Source: a virus
Taxonomy: Duplodnaviria; Caudoviricetes
Virus record (IMG/VR): IMGVR_UViG_3300029288_000134
Location: 22,177 to 86,176 of that record
Length of the DNA stretch: 64,000 nt
Direction: 5' to 3' (one strand)
The translations under genes were made by a program, and so were the position numbers. A model generated the notes under the pieces. The model was not told the origin of the DNA. It worked only from the letters and a program-made list of their open reading frames with translations, and searched no databases. Shown here one piece after another: positions 1 to 64,000 of the stretch; the first letter of the stretch is position 1; every line of letters begins with the position of its first letter.

Positions 1-96
1 AAAATTATCGCAATGCAATCTAGCGCACCGGCTAGCGCACCGGCTAGCGCGCCTAAGGTTTTATCACCAAGGGAGCGACAGCAAGTAGCAGCATAA
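1..96 (+). CDS. 3' end of a gene running in from the window edge (KIIAMQSSAPASAPASAPKVLSPRERQQVAA*)
   Basis: Frame 1 is open from base 1 to TAA at 94-96. The 12-bp tandem ctagcgcaccgg (20-50) encodes ASAP repeats in this frame. A hairpin follows. Confidence 0.35.
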   Translation, partial: KIIAMQSSAPASAPASAPKVLSPRERQQVAA

Positions 97-117
97 CAAC
101 CAAATAGCACGTTTGTT

Positions 118-158
118 CTATAGCGCATGGTATATAGTGTATCATGCGCTATAGTTTT
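118..158 (+). terminator. probable intrinsic terminator
   Basis: Inverted repeat ctatagcgcatg (118-129) / catgcgctatag (143-154), followed by tttt. Confidence 0.5.
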
Positions 159-314
159 GTCTGTCGCTATTGTATGTAATATTACAATGACTAGTATGTA
201 ATATATACTACAATAGGCGTATTGTACGACGCGGTGCGATACAACGGGCACGGGGTGAAACAAGACAGGGAGGGGTATGATTTGTAACGGCTAGGGGGAC
301 TAGTGGGGTAACGA

Positions 315-633
315 CCATCATCTCCCATAGTTTTTCTCGTTTCAGTATTCCACTTGACATATCATGTATTCCTGATCAAGCCAAGTATGCTACTATATAC
401 TACTACTAAACAAGTACCATCATCTTTCCTCATAGTTTTTTCTACTCCCATATCTCACTTGACATAGTGTTGTTTCCATTCCCTTTCCCGATCTTGAAAT
501 ATTACACTATCTGATAGTCAGGTATATCCATCCATACCAAGCATCATCTCCCATAGTTTTTCTCATTTCCACATCTAACTTGACATATCATTGCTTCCAT
601 ACCCTTTCCCGATCTTAATATATTATACTATCT
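315..633. repeat. three imperfect non-coding direct repeats (starts ~315, ~417, ~541)
   Basis: Each unit has catcatct(c/tt)cc..catagtttttct...acttgacata. Units 2 and 3 also share ccctttcccgatctt..atatta.actatct. Confidence 0.8.
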
Positions 634-840
634 AGCGATCAAGTCTATCTATTCCAACGATTCTTATTGACGGGTGGGGTATCTTGGTGTACAAGCACGG
701 ATTAGCCACAAATAGCTAAATACTGAATTTTTTTGCATTATTCTTGAATTATACAAGTATATTGTTACAAATTACAGTGTAGGCACATCAAAACACGGGC
801 TTAGGCAAGGATATAGCTTATTCTGTACAATTATCTTGGT

Positions 841-890
841 ACGTCCTAGTGCCTAATATCATTGGCACGTCCTAGTGTCTAATATCATTG
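841..890. repeat. 26-bp-period tandem duplication overlapping the stop codon of 885..1349
   Basis: acgtcctagtgcctaatatcattg (841-864) / acgtcctagtgtctaatatcattg (867-890), one mismatch. Confidence 0.85.
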
Positions 891-1349
891 TGTTTTAAGG
901 CTATCTAGGAGTTTTATGCATCGTTTAGTGGCTGATTTGTGATAGCTACGCTTTTTAAGTGGTGCAGGTTTAGTGTAATGGATACAGAATGTTCTAAACC
1001 AATCAGAGGTGTTATCGAGAGGGGTTCTATCAAGGATGACGATATTTCTATCGGAAGCGTGATGTACATTGGGTCTAGGGCATATTCCATCGAGTGCTAT
1101 CCTGCCCATAGCTTCTAGATAATGCAAGTAGTCATGCAGGGAAGAATATCTAGTTTGGCCTGTACATATAGTCGTTAGCTCCGAGTATGTAGGAGTTACA
1201 CCAAATCGTTCTTCGAACAGCTTGATTGCTTCAAAGGCAACGATAAGGCGGTTGGGGTCAGGGAGCAACCCCTTAACCCCAACCTTCTTATTAATGAGCT
1301 TACTCCTTAGCTCAGTCTGTAAGTGTTTACGTTTTACGTATTTGGACAT
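885..1349 (-). CDS. LexA-like winged-HTH DNA-binding protein (no peptidase domain seen)
   Basis: AIKLFEERFGVTPTYSEL...SSLHDYLHYLEAMGRI resembles the LexA N-terminal pattern (G.PPT.REI...STVH.HL..LE.KG.I). Confidence 0.5.
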   Translation of the reverse strand: MSKYVKRKHLQTELRSKLINKKVGVKGLLPDPNRLIVAFEAIKLFEERFGVTPTYSELTTICTGQTRYSSLHDYLHYLEAMGRIALDGICPRPNVHHASDRNIVILDRTPLDNTSDWFRTFCIHYTKPAPLKKRSYHKSATKRCIKLLDSLKTQ

Positions 1350-1363
1350 CTATTCTTAGTTTG

Positions 1364-1723
1364 TTACTTCTCCATAGGTTTGAACAGATCTGATAATACG
1401 CGGCACATATGCCTCGACAACTCTTCATTATCAAGGACTTTATCTTGCAGGGCTTCTGGATTAGCAACAGATCCTTCTTCTGAGCATTTACCCATCTTAC
1501 AAGCATCTGCGATACCAGGTGGAATCCCTTGAAAAGTAATTTTGGCTTCCTCTCTGGTATAGAAATAGGCTATACTCTCGAACATATCTGTTAGATTATC
1601 GAAGTGCTCTGTCCATTCATCGTCGTCTCTAAGTGACTCAAAGTTGACTAGCCACCCATTGATGGTTTCTGCTATTGCAACGGTGAACGGCATTGACTTG
1701 CTTAGGTCCATATTTATTGGCAT
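1364..1723 (-). CDS. hypothetical protein (likely start MPINMDL at 1723)
   Basis: Acidic ORF in the co-oriented gene chain; purine-rich RBS before the ATG at 1723. Confidence 0.6.
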   Translation of the reverse strand: MPINMDLSKSMPFTVAIAETINGWLVNFESLRDDDEWTEHFDNLTDMFESIAYFYTREEAKITFQGIPPGIADACKMGKCSEEGSVANPEALQDKVLDNEELSRHMCRVLSDLFKPMEK

Positions 1724-2274
1724 TTCTTTTCCTTGTCTTTGATTTTCTTTAGTATGTCTATGGCCATTGTGCATACCATGTACCCGAGTGATGTTCCGCA
1801 TGTTTTTGATACTTCGTCCCTAAAACCACCTATCCCACTCCAGAGCGAAACCGTGTAGTATGGAAGATGCTCGCCCTTCTCGCCCTTCTCGCAATTACCT
1901 AGTTTTTCACGATATGGTTCCTGTAGTATGCTTACCGTGATCTTTCTTGTTGCCAGTGCCTCAATTACATACATCATGTGTGTCGGGTTTGTTGTGTACG
2001 ATTTGCCGTATGGAAGATCTAGCGCAATGGCGACTTGGGTATTTAGAGAACGATCATTTTTACCTATCTCAACCGGCGCGTCCTTGAAACTATCGTTAAT
2101 GCTCCCCGCAAATGTTATGGTGTAATCCGTGGAGTCTTCTAGGCGACGAATCCATTTTATTGCATCATTGAGATCTTGAAACACCGCTTTCGTTTGTTCG
2201 TATGGTTTTCCTTTTTTGTGCAGAGTTGCAATATATCCGCCTTCTACGCCCTCGATAGTTACTATGATGCCCAT
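1714..2274 (-). CDS. hypothetical protein with a phage ABA-sandwich-like C-terminal domain
   Basis: YTTNPTHMMYVIEAL and the terminal GYMVCTMAIDIL resemble the YSTDI.AAW.VVEKL ... AIC.AAL pattern. AAGGAG RBS before the ATG at 2274. Confidence 0.45.
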   Translation of the reverse strand: MGIIVTIEGVEGGYIATLHKKGKPYEQTKAVFQDLNDAIKWIRRLEDSTDYTITFAGSINDSFKDAPVEIGKNDRSLNTQVAIALDLPYGKSYTTNPTHMMYVIEALATRKITVSILQEPYREKLGNCEKGEKGEHLPYYTVSLWSGIGGFRDEVSKTCGTSLGYMVCTMAIDILKKIKDKEKKCQ

Positions 2275-2284
2275 GATTTTCTCC

Positions 2285-2527
2285 TTATTCTTCTTGTGAT
2301 AGAGTATCGTCAATTATACTCCATTTGTTCCAAAACTCGCCATTTGTACCCGAGTAATACGCCGCACCATCTTCCATGATGTATGCACACTCAACACTCT
2401 TTTTACTATCTTCTACAGTGGTCCAGGTTGCACCTGATACGATTACTTTCTCTTCGTTTGTGAATCTATTACGTATGTTGATTGGCGTTATGTATTTGTA
2501 ATGATAAGCGTGCTCTGGTATATCCAT
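2285..2527 (-). CDS. hypothetical protein
   Basis: 80-aa ORF; AAGGA RBS; TAATG coupling to the upstream ORF. Confidence 0.6.
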   Translation of the reverse strand: MDIPEHAYHYKYITPINIRNRFTNEEKVIVSGATWTTVEDSKKSVECAYIMEDGAAYYSGTNGEFWNKWSIIDDTLSQEE

Positions 2528-2661
2528 TAGTTATCCTTTTCTACAATGACGATAGTTGCTCTTTTTATATCTTTGTCAGTTATGTGTCTGGCATCTCTGA
2601 TTATTTCGAGTTTGCCTCGGACATCCTGCTCATTGTCTACCGCTGTTGCTATCCTGACCAT
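2527..2661 (-). CDS. small hypothetical protein, 44 aa (MVRIATAVDNEQDVRGKLEII...), not in the ORF track
   Basis: Translated by hand. It fills the gap exactly and its TAA overlaps the next ATG. Confidence 0.55.
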   Translation of the reverse strand: MVRIATAVDNEQDVRGKLEIIRDARHITDKDIKRATIVIVEKDN

Positions 2662-2670
2662 CTTCTTTTC

Positions 2671-2910
2671 CTATTCTATTGCGTATACATGAATATCGTA
2701 GGTAAAGTATAGCTTTCTTCCACAGATAGGGCATATCGAGAATAGGCCATTATCTCCTATTGGTATCTCGAAATCTTCTTCATCTGCTTTCCAGAGTACT
2801 CCCTTGCACACGCACGTATACAGAGGCAGAACTTCCCATCCATGTATGATTCTTGGTTTGCCAAACTTGACTTTGCTTGTGATTTCTACGGGTTTGGCTT
2901 TAGATTTCAT
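2671..2910 (-). CDS. small Cys-motif (zinc-ribbon-like) protein
   Basis: CVCKG and CPICG motifs; GGAGG RBS. Confidence 0.55.
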   Translation of the reverse strand: MKSKAKPVEITSKVKFGKPRIIHGWEVLPLYTCVCKGVLWKADEEDFEIPIGDNGLFSICPICGRKLYFTYDIHVYAIE

Positions 2911-3116
2911 CAGATTGCGCCTCCTGGACTTGCCTCCGACAGTGTGATTTTTGCGTAGGGTCGTTGGTAATACTTCCCATCAGTAACCTTGAATTCAATG
3001 TCTGTTACGTACAGTAATGTGTCTTTTTCTGGCACACTCTCGCCAGTGTCGTCTTTTTTTAGAAATACTAACATTTCGTATGTCATGACCAAGAACTCCT
3101 TTCGTAATTTATCCAC
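2910..3116 (-). CDS. hypothetical protein
   Basis: 68-aa ORF coupled to the next gene. Confidence 0.55.
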   Translation of the reverse strand: MDKLRKEFLVMTYEMLVFLKKDDTGESVPEKDTLLYVTDIEFKVTDGKYYQRPYAKITLSEASPGGAI

Positions 3117-3137
3117 AATAGGATTCTAGAAATCAAT

Positions 3138-3207
3138 ACATCATGTAAGATACTAGAAGCCACCCGGGTTCACATCATGTAAGATACTAGAAGCCACCCG
3201 GGTTCAC
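3138..3207. repeat. perfect 34-bp tandem duplication of the 3' end of gene 3170..3640
   Basis: acatcatgtaagatactagaagccacccgggttc at 3138-3171 and 3172-3205. Confidence 0.95.
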
Positions 3208-3640
3208 TGTGCTTAATTCCAAATCCTTCACAGAATTCTAGCAAGGATTGTTTTTCTTCGAGAAGGTAGTCCATGTTGCCAGGGTATATTCTAGTTGCCT
3301 CGCCATCGTATGCTTTTATAACGGTACCCGGTATGGCCAGGATAGGATAATTATCGTCGCCTTGATAGATTGGATCTACCGGGAGCTTGGGTTCGGTTTT
3401 CCTGAAGTCGAACAACTCTTTGTAGTACGCCTCTATTATATCTGGCGGTGGCTCTATGCCATCAATATAATTATGGTTATGGTATATTTCGAAAGAGTGT
3501 TTGAATCCCTGGATTTCGTAAGTCCACCAATGGTCAATGTCTCCTCCATTTTCTTCTGTATTCCACGGCAATACTAACTCGTCTTCGTCTTCGATTGGTA
3601 TTACTCCGTAACATAGTGTCGCGACAGTTGACATTCCCAT
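3170..3640 (-). CDS. hypothetical protein
   Basis: 156-aa ORF with a strong GGAGG RBS. Confidence 0.7.
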   Translation of the reverse strand: MGMSTVATLCYGVIPIEDEDELVLPWNTEENGGDIDHWWTYEIQGFKHSFEIYHNHNYIDGIEPPPDIIEAYYKELFDFRKTEPKLPVDPIYQGDDNYPILAIPGTVIKAYDGEATRIYPGNMDYLLEEKQSLLEFCEGFGIKHSEPGWLLVSYMM

Positions 3641-3649
3641 TTTATCCTC

Positions 3650-3745
3650 CTATTTCATTCCTGGCATTGGCATACCCATACTTAGTGACATGATCCAGAT
3701 TATAACGATTGCTATCACGATCCACCGAATGTTGTCTTCTATCAT
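3650..3745 (-). CDS. 31-aa single-TM peptide (MIEDNIRWIVIAIVIIWIMSLSMGMPMPGMK), not in the ORF track
   Basis: Translated by hand; ATGA overlap with the upstream stop; hydrophobic core. Confidence 0.5.
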   Translation of the reverse strand: MIEDNIRWIVIAIVIIWIMSLSMGMPMPGMK

Positions 3746-4017
3746 TTTGATTCTTGTTTCCTTGCTATTATAGCGCCCGCTTCTTTTAACAATTCTGCGC
3801 AATACGAAGCTACTTCGCCTTCTTGTGTGTATATGTAGTCACCGTATTTCGAGAGCGTTATTTCGTCTTCTGGATCGTTATTCTCCTTGTACATATTGAT
3901 CATGAATTTCATATTGTCTCGGGTATTCTTTAGTGTAAAATCTCCGCATACCATATCCCATAGATTCTCTGCTAGAATCTCTAGTACATTGCCAGCAAGA
4001 ATGTATTTATTGCTCAT
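3742..4017 (-). CDS. hypothetical protein
   Basis: AAGGAG RBS before MSNKY at 4017. Confidence 0.6.
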   Translation of the reverse strand: MSNKYILAGNVLEILAENLWDMVCGDFTLKNTRDNMKFMINMYKENNDPEDEITLSKYGDYIYTQEGEVASYCAELLKEAGAIIARKQESK

Positions 4018-4351
4018 CTGATTCTCCTTGTTGTTTCTCGAAAGCACGAAACTCGTAATCTATTTGTTGCGCAAGCACTTTTACGTATTCTTGCATACTA
4101 GATGTTCTTGTGCTATGTATCAGAATTATTGGTACGAGCTTGTTTAGATGAGCTATTTCTTTTAATTCTATACTGTATCTTTCTATTGTTATGGATATAT
4201 AAGGATCGCTGTACATTTCTAGTATTTTCCATACGAGATGGTCGTTTAGCATTAATTTGCCTAATGGTGTATTTAGATACAACGTGTACTCTTGATCTAT
4301 CACGTACAACTCGTCTCGTAGGATACTTACGAATCTATAGACATCTAGCAT
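4007..4351 (-). CDS. hypothetical protein
   Basis: AAGGAG RBS; overlaps neighbouring genes. Confidence 0.6.
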   Translation of the reverse strand: MLDVYRFVSILRDELYVIDQEYTLYLNTPLGKLMLNDHLVWKILEMYSDPYISITIERYSIELKEIAHLNKLVPIILIHSTRTSSMQEYVKVLAQQIDYEFRAFEKQQGESDEQ

Positions 4352-4508
4352 TCCATATCTCCTTGAGTAGATCCCATACTATGTTTATTATTAGTACGGA
4401 TACTCCTAATGCCAATATGTCCTCTGCCGATAATGGTCGTTGGTAGATTGTTTTAGATACAAGCGCCAATCCAATTTGGCTTCCAAATACATTGAATGTG
4501 CATTTCAT
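4335..4508 (-). CDS. small membrane protein (likely start MKCTF at 4508)
   Basis: ATGA overlap with the stop of 4505..5002; hydrophobic C-terminal helix. Confidence 0.5.
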   Translation of the reverse strand: MKCTFNVFGSQIGLALVSKTIYQRPLSAEDILALGVSVLIINIVWDLLKEIWNARCL

Positions 4509-5002
4509 TGAAAGAGCCTTCCCCTGCATGGCGAAAAATAATACTCTAGGTTTATTTTGTATATATTTGTATGTCCCCAATCAGATTCTTTCCCGCATAC
4601 CTTGAAATTGCTAGGAACAAGAATATTTATCGCGTCTGCGCCGTACAATTTAGCAGGATACGATAGATTATCTGTAGCAATATACCATTCCATTGAGCAA
4701 AAGCTGTTTTTGAACTTGTATGGCCCTTCCAAGAATGGGGCAACGTATTTCAAGAAATCTTTTGTTCCGTCTATCACATCCTTGTCCATGCACTCATGCC
4801 AGCGATCATAACTAAGTGAGTTTTCCCATCTCTTGGTATCAATATGTGTATTGCAATGTTCGCGTAAGGTATTTTTGCGCATGGTTGGCTCAAGCACTCT
4901 TTCGAGTTGTTTTATTTTATCATTGGTACCATCTAAAGCTATCGCAGTGGCAATTATACTAATAGCTACTATTGCGATTGTCACCCACCAAATGCTTTCC
5001 AT
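4505..5002 (-). CDS. N-terminally membrane-anchored hypothetical protein
   Basis: Hydrophobic residues ~4-22 followed by a soluble domain; AAGGAG RBS. Confidence 0.65.
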   Translation of the reverse strand: MESIWWVTIAIVAISIIATAIALDGTNDKIKQLERVLEPTMRKNTLREHCNTHIDTKRWENSLSYDRWHECMDKDVIDGTKDFLKYVAPFLEGPYKFKNSFCSMEWYIATDNLSYPAKLYGADAINILVPSNFKVCGKESDWGHTNIYKINLEYYFSPCRGRLFQ

Positions 5003-5014
5003 TTTTATCTCCTT

Positions 5015-8000
5015 TTAGCATTCCGTGTATCCACAGCCACTATTCATACATCGCCGACATCCTTCTGCTCGGACAAGGGTCGCTTGGCCGCATTGAGGGC
5101 AAATATCCCTGTTGCTATGATATTCAGAGATACTTACTCCTTGCGACATTATACTTTTAGCAAACTCATCAAATTCTTTTGCGTTAAGTTGTTTGTCTCT
5201 GCCCTTTATCTTTACCCAAGAATCATTCTCTGTATATCGCTTTATATATTCACCAAACGACTCTCCGTTCAATTCTTCTGCTGGTTCATCTATCCACGTA
5301 ATGGTTGGTCCATCATCTTCGTCTGGGTATTCGTAGCGCCTAAGTGCTTGGCTTATTGCATCTGGCACTGAGCCTACTTTGTCTGATCCAAAACCAAACG
5401 ATGTTCTACCACCTATATCCCTCAACTGGTCTATTACCTTAACAACCTTTTCCGAGCTATCTCCTGGTACTAGTCTGAAGATAAGGCTTATAAGTCTACC
5501 AATCGCTTCCGCCATTGCCGAAATATCACTACCGCCCTTGCCCACGTTTACAAATACTTCATAAGGTTCTCCTTCTAGATCGTTGATTGTTACAAAGACA
5601 GTGCCTAGCGCAGTTTCTACTCGATGCGTTTCACCATCAAGAACTGGTATACGCGAGCGCTTTGGAGTCTGATTACCTGCGATAGATGCATCATTGATTG
5701 ATGGCCCAACTTCGCCAGAGAATATTGGATACTCATTCATTGGCATTCCTCTCAGTTTGTCTTCTTCCGGCAAGATACCTACATTTAACTTTGTGCCGTT
5801 ATCGAATGCAATCTCGAATTTCTTATCCACTAAGTCGATACTGAATGGTATAACAGTTTCCTTTTCTTGTTCTGTTTTCTTGGTTTCTAGAACTACTTTG
5901 TCCCGAGATCCTTGACGATACACCGTAAGTCCCTTACACTCGCTTTTCCAGGCTTGCATAAACCCATTGTAAATATCTTGCTCTGTTGCAGAATTAGGGA
6001 AATTGATTGTTTTGCTAATAGCACCGTCTACGTTTGATTGCAGGACTGCTTGCATCTTAATGTGATCTTCTGCGCTGATGTCGCTTGCCACTACGAAAAC
6101 TTCTTTGATTTTGTCAGGTAATTCTGGTATATCTTGACAACTTCCAGTTTCCGCAACTTGTTTTAGTATTCGACTTCGTATTGGATCATATATTCCCGCC
6201 TCTGTCAATGCTTGTTCGAACAAAGGACTACCGACCACCATTTCGATTTCTTTGTCACCGTCCACCATCTTTCGAGTATATGCGAGCGCAAACACGGGTT
6301 CACATCCATATCCTTCACACCCAGATACCGTTGCGATTGACCCGGTAGGTGCTATGCTTAACCGACATGAATTTCGTATTCCTTCTACACTGTCCTCGTA
6401 GGTGCTGCCAATGAACGCAGGGAACGAGCCTCGTGCTATTGCAAGTTTTACACTTTCTACATACGCTACGTTATCAATATGTCCCATTACCGTATCTACA
6501 ATGTTCCTAGCTTCATGAGTATCGTACCCTAGCCTCAGCATATATAGCATATCAGCCAATCCCATTATTCCTAGTCCAACACGCCTAGTTTTCTTGGCAG
6601 CTTCCTCAAGCTCGGGAAGAACGTATCCGTTGGCATCTATGACATTATCCAGAAAGTGTATACCCGATTTTACAACTTCACTTAAATGCTGCCAGTCGAT
6701 TCTATTGAATGGTTCTTCATCGTGATCTGGATCCGGTAGTACAAACTTGCTTAGATTGATGGAGCCTAGACAGCATGATTCTTTGGGTCCGAGTGGCTGT
6801 TCTCCACAATTTCGGTGTATTATACCAGTCATTCTTGGTTTATTAGTATATCTCGTGGCGCGAGAGTTAATTATACATGCATAGTTGTGATAATCGTCTA
6901 CGGTTATATTGTACACATCTTCTTGCCCACATGATTTAACTGATACTACTCTAAGGCACGAGCACTCGACCTCGATAAAATTATCGCGCTTGTTACTAAA
7001 TGACAACAATTCGTTTCCTGATACTAGTTCTGAAACGGGTTCGTATGACCCATAATATGTCATTACTTTGTGATCGGGTGTTGCTCTGAAAGATGATCCA
7101 TCGTCTAGCGTTACTTTGTATACTTCTACGTTCGTCCTGGTCTTACGCGGGTTCCTGCCTGTGCGAATCGTCATTCCACCTGGGCCGTAACAGTATACCG
7201 GGACATCGTTTCCCTCTTCGGCTAGTTGCTTTATTGATACGGCTGAACGGCCATCCGCTGTTGCTATTAGCGTGTCGCCTGTGATGCATGGGTTAGTTGC
7301 CACGATGTCGTACAAATGCGGTACTGGATTGTACCTATTTATTGCATCTAGGAATATTACCCCAGGCTCCCCGTTTTTCCAGGCGCGTGACACGATCTCG
7401 TCATATAACTCTCTTGCCCGGATCGTTTTGTTCGTATCTCCCGTGCGAGGATTTATTAGATCCCAATCAAGGTTATTTTGTACTGCACTCATAAATTCGT
7501 CAGTGATTCCAACAGATAGATTGAAGTTCGTGATCGACCCTTCTTTTTCTTTCAACCTAATGAACTCAAAAATGTCTGGGTGGTCGCACCTGAGTAGGCC
7601 CATGCACGCTCCACGCCTAGAATTATGCACTACCATTCCATTCGCTGTATAGCTATGTGTATTTTCTACTTCTAGATCTAGCGTGAGTTGTTTTCCACTA
7701 TCGGTTATATTATTTACCTGTGTGAACCATAGATTGTTTACGGGCTTCGCATATGCCTTGAATATATCATATTCACTATGCAGATTGTTGTATGCTGATA
7801 AAGTCAGGTTCCTGTCTCCGCGTGTGTAACGCAATAATTTTTTACGTAGCACGGGGTCGGTTGTGTTATTTAGAACATCGCTTACCCAGTATTCTGCGTT
7901 TGGTAGATTGTATACCGATTCTCTATTTGTGTCTGGCGTAAACTCTCTACATTTCATAAACCTTGATCTGTAGTCGCAAAATACCTGGCTATTCCACGCA

Positions 8001-9403
8001 TCGAGTCCGATACTAGATACTACCTTGACTTCGTACATTTGCGCGTTTCCATGTTTGTTGCCGCTTGCCTCAACTTCTCGTAGGTTTATAGGGCACCCAA
8101 TACTGATCAATATTATTGCTATCTCGTTCGCTAGTGTTTTAGATGCTGTTGATAGTGCAGGGTATCCATGCCTTACTGCCCCATCCGCTTCAAATAGTCC
8201 ACATAGATACGGTGCGATCATGTAGGGTGTTTGCCGTATCAATTTTGGAACGCTGGCATTTATACTAGTGGATTTTCCAAGTCCATTCATTAACAAGAAC
8301 TCTTTAACGGCACGATTATGGATTACAAGCGTTATTGATTTATCGTCCTTCTTTTGCTGTACCAGTGATGTTACCCCAAACAGTCGCTCTATAATCAATG
8401 GCATTTCTGTTATCAAATACGATTTGTGTGGTATGGATACGCCAACTCGATAATCTGTATCTCGTGATGCCACGAAGCCGTTTCCGGTAAGATACCCTAA
8501 AAAGAATGCAAATTCTGCGGTAATACGTTCTGGGAACGTTGGCCACTTTTGGTTGCCATGATAAGGTTGTGGATAAGCAAGTTGATAATCTGGATATTCG
8601 GACTGCATTCCACCCAACTTCATAACTACCCAATCTCCAGACTCAAGTTTGTCTATCCTTCTCCATATCATGCCATCGTCGGTCATGCACAGAATCTTGT
8701 GCTCGGGCGTACCACAAATGGATAGACCGCACTCTGTTGTTACTTTGAGCGTGCCACTTATTCCATTGTTGTATCCTTGAGGCGATGACTGTATTTCGTC
8801 TTGTGTGCTTACATAGAGCAGGCTAATATCTTGCCAGCCAGAAGTTTCGGCATCTACTATTTCGTCAATGTATAGCAACCCACTGCTGGTAGCAACGAGT
8901 GAATCGGTCGAGACACAACCTCCCTGGGAAATCTCCCCAAACGCTTTATCGTACACTTTGATAAAGCCACATGGACCCGTTGACTTTCCCATGCTCGAAT
9001 TTACTAGATCGTCTTTTGGTCGTAGACTAGAAAAGTCGAATCCTACACCGCCGCCAGTCTGCTGAATCAGCGCTGCATTTCTGAGCGTTCCAAAGATACT
9101 GTCTTTCCCCTTTCCAAGATCGTCTGAGATCGGCAAAACGAAACAAGCTGATAGATTGCCTAATGGCGTGCCCGCGCCAGTAAACGTAGGTGAGTTTGGT
9201 AAGAATTCTAGACTCGTCATGATGTCATAGAATTCTTGGATTGCTGGTTCTGGATCTTCTCCATAATTCTTGTCTACTTCGCCTACGGTACGAGCTACTC
9301 TCCAAAACATTCCGTCGATTGTCTCGATTGGTTTGCCATCTTCTCCGCGACGAAGATAACGTTTGGTTATAACGGTCTTGGCATTATCGGTTAGATTTAA
9401 CAT
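5015..9403 (-). CDS. nrdJ: class II (adenosylcobalamin-dependent) ribonucleotide reductase with two inteins, C-terminal TSCPD-like domain and Zn ribbon
   Basis: FLPNSPT, LSACFV, QGG|SRRGA, ATNP|CGEQPL, RRVGLGIMGLAD, SIAPTGSI, ISKTINFP, KGLTVYRQGSR, terminal CPQCG...CMNSGCGYTEC. No small-subunit gene nearby. Confidence 0.93.
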   Translation of the reverse strand: MLNLTDNAKTVITKRYLRRGEDGKPIETIDGMFWRVARTVGEVDKNYGEDPEPAIQEFYDIMTSLEFLPNSPTFTGAGTPLGNLSACFVLPISDDLGKGKDSIFGTLRNAALIQQTGGGVGFDFSSLRPKDDLVNSSMGKSTGPCGFIKVYDKAFGEISQGGCVSTDSLVATSSGLLYIDEIVDAETSGWQDISLLYVSTQDEIQSSPQGYNNGISGTLKVTTECGLSICGTPEHKILCMTDDGMIWRRIDKLESGDWVVMKLGGMQSEYPDYQLAYPQPYHGNQKWPTFPERITAEFAFFLGYLTGNGFVASRDTDYRVGVSIPHKSYLITEMPLIIERLFGVTSLVQQKKDDKSITLVIHNRAVKEFLLMNGLGKSTSINASVPKLIRQTPYMIAPYLCGLFEADGAVRHGYPALSTASKTLANEIAIILISIGCPINLREVEASGNKHGNAQMYEVKVVSSIGLDAWNSQVFCDYRSRFMKCREFTPDTNRESVYNLPNAEYWVSDVLNNTTDPVLRKKLLRYTRGDRNLTLSAYNNLHSEYDIFKAYAKPVNNLWFTQVNNITDSGKQLTLDLEVENTHSYTANGMVVHNSRRGACMGLLRCDHPDIFEFIRLKEKEGSITNFNLSVGITDEFMSAVQNNLDWDLINPRTGDTNKTIRARELYDEIVSRAWKNGEPGVIFLDAINRYNPVPHLYDIVATNPCITGDTLIATADGRSAVSIKQLAEEGNDVPVYCYGPGGMTIRTGRNPRKTRTNVEVYKVTLDDGSSFRATPDHKVMTYYGSYEPVSELVSGNELLSFSNKRDNFIEVECSCLRVVSVKSCGQEDVYNITVDDYHNYACIINSRATRYTNKPRMTGIIHRNCGEQPLGPKESCCLGSINLSKFVLPDPDHDEEPFNRIDWQHLSEVVKSGIHFLDNVIDANGYVLPELEEAAKKTRRVGLGIMGLADMLYMLRLGYDTHEARNIVDTVMGHIDNVAYVESVKLAIARGSFPAFIGSTYEDSVEGIRNSCRLSIAPTGSIATVSGCEGYGCEPVFALAYTRKMVDGDKEIEMVVGSPLFEQALTEAGIYDPIRSRILKQVAETGSCQDIPELPDKIKEVFVVASDISAEDHIKMQAVLQSNVDGAISKTINFPNSATEQDIYNGFMQAWKSECKGLTVYRQGSRDKVVLETKKTEQEKETVIPFSIDLVDKKFEIAFDNGTKLNVGILPEEDKLRGMPMNEYPIFSGEVGPSINDASIAGNQTPKRSRIPVLDGETHRVETALGTVFVTINDLEGEPYEVFVNVGKGGSDISAMAEAIGRLISLIFRLVPGDSSEKVVKVIDQLRDIGGRTSFGFGSDKVGSVPDAISQALRRYEYPDEDDGPTITWIDEPAEELNGESFGEYIKRYTENDSWVKIKGRDKQLNAKEFDEFAKSIMSQGVSISEYHSNRDICPQCGQATLVRAEGCRRCMNSGCGYTEC
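6809..7288 (-). mobile_element. intein 2 in NrdJ, 160-aa mini-intein at the active-site NPC
   Basis: Begins CITGDTLI, block B FRATPDHKV, block F VYNITVDDYHNY, ends GIIHRN, +1 Cys. Removal restores TNP-CGEQPL. No endonuclease motifs. Confidence 0.9.
7622..8917 (-). mobile_element. intein 1 in NrdJ, 432 aa, with LAGLIDADG homing endonuclease
   Basis: Begins CVSTDSLV, ends ANGMVVHN, +1 Ser. LAGLIDADG-like blocks FFLGYLTGNG and YLCGLFEADG. Removal restores QGG-SRRGA. Confidence 0.92.
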
Positions 9404-9561
9404 TACTTACCCTTCCTATCATTTCGTTCTTCTCTTGACTTGTCTAGCTCGTGTTGTATTTCCTGGCGAGATTCTTCTACTCGCCGTTGTGTTTCCTCGC
9501 GAGTTTCCTTAACGCGCTTTTGCAGTTCTTCTTCGAACTCCGTATTTTTATTCTGGCTCAT
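9403..9561 (-). CDS. 52-aa charged coiled-coil protein (MSQNKNTEFEEELQKRVKETREETQRRVEE...), not in the ORF track
   Basis: Translated by hand; GAGG RBS; TAATG coupling to the nrdJ start. Confidence 0.6.
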   Translation of the reverse strand: MSQNKNTEFEEELQKRVKETREETQRRVEESRQEIQHELDKSREERNDRKGK

Positions 9562-9748
9562 TTTCTTCCTCTTTTATAGCTACTAGCCGTGAATGTGGCA
9601 CTATAATCTTGTGCAACATAACATTTCCAGTAAGCCTTATCTGATACTTCTTGTTAGACAGTATTCTTGATATTGTTCCAGACATATTGCTGTATAGACT
9701 ACCGTCGTCTTTTACTTTTACCTTGTCGCCTACATTGAAATTTGCCAT
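9548..9748 (-). CDS. small KOW/SH3-like protein
   Basis: FNVGDKVKV...GTISRI pattern. Confidence 0.5.
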   Translation of the reverse strand: MANFNVGDKVKVKDDGSLYSNMSGTISRILSNKKYQIRLTGNVMLHKIIVPHSRLVAIKEEENEPE

Positions 9749-10503
9749 TACTCTGCATACTCCACATTATCCCAATCGTTTTCTAGGACATAGTATGTTC
9801 TTACAGATAGAGTTGGGACTTTTTCTGCCAGTTGATAATAATACTTCTTCCCTGCACCTGCATTATATACCTGTTCGTTTCCTGTCGGGATATACCCATC
9901 TTCGATTATTCTTTTTAGCAATGCCGCGCTTGGATTGACAAAAAGACATCTTGAGTCAATGCCGAGTGTCAGCATTTTATAGTTTATCGCAATGCTATCT
10001 TTTGTCTTGGCCTTTACCTTTTCCCTGAACCAGTCCATATTAATCCCTTCAGGGAAAACCGGATCATGTCGTCTAGATGGGTCAATCTCTCCGTGTCCTA
10101 CAACGTTATCTACATTTATCCCGAGCCTAATACATGCCTCCGCTACTCGCTCGATACCGATATTTATTACGTCTCCAGGAACAACACTGTTACTTTCTTG
10201 ATAAAGCTCAATCCCCCAAGTTGATTCATTGGCGTCAACTGGATCAATCCCTGGCAAGTTTACTGTTGCTGATTCGCAATGATGTGCTGCGAGTTCGTCA
10301 CGCACCATACGATATACTTTTCTTCCCGGAAGAACTAGCTCGTGTACGCTTACCTTTGGGCTGTTTGGCCCCGCAAGGTATTTCGCTGTATCGTATGGGT
10401 TACCATCAGGTGCGGATGCGGTAGAATGCACTACTATGTATTTTATTTTTCTACCGCGCCTGGGACTGTTGTGAGAACTCCAAAAATCAATTATTTCCGT
10501 CAT
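9748..10503 (-). CDS. N-acetylmuramoyl-L-alanine amidase (Amidase_2) with an uncharacterised C-terminal domain
   Basis: IKYIVVHSTA, SVHELV, AHH, WGIEL, VVGHGEIDPSRRHDP. AAGGAG RBS gives a start at 10503 (MTEIIDFW). Confidence 0.85.
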   Translation of the reverse strand: MTEIIDFWSSHNSPRRGRKIKYIVVHSTASAPDGNPYDTAKYLAGPNSPKVSVHELVLPGRKVYRMVRDELAAHHCESATVNLPGIDPVDANESTWGIELYQESNSVVPGDVINIGIERVAEACIRLGINVDNVVGHGEIDPSRRHDPVFPEGINMDWFREKVKAKTKDSIAINYKMLTLGIDSRCLFVNPSAALLKRIIEDGYIPTGNEQVYNAGAGKKYYYQLAEKVPTLSVRTYYVLENDWDNVEYAE

Positions 10504-10904
10504 TTCGTCTCCTTTTCTCGCATGAGCCAGTATGCAACATAGTTTTGATCTAATTCGTCTATGCCAATAAATCTCCACCCATCAGATCCAACTTCGTTCA
10601 ATGCACGTTCTCGATTTCCAAAGGGATTATCTTTCCTGGATATATAGTACGTGTATTCGTATTCCTTTAGACCATTTTCAGAGCAACAAATCCCAGTTGT
10701 TACTGGGCCTATGCTTGATTCGTCTTCGTCGCGATAACGGCGTTCTATATTATCGGCTTCTAGTCTCTTTGCAATTTGTTCAATGAGTTCTGGTTTGTTA
10801 TGGGCAACTGAGCTAGACATGTGAGTTATGCCTACCAACGATACGATAGATTCTGAAATGATATACCCATTATCCACTTCTTCTACCGTGAATGTTGTCT
10901 TCAT
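10500..10904 (-). CDS. hypothetical protein with DUF4177-like C-terminus
   Basis: YEYTYY...ERALNEVGSDGWRFIG matches the YEY...LN..G.EGWELV pattern. Confidence 0.55.
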   Translation of the reverse strand: MKTTFTVEEVDNGYIISESIVSLVGITHMSSSVAHNKPELIEQIAKRLEADNIERRYRDEDESSIGPVTTGICCSENGLKEYEYTYYISRKDNPFGNRERALNEVGSDGWRFIGIDELDQNYVAYWLMREKETK

Positions 10905-11302
10905 TTTGTCTCCTTTTCTTGCACAGATTCATTAGGAAACCAATTTGGCATCGTGTCTTTTGCACCAGTAAGTCTCCATTTATCAGACTCAAGTGTATTT
11001 AGCGCGTTCAGTAATTCATGAAAAGATTTCTCTGTTATTGGAAGGAAATACGTGTGATCGTATTCGTGTTTCTTTGACAATGATGCTGTCGCGACAACAA
11101 TAAACTCGTCATCATTGTTTTCAACGTCAGAATCAATATCTATATTTTTTCCTTCAAGATACTTGATAAGTGCCGTTACAAGCTCTTGATCTGTTTCGAA
11201 TCTCTCTCTATTATTGATAGTAGTGTCCCATGCCTGACCTAACGTAGTTTCATATAAGGTATACCTGCCTTTTGCTTTGTCTATTACAAACGCTGTTTTC
11301 AT
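10901..11302 (-). CDS. probable paralogue of 10500..10904 (DUF4177-like C-terminus)
   Basis: Starts MKTAF (neighbour starts MKTTF); HEYDHTY...LNALNTLESDKWRLTG. Confidence 0.5.
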   Translation of the reverse strand: MKTAFVIDKAKGRYTLYETTLGQAWDTTINNRERFETDQELVTALIKYLEGKNIDIDSDVENNDDEFIVVATASLSKKHEYDHTYFLPITEKSFHELLNALNTLESDKWRLTGAKDTMPNWFPNESVQEKETK

Positions 11303-12021
11303 TTTGTCTCCTTTGGCAAAAGCCATTCTGGTCCAAATTTGTGTAAGTAAGATAGAATATACTCAACTGCGTTATCTACCGTAATGTTGTGACTAGGATC
11401 TACCGTAAATATATCCTCTCCTTTTCCGATGAGAAATTCGAGTGCTTTCCTGTACCTAATTATCATATCATCATAATGAAACGATGACTCAAGGCGATCC
11501 TCTAGTAAAATCCCAAAAGTGAGCATGTGCTTTTTTCGCTTGTCTATGGCCTCATTTATTTGCTCGCGGGTACGATACAAGACAAAGGTCATATTCGGTT
11601 GTATTGCATCCTGATTCATTTCATAGATTTCTTCCATTGATAGGTTCTCGCCACTCTGGTAAGCCAGTGATGACATGATGTAGCGGTCACATATAACAAT
11701 TGATGTTCTGTTTCTATTGGCGTCATGTCCCAAACTCGGCATAATCATTTCTGTGCAATGCACAAGTCTATTTGTCGCAAATATCACGGCTTGTGTATGA
11801 CCTGATACAACTAACTTGCCTTCTCGTATTAATTGTATTAGATTGTACGAGCCATCAATCTCAAACTCACGCCCATCATAAGGTTCTTTGGTAAGATATA
11901 CGCGATTTCTATGCTTCCTTTCTAATTTTTTCCATAATGCTCGGGATACTTCTGTTTTTCCTACACCATCCATTCCCTCTATTACTATGAAAAATGCCTT
12001 GTTTGGATCTACCGTTTCCAT
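11299..12021 (-). CDS. tmk: thymidylate (dTMP) kinase
   Basis: P-loop FIVIEGMDGVGKT, TKEP, ICDRYIMSSLAYQ. Confidence 0.9.
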   Translation of the reverse strand: METVDPNKAFFIVIEGMDGVGKTEVSRALWKKLERKHRNRVYLTKEPYDGREFEIDGSYNLIQLIREGKLVVSGHTQAVIFATNRLVHCTEMIMPSLGHDANRNRTSIVICDRYIMSSLAYQSGENLSMEEIYEMNQDAIQPNMTFVLYRTREQINEAIDKRKKHMLTFGILLEDRLESSFHYDDMIIRYRKALEFLIGKGEDIFTVDPSHNITVDNAVEYILSYLHKFGPEWLLPKETK

Positions 12022-12551
12022 TATGCAATCATCCCTTCGTTGCTTTTTGTAACAGTTACGTTTCCATACTCATCAACGGTTATAGCTATAAAATTATCAC
12101 GCTTTGACCAATAATACAAAATGTATAACAACAAGCCAATCCCGCTGATGGTAAGTATACTTGCCCATATACAAGAAAATCTGCGCTCCCTTTTCATGAA
12201 TAACGTGAAATCATCCACCTGACTAGTAACTTCGTACCCCTGGTCGATATACGCAAGCATACAGTCAATTAGAATATCCATTCGCTCCCTTGCTTGTAAC
12301 GGCACACTCAATTTCGAGCCAGTGCGCATTTCTGATTGCCGAAGATACTTCCCGGAAATGACATCGTGCGCGTATGCACTTAATATACATATTACTGCGG
12401 CTGCGCAAGTAATATAGACTAACAAACTAGCAGGAACGTATAATGATTCGACAATACACGCTCCTAACAATGCGAATCCGATTGTGTACATCAATCTACT
12501 ACCATAGAGATACTTCTTGAGGTAATTCCAGACCATGCGAGGTTCAATCAT
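12021..12551 (-). CDS. multi-pass membrane protein
   Basis: Three hydrophobic segments; GGGAG RBS before the ATG at 12551. Confidence 0.6.
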   Translation of the reverse strand: MIEPRMVWNYLKKYLYGSRLMYTIGFALLGACIVESLYVPASLLVYITCAAAVICILSAYAHDVISGKYLRQSEMRTGSKLSVPLQARERMDILIDCMLAYIDQGYEVTSQVDDFTLFMKRERRFSCIWASILTISGIGLLLYILYYWSKRDNFIAITVDEYGNVTVTKSNEGMIA

Positions 12552-12572
12552 TATGCTCTCCCTTGCTATCAA

Positions 12573-12635
12573 TGAAATAAGAATGCAAACATGAGGAAAC
12601 TGGGCCGCCAGTTTATGAATTGCATTCTTATTTCA
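12573..12635. other. long hairpin / dyad in the leader of the leftward operon
   Basis: Perfect 16-bp inverted repeat tgaaataagaatgcaa (12573-12588) / ttgcattcttatttca (12620-12635), enclosing a second stem aaactgg-gccg-ccagttt. Confidence 0.75.
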
Positions 12636-12663
12636 AGGTGCATTATTTGATTTGATTGTGCTC

Positions 12664-12692
12664 ATTATACCAGATTCACGGAGATAAGTCAA
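12664..12692 (-). promoter_or_regulatory. sigma70-type promoter for the leftward operon
   Basis: TTGACT-17 bp-TATAAT on the minus strand. Confidence 0.7.
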
Positions 12693-12696
12693 GTGT

Positions 12697-12725
12697 TTGA
12701 CGTTTTCTATGTAACAGTATAGAAT
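12697..12725 (+). promoter_or_regulatory. sigma70-type promoter for terminase/portal
   Basis: TTGACG-17 bp-TAGAAT, 27 nt upstream of the terL ATG. Confidence 0.7.
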
Positions 12726-12752
12726 GCTATCATCACATAATAAGAAGAATAG

Positions 12753-14348
12753 ATGCCATCACCGTTTAGTCTATCTATTGTTGATTCATTTTCAGAGCAA
12801 GAAGTAACCCGTTTAGCAGCTATGCTAAAGGTAGTTGACGACCCCTGGCATGGTGATGGCTGGTTGCCCCGAGATGATGGTTGGAAATATAACCCCTCTG
12901 CCCCTGTACTTGAGTTTTTAGAAAGCCCTGCTCGCTATACTCTTATTGCCGGTGCTCGTGGTTCTGGAAAAACTGCTGGCGGTGCGCAAAAGGCATTCAA
13001 GCGTATACGCAAGGGACTGGACGGAATCGTGCTTTCCCCTTCTATCCCTCACTTCAATACATCCACGCGAGAAGAATTTTGGAAATGGATTCCTTGGGAC
13101 CACGTTGATCATCATTATAAAACAGATAAGATGATCGAGTTTGATACAGGTTCAAAAGTTTACTATGGTGGTATTGAGGACGAGGATAGATGGCGCGGTC
13201 CTAACGTCAATTGGCTATGGTTTGACGAGGCTGCACGCAAGCCAGACAACAAGGCGTGGCTAGTCGCTATCGGTGGCGTGCGTGTTGGCGAAAATCCCGC
13301 TGCTTGGATTACCACTACTCCCAGAGGAAAGAACCACTGGATTTACAATATGTTCATCAAGCAAGAGGTTGATGAGGTTACGCGATCTCTTCTTGACGAG
13401 ATAGGATTCAGTGGAAAACTTTACGAGCATTTCTTTGTATCTATCTTTGACAATAAAGCTAATCTTGACCCCATGTTCCTTGCCTCAATGCTTAGTTCGT
13501 ATACGGGCAAATTCAGAGAACAAGAAATCATGGGCAAGTTTGTTGACTTCAATGGCGAGATTATTAGCCGAGATGCATTTGGCGAGATTGATGCTAAAGA
13601 GATGCCTCCAGTAACTAGCAGGGTTAGATTCTGGGACTTGGCGGCAACAGAGAAAAAACAAGGTGGTTCAGAGGATCCTGACTGGCTCGCTGGCGGGAAA
13701 GTATCACGCACGGCCAACGGGGTATTTTATATTGAGCATATTGAACATGCCCGACTTGATCCCGCTGATGTGGAAACTCGAATAAGGGGAATTGCCCTGA
13801 AGGATGGTATCAATACCGAGATAGGTTTCGAGCAAGAACCTGGTGCGTCTGGCAAGTCGATGGTAAGCGTATATGTTAGAATGCTTGCGGGATTATCAAA
13901 GAAAATCAGGGGATATAGATTGTCAGGAGATAGACTTGCGGCTGCAATGCCCTGGTTCAGTCAGGCTATGGCAGGGAATGTGAAAGTTGTTAAGGGTAAG
14001 TGGAATGAGCCGTTCTATGAAGAATTAGAAAGTTTCCCTGCCGGAGCACACGACGACATGGTAACTTCTCTAAACGGTGCGTTCATGATGCTTTTCCCGA
14101 AATACCGTGAAGAGTTAAGGAAGTATCAGGCAACGGGTGGCACAAGGACATTTATTGATAATCAGGGCGAAGATAGCCCGTATAAGCCCAGAATAAGACA
14201 ACGAGGTTCTGTTCAGTCATCGGAGAGGATGGGTGCGCCCAGAGTCGCAGTTGACCGTACTGAAACTGATTGGCGGTTTTTTGTATCACGAAGAGCAAAG
14301 TTGCCGTTTGATCGCCTGTTTAATAAGGGAGGCGAAAGGAATATATAA
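12753..14348 (+). CDS. terL: terminase large subunit
   Basis: Walker A IAGARGSGKT, Walker B WLWFDEAA, TTTP, nuclease RFWDLAAT, FEQEPGASGK, HDDMVTSL. Confidence 0.92.
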   Translation: MPSPFSLSIVDSFSEQEVTRLAAMLKVVDDPWHGDGWLPRDDGWKYNPSAPVLEFLESPARYTLIAGARGSGKTAGGAQKAFKRIRKGLDGIVLSPSIPHFNTSTREEFWKWIPWDHVDHHYKTDKMIEFDTGSKVYYGGIEDEDRWRGPNVNWLWFDEAARKPDNKAWLVAIGGVRVGENPAAWITTTPRGKNHWIYNMFIKQEVDEVTRSLLDEIGFSGKLYEHFFVSIFDNKANLDPMFLASMLSSYTGKFREQEIMGKFVDFNGEIISRDAFGEIDAKEMPPVTSRVRFWDLAATEKKQGGSEDPDWLAGGKVSRTANGVFYIEHIEHARLDPADVETRIRGIALKDGINTEIGFEQEPGASGKSMVSVYVRMLAGLSKKIRGYRLSGDRLAAAMPWFSQAMAGNVKVVKGKWNEPFYEELESFPAGAHDDMVTSLNGAFMMLFPKYREELRKYQATGGTRTFIDNQGEDSPYKPRIRQRGSVQSSERMGAPRVAVDRTETDWRFFVSRRAKLPFDRLFNKGGERNI

Positions 14349-16018
14349 TGGATTTAATGCCTAAGTTCTTATCTACATATCTAGAAGAGCGTGTAGACAA
14401 GTCAGTTGCGCTTGCTATCAAGCAAGAAGCAGATATTGTGCAGCTAGCAAATAAGGTCAAGTTCTCGCGGCCTGCTCCTAGTTTTATCGAGAAGACAGAG
14501 CTAGGTCTAGATATATCATCGCCAAGAGCTTCTCTAGGTAAATTAGGCGAGTACAAACCAGATGACATTTCTTCTGAGCAGATTGAGGCTATGCGCAAGA
14601 ATGGCATGGTTAAATTCGCGATGGGTATCATTAAATCTCCTGTCATGGGCATTGCTCGCTCTAACCCTGGCGAGGAATGGAGCATGGAGTGTGATAGCGA
14701 GAGACTAAAGAAACTTGCGACGCGCAACTTCAAGTCTATCCGTATGAGTCTTGTGCCACATCAGCTTACCAGCTTGGATTACGGCTTTGCAGTAGGCGAA
14801 AAGGTGTGGAAGTACGAGAGTGGCTCTAAGTTTGGCTCAGATAACAAGAAGTATGTATCGCTAAAGCAGATTAAGCCTAATCACCCAAACACTATTGAGA
14901 TACTCCGCTTAGAGGAAAATGATAAGGCCACTGGAAGGTTCAAGGGTGATTTTGATGGGTATCTTCAGAAGTTGCCAACCAGCAGAGATACAGTACACGT
15001 AAAATATAACGATGCGTTTATCCAGACACATGACAAGGGAAATGTATTTGGGAATCTATACGGAAGTAGTGTTTTGGTATCCGTGTTCCCATTTTGGTAT
15101 TGGTACGAGGTTGTAACGCGGGCGCTTCTTCGTTATCTTGAGCGCAGGGGAACGCCTGTAGTTGTTGTATACGCTCCGTCCAGTGGAACATTATATAACT
15201 CGGAAGACACTGAAATTGCTACGATGGATTATGCGCTTCAGATAGCAATGGATATTGCTCGAACAACTGCCGTCGCATTGCCATCTGACGTTGACCCCGA
15301 GACAAAACAACCTCTTTGGCGAGTTGAGTATCTTCTTGATGATCAACGAGCAGATCAATTCATGGAGGTGATAAAGTGGCTCGGAGAGAAGATCCTAGAG
15401 TCTATTGGTGTTCCCGTGCGTGTAGTGTCTGAACAATCTGGTGGAAGTGCTGCTTATACAGCATATCAGACCAACCTAGACGTGTTTTTGCAGACCGTAG
15501 AGGATATTCTTGATGAGGTTGTTCGACATATCAACTCTTACATTTTGCCAGATTTGGCACGTTACAATTTTGGACAGAATACACCAGAGGTCAATCTGCG
15601 TACCACTGGTATTGACCGCTCTAAATTCAAGCGATTCATCGAGTTAATTGACAGAATGGTTGCAGCAGGAATTGATGTAGGCGTGGATGGCAGGGAAATG
15701 GCTAAGAGTTTGGGGATTCCGGTTTTGCCAGAGGGCGAATCTATGTTGCCGCCCGTACCTACGGCTCCCGCTGCTGCTTCGCCAAGCGCTCCAACTGTTG
15801 GTCATGCTCCTGGTACTGGCAAGGGCGTGAAACAAGGTCCGGTAAGTCAGCGTAAGGGACCGCCAAGGAAGAGTACTACTAAAATGTCTATGGAAATGGA
15901 TACTGAGGAATTGATTAGATTCATAGAAATGCGTGAAAAGGAAGGTAAGCCAATACCGTTTTCGATTGATGATATAGAAAGGGCGGAAAATGCAAGAGTT
16001 CAAGATAGTAATTCATGA
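14348..16018 (+). CDS. portal protein (DUF935 / Mu gp29-like)
   Basis: Directly follows terL. SLDYGFAVGEKVW, GNLYGSSVL..VFPFWYW, LERRGTPVV pattern; Pro/Ala/Gly-rich C-terminal tail. Confidence 0.8.
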   Translation: MDLMPKFLSTYLEERVDKSVALAIKQEADIVQLANKVKFSRPAPSFIEKTELGLDISSPRASLGKLGEYKPDDISSEQIEAMRKNGMVKFAMGIIKSPVMGIARSNPGEEWSMECDSERLKKLATRNFKSIRMSLVPHQLTSLDYGFAVGEKVWKYESGSKFGSDNKKYVSLKQIKPNHPNTIEILRLEENDKATGRFKGDFDGYLQKLPTSRDTVHVKYNDAFIQTHDKGNVFGNLYGSSVLVSVFPFWYWYEVVTRALLRYLERRGTPVVVVYAPSSGTLYNSEDTEIATMDYALQIAMDIARTTAVALPSDVDPETKQPLWRVEYLLDDQRADQFMEVIKWLGEKILESIGVPVRVVSEQSGGSAAYTAYQTNLDVFLQTVEDILDEVVRHINSYILPDLARYNFGQNTPEVNLRTTGIDRSKFKRFIELIDRMVAAGIDVGVDGREMAKSLGIPVLPEGESMLPPVPTAPAAASPSAPTVGHAPGTGKGVKQGPVSQRKGPPRKSTTKMSMEMDTEELIRFIEMREKEGKPIPFSIDDIERAENARVQDSNS

Positions 16019-16205
16019 TGATGGCAAGATAGAATTTGCAGTCCCAGAAGACGTGCTTGGATTTATCTCTTATATAATTAGTGCCCTGGCTTTAAGTGAT
16101 AGCTTCTTGAAACAAGAAGGTTTGCCAAGCGAGACAAATAACAACGTAATGGAGGTTTTGCAATGTGTGCGCAGCGCTATGCAGTCAAAAGCAAGTCAAA
16201 CGTAG
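15990..16205 (+). CDS. hypothetical protein
   Basis: 71-aa ORF overlapping the portal end. Confidence 0.45.
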   Translation: MQEFKIVIHDDGKIEFAVPEDVLGFISYIISALALSDSFLKQEGLPSETNNNVMEVLQCVRSAMQSKASQT

Positions 16206-16447
16206 GTCCGAGAGCTAATACGAATGTCGAGGAAGCTATTGCAGTAAATCTACGCAAGCTAGTTTCGCGTCAATATGGTGATATATCGTTGCGTTCTATT
16301 GAAGCTACCGAAATTGCCATATTGAAAGCAACGCGACAGATTATCAGCGACTTGAATACACTTGCTACACAGCAAGTTTCCGAAAAGGAGAATACGAATG
16401 GCAAGAGGGGAACGATTCGCAAAAACACTGACGAAGCAACTGAGTAA
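16163..16447 (+). CDS. hypothetical protein
   Basis: ORF in the gene chain; start uncertain. Confidence 0.4.
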   Translation: MCAQRYAVKSKSNVGPRANTNVEEAIAVNLRKLVSRQYGDISLRSIEATEIAILKATRQIISDLNTLATQQVSEKENTNGKRGTIRKNTDEATE

Positions 16448-16649
16448 AGAGTGGGTTGTGGAATATCGCACAATGTCTACTCCTGAGATTTATACTGTTG
16501 AACACCACCATAAAGACGGAAAAATATATCGTGCGATGCCACAGGCGGTACCTGAGATTGGTGGCAGGATACTTACTTCTTATGACTGTCCGTCATGTGG
16601 TTGTTACGTATTTGTTGACTGGATTCAAAATCAACTGAAAGGAGGATAG
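16398..16649 (+). CDS. small protein with a CPSCG motif
   Basis: AAGGAG RBS before MARGERF at 16398; YDCPSCGC. Confidence 0.55.
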   Translation: MARGERFAKTLTKQLSKEWVVEYRTMSTPEIYTVEHHHKDGKIYRAMPQAVPEIGGRILTSYDCPSCGCYVFVDWIQNQLKGG

Positions 16650-16653
16650 GGTA

Positions 16654-16740
16654 ATGTGGTTTAATCCTACGCCAGAGCCGCCGCGCCCGACAGAGGGCAC
16701 CGGCAAAGGCAATGGCGACAGTAGCAGTCAACCAAAGTAG
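16654..16740 (+). CDS. 28-aa Pro/Gly/Ser/Thr-rich peptide (MWFNPTPEPPRPTEGTGKGNGDSSSQPK), not in the ORF track
   Basis: AGGAGG RBS 8 nt upstream; fills the gap between two ORFs. Confidence 0.5.
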   Translation: MWFNPTPEPPRPTEGTGKGNGDSSSQPK

Positions 16741-16766
16741 TTCGACAGATCAAAAGGGAGGGTATT

Positions 16767-17006
16767 ATGGCTAAAGTTAATTCTGGTTCGTGGTTCAATT
16801 TGTTTAGTGCAAAAAGTGACCAAGGTCCATCTCAACAAGTTCTTGACCGCAGTCGTATGAAGGCCAAGAAAGTAGAACGTAACCGAGCGCAACGCAAGGC
16901 AACCACATTGCATCACAATTATCTTCATGCTCACGGAAGAGCATCTAATTCATATCACAAGGGAAGTAGTGGAACCGTACATGCTGGACAATCTCGGTGG
17001 AAATAG
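16767..17006 (+). CDS. small basic (K/R/H-rich) protein
   Basis: GGGAGG RBS; strongly basic composition. Confidence 0.6.
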   Translation: MAKVNSGSWFNLFSAKSDQGPSQQVLDRSRMKAKKVERNRAQRKATTLHHNYLHAHGRASNSYHKGSSGTVHAGQSRWK

Positions 17007-17321
17007 TTGATGTCTGAGTCCGAATTCGGCTATATGGAATGGCGCTGCATATTCTGTGGCTCAATAAATCAAGTGCAACCTCTAGAATGTTGCACTCCAT
17101 GTAGCGGATGCGGATGTGACTGGCAAGATGGTGGAGTATGGACACATGGTGCAGTATACTCTAGACCAAATACGATGGCGGCCTATACTCCGCGTCTTGC
17201 CGGTCCAGTATCTACTACAAGAGCAGAACAAGAACAAGATCCATACTTTGAAATGGAGGGATTTGAAATGGCTAAATGCGGCAGTAAGAGTAAGGGAAAA
17301 AAGAAGGGCAAGAAAAAGTGA
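17007..17321 (+). CDS. zinc-ribbon protein with a Lys-rich tail
   Basis: CIFCG...CCTPCSGCG. An internal GGAGG RBS precedes MAKCGSKSKGKKKGKKK at 17268. Confidence 0.55.
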   Translation: MMSESEFGYMEWRCIFCGSINQVQPLECCTPCSGCGCDWQDGGVWTHGAVYSRPNTMAAYTPRLAGPVSTTRAEQEQDPYFEMEGFEMAKCGSKSKGKKKGKKK

Positions 17322-18004
17322 ATATTGTATTAGGGTCAATCTTTCGCAACAGTACATCTTATCTTAATACTTGCTTCGAGCAATTGGCAATGTTAAACGA
17401 TGAACTTGTTTCTCGTGGTCATTCATTTCGGATGGTTTTTGCCGAAGGTGATAGTGTAGATACTACGCGATACGAGCTAGATAAGTTTGCTAAGGGACGC
17501 AGCATTACCATTATTGACAGATCTCACGGTGGTCCATATTGGTGCAGTGCTGATATTCCCGAGAGGTGGGAATCTCTAGCATGGGTGTGCAATGGAGTAT
17601 TAGAGCAGATTCGAATAGACGACAATGCTTTTATCTATGTCGAATCTGATCTTGTCTGGGATACTAATACAATGCTCGCATTGCTGGATGATTTACAAGA
17701 GAAACCAGCAGTAAGTCCATTAGTATTACATGCAGATGGCTGGTTCTGGGATGGAAATGGTTTTCGCATTGATGGACAGGGTTTCGGTGTTTACCCACCA
17801 TATCATCCCAAATATGTAGAGAATGGGTTTACTCAGATGGGAAGCGTTGGGTCGTGTTGTGTAATGTGGTCAGATATTGGACGATTGTGTAGATTTGCAG
17901 GACCGATAAATCACTGGGTTGCCTTCTGTGATGCAATATATCAAAAAGGGTTCTCGGTGTGGTTGGATTCAACTCAAAAGATTATTCATCCTATAAGGAA
18001 GTAA
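17318..18004 (+). CDS. GT-A fold glycosyltransferase (GT2/Anp1-like)
   Basis: FAEGDSVDTT, DxD-like IYVESDLVW, MGSVGSCCV, VWLDSTQKIIHP. Confidence 0.75.
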   Translation: MNIVLGSIFRNSTSYLNTCFEQLAMLNDELVSRGHSFRMVFAEGDSVDTTRYELDKFAKGRSITIIDRSHGGPYWCSADIPERWESLAWVCNGVLEQIRIDDNAFIYVESDLVWDTNTMLALLDDLQEKPAVSPLVLHADGWFWDGNGFRIDGQGFGVYPPYHPKYVENGFTQMGSVGSCCVMWSDIGRLCRFAGPINHWVAFCDAIYQKGFSVWLDSTQKIIHPIRK

Positions 18005-18005
18005 T

Positions 18006-18704
18006 ATGAGACACGTAATCACAATGACTCACTTTAGGCGACCAGAATACAGCAAGCAAGTTCTAGATGCTTTGCGTAATTGTGTCGGGATTGAGAAATA
18101 TACGATTGTGGCGCATGTTGAACCGGGCGGGCCAGCAGAAGTATGGGATACAGTAAAAAGCATTGATTTTGCAGAATGTGTCCCTGTTCTAAATACCAGT
18201 GTGCTCGGAATAAATATGAATACCTTCGAGGCATTGCGGCATGGATTCAGTCTTTCGGATGTTGATTTTGTTATTCATATTGAAGACGATACTCTCCCAT
18301 CAAAAGACGCACTTGCTTATTTCGAATGGGGAGCAGAAACATATAAAGCTGATCCCGAGATATTAAATATTTCAGGATTTGTGAGAACTACACAACATCA
18401 AGAAAATCCATACCTAGTACATCGAATACCTTATTTTTCGAGTTGGGGATGGGGTACATGGCGTGATCGTTGGGAAGAGCCGGGTGGAATGCTCGAAACC
18501 TGGAATGACTATGCGCGGGATGTTCATATTCATCAGGCTATACGCCGTGACAGAAAAGAAATCTCGGCATATCAGTCAAGAATCCAAAATATTGGAAGAC
18601 TGGGAGGTGCAAATATGGGCGCTGATATTTGGGAGCAATGGGCAAATGTTCCTGCTTTTATTGCAGATCTTGAACCAGGACTATACGAAGAGATTTTAAC
18701 ATGA
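18006..18704 (+). CDS. GT-A fold glycosyltransferase
   Basis: HFRRPEYSKQVLDAL, VIHIEDD, FSSWGWGTWRDRW, SRIQNIG. Confidence 0.8.
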   Translation: MRHVITMTHFRRPEYSKQVLDALRNCVGIEKYTIVAHVEPGGPAEVWDTVKSIDFAECVPVLNTSVLGINMNTFEALRHGFSLSDVDFVIHIEDDTLPSKDALAYFEWGAETYKADPEILNISGFVRTTQHQENPYLVHRIPYFSSWGWGTWRDRWEEPGGMLETWNDYARDVHIHQAIRRDRKEISAYQSRIQNIGRLGGANMGADIWEQWANVPAFIADLEPGLYEEILT

Positions 18705-19363
18705 TTAATGTATTAGTTGCAATTCCAATAAATCCAAATATGAGTAGCTACCTTGCTGGAATGGCCAAGGGAAATGTTACAAAATTTACTGATTTTAATC
18801 CAGGCATGAAGTTTGAATATGCTTTTAACGAACGATTCTATACTGGTGACAACCTTCATGGTTCAAGTCGCCATGCGCAAGCAAGAAATGGCATCCTTGA
18901 TATAGTTCTTTGTCCCGAGCATGATTATATTCTATGGATAGACGCGGATATTATTCTATATCCTGCCGACCTACCAAGTCTTTTATATGGCACAGACAAC
19001 AATGCAGTTGTTGCTCCGCTTGTTTTACGTGAAGGCACAGATGCTTTTTATGACTTCAATGGGTTTATAGAAGCTGGAAATAAACGCATGGCCCGAGTAT
19101 GCCCACCTTATTTTGAGCAGAAAGGACCGATAGTCGAGTTAGACTCTGTTGGATGTGTTTATATGATGCCAGCACTTCCATTTCATAATGGCGTTCGTTA
19201 CAAGACAGTAGATGGGCATACTGAGCATTGGTCGGTAATGGAAGAATATCGCAAACAAGGCCATCGCGTAATTTGTAATAAAGACATTGTAGTTATTCAT
19301 GCTGATCTTCAAAAATATGGCGAAGATTGGCACGATAACAAATCACTGGGAGGGAGTAGATGA
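18701..19363 (+). CDS. GT-A fold glycosyltransferase (Anp1/Mnn9-like)
   Basis: ILWIDADI, VELDSVGCVYM, VIHAD. Confidence 0.8.
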   Translation: MINVLVAIPINPNMSSYLAGMAKGNVTKFTDFNPGMKFEYAFNERFYTGDNLHGSSRHAQARNGILDIVLCPEHDYILWIDADIILYPADLPSLLYGTDNNAVVAPLVLREGTDAFYDFNGFIEAGNKRMARVCPPYFEQKGPIVELDSVGCVYMMPALPFHNGVRYKTVDGHTEHWSVMEEYRKQGHRVICNKDIVVIHADLQKYGEDWHDNKSLGGSR

Positions 19364-19869
19364 AAATAGAAATTGGCTCAGGGGAAAATCCTGATCTTGG
19401 CTATGATATTCACACAGATATGCTAGCGCTGCCTCACGTTGAGTGTATTTGCCCTATGGACAAGATACCATATCCAGATGCTACATTTGATGGACTTAGA
19501 GCAAATGATGTACTGGAGCACCAATCCTGGGAGTTGATTAAGCCGACTCTACTAGAATGGAATCGCATACTCAAACCAGGGGCAGATGTTTTCATTCAGG
19601 TTCCTAATGGCAGACATATTATCCTGATGTATGCAGGTGGAATGTTTACAATCGAACTTGCTAATTACTATCTCATGGGAGGTCACACTGAGCGACCTGC
19701 ATATCGTGGCGTTGACAAGAATAATGTTCCTCTCTGGATATGGAATGCACATCATACATTTTTTGATGATGCTTGGCTTAAAAAGAACCTAGAGGAAACA
19801 GGGTTTACTAATATTCAGATTACCGCTAATGAAATCGGCAATCTTGAGTGTAGGTGTAATAAGTCATGA
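19360..19869 (+). CDS. class I SAM-dependent methyltransferase (type 11-like)
   Basis: KIEIGSG, IPYPDATFD, VLEH, EWNRILKPG. Confidence 0.85.
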   Translation: MKIEIGSGENPDLGYDIHTDMLALPHVECICPMDKIPYPDATFDGLRANDVLEHQSWELIKPTLLEWNRILKPGADVFIQVPNGRHIILMYAGGMFTIELANYYLMGGHTERPAYRGVDKNNVPLWIWNAHHTFFDDAWLKKNLEETGFTNIQITANEIGNLECRCNKS

Positions 19870-20639
19870 TAGATCAGGCATATCCCAATGGAAGCCTTAC
19901 TGTTGAACCTGCAATTTGGGAATCAGACGTTCTTGAAGTTAGGGCTGTAAAGATCAAGGATTTTATAGCACCTTCATACAAGGACGCGCTAGAATTACTG
20001 AAACCCATTATTTCGAGGGGTTCGTTTGATTTTATAAGTATTGATTGTTCTAATTTGTCATCGTACTATCTTGTAGCGCTTGAAGATGCCGGATTCCACA
20101 TTGGATCTCATTACACAGATTATCTTATCGAGATAAATGACAATGCTCTAAAGTTGATGGAGTCATATAGAGGTAGGTATAATATACGCCAAATGCGGCC
20201 ATCTGATTCCAGCAGCGTTTCCAAGATAGCATCTGATGCATTCGATACTGGCAGATTTATGGCTGATCCACATTTCCCAGATGGATGGGGAGAGAAATTG
20301 TATGGTGCATGGGGCGAAAACTCCTGCAAGGGCTATGCCAGCGCCGGGGTTGTATGCTTGTCGCAGGACAAGATAATTGGTTTTATGACAGCAAGGGAAC
20401 ATGATTCTGCTCGGGCAGATATGGACCTAATCGCGGTATCCAAAGAGTTTGTTGGAATGGGAGTCGGGGCATCTTTATTGGCAGAGATGATATACAGGCT
20501 AGATGAAAGGTTTATTGATAGTGCAATTGCCAGGACAGAGAGATGTAATCAAGAAATCAACGGCATGTATGAGTTTTTCAGATTCCCAATTATCAATACT
20601 GGAATAGTTATGCATTGGGTTAAGAAAGGATTAAGCTAG
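19866..20639 (+). CDS. GNAT N-acyltransferase, WecD (dTDP-fucosamine acetyltransferase)-like
   Basis: GRFMADPHF...KLYGAWGENSCKG, acyl-CoA motif LIAVSKEFVGMGVGASL, MYEFFRF. Confidence 0.75.
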   Translation: MIDQAYPNGSLTVEPAIWESDVLEVRAVKIKDFIAPSYKDALELLKPIISRGSFDFISIDCSNLSSYYLVALEDAGFHIGSHYTDYLIEINDNALKLMESYRGRYNIRQMRPSDSSSVSKIASDAFDTGRFMADPHFPDGWGEKLYGAWGENSCKGYASAGVVCLSQDKIIGFMTAREHDSARADMDLIAVSKEFVGMGVGASLLAEMIYRLDERFIDSAIARTERCNQEINGMYEFFRFPIINTGIVMHWVKKGLS

Positions 20640-20640
20640 A

Positions 20641-20913
20641 ATGAACAAACAAGAAGCACTAGGTATTATTTACAAAGTAATTGACAGTAGCGAGTGGCCG
20701 CTAGAAAAGAAAGAGGACTCTGTTATATTCGGAAAGAACGCAACACTAGATTCACTTGGCGTTGTATCGTTCATTATTGACGTAGAGATAGAGTTAAGAG
20801 CAGCAGGGTCGCCGCTGATATTGGCAAACGATAAGGCTATGTCGCGTTACACGAGTCCATTCAGAAATGTTGGCGTACTTGCTGATTATATCGTGGAGTT
20901 GACCAATGATTGA
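20641..20913 (+). CDS. acyl carrier protein
   Basis: 90 aa; phosphopantetheine site LDSLGVVSFI. Confidence 0.85.
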   Translation: MNKQEALGIIYKVIDSSEWPLEKKEDSVIFGKNATLDSLGVVSFIIDVEIELRAAGSPLILANDKAMSRYTSPFRNVGVLADYIVELTND

Positions 20914-21607
20914 TACCCCTGTTATGCTTATTACGGGTGCAACTAGCGGAATAGGAAAGTTTCTTGCTGAAGGTTATTCTTTCACAGAGAGATACAAGGT
21001 AATTGGTTGTGGCAGAAGAGATCCTATTGATCTTGGAAGTGTTCGCTACTATCAGCTAGATGTTTCTGATGAGCAAGCTGTGGTGGATATGCTTAGTGAC
21101 GCATATTCGTTGTACGGCAGACTAGATATTGTAATTAACAACGCTGGCGTTGCTTCCATGAACCACTTTCTAACTACGCCGATCAGTAGTTTCGACAAGG
21201 TGTTTGAGACTAACGTCAAGGGAACGTTTCTGGTGAGCCGAGAGGCTGCGAAGCTGATGAAATCACATGGCGGCAGGATAGTCAACTTCACATCAATAGC
21301 AGTCCCTTTTTCCCTAACAGGAGAGTCTGTTTATACAGCATCCAAGACAGCGATTGAGTCTCTCACAAAAGTAATGGCCCGAGAGCTTGCACCGTTAGGA
21401 ATTACCGTAAATGCCGTTGGTCCATGCCCTATAGCAACCGACTTACTAAAGAATGTACCGGAAGACAAGATTGATACCATTCTGAGCAGCCTTGCAATTC
21501 ATGAGTATGGCATGGAAGCAGATGTACTTAACGTTATAGATTTCTTTATCAATCCAAAAAGCAATATGATTACTGGTCAAGTCATCTATTTAGGTGGTGC
21601 ATTTTGA
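20906..21607 (+). CDS. SDR oxidoreductase, FabG-like 3-oxoacyl-ACP reductase
   Basis: ITGATSGIG, INNAG, YTASK, ITVNAVGP, ITGQVIYLGG. Confidence 0.88.
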   Translation: MIDTPVMLITGATSGIGKFLAEGYSFTERYKVIGCGRRDPIDLGSVRYYQLDVSDEQAVVDMLSDAYSLYGRLDIVINNAGVASMNHFLTTPISSFDKVFETNVKGTFLVSREAAKLMKSHGGRIVNFTSIAVPFSLTGESVYTASKTAIESLTKVMARELAPLGITVNAVGPCPIATDLLKNVPEDKIDTILSSLAIHEYGMEADVLNVIDFFINPKSNMITGQVIYLGGAF

Positions 21608-22863
21608 GTATAGAATGGTTTCTTGATCGTATGCGCACTTTTGGCAACCGTGATGCGATTATTCTACAGGACCGAGATTGTGTTGCTACTTATAATGACC
21701 TGCTCGACGAAATAGATAGACAAAAACCTGCCCCGTTATCAAGTTTTGCTATGGATGACCCCGTATCTGACATTGCACTCATGCTGTCTGCAATAAACAA
21801 GGGCTATGTAGTTGTTCCGTTGCCTAAGTTTGACACGAGGCGCGATAGAAAAATAGAACTTGTTGCAGGCTCTCTTGATTTTATTGATGAGGTAGTGCTG
21901 CCAGGAAAACCTGCGCTTGTAGTGTTCACAAGTGGGTCAACGGGCGATGAAAAGGCGATTCTGTTTGCAGCAGAACAAATGATGGAACGTTATAGACAAC
22001 TGTATCCACCGAGGACTAGGTTGTCATTTTTGCAATTGGATCATCTCGGCGGGATTCATACTGTATTATACACCTTGTCTAACGGCGGAACCATTGTTGT
22101 TCCAAGGGATAGAAATCCACAAACTATTTGCGAGGCAATAGAGAAGTATAAAATAGAGGCGCTTCCTGTAACACCGACATTTCTAAATATACTTCTTGCG
22201 TCTGAGGCATATAAGGAATACGATCTTTCTTCTTTAAGAGTTGTTACATATGGAACTGAGGTTATGCCCGAGTCTGTACTGAAAAGAATAAGCAGGGAAT
22301 TGCCATACGTTAAGTTTAAGCAAACTTATGGATTATCAGAGCTAGGTGTAATGCACGTAAAGTCCAGGGACTCAGTTTCTACTTGGATCAAGATTACAGA
22401 TGATAAATACGAAGCAAAAATACAGGATGGGACATTATGGGTGCGTACAGAATTTGCTATGAAGGCGTATCTTAATGCACCTAATCCATTTGATCACGAG
22501 GGTTGGTTTAATACACACGATAAAGTTGAGTTTGATGGCGAGTGGATGAGGATACTTGGCAGAGACACGGACATCATTAACGTTGGTGGATTAAAAGTGT
22601 ACCCAGTCGAGGTCGAGAACGTGTTATTAGATATGCCTGGAGTTATTGATGCATTGGTTGATGGTATATCAAATCCATTCACTGGAAACGCCGTTGCCGT
22701 AACATTGCAAATAGAAGAGCGATTTGACGCAACTATTATCAAGAAAAGAGTCAGGGATTTTTGCAAAGGGAAACTAGAGTCATACAAAATCCCGGTATTA
22801 GTAGATGTTACAACTGTGCCACTTACTGGACCTAGATGTAAAAAGATAAGGACTGTTGTGTAG
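21604..22863 (+). CDS. adenylate-forming (AMP-binding) acyl-ACP/CoA ligase
   Basis: VFTSGSTGDEKA, QTYGLSE, GWFNTHD, GRDTDIINVGG.KVYP.EVE, YKIP. Confidence 0.88.
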   Translation: MSIEWFLDRMRTFGNRDAIILQDRDCVATYNDLLDEIDRQKPAPLSSFAMDDPVSDIALMLSAINKGYVVVPLPKFDTRRDRKIELVAGSLDFIDEVVLPGKPALVVFTSGSTGDEKAILFAAEQMMERYRQLYPPRTRLSFLQLDHLGGIHTVLYTLSNGGTIVVPRDRNPQTICEAIEKYKIEALPVTPTFLNILLASEAYKEYDLSSLRVVTYGTEVMPESVLKRISRELPYVKFKQTYGLSELGVMHVKSRDSVSTWIKITDDKYEAKIQDGTLWVRTEFAMKAYLNAPNPFDHEGWFNTHDKVEFDGEWMRILGRDTDIINVGGLKVYPVEVENVLLDMPGVIDALVDGISNPFTGNAVAVTLQIEERFDATIIKKRVRDFCKGKLESYKIPVLVDVTTVPLTGPRCKKIRTVV

Positions 22864-23570
22864 TGCAAACACTAGGAGCAGTAATAGTAAGCGAACATGC
22901 AGATTTACTAGAATCTGTATTGCTATGGATGAGAGATACCGAGTTATTTGATCAGATAGTAGCAGTTGCAGATGTTAAGGGAGGGCCTGATACTGAACGT
23001 GTTGCGCATGAACTTGCTGATATATCTACCGTGATGAACGTTCCTCATCAGGGCGCGGTATTGGATGCTGCTTTTCTACTCTGTAACACAGACTGGGTTT
23101 TTCGCATGGATGATGACGAAAGAATGGGAACGCTTTTTGTGGAAGGTGTGCGCAATCTTATAGAGCGAGATATGCATGACGTATATCATTTTCCGCGCTA
23201 TTGGCTTTGGCCAGACACAACACATTATATTAGTAATGGATGTTGGGTATATAACGAGGATAGACAAACTAGACTTTGGAAGAGAGGTTGTGTAGGATCG
23301 CAAGGTTCAATTGACCCAGGGGCCGTTCACGTTGACCTGGTTCCGAAGCCAAATTCAAGAACTGCTGTAAATGCACTAGACTGGCATATCTTTCATTATG
23401 TCCTGCTTACTCCTTATGAAGAAAGATTGAAAAAGGTGGCTCGATATGCACAAATAGAAAATGTCCCGCTAGGGGATTATAGAAAAAGAATAGGCCAGTT
23501 CTACTTACCTGAAGATTCTAATAACGTTGAGGTTGGCCATTGTACCGAATGGCCTTGGGGTATATTATGA
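22863..23570 (+). CDS. GT-A fold glycosyltransferase (GT2, WaaE-like)
   Basis: DWVFRMDDDE, QTRLWK, VHVDL, HIFHY; GTG start. Confidence 0.75.
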   Translation: MQTLGAVIVSEHADLLESVLLWMRDTELFDQIVAVADVKGGPDTERVAHELADISTVMNVPHQGAVLDAAFLLCNTDWVFRMDDDERMGTLFVEGVRNLIERDMHDVYHFPRYWLWPDTTHYISNGCWVYNEDRQTRLWKRGCVGSQGSIDPGAVHVDLVPKPNSRTAVNALDWHIFHYVLLTPYEERLKKVARYAQIENVPLGDYRKRIGQFYLPEDSNNVEVGHCTEWPWGIL

Positions 23571-24082
23571 TAGATACAAGCAATGCACTAAAAATAGATG
23601 GGTGGATGTTTGACGATGAACTAGAGTGGTTAGCGCAACAAGCACAAAAGCATCAGAATATTCTAGAAATAGGTTCGTGGAAGGGTCGTTCTACTCGCGC
23701 ATTAGGAGACAATACCCCTGGAAGAGTTTGGGCGGTTGATTATTGGCTAGAACATGATTGCGAAATGAGACAGTTCCTTGAGAATTTGTCGGATCTGATT
23801 ATTGCCGAAAGGGTAATAGTGATGCGCACAACCAGTAATAACGTAACTACTATGTTGCACAATACGCACCGCTCCTTCTTTGATATGATATTTTTAGATG
23901 GCGACCACTGTTACGAATCTGTAAAATCCGACATCTCAAATTGTATTCCGTTATTATCCCCTGGAGGCATATTGTGTGGACATGATTATTCTGTTGCATG
24001 GGAGGGGGTGATGCGGGCAGTTGAAGAGATTCTGCCGAACTTCTATTTACACAATACTATCTGGTACAAGGAGATCAAATGA
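23567..24082 (+). CDS. class I SAM-dependent methyltransferase (Methyltransf_24-like)
   Basis: ILEIGSWKGRST, DMIFLDGDHCYE, LSPGGILCGHDY; likely start MIDTSNAL. Confidence 0.85.
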   Translation: MIDTSNALKIDGWMFDDELEWLAQQAQKHQNILEIGSWKGRSTRALGDNTPGRVWAVDYWLEHDCEMRQFLENLSDLIIAERVIVMRTTSNNVTTMLHNTHRSFFDMIFLDGDHCYESVKSDISNCIPLLSPGGILCGHDYSVAWEGVMRAVEEILPNFYLHNTIWYKEIK

Positions 24083-25062
24083 GGGTATTAGTTACTGGAA
24101 ATCTTGGTTATCTAGGTAGCGTTGCAACGAGTATGCTGCACGAGAACAATCACGATGTTCTAGGAATTGATATGGATATATGTGCTATTTATCCCGAACA
24201 CGAATATGATATTCGCGTTATTGATTGGGACAAATATCTGCCATATGTCGATGCTGTTGTTCATCTAGCGGGTGTATCTAATGATCCCGCTTGTGAACTT
24301 GATGACTCGCTTACTTACGATATAAATAATGCGGCAACGATTGTGTTGATAGAGGCGGTAAATAGATGCCCCAATATCAAGAAGTTCGTGTTTGCTAGTT
24401 CTGCAAGCGTGTACGGCTCTAGTGAGGAAGTATCAACAGAGTCATCAAGGCTATCCCCAATTTCTGCTTATGCACTTAGCAAGCGTATGGGGGAACAACG
24501 GATACTTGGCTATCTAGACGGGCGCATTCGACCAACCATACTAAGACTCGGGACATTATTTGGGAAGTCTATCTATAGGCAAAGGTTCGATCTAGCAATT
24601 AACTTAATGGTCAAGGATGCCGTTCTTAACAATGAGATTAAGGTATATGGTGGCGATCAATGGAGGCCGTTTCTTCACGTTAATGATGCCGCGAGTGCAA
24701 TTTTATTTGCATTAACAGATAACAGGATAGTAGATTCAAGTATATATAATGTGGCAATATCCAATATCAAAATAAGCGATCTTGCCGTACTTATTAAAAA
24801 CAGACTAGATTCTATGGGCTATCACGGCATTAATATAAATACATTTTCGCTTGATGATCAGCGTAATTATCGCCTTGATTGTTCACTAATAAAGAGTATT
24901 GGATTTGATCCTTTGCACACTATTGATATGGGGATATGGGAAATGTCTTTACTAATAAAAGATATGGTTACAGGTGGGTACAATCTGGAAGATTCACGAT
25001 ACTACACAATAAAACTATGGAAAAAGTGGGTGGAGAAATATGGAACGAATCCCGTTCTCTAA
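24079..25062 (+). CDS. NAD-dependent NDP-sugar epimerase/dehydratase (extended SDR)
   Basis: VLVTGNLGYLG, VVHLAG, FASSASVYG, YALSK, LRLGTLFG, WRPFLHV.D. Confidence 0.9.
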   Translation: MRVLVTGNLGYLGSVATSMLHENNHDVLGIDMDICAIYPEHEYDIRVIDWDKYLPYVDAVVHLAGVSNDPACELDDSLTYDINNAATIVLIEAVNRCPNIKKFVFASSASVYGSSEEVSTESSRLSPISAYALSKRMGEQRILGYLDGRIRPTILRLGTLFGKSIYRQRFDLAINLMVKDAVLNNEIKVYGGDQWRPFLHVNDAASAILFALTDNRIVDSSIYNVAISNIKISDLAVLIKNRLDSMGYHGININTFSLDDQRNYRLDCSLIKSIGFDPLHTIDMGIWEMSLLIKDMVTGGYNLEDSRYYTIKLWKKWVEKYGTNPVL

Positions 25063-26152
25063 ACCATCTATAAATCAAGATGACATAGACGCCGTATCTG
25101 ATGTCATGCGCTCGGGATGGCTGACAATAGGTAACGAAGTAGCTTCTTTCGAGCAAGAGCTTGCAGAACGACTTGGTGTCGAGTATGTGATATGCGTAGA
25201 CTCATGTACGTCTGCCCTGACCCTAGCTATAGAATCATACATGCCATTTTCTGGTAAGATATGTATTCCAGCATTGTCATTTATAGCAACAGCAAACACT
25301 GTAGTAAAAGCTGGCGGCGAGAATAACTTAGTGTTTTGTGATGTTGGTTGTGATGGCAATATTAACCCTAACAAAATACCAAAAGATGCGGAGATTGTTA
25401 TTCCGGTTCACTATGCTGGCCAACCATGTAATATGGATGATATTGTTTTTGGAAGAACAGTGATAGAGGATGCCGCACATGCATTCGGCGCAACGTACAA
25501 CAACGCCATAGTTGGCGCTGCTAGTTACCGTGATTATCAAACTACATGCTGTTTTTCATTTTACCCCACCAAGCCAATGACTACAGGGGAAGGCGGGTGT
25601 ATTACTACTAATTATGAACGAATAGCTAATTATGCAAGAAGCATGTCGTTGCACGGACTAAGTGCTGGTCATGCGAATAGGTACGAGAGATCAAGCAGAA
25701 ATCATCCAGTCGTTGAGCAACGTCCTGGTTACAAAATGAATATGACTAACATCGCAGCGGCCCTTGGGAGACAACAGCTTAAACGACTCGATTACATGCT
25801 TGCGGCGCGTAGAAAAATAGTTGCACGTTACCAGGACGAATTATGGAGCACGGTAGAGTGTCTGCCATTTGCTGACTTCACAGGTCACGCATGGCATATC
25901 TTTGTAATCCTAGTAGATAACCGAGATGATGTTGCACAGAAACTTGACAGTCTCGGGATTGGAACTGGTGTGCATTATAATCCACCGTTACATCTTCATC
26001 CTTGGTATCAGAAAAAATATGGGCACGTTACAGGAGATTTTCCTGTTGCGGAAAGGATTGCAAAACGATGTCTTAGCTTGCCACTATTCCCAGATATGAC
26101 AGATCAACAAGTAGAACGAGTAATTAAAGCAGTAAAATCAATTGTTGGCTAA
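25040..26152 (+). CDS. DegT/DnrJ/EryC1/StrS PLP-dependent sugar aminotransferase
   Basis: SGWLTIG, PVHYAGQPC, IEDAAHAFG, FSFYPTKPMTTGEGG (PLP Lys), GYKMNM, LSLPLFP. Confidence 0.93.
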   Translation: MERIPFSKPSINQDDIDAVSDVMRSGWLTIGNEVASFEQELAERLGVEYVICVDSCTSALTLAIESYMPFSGKICIPALSFIATANTVVKAGGENNLVFCDVGCDGNINPNKIPKDAEIVIPVHYAGQPCNMDDIVFGRTVIEDAAHAFGATYNNAIVGAASYRDYQTTCCFSFYPTKPMTTGEGGCITTNYERIANYARSMSLHGLSAGHANRYERSSRNHPVVEQRPGYKMNMTNIAAALGRQQLKRLDYMLAARRKIVARYQDELWSTVECLPFADFTGHAWHIFVILVDNRDDVAQKLDSLGIGTGVHYNPPLHLHPWYQKKYGHVTGDFPVAERIAKRCLSLPLFPDMTDQQVERVIKAVKSIVG

Positions 26153-26200
26153 GTATAATTGTTCTGACAACGATTATACTTTCAATGCAAAAAGTATAAT
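26151..26200 (+). promoter_or_regulatory. possible internal promoter/operator with three aagtataat-type motifs
   Basis: aagtataat (26151-59), inverted copy attatactt (26173-81), aagtataat (26192-200). Followed by a GGGAGG RBS. Confidence 0.45.
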
Positions 26201-26213
26201 TTAGGGAGGACAC

Positions 26214-27083
26214 ATGAAGGTATATGCCGAGATAGAAGAAGTATTAGGCATTGGATTACATCGTGTACAGTATGAAATCAAGCATCACGCACCGCCTGGA
26301 ATTGAGTTTGTTGACAACATAGAAGAAGCAGACTTGCAGATTGTTCCCGTAATAGGGCTTGGTAGCCTTGAGTTCATCAAGCATCCAAGTCATGTACTGT
26401 TACAGTATTGTTACATGACCGCCGAGAGACAGGATCCCGAGTTCTGGTTGCCCATCTTCCAAGAAGCGAAAATGGTATTCAGCTATTACGATCTTCCGAG
26501 CTATGTAGGATCTAGCGATTTCAACTTCTTGCACTCTCCGCTCGGAGTTGATATGGAAGTGTTTCAAGATCGCAAGTTGTCAATAGTTCCAAGGGACTTT
26601 ATTGTTGCAACTTCTGGATACGAGCCATTTGGCGAGGCTATTAAGGAATGCTATCAAGCTGCGCGTATCTTAAAGAAAAAGATATTTCACCTTGGTCCAG
26701 GTCTAGATCATGATAGATTCCAGCCGTGGGTAGGCGCTGGCTTTGTTGCGCACAGCGGTATTAGTGACACTGATCTTGCTCGGATGTATAGTAGATCTAA
26801 GTATGTTTCTGGCCTACGATTCGGAGAGGGTTTTGAGTTGCCTGTAATTGAGGGATTTGCTTGTGGTGCTCGACCTATTTGTTTTGACTTGCCCGTATAT
26901 CGTCAGTGGTTTAATGACTTCGCTGTATTCGTTCCTCATATAAGAGACGATGATCTGATGTATGCATTGGTAGAGATATTTAATACAGATAGACCAGTAA
27001 CGGCGGAAGAGTTGCAAATATGCAAAGAGCGTTTTAGTTGGGATGTGGTAATACAAAAATTCTGGGAGAGGGCGCTAGAATAA
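26214..27083 (+). CDS. GT-B fold glycosyltransferase (GT4-like)
   Basis: HSPLGVD, EGFELPVIEGFACG, FSWD. Confidence 0.82.
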   Translation: MKVYAEIEEVLGIGLHRVQYEIKHHAPPGIEFVDNIEEADLQIVPVIGLGSLEFIKHPSHVLLQYCYMTAERQDPEFWLPIFQEAKMVFSYYDLPSYVGSSDFNFLHSPLGVDMEVFQDRKLSIVPRDFIVATSGYEPFGEAIKECYQAARILKKKIFHLGPGLDHDRFQPWVGAGFVAHSGISDTDLARMYSRSKYVSGLRFGEGFELPVIEGFACGARPICFDLPVYRQWFNDFAVFVPHIRDDDLMYALVEIFNTDRPVTAEELQICKERFSWDVVIQKFWERALE

Positions 27084-28402
27084 TGTCTAAGAAAATCAAA
27101 GTATTGTGTTGGTCTGACAGTCCCGCTGTCACAACAGGGTTTGGTGTTGTGGCAAAAGAATTATATAAAGGTTTTCATGACGCGGGAATGGAAGTTGTTG
27201 CAATGGGTACCCTTGCTACGCCGCTAGTTGACAACAGTAATTTGCCATATCGCGTGATCAATGCCTGTCAACATGATCCAGAGATGTATGAACTTGCTCC
27301 TGCGATTGTTAGCATGGAGAAGCCTGACGTTGTATTTATTCTTGCAGATCCAGGTACGGCATATAACCGAATAGGAAAGTTGTTTTCCGATACACCTGTT
27401 GTGGCATACTTTCCCATTGAGGGATCGCCCGTATCTACACGTTATCTAGATTTCATTCGAGATGTAATACATCGTGGTGGATCAGCGGTAACATATACGA
27501 AATGGGGAGCGGATACAATATCGCTGTTCTCAGGTGGAATACTCAAGATTCCGTACATCTACCACGGAGTAGATCATGCTGGCTGGAAACCCATAGAGCC
27601 TGAATTACGTAAACATATGCGTAAAGTTGTGGGATGGGACGACAAGTTTGTGGTTACTTTTCGTGGTCGTAACAAGGGCGTAAAAATGCAGTTGTCTCTG
27701 ATGCACGCAATGCACCAGCTAGTTCACGTTAAGAAACGAGATGACATCTTGCTATATCTGCATTGTAAGCCGTTCGAAGAATATCTAATGCAGGGCTGGA
27801 ATTTACTAGAGTGGAAAAAGAATCTTGGTCTATCAGAGAATCTCTTATTTCCACAGGATATGTATAATCAGCTTGATGGTGTTCCGTTCGACAGTAACAA
27901 GATTACCGATTGGAATAATGTTAAAGTAAGTGATGATCCCAAGGTGCGCGGATTGAATTTCATTGATATGGATTTATGTGAGAGAACAGCACTTGCTGAT
28001 CTATTTATTGACCCTGCTTCAATAGAGGGATTTGGATTGCCCGCGCTTGAAGCTGCTGCGTGTGGTGTACCAGTAGCTACAGTAAATGACTCGGGAGTGA
28101 GAAGCGAGATATTTGGCGATAATGCATACTTCATGGAACCCATTACTGAAACTCGCTGGCACACGGGTGCTGCTTTGAAGATTGTGGCTGAGGATACTAT
28201 CGGTAGCACGATTGAGCTTTTCTCTAAAAACGAGAAGTTGTGCAAGGAGTATGGTGAGCTTGGCCTAGAAAGAAGCAAGGATTTCAGATGGGATAACGCA
28301 CGAGAATCCATGACTAAGTTAGTAGAGCAAGCGTCAGGGAAGAATACCGGACAGGCAATGTGGTTTAATAACCTATTGGGAGGGATGAGTGGGAATCAAT
28401 AG
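27083..28402 (+). CDS. GT-B fold glycosyltransferase (GT4-like)
   Basis: TTGFGVVAKEL, IYHGVD, EGFGLPALEAAACG, FRWD. TAATG coupling suggests a start at 27083. Confidence 0.88.
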   Translation: MSKKIKVLCWSDSPAVTTGFGVVAKELYKGFHDAGMEVVAMGTLATPLVDNSNLPYRVINACQHDPEMYELAPAIVSMEKPDVVFILADPGTAYNRIGKLFSDTPVVAYFPIEGSPVSTRYLDFIRDVIHRGGSAVTYTKWGADTISLFSGGILKIPYIYHGVDHAGWKPIEPELRKHMRKVVGWDDKFVVTFRGRNKGVKMQLSLMHAMHQLVHVKKRDDILLYLHCKPFEEYLMQGWNLLEWKKNLGLSENLLFPQDMYNQLDGVPFDSNKITDWNNVKVSDDPKVRGLNFIDMDLCERTALADLFIDPASIEGFGLPALEAAACGVPVATVNDSGVRSEIFGDNAYFMEPITETRWHTGAALKIVAEDTIGSTIELFSKNEKLCKEYGELGLERSKDFRWDNARESMTKLVEQASGKNTGQAMWFNNLLGGMSGNQ

Positions 28403-28493
28403 TGATGTAAAAGTGTTTGTTGTTATTGCTCTTCTATTTATCTTTTTATCTTCGTGCTCGTGCATGGTTGCACCAATCACAAGGGGTATGTAG
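28389..28493 (+). CDS. possible 34-aa lipoprotein-like peptide (MGINSDVKVFVVIALLFIFLSSCSCMVAPITRGM)
   Basis: Translated by hand; GGAGG upstream of GTG; hydrophobic stretch then LSSC lipobox-like motif. Confidence 0.35.
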   Translation: MGINSDVKVFVVIALLFIFLSSCSCMVAPITRGM

Positions 28494-28687
28494 TGGATAA
28501 TTTCGAGTTCGCTGTACAAGTGGAAAGTATAATGAAGCTGCTTTTATCTAATGACGTGCAGCGACAACTTGGCACCATGCGTAAAGGTAGAATAGAAATC
28601 GTTATTAAGGACGGGATAGCTCAGTCTATATCCGTAACATCTATGCATCTTTTAGAGAATCTACGCGATTCACTTGACAATTCTTAA
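28493..28687 (+). CDS. small hypothetical protein (DUF2292/YezD-like pattern)
   Basis: GRIEIVIKDGIAQSI; GTG start overlapping the upstream TAG. Confidence 0.4.
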   Translation: MDNFEFAVQVESIMKLLLSNDVQRQLGTMRKGRIEIVIKDGIAQSISVTSMHLLENLRDSLDNS

Positions 28688-28701
28688 ATATAGTATATAG
28701 T
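28674..28701 (+). promoter_or_regulatory. sigma70-type promoter upstream of the head operon
   Basis: TTGACA-16 bp-TATAGT. Confidence 0.6.
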
Positions 28702-28776
28702 TGCATTAACAAGTTAATAATGTCGATCTGACGTATGTCAACGGTCTGGTTCTTTCTCTTGTCTGCCGTGGTGATG

Positions 28777-28825
28777 CGCGGGGTCGTTTACTCTTAATAG
28801 AGTAATCGGCCCCGCGTTTTTTTTT
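28777..28825 (+). terminator. strong intrinsic terminator immediately upstream of the protease RBS
   Basis: cgcggggtcg/cggccccgcg stem plus ttactc/gagtaa stem, then a 9-nt T run. GGAGG at 28833. Confidence 0.8.
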
Positions 28826-28842
28826 GTTTCCTGGAGGTATGT

Positions 28843-30312
28843 ATGCCAGAAGTAACTGAGAACTATGTGCATATACCAGTTCGTGGAGATGATCAATTTG
28901 TAGAAGGTTCAATTAGAACAATAGTCATCTCGGCCAGTCAGGGAATAAGGGCCCTGATCGGAAAGTTGAAATCGGATCCACAAGGTTCCACTAAGATCAA
29001 AACATACTTGTTCTCAACTGCGAAGTGGAACATGGAAAAAGCTAAAGCCTGGGTATCCAAGCACAAGCTAGAGGACGTGAATATGGATCAAAACATAGAA
29101 GATATTGTAGTTATGGAAGATGTTTCATACGATGAACTTCAAAATGAAATAATCGCAGCCTGGGAAGAGGGTCAATATACAAGTAATCCTGTTCCCCAAA
29201 TGAGAGGCGCATATGTAAGTAAAGTATATAAGGATTATATTATAACTCACCTTGAAGGCAAGCTATACAAGGTTGCCTATAGTAAAAAGGGAGACAAGAT
29301 AGAATTCAGCGAACCAGAAGAAGTGGAGATGAAAGTGGAGTATGTTAAGGCGGATATGCCCTTTGATTATGTTGCCTTGATCGAGCTAGAGGAAGATGGT
29401 TCCCCTGTTCAGTGGATACAAATGCACGAAGAGGGGGAATGGGAGCATCCAGAATATGGAACGCTTTCCATGACCAAGAGCAAGATCAATGCAATGATCA
29501 AGAACTTCAACGAAAAACTACTTGGATATGAACCTTCAGGGAACTTGCATCATGACAAGAGTCCTGCTCAGGGATGGGTGAAGGAGCTTGCTTATAAGAA
29601 CAAGAAACTGATGGGAAAAGTCGAGTGGACAAAGGAGGGGATTGCAAATATCCGCGATAAACTATACCGATACATTTCCCCAGAATACAAGGAAGATCAC
29701 GAGGGGAAAGGGGCCTTGTTTGTAGGATTCGCACTCACCAACAAGCCATTCCTTCCAGGCCAAAAGCCACTGGTATGTTCAATGGATGTACAAACTCAGT
29801 TGTTTGAATCAAGATTAGCTACTAAGAAGGAGTTACAAATGCCCGAGAAAAATACTGTCGTAGAAGATCCGAAGATTACTACGCCGGATCCAGTTGTGCC
29901 TGTTGTACCAGTTGTTACTCTTAGCGCCGAAGACATTGCGGTTTTAAAGATGGAAGCTGCAAAGGTCAAGGTTCTCGAAGAGCAACTTGTCAAGATGGAG
30001 TCTGATGCAAAGAAAGCAGAGATCGCTGCAATGTGCGATAAGGCTGCTAGTCGTGGCGTTGATCCGTTCACGATTAACAGCGTCAGCGCAATGCTTGTGG
30101 CTCTGCAACGTAACGGTGAAGATGTGGTCATGCTCGAAGAGGGCGCTGCTCCCGTTAATATGTATCGTGCTCTATCTCAATTTTTGCAGAACGTTACTGG
30201 GCCAATCAAAACCGAAGAGCAGACTCAGATCGACAACGAGAAGCCGAATCTGAATCTTAGCGACGAGGCTGATTACACCCAAGAAGACGTTGATTCGTTC
30301 ATGAAGGTTTAA
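28843..30312 (+). CDS. prohead protease/scaffold (Mu GpI-like) with N-terminal extension
   Basis: WIQMHEEGEWEHP.YG, GNLHH, AQGWV, VEWT, YRYISPEY, GFALTNKPF; acidic coiled-coil C-terminus. Confidence 0.78.
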   Translation: MPEVTENYVHIPVRGDDQFVEGSIRTIVISASQGIRALIGKLKSDPQGSTKIKTYLFSTAKWNMEKAKAWVSKHKLEDVNMDQNIEDIVVMEDVSYDELQNEIIAAWEEGQYTSNPVPQMRGAYVSKVYKDYIITHLEGKLYKVAYSKKGDKIEFSEPEEVEMKVEYVKADMPFDYVALIELEEDGSPVQWIQMHEEGEWEHPEYGTLSMTKSKINAMIKNFNEKLLGYEPSGNLHHDKSPAQGWVKELAYKNKKLMGKVEWTKEGIANIRDKLYRYISPEYKEDHEGKGALFVGFALTNKPFLPGQKPLVCSMDVQTQLFESRLATKKELQMPEKNTVVEDPKITTPDPVVPVVPVVTLSAEDIAVLKMEAAKVKVLEEQLVKMESDAKKAEIAAMCDKAASRGVDPFTINSVSAMLVALQRNGEDVVMLEEGAAPVNMYRALSQFLQNVTGPIKTEEQTQIDNEKPNLNLSDEADYTQEDVDSFMKV

Positions 30313-30325
30313 GGAGGATATAACA

Positions 30326-30715
30326 ATGCCGTACCTGAAAAGTGGGCCAAGCACGCGACGACGTGCATGGTTGGATAGTCTAGCGGCTGTCCGTAGTGAT
30401 AGTGACACTCTCAGTGGAGACATCGGCCTTACCGCTGATGCATTTGGAGATAAGTGGGTATACCCCGGTGTAGTTTTGGACTATGTTGATGCTGGTACGT
30501 ACACTGGCAAATTGATGGTTCGCGCTTCTGGGTCAACTTATACCGCCAAGGGCATTATGATGGGAACCGAGCCAGTAAACATGAAGCTCGGGGACAAGTT
30601 GGTTGGTTACTATACCCATGCCCGAGTACGAGAAGATCTTGTTGAATGCGAGGGGTCACTTGGTAGCGTTGCTGCTGGTGTAAAGACTTCGCTCGCTAAT
30701 ATCGAGTGGATATAA
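30326..30715 (+). CDS. probable head decoration/cement protein
   Basis: 129 aa, between scaffold and major capsid (the lambda gpD position). Confidence 0.55.
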   Translation: MPYLKSGPSTRRRAWLDSLAAVRSDSDTLSGDIGLTADAFGDKWVYPGVVLDYVDAGTYTGKLMVRASGSTYTAKGIMMGTEPVNMKLGDKLVGYYTHARVREDLVECEGSLGSVAAGVKTSLANIEWI

Positions 30716-30725
30716 GGAGTAGAAA

Positions 30726-31859
30726 ATGGCATACGATACGTTAGGACTGCGTTTCCTACTGGATGTAGTCAAGAAACTAGATTACAACCGAAGTTATATG
30801 GGAACCAACTTTGGTGATCTTGGCTTACCAGATAATGCAATGCGACAGGGTGGCCCAGGTCTTTTCCCTGTTAAAGATGTAATGTTTGATGAGCTTACGT
30901 GGGATGTTATCAGTGCAGAGAATCAATTGGCAGGTGTATACGCCGTTGATGGTGAGATTAAACCAGGGGATGACCCGAACTACGAAACCCTGTTTGCTGA
31001 TATTGTTCGCATCGGTTCATCAAGGATAGTTCCAGAGTCAGCAGTTCGTACCTTGCGTGATCCTGGTATGATTGGGACAGAGAGTGGAATGGTTGCCTCT
31101 TTCCGCAAGACTGCTGAACGCAAAGTTCGAGAACGTCTTGAGTGGTGTAATTCAGAGGTCAATAGTACTATCGAGTACCTATGCATGAACGCCCTTCAGG
31201 GCAGCTTGACTTGGCCAGCTACAGGGCCATCTAACCCACCGGGATATGCTCAGTCAAACTTTACTCTTACCTGGAGCGATGTTACGACTGGTAATATTTC
31301 TGATCTTACTGGTGGAACTGCGGTTGCGTGGAGTACCGTTGCTACTGCTAACGCCATCAACGATCTTGAAGTTATCGCTCAGGCTTTCGCCGATAAAGGC
31401 ATCCCGGTTGATGGCAATCGTCTAACGATGATCTGCTCTAGCAAGGTGTTGTCTTATTTGCGCAAGAGCACTCTTCTTCAAGGCGTGTTGCAGTATACGA
31501 ATCCGGGGTTCCTGGATATTACCCAGACCAAGACATTCATTGAGCGCGAGTTTGGCCACACTATTATTCCGTATGATGCTCTTTGGAGTTATCGCACGTA
31601 TAGTTCTGCTGGCGCGATTACTGAGAATTGGACTCGGTTCTTGGACGAGAACAAGGTTATCATCTTCCCGAGCTATCTTGCCAATGATCTTGGTGATTTG
31701 GCCACGTCACCTTCTATGGCGAATGATTGGAATACGGGCAAGTTCACTTTCCGTAAGGAAAACCAGAATCCTTGGAACGTTGAGATTGGCGTTGGTATCA
31801 ACGCTTTCCCGCGATTCAAGCGCCCGAATGCAGTTTGTTGCTATACCGTTAATGCATAA
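30726..31859 (+). CDS. major capsid protein (lambda gpE-like family)
   Basis: 377 aa; LFPVKDV..DELTWD, RLEWC...EYLCMNALQG.L, WSTVATANAINDL, terminal AFPRFKRPNAV; strong RBS. Confidence 0.82.
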   Translation: MAYDTLGLRFLLDVVKKLDYNRSYMGTNFGDLGLPDNAMRQGGPGLFPVKDVMFDELTWDVISAENQLAGVYAVDGEIKPGDDPNYETLFADIVRIGSSRIVPESAVRTLRDPGMIGTESGMVASFRKTAERKVRERLEWCNSEVNSTIEYLCMNALQGSLTWPATGPSNPPGYAQSNFTLTWSDVTTGNISDLTGGTAVAWSTVATANAINDLEVIAQAFADKGIPVDGNRLTMICSSKVLSYLRKSTLLQGVLQYTNPGFLDITQTKTFIEREFGHTIIPYDALWSYRTYSSAGAITENWTRFLDENKVIIFPSYLANDLGDLATSPSMANDWNTGKFTFRKENQNPWNVEIGVGINAFPRFKRPNAVCCYTVNA

Positions 31860-31862
31860 ATA

Positions 31863-31899
31863 AGCTGCTGGTCGGTATCCAGCGAGAGGACCAGCAGCT
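31863..31899 (+). terminator. hairpin after the capsid gene (terminator/stabiliser)
   Basis: agctgctggtc / gaccagcagct inverted repeat; short T tract. Confidence 0.55.
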
Positions 31900-31912
31900 A
31901 GGATTTTTCATT

Positions 31913-32521
31913 ATGGCCTATTGCACAAGTTTACAGGTTAGTTACATCCTGCGTGGAATGTTTCCTAACACTGTTGGTTCGCCAACTGGTTTTACTGAAT
32001 TAACGACTCCTACTCTTACTCAGGTAGAGAGTTGGATTACACTTGTAGACTCGGAACTAGACATGGCGCTAGCAGAGGCAGGCTACATGCTTCCGCTAGT
32101 TGCTATTACTGGCGAGACAATTCCTGCACAGCAAACAAATCTACTTACTCTAGCATCAATAATGGGCGTTGCGGGAATGGTTATTGATGCACTAAAACCG
32201 GCACCAGCCGTAGGCTCAGGATCACGTTCTGGCTTTCCTACAGGTACGCGATATTTTAGGGATCGCTTTCTAGAAATTCTAAACAAAATCAGGCGTACTG
32301 CCGGGATGGGTATACGTGCAAAGACTTATCCTGGAACTCCTGCAAACATTAAGCTCAAGTCTCACCGTGGCCCTATGTCTAGCTTCCGAGAAGGACTAGA
32401 GGGAGCTTCAGACAATATGACTCTTCGAGAGTTCACAGATCTTGTTCAGTTATGGAATTCTGATGTAAAAGATTGGGAGTCTTGGGAATATGACGTGCTT
32501 AATGGATGGCAAAATTTCTAA
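31913..32521 (+). CDS. probable head-tail adaptor
   Basis: First gene after the capsid; MAYCT start and helical pattern typical of adaptors. Confidence 0.55.
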   Translation: MAYCTSLQVSYILRGMFPNTVGSPTGFTELTTPTLTQVESWITLVDSELDMALAEAGYMLPLVAITGETIPAQQTNLLTLASIMGVAGMVIDALKPAPAVGSGSRSGFPTGTRYFRDRFLEILNKIRRTAGMGIRAKTYPGTPANIKLKSHRGPMSSFREGLEGASDNMTLREFTDLVQLWNSDVKDWESWEYDVLNGWQNF

Positions 32522-32533
32522 TGGAGACAACTT

Positions 32534-33082
32534 ATGCCGACACCACCTATTAGTGTAGGAATATATGGAAATACAATCAAGGATGGTAGCGGAGATGCAC
32601 ATCTTGTATTAATAGACGCAGACGGACATGTCCAAGTTGACTTGCTGTCGTCATCTTCAGATCAACTCCCTGCCGCACTTACTGGCAGTGGGAATCTCAA
32701 GGTTGCGGTTCAAGAAGCATTGCCGAGTGGCACTAATACCATCGGCGCAACTAAGGACGCGGGCGTGTCACAGACCGTCACGCGAACATACACCACGGGC
32801 GCTGATATGACCACCGCCGCCGCCATCACCGCCGCCCCCACTTCCGGACAAAAAATCGTGGCAATGGACATCCTAATATCCACCGATACCGCTATGTCCT
32901 TCACCATCCAGGAGGAAACCAGCGCGACCGTATTCGCCAAGGTTTACCTACCCGCTAACGGTTCGGCGCAGATTACCTTGCGTGGGTATCTGAAGGCGGC
33001 TGTGGCTGATAAGAAGCTGATGGGGAAAGCGTCAGTAGCTGGCAATGTTGCGATTACCGCTGTGTATTTCAGTGAGGCATAA
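32534..33082 (+). CDS. putative virion structural protein
   Basis: T/A/G/S-rich, beta-rich; within the morphogenesis block. Confidence 0.5.
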   Translation: MPTPPISVGIYGNTIKDGSGDAHLVLIDADGHVQVDLLSSSSDQLPAALTGSGNLKVAVQEALPSGTNTIGATKDAGVSQTVTRTYTTGADMTTAAAITAAPTSGQKIVAMDILISTDTAMSFTIQEETSATVFAKVYLPANGSAQITLRGYLKAAVADKKLMGKASVAGNVAITAVYFSEA

Positions 33083-33724
33083 ATGCCGACTCTAACCCTG
33101 CGCCCAAGCTCCGTAGACGGAATAGATACTTTTCTATACCAATTTGCCCCAGACGGTGCACATGGGACAGAAACTGGACTACAGCTTTGCTCAAAGGCAA
33201 GTGGCAAGGGGCGTTATCCGCTACTTAAATTCAATCTCGCGTCACTTGTCGGCGCCACGGTGTTGTCTGCAACGTTGACGCTTACAGAGTCCGGGGCCGG
33301 CGTGGCTAGTGACTACAATTTTAGCGTTCACGCGATTTTAGCCGCTAACGCCGGCTGGGACGAACTGTCCACCTGGAACTACAAGACGCCCTCAACTGTG
33401 CGATGGGCCGGTGATGCGGGCGCAGACGGTGGCGATGACGCGGGCTGCTCGGTAAGTGGCGTTGACTATAACGCTGTACCGATGGGGACGCTTGCGGCAG
33501 TCGTGCCACACACGACAGACGAAAAATACAATATCGCGCTGAACGTGGCACAGTTTCAGGCGATGATAGCGGCGAATTATGGCATGGTACTGGTGATAGC
33601 GGAAGATGTGCTAGAGGCGCTTTACTCTTCGAATCACGCCACAGAGGCACGGCGGCCATTATTGACCGTGGAATATGTCGCAGCGCACAACATGGTACGC
33701 ACCCCGTTCTGGGGGAGGTTCTAA
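33083..33724 (+). CDS. DNRLRE-domain (CBM96-like) protein
   Basis: TLTLRPS...DTFL, LLKFNLASL...VLSATLTL, WDELSTWN, YSSN...RRPLLTVEY. Confidence 0.7.
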   Translation: MPTLTLRPSSVDGIDTFLYQFAPDGAHGTETGLQLCSKASGKGRYPLLKFNLASLVGATVLSATLTLTESGAGVASDYNFSVHAILAANAGWDELSTWNYKTPSTVRWAGDAGADGGDDAGCSVSGVDYNAVPMGTLAAVVPHTTDEKYNIALNVAQFQAMIAANYGMVLVIAEDVLEALYSSNHATEARRPLLTVEYVAAHNMVRTPFWGRF

Positions 33725-33736
33725 TAGGAGAAAGAT

Positions 33737-35167
33737 ATGCCAAATGTAATTGCAATCGTACCGCTCAACGCGGATAATTTTGATAGTGGCGCGGCAAGTA
33801 ACGGGCAAGTTCTGACCGCTGACGGTGCGGGCAACTCAGCATGGCAGGATGCATCAGGCGGGGGCGGGGCAATTGACATCACCTATGCCGACCTCGTGAC
33901 GGCGATTGGCGCAAGCACGTTGACGGTCGGAGGATTCTACCGGATCACAGATTTTGCTACGAAGCATTACATTGTCGATGCTAACAAGGTGCAATACACG
34001 ACGGGTGATGGAATTATCACCGGCGCAGTTGAACCGCTGGTTGTACAGGCAATAGCAACTAATGCCATCGGATCACAAGCGTTTAGCGCATTGTATCCAC
34101 AGGATATTATCTACTACGACTGGAATCCGGCTCACTGGCTAACAGACCTGTCGTTTGCGAAGGCGGGGGCTATTGTCTCTGGATTTACCGGAGTTATTAC
34201 CTTTCGGCGCGATACGATTTACGATAATTACGCGCCAGGAGACTGGCGGAACTGTAAGACGCGGAGATGGAAAACGAATGCAACGGCGTGGTCCAGTTCT
34301 AGTAGCTATGTTGCAGGAAACATCGTGTCCCATGATGATGGATATGTATACAAGGCATTGCAGCCGAGCCTAAACCAGGAGCCTGTCGGCGGAGACAATG
34401 AATACTGGGTCATAATGCTTAACCTGAATACTTATGAGTATTGGAATGCGGCATCAACAAATTGGCGGTCCATTACCAGCGGCGCTGAGTATGCGGATTT
34501 TACGCTGTTTGGCAGCGGACAAGCTAGATCGGTCCACTTTGAGCCAATGTTGGACAATGCTGTGTACAACAAATATTTTAGAACGATTTTGCCTAATAAT
34601 GCATTACTTGATGCTGCAACATGCTACGGCTGCTCAATCGGGTCAGGGAGCTTCTTTAATACGATTGACGGATACTTCATTAACAACACAATCGGCGCAT
34701 CGTTCTACGGCAATCTAATTGCGGTGTATTACGATAACAATACAGTGGGAGCGTTATTCTACAATAACGTAGTCGGTGATGCATTCGAGAAAAACACGGT
34801 TGGTGCAGGATTTTATAATAACACTATTGGCGGGTACTTTTCCTCTAACACGGTCGATACTGACTTTGCGTCTAATATAATCGGCATTAACTTTGCCAAC
34901 AACGCCATCAACTCAGGGTTCTTCACAAACAAAGTTAGTACAGATTTTAGCTATAACACTATTGGTGCAAGTTTCCAGCGAAACGTATTGGGGCAGTATT
35001 TCCGAAATAACAACGTAGGTAACAGTGTATTAGTCAATATTGATCTTGCCGACGCGTCGCATGTTTACGCCGACTACAATTGCAATGTGTACCATGACAA
35101 AACACTGGGCGACAGGCTGTCTTATATGGACAATGATACGGTGGTATACGTGGCGGTGACGGCATAA
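33737..35167 (+). CDS. fibre/spike-like protein with CBM5/12-like module and Asn-rich beta-helix repeats
   Basis: NGQVLTADGAGNSAWQD; AWSSSSSYVAGNIVSHD.GYVYKALQ...EP...W; ~11-aa NNTIG.FY.N repeats in the C-terminal third. Confidence 0.65.
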   Translation: MPNVIAIVPLNADNFDSGAASNGQVLTADGAGNSAWQDASGGGGAIDITYADLVTAIGASTLTVGGFYRITDFATKHYIVDANKVQYTTGDGIITGAVEPLVVQAIATNAIGSQAFSALYPQDIIYYDWNPAHWLTDLSFAKAGAIVSGFTGVITFRRDTIYDNYAPGDWRNCKTRRWKTNATAWSSSSSYVAGNIVSHDDGYVYKALQPSLNQEPVGGDNEYWVIMLNLNTYEYWNAASTNWRSITSGAEYADFTLFGSGQARSVHFEPMLDNAVYNKYFRTILPNNALLDAATCYGCSIGSGSFFNTIDGYFINNTIGASFYGNLIAVYYDNNTVGALFYNNVVGDAFEKNTVGAGFYNNTIGGYFSSNTVDTDFASNIIGINFANNAINSGFFTNKVSTDFSYNTIGASFQRNVLGQYFRNNNVGNSVLVNIDLADASHVYADYNCNVYHDKTLGDRLSYMDNDTVVYVAVTA

Positions 35168-35169
35168 GT

Positions 35170-35733
35170 ATGAAACTGATCGGCTATTACACCGTCGGCG
35201 CAACCTTATACGCGGTCTTGCTGGACAACAACGGACAAGCCTGGAACGGCACGGCGTTTGAGGCGCTTAATCCGGCAAACTGGACGACGTATAACATTGC
35301 TATGACCGAGGGCGCGGGTGGCTTGTATACCGGGATCGTACCCGCGCTATCTGCTGACAACTATACCTACATTTGTTACAACCAAGCCGGTGTTAATCCT
35401 GCAATAATGGATGATAAGGTGAGTTTCGGCGCATTCTCTTGGGATGGCACCGACGAGGCACTACTTTCCAATCCGGTTACAGTTGGGACGAACAATGACA
35501 AAACGGGCTACAAGCTGGCAAGCGATGGACTAGATAGCGTTAGCATTGTGGCTCCGACTGGCGTGGCGTCTAACTTCCGTGAAATGGTCGTGGCAACGTG
35601 GAGGCGCTTCTATAAGAAAGCCACAATGACCGCGACTGATTTAAAAACTTATGCAGACGATGGAGCGACAGTAGTTACTTCTCAACCGATTACAGATGAC
35701 AATGTTACCCAATCCCAAGGAGCGGCAACATGA
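35170..35733 (+). CDS. putative structural protein
   Basis: T/A/G-rich; within the appendage module. Confidence 0.5.
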   Translation: MKLIGYYTVGATLYAVLLDNNGQAWNGTAFEALNPANWTTYNIAMTEGAGGLYTGIVPALSADNYTYICYNQAGVNPAIMDDKVSFGAFSWDGTDEALLSNPVTVGTNNDKTGYKLASDGLDSVSIVAPTGVASNFREMVVATWRRFYKKATMTATDLKTYADDGATVVTSQPITDDNVTQSQGAAT

Positions 35734-35999
35734 GACTTGTAGCAACTCCAAATAACTCAGTGAACAGTGTTGATAGGGCGATATGGCTTACTATTCCATT
35801 TGATAAAAGTGCAAAAGTAGCTACTACTCCCAGTTGTCGTATTTATGTTGTAGGTCATGATGATCGTATATTTGATGTTCCTGTGGAGAGTCGCACTGTA
35901 AATATTCCATGTGATGATCGTACATATAACGCGCAATACGAGAATCGCACAGTTGAAATTGGATATGATAATCGTACACATAAGGTTACTTGCGAATGA
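35730..35999 (+). CDS. hypothetical protein with short internal R(T/I).V..D.R repeats
   Basis: Coupled ORF; HDDRIF/CDDRTY/YDNRTH. Confidence 0.45.
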   Translation: MRLVATPNNSVNSVDRAIWLTIPFDKSAKVATTPSCRIYVVGHDDRIFDVPVESRTVNIPCDDRTYNAQYENRTVEIGYDNRTHKVTCE

Positions 36000-36274
36000 A
36001 TGGACCATTGCTACCAGCGAAAGATCCATTAGAAATACTGGATTATACAATTGATTGGACAGATTGGCTTGTTGCTGGAGACGAAATAAGCACCAGCGAA
36101 TGGACGATGCCAACTGGACTTACCAATGCAGACGATACTAAAACCACCACGACAACTACGTTGTGGGCAAGCGGTGGCACGGCTGATTCTATTTATGGCC
36201 CATCAAATACAATTGTTACCAAGAATGGTCGTACCGCAAAGCGTAGCATAAACATTCCGGTTCAGGTGTTGTGA
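35990..36274 (+). CDS. fibre-adaptor-like small structural protein
   Basis: KDPLEILDYTIDWTDWL motif, recalled from phage fibre-adaptor proteins. Confidence 0.5.
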   Translation: MRMNGPLLPAKDPLEILDYTIDWTDWLVAGDEISTSEWTMPTGLTNADDTKTTTTTTLWASGGTADSIYGPSNTIVTKNGRTAKRSINIPVQVL

Positions 36275-36822
36275 TGGCTGGTGTAAAAAAAGAGATCGAC
36301 AATATCCCTTGGCTGAAAGGGCAACTGAATAAAGCAAGTGCAGCATTTATTACAAGAGCAATGTTGCCAAGAGTACAATCCGACGTTGTTCCCGTGGTTC
36401 AGAAAGCCTTTAGGTCGGAGGCTCCAAAGGGGGATTACATCCATCCGGGCATGTCCACTCAGCCAGGACACAAGAAATTACAAGATTCCATTACTGCCAA
36501 GGCTACTGTGTCTGGTAGTCGTGTCGTCGTATCCGTGGACGCACCGAAACATGCCAAGTGGATCACTAAAGGTACGCAGCCGCACATGATCCCGACAGAT
36601 TATTGGCAATCATTCTTTGCCGGTGGTCACAGGCTACATTTCTGGTGGCACAAGGAAGGCAGATACTCTAATCCATATCTTGTGTCACATCCAGGAATAG
36701 TAAACCCGAGTGATTTTAATATTCGTGCTGCCAATAAAGCAAGAGCAGATGTCAATAGGCTTCTTATTGTGGCATTGCGAACGCAAATCAGTAGCCAAAT
36801 GAACTTTACAGGTAAACCATAA
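36271..36822 (+). CDS. neck/tail completion protein (HK97 gp10-like)
   Basis: APKG..., LQDSI, HAKWITKGT.PH.I, V.HPG. Confidence 0.6.
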   Translation: MMAGVKKEIDNIPWLKGQLNKASAAFITRAMLPRVQSDVVPVVQKAFRSEAPKGDYIHPGMSTQPGHKKLQDSITAKATVSGSRVVVSVDAPKHAKWITKGTQPHMIPTDYWQSFFAGGHRLHFWWHKEGRYSNPYLVSHPGIVNPSDFNIRAANKARADVNRLLIVALRTQISSQMNFTGKP

Positions 36823-37367
36823 TGCTAGAGAGTCAAGTAAAAAACGCACTATACAATCTAATACATGACAACAAGTTGACTCTTGTATCTGGGCTATCTA
36901 CTCAGGGTAATAATCGCAATCTTAACCAAATTGTTACAGAGCGCTTGGCAATGCCAGAAGAGTATTATTTCGTATCAATTTGGGCGGATCTATCTGCTTT
37001 ATACGAAGAAAGGGGTGGGAATGGTGGAAAAACAATTGGCAGCGAATACGACTGCTTGATAGAAGTAGTAGACTTTGCTATCCCTCAGAGTGGAGAGAAC
37101 GAGCTTTACGGAAAGATGGGTGGAGACTTTGCACTTCTCACTGACAGGATGGCAGCGTTGTTGGTAGATACTTCTGTATATACTAGCGACGATGATATTA
37201 AGTTCAAACTGTCCGAATCACAAGATCCAGCATTCAACAGACGTGTAACCAAGCGTCGTCTAGACACTGTTGCCGGGATGGGTGATGGACAGAGTGGGCC
37301 GTTCTTATATGCTGTACTGGAATTCACATTGGTAAATCAATGCACAGATACCAGTGTGCTTTACTAA
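36822..37367 (+). CDS. probable tail terminator
   Basis: Position immediately before the tail tube; size 181 aa. Confidence 0.45.
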   Translation: MLESQVKNALYNLIHDNKLTLVSGLSTQGNNRNLNQIVTERLAMPEEYYFVSIWADLSALYEERGGNGGKTIGSEYDCLIEVVDFAIPQSGENELYGKMGGDFALLTDRMAALLVDTSVYTSDDDIKFKLSESQDPAFNRRVTKRRLDTVAGMGDGQSGPFLYAVLEFTLVNQCTDTSVLY

Positions 37368-37382
37368 TAAGGAGGAATTAAA

Positions 37383-38018
37383 ATGGGTGCTGCAAGTTAT
37401 GGAACTGTAGGTGCGCCTACTACGGTAAGAGGCTTTTTCGTTAAGCCCGAGTCTCGGGTAAGATGGAAGGGCACTCTAGAAACCACAAGTCATTTGTATG
37501 TTTCGTATGGCACAGGTGCCAGTATTGGGTTTACTGCCGGGACTGGAATTGATCTTGGGTATTTGACAAAGATTCAGTTTACGCACAATCCTGATATTCA
37601 GTTGGTAGATTCTGGGAATACCCTAGCTACGCTGTACGAGCTTCGTGGAGAGAAGACGGAAGTAACTGTTGGGATCAAGCAATTCAGGCCAGAGGTTCTC
37701 AAGGAAGCGTTCGGCTCTGGGCAGCTATACAACCTAAGCACTAACGAGCAGTTGATCACGTTTGGGCAGGGTTGTACTCTTGCTACTTGGCCATTGGTTA
37801 TTGAGTTCTCGAATGTGGACTGTGGTGCTCCGTCTATCAACAACATTGTAAACGGCGTGTCTGGCGGGTTTCTTACTCTATACGCCACATATCTTACATC
37901 AGGAATCGACTGGGACATGGCGTATTCACAATCCAACTCGATTGACCTGAAGTTTACGGCGGTAGTAGATACGACCAAGGCACTTGGCAATAGATTGGGA
38001 AATTTATATCTTTTTTAG
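37383..38018 (+). CDS. major tail tube protein
   Basis: 211 aa, G/T-rich beta protein; strong AAGGAGG RBS; precedes chaperones and tape measure. Confidence 0.7.
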   Translation: MGAASYGTVGAPTTVRGFFVKPESRVRWKGTLETTSHLYVSYGTGASIGFTAGTGIDLGYLTKIQFTHNPDIQLVDSGNTLATLYELRGEKTEVTVGIKQFRPEVLKEAFGSGQLYNLSTNEQLITFGQGCTLATWPLVIEFSNVDCGAPSINNIVNGVSGGFLTLYATYLTSGIDWDMAYSQSNSIDLKFTAVVDTTKALGNRLGNLYLF

Positions 38019-38042
38019 ACCAGAACGATTAATTATAATGAT

Positions 38043-38066
38043 ATACCAATATACCAATATACCAAT
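38043..38066. repeat. 8-bp tandem repeat ataccaat x3
   Basis: Seen directly, upstream of the HNH gene. Confidence 0.85.
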
Positions 38067-38136
38067 ATTGATACATGTTGCGCATTAATGCAAGCTGTGG
38101 TATCTTTCTATGATCTTATAGGGAGGATACTACAAA

Positions 38137-38871
38137 ATGCAAAGAGCTAGTAAGTATGATACAAAAAGAGAGTGCGTTGCAGAAAGGCTTAATTTGGGCC
38201 AGGCAGTTACGCAGATTTCCAGAGAATTAAATATACCACTAGGATCAATGACGTACCTATTGGAAAGATGGAACTTGCTAGATCAACAGTTACATCAAAA
38301 AGGTATTCATTTCACAAAAGATGGTAGCAACTCTGTATCGCGCCAACTCAAAGCTAGGCACGCTGAAACCGGATACATGCTTGGCGACAAACATTGGTCG
38401 CATGGAAAACTTAAATTGTATGGCGAGTGGGTGTCGCACAATGAGGCAAGACTAGCGCTAGCCGAACTTGTTGAACAAGATATGACCATAGCACAAATTG
38501 CTGAAGAGTGCGGCACTGATCACAAAACCATCACAAACTGGCTAACTCGTTTTGATATGCACAAAGGCATTCGGAGTGGCCCTAGATGTTCATGGTTTAA
38601 GGGTGGTCATCAGAAGTATCGTGGACCAGGATGGCTAACATTACGCAAAGATATACTTGAGCGGGATGGATATAAGTGCAGAGTATGTAACGAGACTCAG
38701 GACGAGGCTAGGGAAAAGGGTCATCCATTGAACGTTCATCACATTGTTCCCTGGGAAGTCTCACAAGATAATTCACCTGATAACTTGATTACACTCTGTC
38801 AACCCTGTCACATGCGCGAAGAGTGGTCTAATGGGCGTCATAGCAATGGTAATAACTATCTAACACAATAA
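38137..38871 (+). CDS. free-standing HNH endonuclease with N-terminal HTH domains
   Basis: LRKDILERDGYKCRVC...LNVHHIVP...NSPDNLITLCQPCH; two HTH-like segments. Confidence 0.85.
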   Translation: MQRASKYDTKRECVAERLNLGQAVTQISRELNIPLGSMTYLLERWNLLDQQLHQKGIHFTKDGSNSVSRQLKARHAETGYMLGDKHWSHGKLKLYGEWVSHNEARLALAELVEQDMTIAQIAEECGTDHKTITNWLTRFDMHKGIRSGPRCSWFKGGHQKYRGPGWLTLRKDILERDGYKCRVCNETQDEAREKGHPLNVHHIVPWEVSQDNSPDNLITLCQPCHMREEWSNGRHSNGNNYLTQ

Positions 38872-38872
38872 A

Positions 38873-39391
38873 GTGGAGGGCAATATGTCTGAGAACGAAG
38901 AAGTACAAAAACTAGAAAGTAATGAGATCGTATTGTTCGGCAAGACTAAGCAGCTTCAGCCCTACAAGGGCAAGAGAGCGCGTTTAGTCTTGCCGAAGGT
39001 TGTAACACTTGCATCTGGTTTGATGGAAGTTTCCAATAAGGCGGGCTTCAATCTAGCTGATTTTCTATCCAACAAGACCACTGCCGAACAATGGCTTGCA
39101 GAGAACAAAGACTCTGTGTTTCGGCTTATTGTATTCATATCAACATACTGGCAAGACCGCGCAGATGATATAGAAAGACTCCTGCCATTCCTGTTGCAAG
39201 TAGACGCCAAAGAGCTTGAGAATGATGGAGATCCCATCGAAGTTTATTGGGCAATGTTCAAGGCGCTGAAGTATATGTTCGTAGAAAACATTACTCCAGA
39301 AGCAAAGATTGCAATTGATAGGATCTTCAGGGTAAACCCTACGCAGTCCGGCGAGGATCAGGAGACGACGATCCAGGAAAAACTGGATTAA
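38873..39391 (+). CDS. tail assembly chaperone (gpG-like)
   Basis: Located between tail tube and tape measure; ends at a slippery GGAAAAAC. Confidence 0.7.
   Translation: MEGNMSENEEVQKLESNEIVLFGKTKQLQPYKGKRARLVLPKVVTLASGLMEVSNKAGFNLADFLSNKTTAEQWLAENKDSVFRLIVFISTYWQDRADDIERLLPFLLQVDAKELENDGDPIEVYWAMFKALKYMFVENITPEAKIAIDRIFRVNPTQSGEDQETTIQEKLD
39376..39383 (+). other. probable programmed -1 ribosomal frameshift site (G GAA AAA C)
   Basis: The -1 frame is open from 39379 (KTGLIDYEHTRLVCNHFNVTFDYANNE) into ORF 39460..39807, whose ATG has no RBS. Confidence 0.7.
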
Positions 39392-39459
39392 TTGATTACG
39401 AGCACACTCGTCTAGTCTGCAATCACTTCAATGTCACTTTTGATTATGCCAACAATGAA

Positions 39460-39807
39460 ATGGCATGGCGTGATTGGTGGCCGTGTTTACTCACAGCATT
39501 GATTACTGAAGAGCGACAGGCGAAAGAGCGCTACCTACTTGCCGGAGGCGAACTGAATAAGTGGAAGGCAGTATTTGATATAGATGACTCAGAGATGTCG
39601 CCTGAGGATATTGCTAAAGCTATTACTAGCTTTGCCGGACAAACCGATAAACTTTCTGGCGCTGCCGGGAATATGGATATATTGTTTGAGACTGGTAGGG
39701 CAGAAATGATTGATGTAGTTATAGATGAGCAAGGTAATTACTTTGATGTTCATGGTAATAAGTTGGACATAGAAAAGCTAGGGTACTTTGTCCCGGAGAA
39801 AACATAA
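39460..39807 (+). CDS. C-terminal part of the gpGT-like frameshift chaperone
   Basis: -1 frame relative to 38873..39391; abuts the tape measure start. Confidence 0.65.
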   Translation: MAWRDWWPCLLTALITEERQAKERYLLAGGELNKWKAVFDIDDSEMSPEDIAKAITSFAGQTDKLSGAAGNMDILFETGRAEMIDVVIDEQGNYFDVHGNKLDIEKLGYFVPEKT

Positions 39808-42800
39808 ATGACAAGAGCGACTGAAGCAACTCAACAGCAACTCTTAAAGTACGTTATTCAGTTTGATTCTAATGCAAAGCTCATGGTTCAAGAGCTTAAT
39901 CAAATTAATAACGAAGCTGCAAAGACTGCTACCGCGCTTAACAATGTTACTACTCAAGCAACGAGTATGAATACTGCGCTTCAGTCGTCTCTCCAATCAT
40001 CCGTAGCAAGTCTTCAAAAAATCAGTACACAGATGGGGACCCTGACCTCTTCAATGAATAAGGGTTTCAATACTGTTAATCAAAGCCTGAAGAGCATGGG
40101 TACTACCACTGCTCAAACAGCAGCAAGAACAACAAGCTCCATTCACGGCATTACTAGTGCGGTTACACCTCTTGGCATAGCTACCAACACGGCTAGAACT
40201 GCCATGAATGGATTCTTGGGCACACTAAGTAGAATGCCTATTCTTGGAGCAGTAGTAACTGCCACATTCGCAATAGGGATGTACGAGGCATTACGCAAGG
40301 TTGTCGATGTAATTCTGCAAACCGTATCCGCCTTCGGGACAATGGGCGCATTGTTCCAAAGAATAGACGCTCAGTTTACTGTGTTGTTTGGTACTGTCGA
40401 AAAAGCCGTAGAGATTATCGACTACGCAAGAGTACAAGCATTAAAAACCCCGTTCGATTTCGCCGGACTGCTCGAAGGTATCCGAGTAATGAAGGCTTTT
40501 GGGCTTGAAACAAAGTTCTTCTTTGGAAGGATTGCTGATACTGCCGCTGGCACAGGAAAGTCATTCGATCAAGTAACCCGTGCATTGGGTCTTATTGCTA
40601 GTGGTGCAACTGGTCGTGGTATTTACTATTTGCGACTTCTTGGTTTCAACATGGAAGAAATGGGAATCAAGACAGACTCGGCAGGTAGGGCCATTGGTTC
40701 CACCCAAGAAATTATGACCAAGTTGGTCAAGTTCATTGACACAAAGTACAAGGGTATGTCAGAGGTAATGGCCCGCACGTTCCCTGGTGCCGTACAGAAT
40801 ATGAAGGACGTGTTCGAGCAATTTGCCGGAGCGGTTGGTAAACCCGTACTAGATGAACTTGGATTCCAGTTGAACCGCTTGGTTGACGCTGCTACAAATC
40901 ACTTGCCGCAAATACTAGCAGTTGGCAATGCTATTGGTAACGGTATTGCTAATGCTATTTCATGGATAGATCCTCTAATCAGTGGATTGTTGTACGTAGG
41001 CAGAGTTGCTGTTTCTGTAGCTAATAGTATAGGCGCAGCATTTCAGTCAATCGGCAATTATATTGGATCAATGATCAATAGCATTGTTCCAGGTGCAACT
41101 GGTATGATAGCCAGTGTTGTTCAGCGTATTTTTCCAGGCGCAAAAAGTACAGACATTAAAGCCAAAGAGGGCCAGGAACTTACACCAATCGCAGAGGAAC
41201 TTCTTGCAGAAGAAGCTGCCGGAGCAGGTGGTGGTGGTGGTGGTGGTAGCAAGAAGAAAGGCCCTACCGAGACTGAGAGAATAACGGAGGCAATATACGA
41301 AGAGGCAAAGAGCGCAGTAGACGAAGCTCAAGATGCATTAAGTGCAATGCGCAGGGCGCACGAAGCCGAAACCGACTCAATGAAATCTGCTATAGAGGCT
41401 GCTCAGAGTGCGCGACAGGACGAGATTGACGCTGCCAAGGATCTTCAAGATAGCCTGGAGGAAGCTGCTGATTTAGAGAAGGAAAAGCTAGAAGAGCTTA
41501 AACTTCTGCAAGAAAAAGAAATAGATATTAGACTTGCTCAGATTGGGATAAATCAAGAGCAGTTAGAAGTTGAGTCTGCTCGGGCCGAAGAGAATACTGC
41601 CCGCGCTCAAATTAAGCTAGACAAGATTGGTGACACATCAAAGCGCTACGGTAATAATATTCTTGTCTTTGCAGAACTCAATGCCAATGCAATGATGCGA
41701 TTGGCAAAAGAGCAAGAGGATCAGGTAAGGCTAAAAGAGGCTGCCGCCAAAAGGGTTGAGGCTCAAGTAAAAGCAGAGTTTACATCTGTCCTTGAAGCAC
41801 AAGAAGAAAAGATTAGACTTGCCGAGGCCGAGGTAGATCGTCAAAAGAAAGTTGTAGAAGCACTACAAAAAGCCGATCAACGCATGAAACGAGCAGAAGA
41901 AGCTCGTATGCGTGAATACGAGAATCAATACAGGGTCATAGAACGGGCCGCAGAAGCAAGGCTAGATGCCCTTAGAAATGAGGCGCAAGCCGCACAAAAA
42001 GCTGCCCAGGCTGCAAAAGAGGCCGCTCAAGCGGGTGCTGGCGCTGGTGGCGCTGGCAGTATACGTGGTGGCAAGTTTGTCCCGTGGGCTGAAGAAGAAG
42101 AGACTGCGGCCAGTGGTGGCGGTAAGATTGATGTAATGGCTGATCTTACCCAGAAAGTCACTAATTTTGTAGACGCTCTTAGCAAGATACCTACGGCATG
42201 GAGAATTGTTAAACCAATTCTTGATGGCATAAGGGCTGGTTTTGATGGATTTAAGAAATCACTTGAGCCGCTTCAGCCTATACTAGACGAGTTTATTGAA
42301 AATGGTAGAGGTATAGCGGTAGTGCTTGGTATACTTCTATTTCCAGTGATTGCGCCGATAGTGTTGCTTTTCGCAAAGCTATACCTTGCTATAACATTTG
42401 TCTCCGGCGCATTACCTGGATTAGGCGAGATTATTGTTGGTATCGCACAAGTATTTCTTGGCCTCACTGGAATCATAGAGGGTGTACTGTCCACCCTAGA
42501 GGCATTCTTCCTGAAAATTACTGGTAAGTTTGATGAGTCTGATGCAAGATTGCGAGAAGGACAAGCAAAGTGGCAAAGGGGATGGGATAATCTTGGCTCT
42601 GGTTTACGAGCTACACAGGATGGCATGGCGGATTCCGTCTATGGTGGGTTTGCTAATATATTTACCACCACGGCAGAGATTGTAGCTGGCGATAATGGCG
42701 AGATAGCAAAATTACGCGACGCGATGAGCAGGGAAATCGCCAAGACGCCACAGGATATGGAAAAAGCGCTTTCGAAACACTCATTAGGTACTATTTTCAA

Positions 42801-43839
42801 AGATGCATTCAATCTTGTAGAAAATCCAATCAATAAGATTGCAAGAGATATAGCTACGGAAGCCGGAAAGATACCAGCATCGGTATCAAATGCTATCGGT
42901 GGCGATGGCGGAGTTCAGTCCATCTTTAAAATGGAATTTGTAGATGTAGCAAGTAAGCTGACGGAAGAAGGTGGACCATTTGCAAGTATTCGTTCCGGGA
43001 TTAATACCGAGCTAGAAGGTTTGACCGGAGACGTAGATACCCAAACACGCGCTGCAACCAGCGCAATGAGCGAGGCTTGGCTACAAGAGGAAGATGAATT
43101 AGTTGGACATAGTATCATACCAGATATGATGTCCAAGATAATTAAAACGTTCGCTGATCTTACTGGAGATTTAGCGAGTCCTATTACAAATTTGCGTATT
43201 ACTGTTTACAACGGATTTGTGACTATATACAACGATAGTCTTACTACATTTAACTCATTGTACGATGTACTTGTAGGCCCTGGTGGGATTATTACCAGAT
43301 TATTCAATGATATTAAGCGAATGACTGATATATCGGCAGAAATTTACAAAGACACCAAGGCTAACGCAAAAGCCATGACTGATGGTTGGAACGATGGATA
43401 TGCGGAATTCTCTACTACAATACAACGATTTATAGATAAGATCAACGAGATACCTAAAGATTATATCATTAAGCTAAAGACTGAAACCACCTCATCCGCA
43501 GAAGAGCCAAAGGTAGAAGAATTTGCGACTGGTGGTTATATCTCAGAAACTCAAATCGCCAAGGTTCATAAAGGCGAGATAGTTGTTCCCGCAACAACGG
43601 TACTGGCTCTAACCGAATTCTTGGCATCTGGTTGGCCACAGATTGCCAGTGGGCTTTCCACAATCTCCAAACAATTAGAGGGTGCCATGTTGCTCAGTGG
43701 TGCATATTTACAACCAGCGTCATATAATGCGCGAGATCTTCATGTAAATATTGAGATCAATGGAGCACCGCAACCACAAGCAGTAAGAGATAATCTACTA
43801 CCGGCAATGACTGACTGGTGGGAAGAGATACGTAAATGA
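39808..43839 (+). CDS. tape measure protein
   Basis: 1343 aa, Ala-rich helical; TPFDFAGL motif; coiled coils; GHSIIPDM and FATGG...VHKGEIV motifs. Confidence 0.92.
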   Translation: MTRATEATQQQLLKYVIQFDSNAKLMVQELNQINNEAAKTATALNNVTTQATSMNTALQSSLQSSVASLQKISTQMGTLTSSMNKGFNTVNQSLKSMGTTTAQTAARTTSSIHGITSAVTPLGIATNTARTAMNGFLGTLSRMPILGAVVTATFAIGMYEALRKVVDVILQTVSAFGTMGALFQRIDAQFTVLFGTVEKAVEIIDYARVQALKTPFDFAGLLEGIRVMKAFGLETKFFFGRIADTAAGTGKSFDQVTRALGLIASGATGRGIYYLRLLGFNMEEMGIKTDSAGRAIGSTQEIMTKLVKFIDTKYKGMSEVMARTFPGAVQNMKDVFEQFAGAVGKPVLDELGFQLNRLVDAATNHLPQILAVGNAIGNGIANAISWIDPLISGLLYVGRVAVSVANSIGAAFQSIGNYIGSMINSIVPGATGMIASVVQRIFPGAKSTDIKAKEGQELTPIAEELLAEEAAGAGGGGGGGSKKKGPTETERITEAIYEEAKSAVDEAQDALSAMRRAHEAETDSMKSAIEAAQSARQDEIDAAKDLQDSLEEAADLEKEKLEELKLLQEKEIDIRLAQIGINQEQLEVESARAEENTARAQIKLDKIGDTSKRYGNNILVFAELNANAMMRLAKEQEDQVRLKEAAAKRVEAQVKAEFTSVLEAQEEKIRLAEAEVDRQKKVVEALQKADQRMKRAEEARMREYENQYRVIERAAEARLDALRNEAQAAQKAAQAAKEAAQAGAGAGGAGSIRGGKFVPWAEEEETAASGGGKIDVMADLTQKVTNFVDALSKIPTAWRIVKPILDGIRAGFDGFKKSLEPLQPILDEFIENGRGIAVVLGILLFPVIAPIVLLFAKLYLAITFVSGALPGLGEIIVGIAQVFLGLTGIIEGVLSTLEAFFLKITGKFDESDARLREGQAKWQRGWDNLGSGLRATQDGMADSVYGGFANIFTTTAEIVAGDNGEIAKLRDAMSREIAKTPQDMEKALSKHSLGTIFKDAFNLVENPINKIARDIATEAGKIPASVSNAIGGDGGVQSIFKMEFVDVASKLTEEGGPFASIRSGINTELEGLTGDVDTQTRAATSAMSEAWLQEEDELVGHSIIPDMMSKIIKTFADLTGDLASPITNLRITVYNGFVTIYNDSLTTFNSLYDVLVGPGGIITRLFNDIKRMTDISAEIYKDTKANAKAMTDGWNDGYAEFSTTIQRFIDKINEIPKDYIIKLKTETTSSAEEPKVEEFATGGYISETQIAKVHKGEIVVPATTVLALTEFLASGWPQIASGLSTISKQLEGAMLLSGAYLQPASYNARDLHVNIEINGAPQPQAVRDNLLPAMTDWWEEIRK

Positions 43840-44231
43840 GCGATGCAACGATAGCCGAAAAAGCATATCTTAATGGTAGTGGGGTTCGACTCGACGGAAC
43901 ATACTATGTTTTATTAGGTGGGCCGCAGGGCGTTACCCATACCCCGATAATACCATCATCTAATGCTGCCACGACATATGGCGACATTGACTACCAGAAT
44001 GCAGGACACATAGGCGATACATTGACATTTACGGTTGCCTGTACTTCATGGACGCAGAAAGGTACACTTATAGCCTCTGCTGCTAAAGCCAGTCAGATTG
44101 ATTTCTTGTCTCCGTGGGGCGACCACTTTACCAATGCTGTGTTTACTGCCATAACTGAAGGTAAAATGCGGAGCGACATTGACTCAGCAAATAGATGGAA
44201 TTACACAATAACAATTAAGGCGAAGGTGTAA
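43836..44231 (+). CDS. distal-tail-like small protein
   Basis: Directly after the tape measure; beta-rich, 131 aa. Confidence 0.5.
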   Translation: MSDATIAEKAYLNGSGVRLDGTYYVLLGGPQGVTHTPIIPSSNAATTYGDIDYQNAGHIGDTLTFTVACTSWTQKGTLIASAAKASQIDFLSPWGDHFTNAVFTAITEGKMRSDIDSANRWNYTITIKAKV

Positions 44232-47200
44232 TGAGGGCAATTAATTCTACTCTAGCTACTCTACAAGAGTCTAATACTCGCAAGCCAAGCACAAGGATAA
44301 CAGTGGAAAACAACCGTCTTAACTTTGACGAAGTGTTTTCTTTTGAGCCTGGAGATAATGATTATTACAATGACTCATGCGCGTTGTCTAATGGACTTGT
44401 TTTTCGAGTAAGATGGAGTTCGTCTACCGAAAAGATATTCGGTCAGCTTGTAAACGACTTGTCTCTTGTTGCGCAATGGGAGACGTGGACCGAGCTTGTT
44501 GCATCTGTAGCAGATCCAACAGATGTGAGATGTTGGGCCGATACCGAATCAGGAACAGTAGAAGTATGTTATGCTATCAATGACGGCGGAACACATAAGG
44601 TATACTGGATGCAATCTACCGACAATGCCGATACATTTGGCGCGGCAGAGCTTGCATATACATACGCAGCCAACCCTGTTGGGTACAAGCTATCTATTCC
44701 GTGTAGTTCCACGTTAATCATAGCAGATCGCGCTAGTGCTACTCCGTCGAATGGAGCGCCAACTAAATTTGTCATCAGAGAAAGATCTGTCCTGGGTGTG
44801 TGGTCAACTATATATACGAGTCCATATTATCCACTCGGGGTATACTCTACATGGCATCATAACATTGATTCTATTCTAGTACACGGTGATGGCTATCTCG
44901 GAACATATAATAAAGAGTTCTTTATCGTTAGCTCCCTATGGCCTATGGATGATTATACTACAGAGTATGACACCCACATTATAGGGATACACTTTAAGAA
45001 TGGATTTTGGTCAGACATGTACCCTCTCCTTCAATTGGATACATCAAACGAAACCGAAAGACAGAGTGCGGTAAGGCTTTCTAGAATCAATGGCGAGTAC
45101 TGGGTAACATTTCTGCATGGTGATCCATCTGCCGAGCCATACGATCAATGGTTTTGTAGTGCAATGCGTAGTAGTGACCTTGAAAATTGGACAGATAGAT
45201 TTACCCTTGTAGAAGACCTCAGCGATGTTGGTGGAACATATATGCTCAATCCGGGTAGAATTATTATTGCCGGTAGCTATGCTTACTATGTAGCTGCTCG
45301 AACAGTGATGCGTTCTCTTGGGTGTACACTAACCGGGCAAAACAACGCTACTGATATATCACGCTATGTTACACAGTGGAGCACTAACTTCTCAGATGGA
45401 TCAGCGGGTGTTGCAAATATAACAGTGCGAAATCCAGATCATCTATTTGATAACAGCGAGGTTATCGCAGAGGGCGCTGAGGTTGTTATAACTGCCGGTT
45501 ATTCGGTAGGCATAGAAGCTGGTGATACTACCGGCGTAGCAGTAAGCTATTTCACGGATGATAATGATACTTCTCTAGATGCATATGCTCCTGACGCGGG
45601 ATCATCTTGGGTAGAGCAAGTTGGTGCGTGGGATATTCAATCAAACAAAGCTCACTGTGCCGGAACTGCACCAACAGGTAGTAGCTGGATAGCTACCGTC
45701 GATTGCGCATACTGTGATAAGTTTACGGTACAGGCAACTATTGACCCCGCGTCTGATGCCACTGCTCCGGGCCTAGTGATACGTGCCATAGATGTAAGAA
45801 ACTACATTTCTGTACGATGGCATCAGTCACTATTCGGAGGCTTGCTAGTACAAAACGTCTATAAAAATGGCTCACGAATTTCACATCGTGCGTGGGAAGT
45901 AGAGCCAACGTCGCCCGGCGACCCATTTATAATGAGAATCGAGGTACATGATGATGAATATAAGGTATACCTTGATACCATTCTAAGAGCCTCTTTCTAC
46001 AACTCGTTTAACAGGTCAGCAACAAAACACGGAATGATAGGCTCTCTGGACGATACCTTTGACAATTTTGGCGTATTGATAGATTCATCGATTCAACGTA
46101 TTCAGGTTGGTAAATTCACAATTGATAGTGTGAATCAAGCAAATCTACTCGGAGAAAATCAGCTTTTAATCAATGCCAGAGACGATATTAAGTTACTAAA
46201 GTCATGGAAATCTGATCGAGCATTGACCTATTTAAGTGCAAATAGGTTATACACTCATCTTCCATCTCTTTCTGAGTATCAAGAAAACTTTGTTGATATA
46301 TCTGGAAGTTGGAATTATTCAGCGGATTCAGGTGCAATGCAAGCACTTGGCGTAGATGGGAGCGGGTGGAATATAGCGCTTGCTGGATACGATAGAGCAG
46401 CAAACTGCACGATAGAAACAAGGTTTAAGTTTGCGAATGCGTCTAGTCAGGCTTACGGCGCAGCAGGGGTAATGTTTGGAGTAGATGATTCCACACTAGA
46501 TACTGCCTATTCCCTGTTAGTAATTGGTGACGATAGTTTCTATGCCAAGAAAATGGTCTTGACCAAGAAACTCGATGGAATATCTTATACGCTTGAGTCT
46601 GTAGATTTATCTGGAATACCTGCGCCAGCGGCAGAGACATGGTACTGGCTCAGAGTACAGATATGGTATGGATATATCCAAGGATGGCTAAGTACCAACG
46701 GGTTAACCTGGACACGTTACGTTAATTTTATAGATGGAGCGAGCGCTAGTAGAATAATTGGCGACGGTCTTGTTGGAATAGCAGCGCGTAATCCGCCGAA
46801 AACTAATATATATGATTTCGAGTTTGTCCCTGCTAATGCGGGTGATCTTAATGATATGACGGTTTCTGGTGTATACACTGGTGAAAATGCTGCTATATAC
46901 AAGATTGAAATTGACGGAGATGATGAACCTGATACATTTAAGTGGTCTGACACTGGGGGCGCGTCCTGGAATGCAACTGGTGTAGTAATTAAACCAGGTG
47001 AACTTCACGCTCTAAGCAACGGAATAAGCGTGAAGTTTAATAGTGACGAAGGTCATCGAGATCGCGAGTATTGGGTTTACACGGTAACACCAACGATTCT
47101 GCACTGGAAAGACTTTGACTATTTCCTGGTGTATGGATATGAATTACCACAGACAACTGAAACGCTAACACGTGCAATTGCTGCAAAGGCGGGTATCACA

Positions 47201-48433
47201 CGATGTGGATTTGACTCTGCGTTTTATGATCACTTTGACACGGGAACAATTAGTGAGGGCTGGACATTAAATCCTGCTGCATGGACACTCAGCCCTGCCT
47301 CTGCTGCGGCAAGTGTAATAAGTGGGTATAATACAAGCGCGTTCACATACGCGCTGTGTGGATACTCTGCATCAGATGTTGTTGTTAGACTTAATGTAAA
47401 TTTCAGCGAGGCTGCTCAACAAGGCGGTATTGTTATTCGCGGAAGCGACACTGACTTTACCAATGCAATTGTTATAGCGTTGGGGGTAGACAGGATTCGT
47501 CTTTATAAGAAAACCGGAGCGTCGTCAGTAATGCATACTTTCTATCTACCAGCGACTATCCCAATATATTATTGGAGTGATATGGTTGTACAGGCAAAGG
47601 GAGACTGGATTGGTATATGGGTAAACAAGGTGCATATTGGCTCATGGATAGATGCAGCGACACCTTATTCAGATCAGGTATACCTTGGACTAGCAGCTTA
47701 TTGTCCTGAGGCGGGTGATAAGCCAGTTTCATTTGATTATTTTAGAATAGAAGAACTCCATAATCAGATAGACGGTCTAGTTATTCTTCCGGGCGATACT
47801 GCACAAAAACCACTAGATGCTCTAGTTGATATGAACAAAGCAAAGTATTTTATTAACTACAATTCTGCGTTGCGCTGTGGGTTACTCATGCCTACCACAA
47901 CATCACTTGCAATATCCGATGGCGTGTTCAGATCTGATAAGATAATAGAAGATGTGGAGTGGGCAAGCCATGTTCGCGTAATAAGCGGAACAGACGACGA
48001 GCCTATCTATGCAAATTACCATGATCCTAAGATAGAACGCTTGTATTCAATGCGTCGTTATCACGAAGAAAAGATTGACGGGTTGTATACTCAGGCAGAG
48101 TGTTACAAGGTCGCTCAAGAGATTTGCGACAATATGAACAGACTCGGCGTATCATATACGGGTACTTGTAGACCAAGACTAGAGCTAGAGCTACGGGACA
48201 GGGTACAATATCAAGATCCGCTCGCGGGAATAGACGAAAGCTGCTTTGTTAATACTAACATACTCAGCTATTCTATCTCGGACGAAGAGGTTAAGTTTGA
48301 GCAAACATTAACCCTAGAAAACACCTCTCCTATTATTAGCGGGACGGAGAAGGTATTACGAGTAATTGGAGACTTTGGCAATAGGCCAAGGCTAGAATGG
48401 GATGGTCCATCTAAAGATTCATGGTGGATATAA
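44231..48433 (+). CDS. large tail tip / baseplate hub protein with propeller-like and lectin-like insertions
   Basis: 1400 aa; Asp-box-like STDNADTFG and SSDLENW; three ConA/DUF1080-like segments; hub-like C-terminus (RLELELRDRVQY.D). Confidence 0.65.
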   Translation: MRAINSTLATLQESNTRKPSTRITVENNRLNFDEVFSFEPGDNDYYNDSCALSNGLVFRVRWSSSTEKIFGQLVNDLSLVAQWETWTELVASVADPTDVRCWADTESGTVEVCYAINDGGTHKVYWMQSTDNADTFGAAELAYTYAANPVGYKLSIPCSSTLIIADRASATPSNGAPTKFVIRERSVLGVWSTIYTSPYYPLGVYSTWHHNIDSILVHGDGYLGTYNKEFFIVSSLWPMDDYTTEYDTHIIGIHFKNGFWSDMYPLLQLDTSNETERQSAVRLSRINGEYWVTFLHGDPSAEPYDQWFCSAMRSSDLENWTDRFTLVEDLSDVGGTYMLNPGRIIIAGSYAYYVAARTVMRSLGCTLTGQNNATDISRYVTQWSTNFSDGSAGVANITVRNPDHLFDNSEVIAEGAEVVITAGYSVGIEAGDTTGVAVSYFTDDNDTSLDAYAPDAGSSWVEQVGAWDIQSNKAHCAGTAPTGSSWIATVDCAYCDKFTVQATIDPASDATAPGLVIRAIDVRNYISVRWHQSLFGGLLVQNVYKNGSRISHRAWEVEPTSPGDPFIMRIEVHDDEYKVYLDTILRASFYNSFNRSATKHGMIGSLDDTFDNFGVLIDSSIQRIQVGKFTIDSVNQANLLGENQLLINARDDIKLLKSWKSDRALTYLSANRLYTHLPSLSEYQENFVDISGSWNYSADSGAMQALGVDGSGWNIALAGYDRAANCTIETRFKFANASSQAYGAAGVMFGVDDSTLDTAYSLLVIGDDSFYAKKMVLTKKLDGISYTLESVDLSGIPAPAAETWYWLRVQIWYGYIQGWLSTNGLTWTRYVNFIDGASASRIIGDGLVGIAARNPPKTNIYDFEFVPANAGDLNDMTVSGVYTGENAAIYKIEIDGDDEPDTFKWSDTGGASWNATGVVIKPGELHALSNGISVKFNSDEGHRDREYWVYTVTPTILHWKDFDYFLVYGYELPQTTETLTRAIAAKAGITRCGFDSAFYDHFDTGTISEGWTLNPAAWTLSPASAAASVISGYNTSAFTYALCGYSASDVVVRLNVNFSEAAQQGGIVIRGSDTDFTNAIVIALGVDRIRLYKKTGASSVMHTFYLPATIPIYYWSDMVVQAKGDWIGIWVNKVHIGSWIDAATPYSDQVYLGLAAYCPEAGDKPVSFDYFRIEELHNQIDGLVILPGDTAQKPLDALVDMNKAKYFINYNSALRCGLLMPTTTSLAISDGVFRSDKIIEDVEWASHVRVISGTDDEPIYANYHDPKIERLYSMRRYHEEKIDGLYTQAECYKVAQEICDNMNRLGVSYTGTCRPRLELELRDRVQYQDPLAGIDESCFVNTNILSYSISDEEVKFEQTLTLENTSPIISGTEKVLRVIGDFGNRPRLEWDGPSKDSWWI

Positions 48434-51400
48434 ATGAGAAAAACACAGATCGGTGCAATTCGCAAAGAGATAGACAGTAGAATACCCGAGGGTCTTAGGC
48501 GAGGAACGATACAGGCCAAGAACGAGGGCGCGAATAAGGTTGACGTTCAGCTTACAGGCTCTCCTAGTTATCTTAAAGGTGTTCGTGTCGCTGGCGCAAC
48601 GGACGTGCGCTCTGCAAGGATTGGCGACGAGGTTATTGTTGGGCTAGCGGATGGTACCCCTGTAGTTCTCGCCATCATGGTCAAAAGCCAGGGCAATATG
48701 ATTGTTCCCTATGAAATGCGTTCTGATAGCTTCATTGGTGGAATGCAAGGGTGGCGAATAAGCAGGAATGGTGACGCAGAGTTCGGTAATATTATAGTAC
48801 GTGGCGAGATTCGCGGATCCGTGATGGCAAAACAAACCATCAATAGTGTTGGCGGATCATTAATGGTAAGTCCGTCAACCGTACTATGTGCGAATGTATC
48901 ATCATCAGATACATATATTGACGTTGTTGATCCTATATTTAATGTTGGAGATATTGTACTACTGAATCCAGATGTTTCTCGTTTAGAGTACATGCGGATT
49001 ACTGGGATAGCCGCATTTCTTGTTGGTAGATATAGATATAATGTAACAAGGAATCTTGATTTAACTGGCGCTAACTATTTTTACAAAGGCGAACCCGTTG
49101 TAAGCACGGGAGATGCTTACGCTATTGCAGATCATGTCAGCGGTTATCTCTTAATGAGAGCAGACGATACTACTGGTCCCTACTATGATGCATTTGTAAG
49201 AAATAGCGGGACATACAATGACGTTACCCGAGTTACTAGGATGGGTAATCTCAATGGGTCCTATGGCATAACCGCTAACTATTGGGGATTCGCAGCAGGG
49301 AAGTATGGCATTGCCGGAAATACATCTATCGTAGTTGATACCAATAGTGGCATTAGAATACTCAACAACACCACCCAGGTTGCCCAATGGAAAACAGATG
49401 GCTCTATTCTAATTGGACAAGAAGCGATAAACCAGTCTAATGTATACATCACGTCAGGTGCTATTCAGTTAAGAAACAACACGGATGCTAAGATAACTAT
49501 TGCCGCTAATGGCTCGATCTCAATGGACGGAAGTATGTCCGTTGGCACTGCCGGGCATATCAAGGGTGGCGCAACTGCATATGGTATAGGCACAGGCTTT
49601 TGGCTTGGGTATGATACCGACGCATACAAGTTCTATATTGGTGCAACCGGAGGGGGCGAACTAACATATGACGGCGCAAATCTTTCTGTTACCGGAGCAA
49701 TCAATGCTTCTTCAGGCTCGTTCACCGGATCAATAACTATTGGCACGGGTGGCGTGCTAAAATCAGGTGTTACTGACTTTTTACATGCGACCGATCCCGA
49801 GTCTGGTTGGTGGCTGGACCACAATGGAGGCACGCCTAGATTTCGAGTTGGCGCATCTGCCTCCGGTGCTCTTGTCAAGGGCATCGTGTGGGATGGCACG
49901 AACCTATACTGGAAAAGCGCAACGTCAATACTTCATAGCGATGGCTACATCTATGTTGGTGACGGTGTTAGCGACGATATTGCTGGCATTAGTTCTGCTG
50001 GATCGGTCAGGATGTGGGTTGGGCACGCAACGGCAACAAGTGCGCCATTCCAGATACATGATTCTGGATCAATGCACACTGCGCCAGGAATAGAGTTTAG
50101 GTATGCTGCCACTGACACAACTGACATTGGCTCTATACGCGCATCGTATGCACGTCGCGAGCTAACAATCAGGCGTCGTACTGGCAACACCGAGGCCGGG
50201 GAGTCGTCTGTAGTCTTTGAAGTACAGCCATCAGATTCGGCATCGTATTTCTTCAGGCACAAGCTAGGAGCAAGTTACTTATCCTGGGGTGATGTTCCAT
50301 CTGGTTCTGGCTGGTCTGAGCCAGTCTATTACATTGGATTTAATAGTGCATCAAATAAAGCGTTACGGTTTAAGAACGCAGGAGAGGGATCATTTGATGC
50401 ATACGTTGACGGTGTTCTTCATCTGGTAATCGAAGATGAACAAACGATATATCCAACAACTGTGCTTACACTTGGTCATAATTCTACCGGCACTCCTGGT
50501 AGCGGGCTAGGCGCACAGATTCTATTTCAGGCAGAAACTACCACTACCGAGAATGTTGATCAGGCGCTAATTGCTGCAAGGTGGTATGACGCTACCCATG
50601 CAACAAGATCGTCGTATCTTCAATTTGCGACATTGAACAACACCGTGATGACGGAGTGGTTGTTTCTTCTGGACAACGGTGAGCTAGGATTAAATACAGT
50701 ATACCCGGATCGCAGGTTCACAATTAAAGGAGTCGCCGGAGAGATACCTGGATTCTCATTGCTTAACTCCGCGGGAGGCGGGTGGTATTTTGACCATAGA
50801 AATAACAACGAGGGTCTTGGAAATGACCTTTGGATTAGCTATGGCGGGGATGCGATATTCTGTATTGATCCAGAGAACTTCAGGTTTGGTGTATCTACAC
50901 AAGACCCCAAGGCCACGATACATGGCATAACAAATGATGCCATTACAGATGCTATAACGAACGTTGCGATACTCGGGCATAATACGTCCGGGACCGCTGC
51001 TACTGGTTTTGGCACTGGACTACTATTCCAAGGCGAAACTACAACTACGATCAATACGGATATGTGTCGTATAGCTGCGGCATGGTCCGATGCCACACAT
51101 GCAACACGCGGCTCGTACTTATCATTTTATACCGGCACTGGTGGGGCAGCATTGTCAGAGCGTGCACGTATTACAAGCACCGCTCTAAGCCTATTCTCTG
51201 GGCAGAACCTTGTCGTGTTTAGTGATGCTGGAACTACAGCTAAGTTTACGTTAACTGGGTCAACCGGCGCCGTAGTGTCTACTGGCTCGTATCGTATAGA
51301 CAACATAGATGGGATGTTTAGTATATACAAGGCGAGCGACAGTTATCCCAAATTCTATGCCGATGATACGTCGATTGGCTTTGGCCCTGGAACAGATGTG

Positions 51401-51748
51401 ATTGACGTGACTATTACTAGAACAGATGCGAGTACATTGTCTATTAACTCGGACTTTGTTTTTAATGAGCTTGCAGGTATTGGGTGGGATAACGGATCTG
51501 GGTCTGTGGACGTAAGCATCTTTCGTGGCGGGGTTGACACGCTTACAACCTACGATACATTTGAGGCAGCCAATGTTAATATCACTGGCGTCTATAAAGT
51601 TGATGGAACACAAGTTGTAAGCAATCGCATCGTGGACGCCCGTATTGACGATGCGGTCAACGAATCGTCCTGGGATAGTACCACGGCTGGCGTGCTGGAT
51701 GCAATAAGGGACGCTTTAATTACCCACGGCTTAATTGCGGCTAGTTAG
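48434..51748 (+). CDS. tail fibre / host-specificity protein
   Basis: 1104 aa, G/T-rich; GWRISRNGDAEFGNI.VRG pattern; an internal ~59-aa duplication. Confidence 0.7.
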   Translation: MRKTQIGAIRKEIDSRIPEGLRRGTIQAKNEGANKVDVQLTGSPSYLKGVRVAGATDVRSARIGDEVIVGLADGTPVVLAIMVKSQGNMIVPYEMRSDSFIGGMQGWRISRNGDAEFGNIIVRGEIRGSVMAKQTINSVGGSLMVSPSTVLCANVSSSDTYIDVVDPIFNVGDIVLLNPDVSRLEYMRITGIAAFLVGRYRYNVTRNLDLTGANYFYKGEPVVSTGDAYAIADHVSGYLLMRADDTTGPYYDAFVRNSGTYNDVTRVTRMGNLNGSYGITANYWGFAAGKYGIAGNTSIVVDTNSGIRILNNTTQVAQWKTDGSILIGQEAINQSNVYITSGAIQLRNNTDAKITIAANGSISMDGSMSVGTAGHIKGGATAYGIGTGFWLGYDTDAYKFYIGATGGGELTYDGANLSVTGAINASSGSFTGSITIGTGGVLKSGVTDFLHATDPESGWWLDHNGGTPRFRVGASASGALVKGIVWDGTNLYWKSATSILHSDGYIYVGDGVSDDIAGISSAGSVRMWVGHATATSAPFQIHDSGSMHTAPGIEFRYAATDTTDIGSIRASYARRELTIRRRTGNTEAGESSVVFEVQPSDSASYFFRHKLGASYLSWGDVPSGSGWSEPVYYIGFNSASNKALRFKNAGEGSFDAYVDGVLHLVIEDEQTIYPTTVLTLGHNSTGTPGSGLGAQILFQAETTTTENVDQALIAARWYDATHATRSSYLQFATLNNTVMTEWLFLLDNGELGLNTVYPDRRFTIKGVAGEIPGFSLLNSAGGGWYFDHRNNNEGLGNDLWISYGGDAIFCIDPENFRFGVSTQDPKATIHGITNDAITDAITNVAILGHNTSGTAATGFGTGLLFQGETTTTINTDMCRIAAAWSDATHATRGSYLSFYTGTGGAALSERARITSTALSLFSGQNLVVFSDAGTTAKFTLTGSTGAVVSTGSYRIDNIDGMFSIYKASDSYPKFYADDTSIGFGPGTDVIDVTITRTDASTLSINSDFVFNELAGIGWDNGSGSVDVSIFRGGVDTLTTYDTFEAANVNITGVYKVDGTQVVSNRIVDARIDDAVNESSWDSTTAGVLDAIRDALITHGLIAAS

Positions 51749-51814
51749 GCACGGTATGTTTTACTAAACCGATGCCACGATGTATAATGAATAAATTAAT
51801 AAAGGGAGGATATA

Positions 51815-52060
51815 ATGTCTAAACAAGATAAGCCAATGAAAGAAATAAAGATAAGGGAAAAGAAAGATCCCAAGGAAATACTGAAAGAACTCTATAACAG
51901 GGTCTTGCTCTTGCAGGGAGAGATCGGCAAGTTAAATGCTCAGATCTCTATTGTTATTGAAATGCAGGATTGGACACCAGCCGAGGCCAATGAGATACTT
52001 GGCGCAGATGTAGTGTTCGATGCTCGAGATCAACAAGTCCCAGTTGATCAGAATAAATAA
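51815..52060 (+). CDS. small coiled-coil protein (possible fibre chaperone)
   Basis: GGAGG RBS; follows the fibre gene. Confidence 0.5.
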   Translation: MSKQDKPMKEIKIREKKDPKEILKELYNRVLLLQGEIGKLNAQISIVIEMQDWTPAEANEILGADVVFDARDQQVPVDQNK

Positions 52061-52065
52061 AAATT

Positions 52066-53445
52066 ATGATCAAAAAACAGATTGCTATATTTTTCACAGT
52101 TGCGATATTTGTTGTATTGACTCTAGTTATCCTGTCTATCATTCATATTAGAACTGCGAATGGTAGTCCGTTTGTAGATACGGATCAAAGTATTTCTTAT
52201 CTACCGATAGTACATACCTATAAGCAAGTTGCCAAACCAAGTAGTGTCACGTCAGTTTACGATGTCAATGGTGACGGCTGTGTAAATGGATATGACGTGC
52301 AATTAGTTCAGGCACACATAGGAGAAGGCTGCGAACAAGAAACGCCTACTCTCACACCTACCATGATTGTGCCTACTTCTACAATAATTCCTGCTTCAAC
52401 TAAAACTCCTGATCCTACCAATACAAACACGCCCATTCCTACTCTAACCGCTACTCCAACAGCTACAGGGCTACTCATGATCTACGAGGGTACGTTGGCA
52501 TCATACATGCCATCAGATCTAGGTAGCCCTTATGGGCATAACTTCTATGTTGGATGGGTTCAGGGCATCCCAGAGCAACTTCCAAAGCTAAACTACATCT
52601 CGCAAACAGACTGGTCTGATCCATACGATACCAACAATCCCGTGTCCTATAATGGTAACATCACGCTGGAAAGTATCGCGCTTGACTCGCAAAATCACCC
52701 AAGAAACAATCGTATATTCGGAGAAGAAAACAATCAGTGGTATCCAGAATGCCCAGGAGCATTGTTCGATGGCAAGATTTGTCCAGGCGCATTTGGAGAG
52801 TATCCATCACCAGAAGTATATGCCCATTGGCTAAAAGATGTTACCGATGCAGTTAAGTTAGGATGGGGCAATCAAGAACATGGGATGATTATTCCATTCT
52901 ATTTGATGCAAGATGATTTACGACCAATAGAGGGTTGTGGGAACAATGGGCATGGCTTTAGTACCGCTGAATATCTAAGACGTTTTGAGGCTGAATGGAC
53001 CAGGCTTGGATTTGGAGAAATTCCGGTAGATGCCATTGTGTACAATCATCATCCATCATGCTCTAGTGCAGGAGAAGAGACATCGTTTGGTGGATATACG
53101 CGCTCCACTGCATACTGGAACGCCAAGAAGCTAGAGATGGCATCATTTGATTGGCTAGATAATGCCGAGATGTGGATCGAGACAACATACGGTCGCACGC
53201 TATATAATACCGACACATATATGTCATGTGACTCGGCAAAGAGATTGCAGAATATCACGACATGGAGCAAGAGTCATGGAATAGGTGGATTGTTATGGTT
53301 CCATACCGTATATGACGATCCTAATCGCTGGTATATGTTTAAGTACGCGGCGCTATACACAACATTAGCACAAGGGCAACTCAGTGTTGTTGGACGAACG
53401 TTCCGAGATGGGGTTGTGCCAAGTACATGCAAATATTACTACTAA
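52066..53445 (+). CDS. membrane-anchored/secreted protein: dockerin-like EF-hand, PT-rich linker, glycoside-hydrolase-like TIM barrel
   Basis: N-terminal TM; SYLPIV; DVNGDGCVNGYDVQLV; TPTLTPT linker; FGEENN, DAIVYNHHP, MWIETT, GGLLWF. Confidence 0.6.
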   Translation: MIKKQIAIFFTVAIFVVLTLVILSIIHIRTANGSPFVDTDQSISYLPIVHTYKQVAKPSSVTSVYDVNGDGCVNGYDVQLVQAHIGEGCEQETPTLTPTMIVPTSTIIPASTKTPDPTNTNTPIPTLTATPTATGLLMIYEGTLASYMPSDLGSPYGHNFYVGWVQGIPEQLPKLNYISQTDWSDPYDTNNPVSYNGNITLESIALDSQNHPRNNRIFGEENNQWYPECPGALFDGKICPGAFGEYPSPEVYAHWLKDVTDAVKLGWGNQEHGMIIPFYLMQDDLRPIEGCGNNGHGFSTAEYLRRFEAEWTRLGFGEIPVDAIVYNHHPSCSSAGEETSFGGYTRSTAYWNAKKLEMASFDWLDNAEMWIETTYGRTLYNTDTYMSCDSAKRLQNITTWSKSHGIGGLLWFHTVYDDPNRWYMFKYAALYTTLAQGQLSVVGRTFRDGVVPSTCKYYY

Positions 53446-53476
53446 CTACAATCATCGAAGCAAGATCGGAGGATGT

Positions 53477-53896
53477 GTGTCCGACCAGTCATTATTGCAA
53501 CTACTTACCCTATTTCTGGATAGATGGGAAAATTTGAGTTGGGTTGTTCATGTGCAACAAGGTATTTGTGGCATAATTGGATCAGCGGCATATATAGCGT
53601 ACAAACATGGCGTATTTCAACTACCATACTATAACAAAAGCAAGAGAACGGTCAGGTTATACATTCTCAGAGAGTTTTTTATTGGTGGAATACTTGCCGT
53701 GATCGTTGACATTGGACTTCCGGTATCATTGCTCGTTGGTGCAACTGGGCCTACGATTATGAGCCTGTTAATTGACAAGATTGTTCCAGGCATAGGCGCT
53801 GCGATAAATGCAGCTATTGATGCAGCGGCCAAGCAAAGGTTAAATCATAAAATAAATGATAACGTAGAGGATAATGATGGAAGCGATGATATTTGA
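53477..53896 (+). CDS. membrane protein, holin-like
   Basis: GGAGG RBS before the GTG at 53477; three hydrophobic helices. Confidence 0.55.
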   Translation: MSDQSLLQLLTLFLDRWENLSWVVHVQQGICGIIGSAAYIAYKHGVFQLPYYNKSKRTVRLYILREFFIGGILAVIVDIGLPVSLLVGATGPTIMSLLIDKIVPGIGAAINAAIDAAAKQRLNHKINDNVEDNDGSDDI

Positions 53897-54380
53897 TTGC
53901 AACTTGTTTGATATGACAACTATATTAGCGCGGTTCATGTTGATATTTGCGCAAATCACATTATTCGTTACGTTGTTTGTATACGATCTCGAAAGTGATC
54001 ACTTGCCAGGGCAGAGAAGCGGAATTGCATTACTCGCATCCTCGGCGATGATAATAATGGCAGAAGCAAATAGAATAATCGTAGAGGTTGTAAAAGAACC
54101 AATAGGATTAGATATTCCCACAACTATTGTATTACTCGCATTCTCCATGACAACGCAAGCCATAATTATAACAAGAATGATCATTAATATTCATAATTGG
54201 CATCATAAGCACAAGCAAGAATTCGTAGAGAATGCTTACGATAATACAATTTTACAGGAGGAATTGGTGAACGAAGAAATATTGACTTGTATAAAGTGTG
54301 GCGCTGGTAACGCCCCGTTTGTTGATAGATGTAGTTGTACACCGTTACCTGCTCCCGTAATTACATGCGGAGGAAACTAA
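53874..54380 (+). CDS. membrane protein (3 TM) with C-terminal CxxC
   Basis: Hydrophobic segments; CIKCG. Confidence 0.5.
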   Translation: MMEAMIFDCNLFDMTTILARFMLIFAQITLFVTLFVYDLESDHLPGQRSGIALLASSAMIIMAEANRIIVEVVKEPIGLDIPTTIVLLAFSMTTQAIIITRMIINIHNWHHKHKQEFVENAYDNTILQEELVNEEILTCIKCGAGNAPFVDRCSCTPLPAPVITCGGN

Positions 54381-54718
54381 TCTGTGAAACCACTGTCGCA
54401 TTGTTGTGTATCATCGGGTTGTCTCACTGGTACGGGTTCCGTTATACGGGGAGAACCATGTCGAATGGCGAGAAGCTCGATCAAAATAAAGCAACAATTG
54501 CAACTTGGTTGCCAGATTTCAAGTTGGGAGATCGTGTAATGGTAACATCGAAATGTGGTAGTATAGAAGTTATCGTTACTGATAGAATGCCACGACCAAA
54601 AGGCGGAAAGGTGGTGATGGATGCAACAGCGATAGTGGCAGATACATTATTTTGCAAAGGATTTGGTGCAACTTGGGGATCCGAGATCGTCACAATAGAG
54701 AAGGTTATTGATCAGTAA
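54365..54718 (+). CDS. RlpA-like double-psi beta-barrel protein (putative lytic transglycosylase)
   Basis: WYGFRYTGRTMSNGEKLD...ATIA...LGDRVMVT...EVIVTDR.P...MDAT matches the RlpA/DPBB_1 pattern; hydrophobic N-terminus. Confidence 0.75.
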   Translation: MRRKLICETTVALLCIIGLSHWYGFRYTGRTMSNGEKLDQNKATIATWLPDFKLGDRVMVTSKCGSIEVIVTDRMPRPKGGKVVMDATAIVADTLFCKGFGATWGSEIVTIEKVIDQ

Positions 54719-54728
54719 AGGAGCCTAT

Positions 54729-55043
54729 ATGAGCACAGAAGACACCGGAACTCTACACATGGGAGATTTATGTAGTGGTGGAATACTATGGAATCCAGGC
54801 AATGCAATAGGAACAATAGAAATCACACAAGGAGACTCAACAGTGATGAACGATGACAAGTTTCAGGAAAACAAAGTAGAGCTTTTCGAGCATTTCCCCT
54901 CTGAGGAAGATGACGAGGCGGAGCATCTTGTACACGGTTTACAAACATCTAGGGCAGCTTTACAGTTGCGTCGGAATCAGCTTGCACGCACTCGTAATCG
55001 GCTTGACTTCTTGATTGCGCAAATAGACGAGGAACTAGAATAA
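54729..55043 (+). CDS. acidic hypothetical protein with C-terminal coiled coil
   Basis: AAGGAG RBS before MSTED. Confidence 0.55.
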   Translation: MSTEDTGTLHMGDLCSGGILWNPGNAIGTIEITQGDSTVMNDDKFQENKVELFEHFPSEEDDEAEHLVHGLQTSRAALQLRRNQLARTRNRLDFLIAQIDEELE

Positions 55044-55052
55044 CAGAGTCAG

Positions 55053-55141
55053 GTGGGCAGGGCTGGCTCTCGGGTTTGCCGTGACTCCCAATCACTCTTG
55101 GCCAGGACAGCATAAAGCTATGCCCTGCCAGTCTTGCCCAC
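55053..55141 (+). ncRNA. candidate structured RNA element
   Basis: 15-bp closing stem with two G-U pairs on the + strand, enclosing internal hairpins; GC-rich intergenic segment. Confidence 0.4.
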
Positions 55142-55201
55142 GTCCGATCAGACAATAACATTATATATTATTAATCAATTCGTGTCAATAGGAGGCACAT
55201 T

Positions 55202-55516
55202 ATGCAATTACCGTTTGATTCATTCGCAACATTGTTAGTCTGGGTAGCTAGTGCTGGTGTTGTTGGTACGGTGTTATCGTTGATTCAGCAATTGATCAAG
55301 GATAAACTTGGATACGAAATCAGCGGAAAGATTGTGGCTATCGTATTGAGTATTGTTGCCACGGGCGCTGTGTTTGTCGTACAGTTTGTATTTAAGTTGC
55401 CAATCTTCACTGACGTGTCTAGCGCAGACCAATTGTTACAGATTGCATCTAACTTCATCTTAATCTTGTTATTTAACCAATCTAGTTACTCGCTCGTTGT
55501 AAAACGTAGCGATTAG
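55202..55516 (+). CDS. holin-like membrane protein
   Basis: 104 aa, three TM helices, charged C-terminus; GGAGG RBS. Confidence 0.6.
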   Translation: MQLPFDSFATLLVWVASAGVVGTVLSLIQQLIKDKLGYEISGKIVAIVLSIVATGAVFVVQFVFKLPIFTDVSSADQLLQIASNFILILLFNQSSYSLVVKRSD

Positions 55517-55572
55517 TAACGGTGTCCCGAGTTAGGCGTTCCGCCCTCCCTTCCGTCTAGCTCTAACACAAA

Positions 55573-55603
55573 ACCCCTGTTGGTTGCCGCCACCAACAGG
55601 GGT
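55573..55603. terminator. bidirectional terminator between convergent arms
   Basis: acccctgttggt / accaacaggggt, flanked by an A run and an AT-rich tract. Confidence 0.75.
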
Positions 55604-55635
55604 ATATTTATTTGACTATATAGCTATCCTACTTT

Positions 55636-56286
55636 TTATTTAAAATCCTCATGTTTGATCTTAGTGATTACCCTATGGCCACCACGGGTTTGCAACTCTA
55701 CCCTGGGCCTAGCTACAATGCCCTCTGCAATAAAGTTGCCCCATGCTGATTTAAAACCACTTCCGGCCAACTCAACGGCGTCATTAAGTGCACCCTCTCC
55801 AACTATTGGAACAACTGCAATTTCTAGTTTGTCTGCAATATCCTCTACGTCTTTGCGTTTCAGCCACCAATTGCCAATTTTCACATCAAAAAGGACGAAA
55901 TCAACGCCATCCTTGATATAGTTGCCGCCGCCCTTCTGAATCTTGGCACCGTATCCCTCACCATATAAGCAAACTTGCGGGTTTACGACATCCCCGCTCT
56001 CTACCGGCCTATCAAATATCTCCTTAAACAGCAGTTCCTTGCCACCAAATAGCTCTTGCAGTTTATTAAGAAGGGGCACGGGCATTTGGGCGTTATCCGT
56101 TTTTCCACCGAATGACAAACCTGCATTTGTAAACATAATACGGATTGATGTACCGTCCACTTTTTCTGTAAAAATCCATGTGTTGTCTTTCAGGTACTCG
56201 AACTCTGGCAATGAGTAATCTCCTATGATTATCTTGCCCTTGCTGTCTCTCTTAAAAATAGTCTGTATCTTGTGGTACTGTTTCAT
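55636..56286 (-). CDS. RNA ligase (Rnl2-like nucleotidyltransferase domain)
   Basis: Motif I TEKVDGTSIR, LYGEGYG, FVLFDV, EGIVARP, ITKIK. Confidence 0.85.
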   Translation of the reverse strand: MKQYHKIQTIFKRDSKGKIIIGDYSLPEFEYLKDNTWIFTEKVDGTSIRIMFTNAGLSFGGKTDNAQMPVPLLNKLQELFGGKELLFKEIFDRPVESGDVVNPQVCLYGEGYGAKIQKGGGNYIKDGVDFVLFDVKIGNWWLKRKDVEDIADKLEIAVVPIVGEGALNDAVELAGSGFKSAWGNFIAEGIVARPRVELQTRGGHRVITKIKHEDFK

Positions 56287-56321
56287 TTTTGCCCTCCCTT
56301 ACAACCTTGTTATTTAATACT

Positions 56322-56570
56322 TTAAACTGGATTGCTTCTTACTAAATCTATAGCCATTTCTATACCAGTAACAAGGAGAACGGCCTCATCCTCTGTCATA
56401 GTCCACCCACGCGGCGACTCGCCCTCTGGTTTAATGAGAACATGAATACGATCACAAGACGGTACATCATCTGGAGTTTGATTATACCAACCAACCTTCA
56501 TCCAGGCGTCGTTCTCGAACTCTACGGTAAAACATATACCAGGTTCTTTTTCATTGTCTTTTTTGCTCAT
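56322..56570 (-). CDS. hypothetical protein
   Basis: 82-aa ORF, TAATG-coupled. Confidence 0.55.
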   Translation of the reverse strand: MSKKDNEKEPGICFTVEFENDAWMKVGWYNQTPDDVPSCDRIHVLIKPEGESPRGWTMTEDEAVLLVTGIEMAIDLVRSNPV

Positions 56571-57004
56571 TATTCGTCACCATCGTCGATGATACTAAAT
56601 TTTTGCAACTGGCTGGTAAGATAAAATGCGGTATACATTGGCCATTCTTCTGCTTTGTCCTGTACAAACTCGCAATATAGTGCAGCCTCTTCAACAGAAT
56701 CAAACAGCCTAGCGCTATTCACGAGTGATGTTATCATTGTTTTTGCATCTGCATCTGTTGCTCCTTCCCATGAATCGCACCCACTACATGACCCAAAATA
56801 GTCAGTAATGATTGCCACAAAACCATCGTGGAATAGATATGCAAATGCTTCATCGCCTTGATAATCATCCCTAACATATTCTGCTATTACCGTGGCGTTG
56901 TGACCAAAGATGTTTCGCATTACACTTTCATGGCCACCCGCATAGCGGCCCTGCAACATTACCAAATCCCAATCTATGAGTCTCGGTAGTTGATGTTTTT
57001 TCAT
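56570..57004 (-). CDS. hypothetical protein
   Basis: AAGGAG RBS; YFGSCSGCDSW motif. Confidence 0.65.
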   Translation of the reverse strand: MKKHQLPRLIDWDLVMLQGRYAGGHESVMRNIFGHNATVIAEYVRDDYQGDEAFAYLFHDGFVAIITDYFGSCSGCDSWEGATDADAKTMITSLVNSARLFDSVEEAALYCEFVQDKAEEWPMYTAFYLTSQLQKFSIIDDGDE

Positions 57005-57016
57005 TTCTTTCTCCTT

Positions 57017-57079
57017 GTTATTGTAAATAATACTTTAGTATTAGTGATAGTTATTGTAAATAATACTTTAGTATTAGTG
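57017..57079. repeat. 33-bp-period tandem duplication
   Basis: gttattgtaaataatactttagtattagtg at 57017-57046 and 57050-57079. Confidence 0.95.
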
Positions 57080-57081
57080 GC

Positions 57082-57333
57082 CTAGCTATATCGAAACATA
57101 TCGCATGTACAACAATAGCTAACAGTCCTCTCCCATTTACTGCACCAATTAATGCCGCACTCAACCATGTTATCACACACCCCACAGTGCCCATCTTCGT
57201 CTGACTTGCGATAATTAGCATCCTCGAAAACCCTCGGCTTATTGTTGTCTAGCGCAAACTGGTCCTCTCCGTAGTCTCTAATATACCTATCTAATGCACC
57301 TGGACCCATTGATCTATCGTGATAATCACTCAT
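57082..57333 (-). CDS. Cys-rich small protein (metal-binding)
   Basis: ANYRK...CGVC...C....C...CCTCD; GGAGA RBS. Confidence 0.55.
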   Translation of the reverse strand: MSDYHDRSMGPGALDRYIRDYGEDQFALDNNKPRVFEDANYRKSDEDGHCGVCDNMVECGINWCSKWERTVSYCCTCDMFRYS

Positions 57334-57610
57334 TGTTCTCTCCAAATACTAATTCAATGGCTTCTTCAATAGTGCGCACAATTGCTACCTGGCCATTCCA
57401 GTTCTTGTGCCATCTGATTTCGTTACTGTTTAACTTGCCCGTATCTGTCTTGATTTCTATTAGATAGTTGACGCCACGCAACCCAACTACAATATCTGGA
57501 CAGCCATTTCCTACTGTGTGTAGTGTTGTTACAGACGCGCCACCTAAACGGAGCGCATTAACTATCCTAGATTGGTTTGAGTCTGTTTTCTTGGCCAACC
57601 AAACTCCCAT
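57326..57610 (-). CDS. VRR-NUC / PD-(D/E)XK nuclease
   Basis: KTDSNQ..IV.ALR..G, GCPDIVVG, LIEIKT. Confidence 0.78.
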   Translation of the reverse strand: MGVWLAKKTDSNQSRIVNALRLGGASVTTLHTVGNGCPDIVVGLRGVNYLIEIKTDTGKLNSNEIRWHKNWNGQVAIVRTIEEAIELVFGENNE

Positions 57611-57920
57611 TCATGGTAATCGCTGCAATTGGGCTATGTAGTCTACCAACAATTATTTCTAGTAGAATATCTGCATCGTCAATGTATAGAAACGATCCAT
57701 TGACTCCCATGCTATGCACATCAAGTAAATCCTCGAAAGTCATAACATGATAATCTTCTACTCCATGTGATTTTCCATATTGTGACAGCAACAATTTCTT
57801 GTCCTGCTCGCTAGATACTACAATGATATGGCTACCTACACCTGATTTCACATTTTCCTTAAAAAGTTCAACAAGATCATGTGTTTTTCCCGCATCTCTC
57901 GGTCTTATTATGATTTTCAT
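57567..57920 (-). CDS. small P-loop NTPase-like protein
   Basis: RPRDAGKT (Walker A-like) and LYIDD (Walker B-like). Confidence 0.55.
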   Translation of the reverse strand: MKIIIRPRDAGKTHDLVELFKENVKSGVGSHIIVVSSEQDKKLLLSQYGKSHGVEDYHVMTFEDLLDVHSMGVNGSFLYIDDADILLEIIVGRLHSPIAAITMNGSLVGQENRLKPI

Positions 57921-60400
57921 TGTACCCTTCTCTCTATCGAGTGATAAGCAAACCTGTCCTTGTGAAAGATAAGTTGCAAACTACCCGTTGGTCCATTACG
58001 ATGCTTTGCCACGATCAGATCAACTACTTTGTGTGGCGTACTAAGAACCGAGTTATCTTCCATGTCACGATACATTAGAATTACTATATCCGAGTCATGC
58101 TCGATACTTCCCGAGTTGTGTACAATAAAATCGTTTGCTATAAAGTTGTGTTCAGTTGGCACGGTGGCATCGTATGTCATTTCTTCACCATCTAACTCAA
58201 TGCTAGCAATCTGATCCCAGTAGACATCAGAATTTGCCAATTCCTCTAATCCGGCCATGTTACAAGTTAATGCAATGCGCCTTGCTCGTTCCCTGCTCAT
58301 GCCATGTCTTCCATGCGCGGGCGCGTCAGGAACTAGATCGCAATTTGGATTAGCCCGCACATTTTTAAGACCAGCAAGAATTGCGACAACATGGTCGCTC
58401 TTTTTACCGAATGTGCCAACCACGTCCAAAAATCTTAGCTGGTCATCCTTTCCAAATATATTAACGACATACGATGGTTTGTACCCATTCCGTTGCTGTA
58501 CAATACGTAATCTACTGGCTATGCCTAATCGTAGTAAAAGATGCGAAACGTCACACGCAAGCACAAAGCTGCTTGTGGAATAATGAACATTTGCTTTGTT
58601 TCTTTTCTGATTCCATCTTACTGACCCATCGGTTGCCCATAAGTGTTGTAGAAAAAGGGCAATCTTGTCGTGTGGTAGTCCAAATATAATAGCTGGCACA
58701 AATTTCTCGTGTGACCTAAGTCCATATAGCCCTATTTCATCCAACCATTTTACAATTGGATTACGTTTACCATGTGTCAAATGTTGATTTGCGCTTAAGT
58801 ATATACTCGTATACGTTGGCCGGACTACGCGCCTTGGGGTTACATCAAATATCCGTGCGGCCCACTCTACCACGTCAAGGCAATCCGGGTCTTGTTTTGC
58901 ATAATGCAATGGTTGGCTTTTAACAAAGCAACCATCTCCAATAAGATGCGCAAGTAATACAATGTTTTCATCTGGTAACTGTGAGTAATTGATTTGTTCC
59001 GGTACAAAACGAGGTGTTGCAATGAAATCACCGATGGCAAGATGCTCAAGCCTTGTCCAGCCAGATACTTGTCTAAATGGGTGATTCGCAGATGCACGAA
59101 TAAACTTGCCTGAGCGTGTTGTTAATTTGAATATAGGCTTTATGCCAGATTCCCAAACATCACTCATGGTTGTACCAATCAATTTCCAGTGATTATCTAG
59201 TGACCAAACTGGTATATTTCCCTTTCCAACTAATTGTGAGATTGGAACTCGCTCTCCAGTATCCCGTCTAAGAATAAGCGTGTCTCCGGTAAGACACTCG
59301 CGCAAGTCTGACATCTGTGGTTTCTTATCTGACCTGCTCTCGGACATACGATTAAGCTGAGATGCTACAATGATTGGAACATCCAATGACATTGCAATCT
59401 CTTTTAGATTCTTACTGATCCGTGTTACCCGAGTCACCGGGTTGTCATGCTCATCACCCATTAGCTGTAGATAGTCTACGAATATTGCACGTAGATCAGG
59501 ATATGCCAACTTTATTCTTTGTGCTTCTAGCATCAATTGCGCTGTAGTCAGACCTGATTGTCCAAGATATATTATTTTATCTGTTGCATGATTTGCAATC
59601 GCCATATCCCTTGCCTCTCGATTGCACTCTTCCATGATTTGTTCCGTGGTAAGCCCTGTGTCTTGAGAGATGATTCTATTCTGTATTGCCGCAATGGTCA
59701 TTTCAACTGATGCAAATAGCACTGTTCCATGCCTAGATACATTTTGTGCTATATTTAGAAGGATCGCTGTCTTACCTATACTCGGACGTGCCCCGATTAC
59801 AATCATTTCTCCACTACGTAAGCCATAGATAATCTTGTCCAGATCCCTGAATCCAGACGGAGTTCCTTTCAAGTCTCCTGCAAATTCGATATAGTCACGC
59901 CACGCCTGATCGGAAGTTTGCGACATTTGGCCGCCACTATTCTTGGCCATCTGAATGATCTCGCCCATTGAGGCACTCACCGGATATGCTACTTCTTGAT
60001 CGTTCGCAATGGTTACAATCTTTGCTCCGACTCGTTGCAATTCACGCCTGGTATATAAATCCTTGACAATGTTTGCGTAATGATTTGCGTGTACTGCCGT
60101 TGGAATCATTCCTATTAGGCTAGTTATGTATGCCGCGCCACCCACTTTCTCAAGTTCATTTTTACTTTCTAGATGTGAGGTTAGTAACAGAAAATCAACT
60201 GGAGTCCCACTACTCGCCAGTTCCAACATGGCTTTCCAGATAGTTTTGTGTCTAAGATCAGCAAATGCATTATATGGTACATTTCCAGTAGACCATATTG
60301 CATTTGGGTCTAGTAGACATGACCCAATAAGAGATTGCTCAATTACTCTATTTGTAAGTAGTTCACCTTGATTCTTCGTCTTGTTCATCTGTTGCTCCAA
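57917..60400 (-). CDS. dnaB: replicative DNA helicase DnaB with intein
   Basis: IEQSLIG, GARPSIGKT, IFVDYLQL, ASQLNR, SDLRE|SGSIEHDSD, IVAKHRNGPTG. Confidence 0.93.
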   Translation of the reverse strand: MEQQMNKTKNQGELLTNRVIEQSLIGSCLLDPNAIWSTGNVPYNAFADLRHKTIWKAMLELASSGTPVDFLLLTSHLESKNELEKVGGAAYITSLIGMIPTAVHANHYANIVKDLYTRRELQRVGAKIVTIANDQEVAYPVSASMGEIIQMAKNSGGQMSQTSDQAWRDYIEFAGDLKGTPSGFRDLDKIIYGLRSGEMIVIGARPSIGKTAILLNIAQNVSRHGTVLFASVEMTIAAIQNRIISQDTGLTTEQIMEECNREARDMAIANHATDKIIYLGQSGLTTAQLMLEAQRIKLAYPDLRAIFVDYLQLMGDEHDNPVTRVTRISKNLKEIAMSLDVPIIVASQLNRMSESRSDKKPQMSDLRECLTGDTLILRRDTGERVPISQLVGKGNIPVWSLDNHWKLIGTTMSDVWESGIKPIFKLTTRSGKFIRASANHPFRQVSGWTRLEHLAIGDFIATPRFVPEQINYSQLPDENIVLLAHLIGDGCFVKSQPLHYAKQDPDCLDVVEWAARIFDVTPRRVVRPTYTSIYLSANQHLTHGKRNPIVKWLDEIGLYGLRSHEKFVPAIIFGLPHDKIALFLQHLWATDGSVRWNQKRNKANVHYSTSSFVLACDVSHLLLRLGIASRLRIVQQRNGYKPSYVVNIFGKDDQLRFLDVVGTFGKKSDHVVAILAGLKNVRANPNCDLVPDAPAHGRHGMSRERARRIALTCNMAGLEELANSDVYWDQIASIELDGEEMTYDATVPTEHNFIANDFIVHNSGSIEHDSDIVILMYRDMEDNSVLSTPHKVVDLIVAKHRNGPTGSLQLIFHKDRFAYHSIERRVQ
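58115..59296 (-). mobile_element. intein in DnaB, 394 aa, with LAGLIDADG endonuclease
   Basis: Begins CLTGDTLI, ends FIANDFIVHN, +1 Ser; LAHLIGDG and LQHLWATDG blocks. Confidence 0.93.
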
Positions 60401-61136
60401 CGAGTCTGAGTTTAGGACGATATTCTTGTGTTGTTTGTATTTCTTCTACATCCATTGCATCGAATATCGAGATAACATATTGCTCTATCTCGTATGACAT
60501 TGGATAAAATACACATATTGGTTGCGGTACTGCTGCTCCTGGTGGTGGGGCTAGGTACAAGATATTAGTGCTACGTTCGTAAACAAACTTGGCCTTGCGC
60601 CACTTAAAAGGCTCAATCACTTCGATTCTTGGTGTGTCAATATGCTCCGCAGACTCAACTTGCTTTTTATCATACTCATCGAGAAGCCTCATTGCTTCTT
60701 CTGGGGTCTTTGCACCTGTTACCCTGGTGATAATCGTGGTGGGTGAGTATGCAGTTGGTCTATCGTCTCCCCTTGGAAATAGTTCTGCTGCCCGAGCACA
60801 GTTACGTATCGTTATCCAATGCAGGTTTTTGTTGTAGGTACGCAAATCATTTGTTAGATTCTTGCACACATGCGACATTTGCTCATCCGAGATTGCTACC
60901 CACGCATTAACACAGTCACCTATGGTCCACATAAACTCCTGGATATAGTTGATGCACTGAACAACTTCGTTCAGTACATCATCCCAACTCTCGATATTCA
61001 GTTCTCTTGATTGGCTTGGCCTAGGCATATACAAGCTACCTATAAAGTCGCCAAGAGTCTTTCGTAAAGCTAAGTCGTCTTTTACTTGGTCAGTAAGCTC
61101 TATTTTACCAATCTCGTTGTCATCCATGTTATCCAC
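60363..61136 (-). CDS. hypothetical protein (possible DNA-binding)
   Basis: 257-aa ORF with a WTIGD motif; GTG start; upstream of dnaB. Confidence 0.6.
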   Translation of the reverse strand: MDNMDDNEIGKIELTDQVKDDLALRKTLGDFIGSLYMPRPSQSRELNIESWDDVLNEVVQCINYIQEFMWTIGDCVNAWVAISDEQMSHVCKNLTNDLRTYNKNLHWITIRNCARAAELFPRGDDRPTAYSPTTIITRVTGAKTPEEAMRLLDEYDKKQVESAEHIDTPRIEVIEPFKWRKAKFVYERSTNILYLAPPPGAAVPQPICVFYPMSYEIEQYVISIFDAMDVEEIQTTQEYRPKLRLVGATDEQDEESR

Positions 61137-61139
61137 TAT

Positions 61140-61316
61140 TTAATCGCCGAGAGTTTCCATTTGATAGCAATCAAGAAGCTCTGCCATTTTCGCAATAATC
61201 ATCTTGGCATTGTGGCCATCCGTACCGTGACTGAAGTCGGAAGCATACAATACACAGAACTCTATCTCTTTGAGTTGGCGCTCATCAAACCCACTTTTCC
61301 AATCCAGTAGACCCAT
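61140..61316 (-). CDS. 58-aa hypothetical protein (MGLLDWKSGFDERQLKEIEF...HGTDGHN...), not in the ORF track
   Basis: Translated by hand; AAGGAG RBS and its own promoter. Confidence 0.65.
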   Translation of the reverse strand: MGLLDWKSGFDERQLKEIEFCVLYASDFSHGTDGHNAKMIIAKMAELLDCYQMETLGD

Positions 61317-61358
61317 TATTATATTCTCCTTTTAATAATGTTGATACGTTGTAGTAGT

Positions 61359-61386
61359 ATTATACTCCGTATATAAGTTAAGTCAA
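61359..61386 (-). promoter_or_regulatory. sigma70-type promoter flanked by an inverted repeat
   Basis: TTGACT-16 bp-TATAAT; tagtattata (61355-64) / tataatacta (61389-98). Confidence 0.55.
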
Positions 61387-61398
61387 ACTATAATACTA

Positions 61399-62616
61399 TT
61401 AGAATACACACATCACCTTGTCCCATTCGCCCCACTTGGCGTAATATGCCCTTAGAAAATTATGGCGATCTCGCGCATATTGAACACGGTAAATAGTTCC
61501 ATCGTCATCTACCTCCGTAAACTCATTCGATGTTGGTGAAAATCCGTCACTAAAAATCTTTTCCTGTAAGGAGGCTCCTTGAACAAGATGCAACACTTCA
61601 TTGTAAGCAACATTGTCAAGTAGCCACTCCATATTTTTTCCCGACTGACTCACGGTTCCCTCCTGTATGCTATTGTCATTTGCTTGAACATCGACCTCGG
61701 TAGGATTTACAAGTTCTGCGCCATAGTCCTGTACCTCTGGCAACATATCAATAACGTTGAACCCTTCCCACTCCGAGTATGTTGGATCAGATACTTGAAA
61801 TAAGGTAGCGCCAACAACATTGGGATCGTTGCGTATCCCACGATCATACCACGCAATTTGATTAATGTGCCAATACTTGTCGCCAAAATCTTTCCACCCA
61901 CCTCCCTGTAATCCTGGCCGTGGCTGTATGCCTCCATCAATTAGGCATTCTGTAACAATAATCTTGACGTTTTTTAGATAGCTTGGCAAGGATTCTAGCA
62001 CCTTGAGGTATCTGAATGTAAGCCATCCAGTACTGCCTTCGTCTGGACAATCAGAATCGTGCACATCCCAAGGTATGTTTGTTGTCCAATTCCACTGGTT
62101 TTTGCCATACATCCAGTCTGCTGTTGGCGCAGAGTATTCATGTAATCCCAAAAATCCATTGTATTTAATCGCGGCTTCTATGGCTGGATAGAATAAGTGC
62201 CAATCTCTTATGTTGGGTTGGCCAGTAGAAAAATTACCAACCACTGAGCCAAATCCGTGATCGTTCAACAGCCTCGTTCTCTCTGCCTCAAACTCAGCGT
62301 AGTTATCTAGCTTTGATGTGGATTGGTGACTTTCATTAGGTCCCTCTAGCACGTCTACTACGCTTTGTAGTCCATCAACCCAGTCCATCGCCCAGTCACA
62401 CCAATCTTTGGCGTCTCCTAAGCGCTCGTCCCATCTTTGTGAATACAGGCGCCCCACAATGATTAAGTCTGGGCAAGCCGCACGCAGTATTCTCAAAAAA
62501 TCAGGCGGAAACTCCAGTGTTTTATACACTGGAGCCTTCGTCGCTACATAGTAATTAATAATATCGTCCCACGTTGACCCGCCGTGAAGTGTCTGTACGC
62601 CTATCTTTGTTCTCAT
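61399..62616 (-). CDS. glycoside-hydrolase-like TIM-barrel protein (putative lysin) with the same C-terminal domain as the amidase
   Basis: LEGPNE, VVGNFSTGQP, LGLHEY, IIVTE, VVGATLF; C-terminus aligns with that of 9748..10503. Confidence 0.65.
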   Translation of the reverse strand: MRTKIGVQTLHGGSTWDDIINYYVATKAPVYKTLEFPPDFLRILRAACPDLIIVGRLYSQRWDERLGDAKDWCDWAMDWVDGLQSVVDVLEGPNESHQSTSKLDNYAEFEAERTRLLNDHGFGSVVGNFSTGQPNIRDWHLFYPAIEAAIKYNGFLGLHEYSAPTADWMYGKNQWNWTTNIPWDVHDSDCPDEGSTGWLTFRYLKVLESLPSYLKNVKIIVTECLIDGGIQPRPGLQGGGWKDFGDKYWHINQIAWYDRGIRNDPNVVGATLFQVSDPTYSEWEGFNVIDMLPEVQDYGAELVNPTEVDVQANDNSIQEGTVSQSGKNMEWLLDNVAYNEVLHLVQGASLQEKIFSDGFSPTSNEFTEVDDDGTIYRVQYARDRHNFLRAYYAKWGEWDKVMCVF

Positions 62617-62628
62617 GATTTCCTCTCT

Positions 62629-63033
62629 TTACCAGCCATCGTCATCTTCTGTTTCTGATGCTACAGCAGGGCTAACCGAAGCAGTATCCTTTGCGCTCGG
62701 AAGAAAGCGCACTACTTGGGCGGTAACTTCGTATGATGCATGTGGCGTACCATCGTTACCATTCCAGATCTTGGGGTTACCTGATGCATCTGGTGCGAGA
62801 CGCCCTTCCACTAAAACTGGACGCCCTTTCACAAGATACGTGTTACATGCCTCAGCTTGCTTGCCCCATACAGATACCCTGAACCAACAAGTTTCTTTCT
62901 GAGTTTCTCCCTTATCGTTGCTCCACTGACGATTCGTTGCAACACTCAACTTGCATACAGCTTGACCACTTGGGGTATAACGTAGCTCGGGATCACTACC
63001 TAGATTACCTGCGAGAATAATTGTTTGAAACAT
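62629..63033 (-). CDS. ssb: single-stranded DNA-binding protein
   Basis: ILAGNLGSDPELRYTPSGQAV, ETCWFRVSVWGKQAE, KGRPVLVEGRL, acidic tail. Confidence 0.95.
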   Translation of the reverse strand: MFQTIILAGNLGSDPELRYTPSGQAVCKLSVATNRQWSNDKGETQKETCWFRVSVWGKQAEACNTYLVKGRPVLVEGRLAPDASGNPKIWNGNDGTPHASYEVTAQVVRFLPSAKDTASVSPAVASETEDDDGW

Positions 63034-63125
63034 TTTACTTTCTCCTTTAGTTTGACGCGAGATTCACGTCTAGTTTGTTGTGGGTTTCCTACAGAATACC
63101 ACCAGACCGCACAGGAATGGCGCGG

Positions 63126-63587
63126 TCATTCCGAGATCGTGCCATCGTCCAATATCTTCATTCCAAAAAAGTTTCTTGAAACACCTCCATATACTATCAT
63201 ATGCCAGCAAACAATACCAGGACAAGCGGGGCATTGGTGTATGATTTTTGGCCTCCTTGGTATTCTAGGACTTGCAATTTCCATACCTGCGATAATCTGA
63301 TATGTACAATATTTTTCTGGATCATCTTCAACTATGTCATGGTGACGATTACACAACGTAATCAGATTAGATAATATATCTGGACCACCAGAGCGACGAG
63401 GCATAATATGATGCGCATTTACATTTTTACGACCGTGTATCTTGCATCCTTCCACCATACAGTAACCGTGGTCCCTTTTAATACATTCATCTCTTAATTG
63501 TTTCCATTCGTCAGAGTTATAATAAATATCGTTACTATCCCTAACCTTGTACACACCACTATGCCACTCACGAATTTGTAATTGCAT
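63126..63587 (-). CDS. HNH endonuclease
   Basis: EWKQLRDECIKRD..YC, NAHHIMPR..GG.D...NLITLC..HH. Confidence 0.85.
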   Translation of the reverse strand: MQLQIREWHSGVYKVRDSNDIYYNSDEWKQLRDECIKRDHGYCMVEGCKIHGRKNVNAHHIMPRRSGGPDILSNLITLCNRHHDIVEDDPEKYCTYQIIAGMEIASPRIPRRPKIIHQCPACPGIVCWHMIVYGGVSRNFFGMKILDDGTISE

Positions 63588-63590
63588 AGC

Positions 63591-63666
63591 AAAACGCCCC
63601 CTATGTATCGCTGTTCGTTGTCTAGGCGTACAGCAAGGCGCTATACCTATGCATAAAGGGCGTTTT
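63591..63666 (-). promoter_or_regulatory. hairpin sequestering the RBS of the HNH gene
   Basis: On the minus strand aaaacgcccuuuaug pairs with cauagggggcguuuu (15 bp, two G-U). The 3' arm ends 3 nt before the ATG. Confidence 0.6.
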
Positions 63667-63776
63667 GATATGGTGATAAGTTATAAACTTGTGACAGCGT
63701 AATTATAAACGCCCAACTTATTTGTACACCTAGACAACAACAGTATAACATAGTGCATGAGATGCGTCAAGTTCAC

Positions 63777-63998
63777 TTACACCTTGGCCACCACTATTCC
63801 TTGTTGGTTCTGATATTTTCCTTTCTTGTCTGCATAAGACACTTCGCATACTTCGTCTGCCTGAAAGAATATCATCTGAGCAATACCTTCGCAAGCATAC
63901 ACTTTGGCTGGCAACGGAGTAGTATTTGATATTTCGATAGTCAAAATGCCACGCCACATCGGCTCGCTAGGCGTGATATTTACGATAATTCCTAGCCT
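63777..63998 (-). CDS. dcd: dCTP deaminase, C-terminal part (truncated by the window edge)
   Basis: [44 protein letters not shown]...[14 protein letters not shown]. Confidence 0.9.
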
Positions 63999-64000
63999 AG

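Follow-up and report, generated by a model that had tools for sequence, protein, structure and literature searches.

Gene content and layout of the locus

The analyzed window is a 64,000-nt stretch from the 86-kb contig of an uncultured phage, with a contig completeness of ~72%. It hosts a 43-kb co-oriented late block, bracketed by switches of the GC-skew sign at ~12 kb and ~56 kb. Within this late block, 14 plus-strand ORFs fill positions 17318-28402 between the portal and the prohead protease genes (Table 1). ORF listing and profiles of the flanking genes confirmed the original prediction of 14 co-oriented, overlapping or abutting genes at this site. Neighboring genes overlap by 1-46 nt or are separated by gaps of 1-61 nt, and the block is predicted to be translationally coupled throughout. 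A 104-aa ORF upstream (17007-17321) shares a 4-nt overlap with the first glycosyltransferase (GT) gene; together with the ORF at 16362-16649, it is one of two small Cys-rich, zinc-ribbon-like ORFs. Of the sigma-70-like sites in this region, the best (TTGACA-16-TATAGT, 11/12) lies at 28674-28701, after the 77-aa ORF, with the scan total being no higher than in shuffles.

Two head genes follow the protease. The 129-aa decoration protein was modeled with a pLDDT of 65 (core near 80), and the VIA fold comparison returned a Z of 6.8 to SHP (1td0), the top 23 rows all being phage capsid accessory proteins. Its gene position is that of lambda gpD. The major capsid protein shares 33-55% identity with its relatives.

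Table 1. Genes of the glycan block and its flanks, with positions in the window.
Feature	Position	Strand	Support
Large terminase TerL	12753..14348	+	Terminase_6N/6C; start of + strand late block
Mu-type portal protein	14348..16018	+	PF06074, 1.4e-18; ~30% identity to relatives
Four or five small ORFs	15990..17321	+	no Pfam family; same calls in independent contig
GT-A, phage CAP59/Anp1/GT25-like group, E-S-D acidic motif	17318..18004	+	no Pfam match
GT-A, GNT-I-like, DxD at residue 85	18006..18704	+	PF03071, 3.5e-6, above cut-off
GT-A, Anp1/GT62-like, DxD at residue 81	18701..19363	+	PF03452, 2.2e-10
Small SAM-dependent methyltransferase	19360..19869	+	Methyltransf_11, 1.7e-5, above cut-off
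WecD-like two-domain GNAT	19866..20639	+	Acetyltransf_1, 4.3e-7
Acyl carrier protein (ACP), 90 aa, LDSLG phosphopantetheine site	20641..20913	+	homology to small protein of bacterial trio
FabG-like ketoreductase (SDR)	20906..21607	+	adh_short 1.4e-43; KR 9.3e-10
Acyl-AMP ligase (adenylation enzyme), short form, ~420 aa	21604..22863	+	AMP-binding, 1.7e-29
GT-A, GT2, DDD at residue 83	22863..23570	+	GT2 3.6e-4, below cut-off
Methyltransf_24 SAM methyltransferase, O-methyltransferase-like	23540..24082	+	PF13578, 1.7e-17
NDP-sugar SDR epimerase/dehydrogenase	24079..25062	+	Epimerase, 9.1e-44
DegT-family PLP sugar aminotransferase, ArnB/PseC-like, C4 amination	25040..26152	+	PF01041, 8e-93
Short GT-B-type, 289 aa, EX7E at residue 205	26214..27083	+	weak TIGR04047 and phrog_2170 matches
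Core GT4-like GT-B (g082)	27038..28402	+	Glycos_transf_1 8e-11; phrog_2170 3.7e-18
77-aa ORF	28454..28687	+	no family match
Mu-I-type prohead protease/scaffold, Mu-like_Pro	28843..30312	+	PF10123, 1.7e-17
gpD/SHP-like head decoration (cement) protein, 129 aa; candidate glycan acceptor	30326..30715	+	conserved in all clade members
Major capsid protein, lambda gpE family, Phage_cap_E; candidate glycan acceptor	30726..31859	+	PF03864, 6.9e-11

Enzymes encoded in the block

Profile and structure matches bore out the earlier assignments and counts (four GT-A, two GT-B, two methyltransferases (MTases), an SDR, a DegT enzyme, a GNAT, an ACP, a ketoreductase, and a ligase), and catalytic motifs are intact in every block enzyme checked. 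The first GT-A (17318) is 24% identical (4.6e-10) to a protein of a related genome (L021:18047-18778), which itself matches GT2 (1.4e-8) as well as CAP59 and Anp1; its nearest atlas clusters are viral GT-A proteins (score 0.97-0.99). The GT-A at 18701 showed a weak structural-database match to Mnn9 (3zf8). For the GT-A at 22863, 29 of the 30 nearest atlas clusters are viral GT2 (score 0.97), and its structure reached a TM of 0.72-0.80 to GT2. The short GT-B shares 35% identity (1.2e-41) with L021:17239-18069, a protein matching Glycos_transf_1. The core GT4-like gene likely starts at 27083, giving 439 aa. Its product carries EX7E at residue 330 and was modeled with a pLDDT of 93; the closest PDB entry is chlorovirus B736L (3oy2, 1.4e-19), with generic GT4 enzymes trailing by four orders of magnitude.

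The NDP-sugar SDR contains the motifs S-S-A-S-V-Y-G and Y-A-L-S-K, with 6vo6 as closest PDB entry (4.1e-20); because the Asp-Glu dehydratase pair is absent, it is probably a 4-epimerase or C4-dehydrogenase. The aminotransferase matched PseC (1.5e-86) and ArnB (5.8e-75), each below the equivalog cut-off, and ArnB 1mdo (3.2e-54), with the PLP-lysine context Y-P-T-K being kept. For the GNAT we propose an N-acyltransferase acting on an NDP-4-amino sugar: residues 12-216 matched the dTDP-4-amino-4,6-dideoxygalactose acyltransferase family NF008212 at 1.6e-11, far under the curated cut-off, and a weak match to WecD (2fs5) was found. The ACP has no match in Pfam or NCBIfam but shares 34-44% identity and an invariant LDSLG with the small protein encoded ahead of the SDR-ligase pair at bacterial loci. 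The ketoreductase matched TIGR01830 at 4.4e-43, below cut-off, and keeps TGxxxGxG, NAG, and YxxxK. Bacterial relatives of the ligase reach 43-48% identity, e.g., 47% over its full length for a Vicinamibacterales protein, and the ligase retains the P-loop and A8/A10 motifs; its bacterial homologues occur in the same ACP-SDR-ligase trio. A "full" precursor pathway, as initially described, is too strong a term: neither a nucleotidyltransferase nor a phosphopantetheinyl transferase is encoded in the block, and a clear 4-keto-forming step or 4,6-dehydratase signature is missing.

In none of the 14 block proteins was a hydrophobic 19-mer above KD 1.5 detected, and all 14 are predicted to be soluble. 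No contig protein has more than three hydrophobic segments. The claimed lack of a flippase, polymerase, or membrane GT was upheld in our searches, the block proteins being free of membrane segments; searches of three relatives of at least 90% completeness likewise detected neither a flippase nor a polymerase.

A conserved core glycosyltransferase and swappable cassettes

Synteny with relatives, proposed earlier as a check, was found for the core GT. An orthologue lies upstream of the protease in seven of the seven clade genomes assessable by sequence, i.e., our phage and six others (L092, L095, L097, G001, G002, and G003; 26-37% identity). Two further clade contigs, available without DNA, fall outside this sequence assessment; at the place of the core GT they encode a 657-aa MTase+GT-B protein and a 432-aa protein. 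The core GT and the capsid protein span a similar range of pairwise identities (Mantel r 0.886, exact p 0.002), a signal stemming largely from one close pair (L092/L095), with a Spearman rho of only 0.54. From these comparisons, the gene qualifies as a core gene of the clade, and the remaining 13 block genes as a swappable, lineage-specific accessory set. For 10 of the 14 block genes (all but 17318, 23540, 26214, and 27038), no homologue was detected in other sampled clade members; a homologue of the 23540 MTase is present in the cassette of G002. The relatives' portal-protease intervals are filled with non-homologous glycan or methylation genes, comprising 3-5 MTases (with small ones akin to the 19360 product), a sulfotransferase, sulfatase-like enzymes, GT2-GT4 fusions of 1064 and 1090 aa, and a TylC3-like NDP-sugar C-methyltransferase. 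In more distant portal relatives, the protease follows 0.4-2.6 kb after the portal and no GT is present.

Proposed function in virion glycosylation

We consider it reasonably probable that the phage uses this block as a virion glycosylation system of its own, with expression alongside the late head genes; its product would most likely be a methylated, N-acylated glycan coating the phage's own particle. The SDR would oxidize or epimerize a host-supplied NDP-hexose at C4, and the aminotransferase would convert it into an NDP-4-amino sugar. In parallel, the ligase may load a carboxylic acid onto the ACP, the ketoreductase would reduce the acyl to a hydroxyacyl group, and the GNAT would transfer the latter to the amino group of the sugar. 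Chain extension is attributed to the four GT-A enzymes and the short GT-B, O-methylation to the two MTases, so that the 13 accessory genes would set the glycan structure. The clade-conserved GT4-like enzyme would act as anchor transferase on a head protein, with the major capsid and decoration proteins encoded just downstream as candidate acceptors. All steps could proceed in the cytoplasm, on soluble proteins and without a lipid carrier. Acceptor, step order, identity of sugar and acyl group, and a benefit in shielding or diversifying the particle surface are what we infer.

This part of the original prediction appears strengthened by the clade-wide position of the core GT beside head genes along with analogous cassettes in relatives, and by the parallel to the layout of mycobacteriophage Corndog, a phage reported to have glycosylated virion proteins. 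The chlorovirus enzyme as nearest solved structure points in the same direction, as do the 14 of 14 soluble proteins, intact motifs, late-block placement, and lack of DNA-modification partners. On the other side, the acceptor is a guess, and the stretch between portal and protease may be no more than a place that tolerates cargo insertions.

Alternative explanations

Remodeling of host envelope glycans during infection by an auxiliary metabolic or "cell-wall modification" cluster appears unlikely. The soluble enzymes would then modify lipid-linked intermediates of host O-antigen, capsule, or teichoic acid from the cytoplasmic side, and the altered cell surface might, e.g., block superinfection or prevent progeny from sticking to debris. 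Soluble phage GT-A enzymes such as TarP of an S. aureus prophage modify wall teichoic acid although they bring no flippase along. DegT, WecD-like GNAT, SDR, and GT2/GT4 enzymes form the repertoire of O-antigen and capsule loci, and the bacterial loci from which the ACP-ketoreductase-ligase trio derives also encode GT2, PMT_2-like, and acyltransferase proteins. O-antigens classically contain N-acylated 4-amino sugars, with perosamine of V. cholerae O1 being acylated by tetronate (PMC3441752), and large GT/sugar clusters of cyanophages, reaching 13 GTs, are usually interpreted as host-surface modification (PMC12801897). Against this, the contig encodes no initiating phosphoglycosyl transferase, flippase, polymerase, ligase, or polytopic membrane protein, absences of little weight in a contig only ~72% complete. 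A tyrosine integrase is lacking here and in three relatives of at least 90% completeness, and lysogenic seroconversion is therefore unlikely. The lack of a flippase, brought up earlier against O-antigen seroconversion, is not enough on its own to dismiss a tailoring of host envelope polymers in the cytoplasm. Further points against remodeling are that the block occupies the late head operon instead of an early or moron position, and that the core GT is kept by head genes across a clade probably infecting different hosts with different envelopes.

Another soluble target, i.e., a host protein, signaling nucleotide, or small molecule, modified for counter-defense, host takeover, or as free glycoconjugate, is improbable. 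It would suit the solubility of all block enzymes, the occurrence of distant core-GT family members in phage-like contigs not visibly near head genes, and a match of the core GT to PF20706 "GT4 in conflict systems" (3.5e-7), which spans only the generic nucleotide-sugar-binding turn (residues 318-355). The place by portal, protease, and capsid genes is kept in every assessable clade member, and takeover functions are usually early, making the late operon a poor fit.

DNA hypermodification, with a complex glycan on modified phage bases serving restriction evasion, is highly improbable. Phage GTs glycosylating 5hmC or 5hmU are well known, and the contig encodes a dTMP kinase, an RNR, and presumably a dCTP deaminase. 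To our knowledge, six GTs plus an N-acyl-amino-sugar branch far exceed the needs of any known DNA glycan. Diverse DNA glycans were reported in phages (bioRxiv 10.1101/2023.12.21.572611), and Bacillus phage SP-15 sets a precedent: its sugar-gene cluster, accompanied by an "acyl carrier protein reductase", is assumed to act in making the hypermodified base of that phage (PMC5977210). The SP-15 GT-B and a cyanophage "DNA alpha-GT" are among the fold matches, only at ranks 18 and 47. TET/JBP or hydroxymethylase partners, initially named as pointers to this function, were not found: TET/JBP, ThyA-type hydroxymethylase, C5 cytosine MTase, and ThyX are missing from the contig, and TET/JBP and ThyA from the three relatives of at least 90% completeness, which share the core GT. 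In addition, the cluster lies in the head module, away from the opposite-strand replication and nucleotide-metabolism genes.

An assembly chimera or a recent, decaying host-derived insertion devoid of phage function, suggested by the bacterial nearest relatives of most accessory genes and the many genes lacking clade homologues, is hardly conceivable given an independent 70.9-kb ENA contig with 100% identity over 21,260 bp (whole block and both junctions), tightly coupled genes free of stops and frameshifts, a GC content (0.420) close to that of non-structural (0.427) and structural genes (0.455), relative codon usage that correlates (r 0.93-0.96) as strongly as it does among other sets of phage genes, and functionally analogous cassettes in the same interval of relatives.

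Comparison with known systems

The virion glycosylation reading finds its closest counterpart in Corndog, with the order portal gp34, MTase gp35, GTs gp36-38, S78 protease gp39, and capsid gp41. The portal-MTase/GT-protease layout is common to both phages, the block described here being larger and chemically richer; the likeness is one of layout and enzyme class only, with no BLASTP-level homology to gp35-38. Corndog is listed among the phages with identified glycosylated virion proteins, and its gp38 is reported to be essential (PMC12363180, citing Freeman et al. 2023). A Ser/Thr-rich tail like those reported for mycobacteriophages is not obvious in the capsid alignment here. In Pontimonas phage phiPsal1, a GT1-MTase-GT2 set directly follows the capsid gene, its GT1 being a detectable homologue of the core GT. 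Chlorovirus NY-2A B736L is a virus-encoded GT discussed around capsid-glycan synthesis (PMC4691112).

The statement that such a pathway had not been described was overstated with respect to size and precursor genes. Neither is new: cyanophages have larger sugar clusters, as in cyanomyovirus S-SCSM2R with 22 cell-wall-type genes, 13 of them for GTs (PMC12801897), a nucleotidyltransferase, epimerase, MTase, and GT are present in Tetrasphaera phage TJE1, and Corndog has the same layout. What appears to be new is the N-acylation branch with its acyl carrier, together with the clade-wide core GT.

Gene content and integrity of the glycan block

The glycan block between the portal and prohead protease genes of this phage is real and intact. 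The ORF listing holds exactly 14 plus-strand ORFs in this interval, connected by short overlaps or by gaps of at most 61 nt, and the first of them is overlapped by 4 nt by a preceding 104-aa ORF. The gene list and assignments originally predicted by reading the sequence alone were supported by Pfam, NCBIfam, PHROGs, the protein atlas and transitive homology. PHROGs provided no family for eight of the ten proteins tried, and PDB sequence searches with three of the GT-A genes returned nothing usable. The catalytic motifs are intact, i.e., GxxGxxG/YxxxK, the PLP lysine, the P-loop and A8/A10 of the ligase, the LDSLG of the candidate acyl carrier protein (ACP), DxD in the GT-A and EX7E in the GT-B enzymes. 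A membrane-like segment was found in none of the 14 proteins.

The source contig (86,176 bp, IMG/VR virus; bases 22177-86176 analyzed here) has an estimated completeness of 72%. The glycan genes lie within 43 kb of plus-strand genes reaching from the large terminase to ~55.5 kb, flanked by minus-strand replication and nucleotide metabolism genes (intein-bearing RNR and DnaB, dTMP kinase, SNF2 helicase, Rad52-like proteins). No tRNA genes were found. The GC content of the block (0.420) compares with 0.427 for the non-structural and 0.455 for the structural genes, and its relative codon use correlates with that of the other gene sets at r 0.93-0.96, on a par with the correlations among those sets. 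An ENA assembly contig (70.9 kb) matches at 100% identity over 21,260 bp including both junctions, which lends moderate support, as it was possibly built from the same reads. A chimeric, or host-derived and decaying, insertion, named beforehand as a finding that would overturn the prediction, is rejected on composition, intact motifs and this second assembly.

Features of the head region and of the corresponding loci in three relatives (G001, G002, G003). L numbers denote contigs of the relatives or of bacterial homologues.
Feature	Position	Strand	Remarks
Intein-bearing genes	5015-9403; 57917-60400	-	Intein_splicing + LAGLIDADG_3
Large terminase	12753	+	
Mu-type portal	14348-16018	+	upstream flank; profile search
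Cys-rich, zinc-ribbon-like proteins	16362-16649; 17007-17321		directly upstream of the block
Glycan block, 14 genes	17318-28402	+	
GT-A glycosyltransferases (4)	17318; 18006; 18701; 22863	+	
SAM methyltransferases (2)	19360; 23540	+	
WecD-like GNAT	19866	+	
Candidate ACP	20641-20913	+	
FabG-like ketoreductase	20906	+	
Acyl-AMP ligase	21604	+	
SDR	24079-25062	+	
DegT aminotransferase	25040-26152	+	
GT-B glycosyltransferase	26214	+	
GT-B glycosyltransferase (core GT)	27038-28402	+	last gene of the block
Sigma-70-like site	28674-28701		TTGACA-16-TATAGT
Mu-I-type prohead protease	28843-30312	+	downstream flank; profile search; followed by 129-aa protein and lambda-gpE-type capsid protein
129-aa protein	30326-30715		candidate decoration protein
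G001 (85.7 kb), genes after portal			GT4, CBM96-like protein, short GT-B, GT-A
G001, opposite-strand genes	L089:4018-10633		~6.5 kb
G001, zinc-ribbon protein	L021:14271-14765		164 aa
G002 (94 kb, complete), cassette	L028:13010-20480; L090:1228-5863		five methyltransferases, sulfatase-like enzyme, GT-B, 1064-aa GT2-GT4 fusion
G003 (73.8 kb, terminal repeats), cassette	L088:6291-14963		three methyltransferases, sulfotransferase, sulfatase-like enzyme, DUF5662 protein, 1090-aa GT2-GT4 fusion
Extended portals of relatives	L021:9695-12418; L028:9698-12490; L088:1343-6139		907-1,598 aa
Bacterial ACP-SDR-ligase trios	L098:5984-8347; L099:5969-8365		

Predicted sugar and acyl pathway

The aminotransferase is a full-length member of the DegT/DnrJ/EryC1 PLP fold, matching PF01041 at 8e-93 over positions 2-359 of 360 with the PLP lysine in Y-P-T-K. 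It is closest to ArnB (3.2e-54) and PseC, both C4 aminotransferases, and no equivalog cut-off (PseC, ArnB, WecE) was reached. The preceding short-chain enzyme (SDR) was considered as an NDP-hexose 4,6-dehydratase. Dehydratases of the RmlB/GMD type carry a Thr-Asp-Glu motif upstream of YxxxK (T-D-E-V-Y-G), which is absent here: the protein reads S-S-A-S-V-Y-G as in GalE-type enzymes. Its best PDB match, 6vo6, which we take to be the GDP-heptose C4 dehydrogenase Cj1427 of C. jejuni, is not a dehydratase either, and from motif and match a 4-epimerase or C4 dehydrogenase seems more likely. WecD proper acylates the 4-amino group of a dTDP-sugar (dTDP-4-amino-4,6-dideoxygalactose N-acyltransferase). 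The GNAT resembles it over residues 12-216 with 44.5 bits, far below the equivalog cut-off of 219 and reflecting a general two-domain GNAT resemblance only, so that we label it WecD-like and reject an assignment as WecD.

The candidate ACP has no PP-binding match in Pfam or NCBIfam; its LDSLG does not vary between phage and bacterial homologues, and its gene lies beside those of the ketoreductase and the adenylating ligase. In loci of Vicinamibacterales and Anaerolinea the three genes are arranged identically, again overlapping by 4 nt, and have GT2, PMT_2-like and acyltransferase genes as neighbours, with identities between phage and bacteria of 47% for the ligase and 34-44% for the small protein. 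Judged by this shared arrangement, the trio reads as a captured bacterial unit. In the two bacterial loci it comprises an ACP-like protein of ~110 aa, an SDR of 234 aa and an acyl-AMP ligase of ~450 aa. It is widespread (the ligase has over 5,600 relatives at E <= 1e-20), lies among envelope-glycan genes in Vicinamibacterales and Anaerolinea, and appears to be uncharacterised so far.

Taken by gene content, the likely product would be an NDP-4-(hydroxyacyl)amido sugar, which the six glycosyltransferases (GTs) would build into a chain to be O-methylated by the two methyltransferases. A nucleotidyltransferase and a phosphopantetheinyl transferase would have to be supplied by the host; the pathway is thus not the full precursor pathway that had been claimed.

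A core glycosyltransferase beside variable cassettes

Close cultured relatives of this phage are lacking. By megablast, the 19-kb head region matched none of 50,697 phage records; single-protein locus searches of IMG/VR with the portal and with the core GT were likewise negative, and a word-index portal search found six relatives, all on short contigs of no use for synteny. Relatives came to light through an alignment-based search, which retrieved 80 IMG/VR loci with portals 20-32% identical. Most of these pass from portal to protease within 0.4-2.6 kb without a GT. A subgroup, referred to as the clade, was delimited by a capsid protein 27-55% identical to that of our phage together with the conserved 129-aa protein.

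Within this clade, an orthologue of the core GT lies upstream of the protease in all six other genomes in which the sequence can be assessed (L091 was left out of the count, its contig end being too near the protease), at 26-37% identity and either free-standing or as the C-terminal domain of a fusion. Pairwise identities of core GT and capsid protein fall in the same range and are correlated (Mantel r 0.886, exact p 0.002, Spearman rho 0.54), a signal dominated by one close pair. On this pattern, we take the core GT to be inherited vertically as a core component of the head module, and the remaining 13 genes to form an accessory set specific to the lineage. Among 1.84 billion representatives, its family comprises 108 clusters at E <= 1e-30, many being C-terminal domains of proteins of 600-1360 aa. 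Two more distant family members (L100, L101) lie on contigs of phage-like or unclear nature, where other glycan genes are present and head genes are not visible, showing that the family overall is not strictly linked to head genes.

The gene content around the core GT differs between relatives. In other contigs, retrieved by the capsid protein, the genes upstream of the protease encode MTase-GT fusions (626-657 aa) or several methyltransferases, among them a TylC3-type NDP-sugar C-methyltransferase. In the cassettes of G002 and G003, three to five small SAM methyltransferases stand together with a sulfotransferase, a sulfatase-like enzyme of the alkaline-phosphatase superfamily, or both, besides GT2-GT4 fusions of ~1,070 aa; this composition suggests sulfated, heavily methylated glycans. 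In G001, small opposite-strand genes lie between the glycan cassette and the genes for protease and capsid protein, and the interval therefore tolerates other cargo, too. The portals of the relatives are C-terminally extended with weak DUF6647/DUF6782 metallopeptidase-like matches; that of our phage measures 556 aa, with four or five small ORFs behind it.

A scan of genome contigs for prophage relatives found only G002, deposited as scaffold MEWP01000063.1 (94,133 bp; L103) in the aquifer sediment MAG 'candidate division Zixibacteria bacterium RBG_16_53_22'. This placement may have arisen by faulty binning, or else it hints, weakly, at the host of the clade; the host is probably not an actinobacterium.

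Structural models of the core transferase and the 129-aa protein

The model of the core GT (66-sequence alignment, pLDDT 93) adopts a GT-B fold. Its best solved match in Foldseek is B736L of chlorovirus NY-2A (3oy2, E 1.4e-19), ahead of the generic GT4 enzymes BshA, PimB' and MshA by four orders of magnitude, with probability 1.00 for all four. The best predicted viral match is an 'RfaG' GT of an uncultured Caudovirales. The EX7E motif reads EGFGLPALE at residue 330, with E338 invariant in the 66 sequences. With its predicted two-Rossmann fold and C-terminal EX7E, the core GT fits a retaining GT-B enzyme of family GT4. B736L itself is a retaining GT-B that has been considered in relation to capsid-glycan synthesis (PMC4691112).

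All clade members retain the 129-aa protein, whose gene lies between the protease/scaffold gene and the gpE-type capsid gene, the position of gpD in lambda. Although its model is poor (pLDDT 65, Foldseek E 0.1), phage capsid accessory proteins fill the top 23 VIA rows, with SHP of phage 21 in first place (Z 6.8, from this weak model) and lambda gpD among them. These weak fold matches are nearly all head decoration or cement proteins (SHP, gpD, P74-26, TW1, Pam3). A role as decoration protein and glycan acceptor is plausible on position and modelled fold. The capsid-protein alignment contains no Ser/Thr-rich extension marking an acceptor site.

Relation to known glycan systems

The closest counterpart in layout is mycobacteriophage Corndog (NC_004685), with gp34 portal (1.7e-43), gp35 methyltransferase, gp36-38 glycosyltransferases, gp39 S78 prohead protease and gp41 capsid protein, i.e., an identical order of portal, methyltransferase and GTs, protease and capsid protein. 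Cassettes of this type share the small soluble GT-A-rich enzymes and the lack of a flippase. However, BLASTP of the 14 block proteins against Corndog gp35-38 gave no match at E < 0.05, and the four Corndog genes stand against 14 here, which add two GT-B enzymes, tailoring by SDR and aminotransferase, and a predicted branch for ACP-dependent N-acylation. The head module also differs from Corndog's in its Mu-type portal and protease, lambda-E-type capsid protein and candidate gpD-like decoration protein. PMC12363180, with reference to Freeman et al. 2023, names Che8, Corndog and Myrna as phages whose virion proteins were found to be glycosylated and describes Corndog gp38 as essential; the mycobacteriophage glycans are reported on capsid and tail-tube subunits (PMC12363180, PMC12619734). 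In the Pontimonas phage phiPsal1, GT1-MTase-GT2 directly follow the capsid gene, and its GT1 is detectably homologous to the core GT.

Chlorovirus machinery is likewise virus-encoded, cytoplasmic, independent of lipid carriers and productive of methylated glycans (PMC4691112, PMC7826918), properties that would hold here from the genes alone, and the GT-MTase and multi-GT fusions of the clade resemble PBCV-1 A64R (GT-MTase) and A111/114R (three-GT protein). In contrast, these are eukaryotic giant viruses with scattered glycosylation genes rather than a head operon, B736L and the core GT are only 18% identical, and no acyl-carrier branch is reported for chloroviruses. Cyanomyoviruses (S-SCSM2R, S-SCSM1, P-SSM2) are tailed phages with many GTs and NDP-sugar epimerases, up to 22 cell-wall-type genes with 13 GTs, but these lie outside the head operon, were read as host-surface or DNA modification and are listed without an aminotransferase-GNAT-ACP acylation branch (PMC12801897). 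Cluster size alone is consequently not new.

For the acylation branch, the nearest pathway logic is that of V. cholerae O1, whose wbe tetronate set includes an ACP and the AMP-ligase-type WbeL. There, perosamine is N-acylated with tetronate by means of this five-gene set (PMC3441752). In both systems a C4 aminotransferase would act first, and the amino group would then be acylated with an acid other than acetate after its activation by an ATP-dependent ligase. The V. cholerae glycan, however, is lipid-linked and exported, and the phage trio is orthologous instead to the ACP-SDR-ligase trio of Vicinamibacterales and Anaerolineae.

The claim that such a system was not described for a tailed phage does not stand in general, the portal-MTase/GT-protease layout being known from Corndog, of which the block is a chemically richer version, and the size from cyanomyoviruses (PMC12801897). 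Our literature search found no description of a phage cassette with an aminotransferase-GNAT-ACP-ketoreductase-ligase acylation branch, none of a core GT shared by a whole clade and accompanied by exchangeable tailoring genes, and no precedent for virus-encoded ACP-dependent N-acylation of a virion-destined amino sugar.

Proposed function

By gene content and placement, the block appears to be a Corndog/Che8-type cassette, with soluble phage GTs and methyltransferases inside a head-gene operon. Together with the core GT retained beside head genes across the clade, this makes a virion glycosylation system the most likely reading, in line with that part of the original prediction. The strongest rival, cytoplasmic tailoring of host envelope intermediates, leaves unexplained why the core GT is kept next to head genes throughout the clade. 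DNA hypermodification with glycosylation has real precedents with sugar clusters, e.g., SP-15 (PMC5977210), but these possess a hydroxymethylase or an MTase-TET pair. Such a TET/JBP or hydroxymethylase partner, named in advance as a refuting find, was searched for by profile and is missing from our ~72% complete contig (PF12851, PF00303, PF00145, PF02511) and from the three relatives at least 90% complete (PF12851, PF00303); the cluster, moreover, sits in the head module. Lysogenic seroconversion or O-antigen modification of the Gtr or Wzx/Wzy type does not match, since, as already argued in the prediction, there is no flippase, polymerase or membrane GT (no polytopic membrane protein on the ~72% complete contig), and a tyrosine integrase is missing from this contig and from G001-G003 as well.

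Building on virion glycosylation, a bolder proposal, which we hold only tentatively and regard as possible rather than probable, is a two-tier virion 'glycocalyx' in this clade: a vertically inherited GT4-like head-protein GT and a hypervariable, horizontally exchanged tailoring cassette, which in our phage would bring virus-encoded ACP-dependent N-acylation of an amino sugar to the virion. The acceptor of the first tier would be the capsid protein or the candidate gpD-like decoration protein, and the second tier would resemble an O-antigen serotype locus for the particle itself.

To our knowledge, experiments have demonstrated phage-encoded virion glycosylation in no more than a few mycobacteriophages, in which it alters antibody recognition. 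The locus and its relatives suggest that it also occurs in a clade of 70-95 kb phages that is unrelated to these, widespread in the environment and known from sediments and aquifers, built round a conserved core transferase that could serve as a marker gene, and with an elaborate glycan (amino sugar, hydroxyacyl amide and O-methyl here, sulfate in relatives). If confirmed, it would make soluble, readily handled enzymes available for the glycoengineering of proteins and open a new angle on phage surface variation or shielding, and the captured bacterial trio would gain a functional context.

Further features of the region

In a promoter and terminator scan, sites were no commoner than in shuffles, and the transcription unit is therefore not defined by it. 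The best sigma-70-like site of the region falls in the stretch that separates the cluster from the protease gene and might drive the head genes as an internal promoter. The second of the two small Cys-rich proteins upstream is translationally coupled to the cluster, and the G001 cassette contains a zinc-ribbon protein. Both inteins carry a LAGLIDADG endonuclease, one residing in a class I/II-type RNR large subunit and one in the DnaB helicase.

Follow-up and report, generated by a model that had tools for sequence, protein, structure and literature searches.

A putative carrier-protein-dependent sugar N-acylation line in a glycan island among the head genes of a phage

We analyzed a window of 64,000 nucleotides, positions 22177-86176 of IMGVR_UViG_3300029288_000134, an uncultured tailed phage whose IMG/VR record is 86,176 bp long and ~72% complete according to CheckV. 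Four translationally coupled genes in this window encode a GNAT N-acyltransferase, an acyl carrier protein, a classical SDR, and an adenylate-forming ligase (Table 1). The GNAT and carrier genes are separated by a 1-nt gap, the carrier and SDR genes overlap by 8 nt, and the SDR and ligase genes share a TTGA overlap. They belong to a glycan island whose other members are five or six glycosyltransferase-like genes, two methyltransferases, two amino-sugar genes, and one unknown. The glycosyltransferase genes are thus embedded among head genes, with the portal on one side and the protease and major head protein (28843-31859) on the other. A first-pass annotation of this DNA had described the four consecutive reading frames, their domains, and their phage structural setting, and all of these were recovered in our analysis.

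Table 1. Features of the phage genome discussed in the text, with positions counted from the first letter of the window.
Feature	Position	Strand	Size	Evidence or setting
TerL	12753-14348
Mu-type portal	14348-16018
Glycan island	17318-28402	+	14 genes	Between portal and head protease/major capsid
Four-gene module (GNAT, carrier, SDR, ligase)	19866-22863	+	4 genes
Two-domain WecD-like GNAT N-acyltransferase	19866-20639	+	257 aa	Pfam, NCBIfam, and PDB matches
Divergent stand-alone acyl carrier protein	20641-20913	+	90 aa	Fold and family profile
Classical FabG-like SDR	20906-21607	+	233 aa	adh_short, FabG TIGR01830, motifs
Compact ANL adenylate-forming ligase, assigned to the MupQ/TmlQ clade by similarity	21604-22863	+	419 aa, TTG start	AMP-binding and AMP-binding_C
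Extended-SDR NDP-sugar dehydratase/epimerase	24079-25062	+		Pfam Epimerase E 9e-44
DegT/ArnB/PseC-type aminotransferase	25040-26152	+		DegT_DnrJ_EryC1 E 8e-93; PseC TIGR03588 E 1.5e-86; PDB ArnB E 3e-54
Head maturation protease	28843-30312
Major head protein	30726-31859
Tape measure	39808-43839

The carrier, whose sequence includes NATLDSLGVVSF, matched no Pfam or NCBIfam model when searched alone, PF00550 included. Its AF2 model (pLDDT 83) has four helices, at residues 3-16, 38-54, 64-69, and 77-89, and the predicted phosphopantetheine site, Ser38 within LDSLG, is at the N-terminus of helix II. The best 50 Foldseek matches were ACP, DltC, or PCP structures throughout. The top 50 of a VIA-align search over 48,161 chains contained only carrier proteins (Z 6.5-9.3, rmsd 2.1-3.1 Å over 71-81 residues), including MacpD (6tg5, Z 8.3). 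The earlier call of an ACP had been made from the LDSL serine site, and the four-helix fold bears it out. D37, S38, and P73 are invariant in the family alignment (n = 52, from a family of 2176 representatives), and the family profile reaches PDB ACPs (E 6e-4), with D37 and S38 aligned to their DSL serine. PF00550 was matched by 14 of the 52 relatives, with a best E of 6e-5. Model and profile together indicate a divergent PP-binding subfamily rather than a non-member. The Pfam PP-binding model overlooks this subfamily, and such modules are therefore under-annotated.

No ACPS-family PPTase was found in the phage record, as the first-pass annotation had also reported for its own view, or in five further cassette-bearing viral records, one of them complete. 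Formation of the holo-carrier would depend on a host PPTase. Comparison with related phage contigs gave dN/dS values of 0.04-0.05 for the carrier and 0.10-0.12 for the GNAT, and both genes are under strong purifying selection (0.04-0.12).

The ligase carries both expected domains (PF00501 AMP-binding, E 2e-29; PF13193 AMP-binding_C, E 4e-7), and its TTG start is backed by a homologue alignment that begins at residue 1. Thousands of bacterial homologues of ~448 aa share 45-48% identity with it; relative to these, the phage ligase lacks 9 aa and 21 aa at two N-terminal sites. We scored the ANL core motifs SGSTG..K, GW.NT.D, GR...IN.GG.KV.P.EVE, and the terminal Lys; every column invariant in 22 homologues is kept, including the SGSTG..K motif, K117, and the terminal K413. 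Other ANL enzymes of solved structure show low identity to it, with 4-chlorobenzoate-CoA ligase (E 2e-23) as the top PDB match. The ligase of a myxobacterial, PKS-linked locus is 43.8% identical, and that of the thiomarinol plasmid pTML1, which is followed downstream by an SDR, an ACP, and a PKS, is 38.9% identical over 94% of the length. From these identities (39-44%), we place the ligase in the MupQ/TmlQ clade, and by analogy its predicted role is to load the carrier protein.

The SDR is of the classical type, with strong matches to adh_short (E 1e-43) and FabG TIGR01830 (E 4e-43) and the full catalytic set of TGATSGIG, NNAG, and S...YTASK motifs. A basic pair after strand 2 (GCGRRD) suggests that it is probably NADPH-dependent, and we propose that it reduces the carrier-bound acyl group. 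It is 50-54% identical to the SDRs at the same position in bacterial cassettes, and our tree unites the cassette SDRs in one monophyletic clade, termed "type A" (support 0.99). Identity to TmlS is only 27%, and FabG enzymes are about equally close (PDB FabGs, E 4e-32). In a tree with 29 paralogues, the glycan-type and PKS-type clades were each monophyletic; their union had a support of only 0.14 with two other paralogues inside, so that their sisterhood is neither supported nor rejected.

Cassettes with this trio of carrier, SDR, and ligase genes are widespread in bacteria. The same collinear, tightly packed order was present at 40 of 80 bacterial loci and at all eight IMG/VR loci fetched, which agrees with the earlier statement that such trios occur in bacterial surface-glycan loci. 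Enterobacterial flagellin glycosylation islands have been described with Acp, CaiC-type ligase, and FabG genes (PMC4875605), a set that we liken to the phage trio by this reported gene content. Enzymes of sugar-amine chemistry recur beside the trio. LbH acyltransferases were common partners (21 of 48 loci), as was a VimE-like UDP-diacetamido-sugar deacetylase (also 21 of 48). Other recurrent neighbors were DegT aminotransferases, which flank the cassette at six loci, WecB, NulO genes, and Antibiotic_NAT fusions. The bacterial type A cassettes, which sit in polysaccharide or protein-glycosylation loci, share the gene order of the phage cassette and are 50-54% (SDR), 45-48% (ligase), and ~40-50% (carrier) identical to its proteins, and their neighbors are likewise aminotransferases and N-acyltransferases. 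They differ in that most of them are accompanied by the LbH acyltransferases and the deacetylase, whereas the phage has a WecD-like GNAT and its own aminotransferase. In phages the module is rare, as had been asserted before: there was no real homologue among 50,697 GenBank phage records, and only those eight cassette loci were found in IMG/VR. A second, unrelated phage contig (L006) has the order portal-MuF-GT2-DegT-GNAT-carrier-SDR-ligase-DegT. Current annotation of the trio reads merely "fatty acid-CoA ligase / FabG / hypothetical."

Close counterparts are the mupirocin and thiomarinol starter cassettes, MupQ/MupS/MacpD and TmlQ/TmlS/TacpD, which consist, like the phage cassette, of a dedicated ANL ligase together with one classical SDR and one stand-alone ACP. 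According to a passage of PMC10098928 recounting Walker 2020, MupQ/MupS/MacpD convert malonyl-CoA to the short hydroxyacyl-ACP 3-hydroxypropionyl-ACP, with the SDR reducing the CoA thioester. The thiomarinol side chain begins with succinate-derived 4-hydroxybutyrate (PMC4685789). The differences are considerable: the order is carrier-SDR-ligase in the phage and ligase-SDR-carrier in these cassettes, the SDR is distant, and the carrier is not recognizably similar in sequence. Glycan-type and PKS-type carriers did not detect each other by sequence search. The mupirocin and thiomarinol cassettes also lie beside a PKS instead of in a glycan island, and pass their acyl group to a ketosynthase, whereas we propose that the phage product goes to an amino sugar via the GNAT.

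Based on these comparisons, we suggest that the four genes work together within the phage glycan island to N-acylate a sugar from a carrier protein, a reading to which we give an even chance. A host PPTase would turn the carrier holo at Ser38, and the MupQ-type ligase would adenylate a small carboxylate and attach it to the carrier as a thioester. Because of the analogy with MupQ/TmlQ, we favor a dicarboxylyl-CoA (malonyl- or succinyl-CoA, for example) that is activated at its free carboxyl. The SDR would then reduce the distal carbonyl, giving a short hydroxyacyl-carrier of the 3-hydroxypropanoyl or 4-hydroxybutanoyl type; alternatively, a 3-oxo acid substrate would give a 3-hydroxyacyl-carrier. 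Finally, the GNAT would use this acyl group to N-acylate an NDP-amino sugar.

The chemistry first put forward for this locus has the ligase load an acid on the carrier, the reductase make a hydroxyacyl group, and the GNAT transfer it to the amino sugar. In the 3-oxo acid alternative, the acid loaded would be a free 3-oxo or other keto acid (e.g. acetoacetate), the SDR would form an (R)-3-hydroxyacyl-carrier (e.g. 3-hydroxybutanoyl), and the GNAT would N-acylate the amino sugar. The general scheme of ligase, reductase, and acyltransferase fits the gene neighborhoods; the keto-acid step is only one of two live chemistries because the ligase falls in the MupQ/TmlQ clade, where the MupQ cassette starts from malonyl-CoA, and the WecD-like GNAT is an unusual partner. 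The top curated matches of the SDR, FabG and acetoacetyl-CoA reductase models, are consistent with a 3-oxo substrate. Of the unusual N-acyl groups that bacterial amino sugars and nonulosonic acids carry, 3-hydroxybutanoyl is the most frequent, and at two of the loci the trio lies among nonulosonic-acid genes. Against this, the closest characterized relatives of the ligase use malonyl-CoA rather than keto acids, Pfam detected no ketosynthase in the island, and 3-oxo acids in free form are both unstable and scarce in metabolism. We therefore consider the keto-acid route unlikely, though a serious contender.

A Dlt-like scheme would assign the reduction elsewhere altogether, with the ligase activating an amino acid or a plain acid and the SDR carrying out a sugar 4-keto reduction. 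D-alanyl carrier proteins are among the Foldseek and profile matches of the carrier, and N-aminoacyl amino sugars occur in bacterial glycans. The grouping of the ligase with MupQ/TmlQ and not DltA, the FabG-type rather than extended NDP-sugar type of the SDR, its fixed place between carrier and ligase in 48 loci with overlapping stop and start codons, and the presence of an extended SDR for sugar chemistry already in the island make this scheme very improbable.

The transfer step would be carried out by the GNAT, which reads as WecD-like in layout only. Pfam Acetyltransf_1 matched residues 136-236 (E 4e-7), and residues 12-216 matched NCBIfam WecD models at E 1.6e-11, far under the curated cut-off: the WecD/RffC equivalog models scored 44.5 against a required 219 bits (NF008212) and 31.1 against 195 (TIGR02382). 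The PDB entry 2fs5, a WecD, was matched at E 0.003. WecD (RffC), the dTDP-4-amino-4,6-dideoxygalactose N-acetyltransferase, has the same two-domain layout, an N-terminal domain and a GNAT domain, and its AF..GRF.ADP.FP region aligns; its donor is acetyl-CoA, whereas we propose an acyl-carrier donor for the phage enzyme. The predicted GNAT structure (pLDDT 55) is too poor for reading the donor pocket.

The GNAT may accordingly be an ordinary acetyl-CoA N-acetyltransferase, with the product of the trio going to another glycan position or a protein through an unrecognized transferase, such as one of two unassigned proteins of 228 and 289 aa. Its resemblance to an acetyl-CoA enzyme and the presence of a WecD-like GNAT beside the trio in just 3 of ~49 loci would fit this view, and adjacency to the trio is weak evidence by itself because all island genes are tightly packed. 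However, Pfam and NCBIfam revealed no other recognizable acyltransferase in the island, and elsewhere the trio nearly always adjoins some N-acyltransferase (LbH, Antibiotic_NAT, or GNAT). The GNAT-carrier-SDR-ligase order is also repeated in three unrelated genomes, namely this phage, contig L006, and a bacterium (L076), and in the latter two the gene immediately upstream of the carrier encodes a homologue of the phage GNAT (24% identity, E 7e-4, and 29%, E 6e-14, respectively). GNAT-carrier protein complexes are known as well, and one (8zt4) is among the structural matches of the carrier. Altogether, we regard a GNAT that works apart from the trio as quite unlikely.

Carrier-dependent acylation of sugars is familiar from bacteria. 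LpxA and LpxD, transferases of the LbH fold, acylate a hydroxyl or amine of a sugar with a hydroxyacyl group that ACP carries as a thioester, and the RfbK-O tetronate set of Vibrio cholerae O1 places a dedicated ACP and AMP-ligase in an O-antigen locus. The transferase folds and reductases of these systems differ from those of the phage module, and we know of no phage-borne example of either.

The acceptor in the proposed N-acylation line is likely supplied by the dehydratase/epimerase and the DegT aminotransferase of the island. No nucleotidyltransferase was found in the phage record, and these two enzymes would make the NDP-amino sugar from a host NDP-sugar. No membrane segments were predicted in the island proteins (maximum 19-residue Kyte-Doolittle value <1.5 for each), and soluble glycosyltransferases and methyltransferases would assemble the glycan on an acceptor in the cytoplasm, for which a virion protein is the most likely candidate. 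The module could also be read correctly while its glycan decorates something other than the virion, such as the DNA of the phage, a precursor of the host envelope, or a protein with no structural role. Phage glycosyltransferases do hypermodify DNA and change host serotype (reviewed in PMC12619734), and no glycosylation site motif could be read in the capsid or tail proteins. On the other hand, the island lies within the head module here and after the portal and MuF genes in L006; a thymidylate-synthase-type hydroxymethylase was not found in the record; and the island contains no flippase, polymerase, or polyprenyl-phosphate transferase. A target outside the virion seems to us improbable, without being negligible. 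The complete picture, a virion glycan whose amino sugar is N-acylated with a short hydroxyacyl group made by a MupQ/MupS-like dicarboxylyl-CoA cassette and transferred by an acyl-carrier-using GNAT, is possible, and we offer it tentatively.

A few mycobacteriophages are known to glycosylate their virions, with an influence on immune recognition. A passage of PMC12619734 citing Freeman et al. 2023 describes mycobacteriophages with glycans on capsid and tail-tube subunits and glycosyltransferase genes that adjoin structural genes. The mycobacteriophage loci reportedly contain glycosyltransferases and methyltransferases only, whereas this phage is predicted to have a full amino-sugar pathway and a carrier-protein acyl donor, and the glycan built by its island would be far more elaborate than theirs. 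To our knowledge, an acyl donor line of this kind has so far been known from bacteria only. If our reading is true, phage virion glycosylation would gain its first thiotemplated step, and a cassette that bacteria carry in thousands of glycan loci would gain its first function. The trio is very common in such surface-glycan loci (2176 carrier representative clusters and thousands of ligase homologues), and the tie to the biochemically defined MupQ/MupS/MacpD supplies a specific chemistry that can be put to the test. With just four small soluble proteins encoded beside its own amino-sugar enzymes, the compact phage version would be well suited to working out that chemistry.

The four open reading frames that the first-pass annotation had proposed as an acyl-carrier module are present at exactly the positions it claimed. 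Of their junctions, the first leaves 1 nt between the genes, the second overlaps by 8 nt, and the third is a TTGA overlap. The window falls inside a single IMG/VR virus record of 86,176 bp, which is linear and ~72% complete (CheckV). The module belongs to a 14-gene glycan island that lies between the portal and the head maturation protease; all coordinates are summarized in the table. An HNH endonuclease (phrog_8446, E 6e-29) is also encoded midway through the tail module, with head-tail genes on one side and the tape measure on the other.

Window coordinates of the module and of the surrounding phage genes
Feature	Position	Strand
Large terminase	12753-14348	+
Mu-type portal	14348-16018	+
Few small ORFs	between portal and island	+
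14-gene island	17318-28402	+
GNAT (module)	19866-20639	+
Carrier (module)	20641-20913	+
SDR (module)	20906-21607	+
Ligase (module)	21604-22863	+
Head maturation protease	28843-30312	+
Major head protein	30726-31859	+
HNH endonuclease	38137-38871	
Tape measure	39808-43839	+

On its own, the 90-aa carrier candidate, which includes NATLDSLGVV, matched nothing in Pfam, NCBIfam, or, by sequence, the PDB (chance hits only). A word-based homologue search returned three relatives, and an exhaustive profile search was needed to recover the family, which counts 2176 representatives at E ≤ 1e-3, of which 495 reach E ≤ 1e-10. An alignment of 52 members shows no variation at Asp37, Ser38, and Pro73 and a shared ERAMS...SPFR...LADYI signature; 14 of the 52 touch PF00550. 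The family profile matches the PDB ACPs 2lki and 2l4b (E about 6e-4), and the serines coincide in these alignments. AF2 (pLDDT 83) folds the protein into a four-helix bundle, with Ser38 placed where helix II begins, and the Foldseek top 50 for this model contained carrier proteins only. The same was true of an unbiased VIA-align search of 48,161 chains (Z up to 9.3, rmsd about 2.1-2.5 Å over 75-79 residues), in which MacpD from mupirocin biosynthesis scored Z 8.3. Based on these three lines (family profile, model, and structural matches), we accept the protein as a predicted divergent ACP which the Pfam model misses. The subfamily as a whole is largely missed by Pfam PP-binding and is unannotated in databases.

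The SDR is a classical one of 233 aa (adh_short, E 1e-43; FabG TIGR01830, E 4e-43) with the motifs TGATSGIG, NNAG, and YTASK, and its GCGRRD pair suggests NADPH use. The ligase is a 419-aa ANL enzyme with AMP-binding and AMP-binding_C domains, and its TTG start is backed by homologue alignment from the first residues. It keeps every column that is invariant in the ligase family, despite two N-terminal deletions (9 and 21 aa). Its tree, rooted at the midpoint and with long viral branches, gives no information on origin. Several other viral loci have N-terminally shortened ligases (331 aa in L006:6493-7488 and 311 aa in L010:6607-7542), and at L007:6157-7727 the ligase is split at its N-terminus into two ORFs (153 and 370 aa). 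The N-terminal subdomain may be dispensable, or such copies may be in decay.

Among plasmids, a protein search hit the thiomarinol plasmid pTML1 (38.9% identity, covering 94% of the ligase), whose ligase gene precedes those for an SDR, an ACP, and a KS-type PKS; this is the layout described for macpD/mupQ/mupS/mmpF. On this match and this layout, the phage ligase belongs to the MupQ/TmlQ-type clade. Characterized ligases of the clade load dicarboxylyl-CoA on a dedicated ACP, and the partner SDR takes the CoA thioester to the alcohol; MupQ, MupS, and MacpD thereby turn malonyl-CoA into 3-hydroxypropionyl-ACP (Winter et al., PMC10098928), and labelling traced the start of the thiomarinol side chain to 4-hydroxybutyrate derived from succinate (PMC4685789). 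The phage SDR shares 27% identity with TmlS and lies about as near to FabG. When 29 paralogues from a single genome are included in the tree, both cassette SDR clades are monophyletic and neighbour FabG, with a support of only 0.14 for their union; an earlier tree had one outgroup, which put the sisterhood of the two cassette types outside its reach. By either the mupirocin-type or the FabG-type route, the product would be a short hydroxyacyl-carrier, and the routes would differ in substrate (dicarboxylyl-CoA versus keto acid) and in where the hydroxyl sits.

The cassette is widespread in bacteria. Homologues of the ligase number in the thousands, are bacterial, approximately 448 aa long, and 45-48% identical to it, and scanning a single genome from each species found a relative in at least 583 species. 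The contigs of the homologues carry a small protein with no Pfam match, which aligns with the phage carrier, followed by a 234-aa SDR and then the ligase; this is the phage order, and it lies within polysaccharide loci. Among the best 80 loci, 40 are tightly packed and collinear (carrier-SDR-ligase, type A) and in at least 14 the SDR comes after the ligase (type B); one of the latter, L003, adjoins PKS and AfsA genes. In IMG/VR, ligase alignment found eight loci, all of them with the type A trio and three with a terminase a few kb away. Scanning IMG/VR for exact peptides of the phage ligase gave no match, and neither did a megablast of the island DNA against 50,697 phage records. With tblastn, the ligase reached at most 28% identity in the phage collection, and no hit had the cassette; we suspect that several of these entries (very large or unannotated multi-record 'phage') are not phage DNA. 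The module is absent from the cultured phages searched and present in a few uncultured ones.

The neighbours of the trio provide the main support for reading it as an acyl-donor line for N-acylation of amino sugars, since they free, create, or acylate sugar amines. An LbH acyltransferase is found near the trio in 21 of 48 type A loci. A ~490-aa protein is likewise near it in 21 of 48, lying 3' of the ligase and having no Pfam hit (L001:9344-10828, L024:3707-5194, and 19 more bacterial loci). The latter weakly matches NCBIfam VimE, a UDP-2,3-diacetamido-2,3-dideoxyglucuronate deacetylase (E 3e-16), implying a putative logic of deacetylation followed by reacylation. DegT aminotransferases, WecB, and GT2 enzymes also recur in these loci. 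In two viral loci from IMG/VR with TerL nearby (L007:3951-9582 and L012:6786-12726), the trio is placed among nonulosonic-acid genes (NeuB, CMP-cytidylyltransferase, and a PseH-like GNAT), with a large Antibiotic_NAT and DUF4910/DUF2172 (+HTH_47) fusion 3' of the set. This gene content implies a probable phage-encoded synthesis of acylated nonulosonic acid.

In the window, the GNAT is the only recognizable acyltransferase of the island. It is 257 aa long, with Acetyltransf_1 over residues 136-236; NCBIfam WecD models cover residues 12-216 at scores far below cut-off, and the sole PDB match is WecD 2fs5. Word-based search found only two close relatives, and the AF2 model (pLDDT 55) is too poor to search for folds or to analyse a pocket. 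In only three places does a WecD-like GNAT lie immediately 5' of the carrier gene: in the window; in L076, a bacterial locus (29% identity, E 6e-14; the AF..GR..ADP.FP region is part of the match); and in L006, a viral one (24%, E 7e-4; Pfam GNAT). L006:135-9611 (IMGVR_UViG_3300028603_003152) reads portal, MuF, GT2, DegT, GNAT, carrier, SDR, 331-aa ligase, DegT, and split transketolase. Its portal family, Phage_portal_3, differs from that of the window; a second, unrelated phage thus has the identical four-gene order right after its portal. The window SDR pairs with the L006 SDR in the larger tree and not in the thinned tree with paralogues. The L006 transketolase has its N-terminal and pyrimidine-binding halves on separate genes, and suggests an additional two-carbon transfer on the sugar. 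Related metagenomic contigs (L125 and L126) keep the order methyltransferase-GNAT-carrier-SDR, and, measured against them, the GNAT has a dN/dS of 0.10-0.12 and the carrier one of 0.04-0.05.

We have high confidence in the gene identities and in cassette membership, moderate confidence in the N-acylation scheme for the module, and low confidence in which acyl group is used and in what the glycan is attached to. The pathway would also lean on its host. The first-pass annotation saw no PPTase, and this record encodes no ACPS-family enzyme; five further viral records with the cassette, including a complete one, lack it too, so a host PPTase is needed, as that annotation had said. There is also no sugar nucleotidyltransferase in the record and no membrane protein in the island, which must therefore draw on host NDP-sugars and work in the cytoplasm.

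As for the target, export of a surface polysaccharide was considered and rejected because hydrophobic segments are absent from all 14 island proteins, and a flippase, polymerase, and priming transferase are absent. DNA hypermodification was rejected because no thymidylate-synthase-type enzyme (hydroxymethylase) is encoded in the record, which is itself incomplete. Together with the head-module position here and in L006, these observations make glycosylation of a virion protein the most likely role of the island. Work cited in PMC12619734 describes such glycosylation in mycobacteriophages; no glycosylation site was identifiable in the capsid or tail sequences. Within 26214-28402, a 289-aa protein matches the phage glycosyltransferase families phrog_2170 and phrog_4356 over a short stretch only, and a 454-aa GT4 gene of the same families lies 3' of it with a 46-nt overlap; the smaller one may be a second GT4-like gene that has diverged or been truncated.

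Biochemically, the nearest known system is the MupQ/MupS/MacpD cassette, and genomically it is the trios, of putative function, in bacterial glycan loci. Our literature search on a characterized glycan-linked trio, and on Cj1307/Cj1308, found nothing useful. ACP/CaiC/FabG sets, which may be related to the trio, have been reported in enterobacterial flagellin glycosylation islands (PMC4875605). The parts are familiar; their pairing with a GNAT, their location among phage head genes, and the product predicted for them are new.
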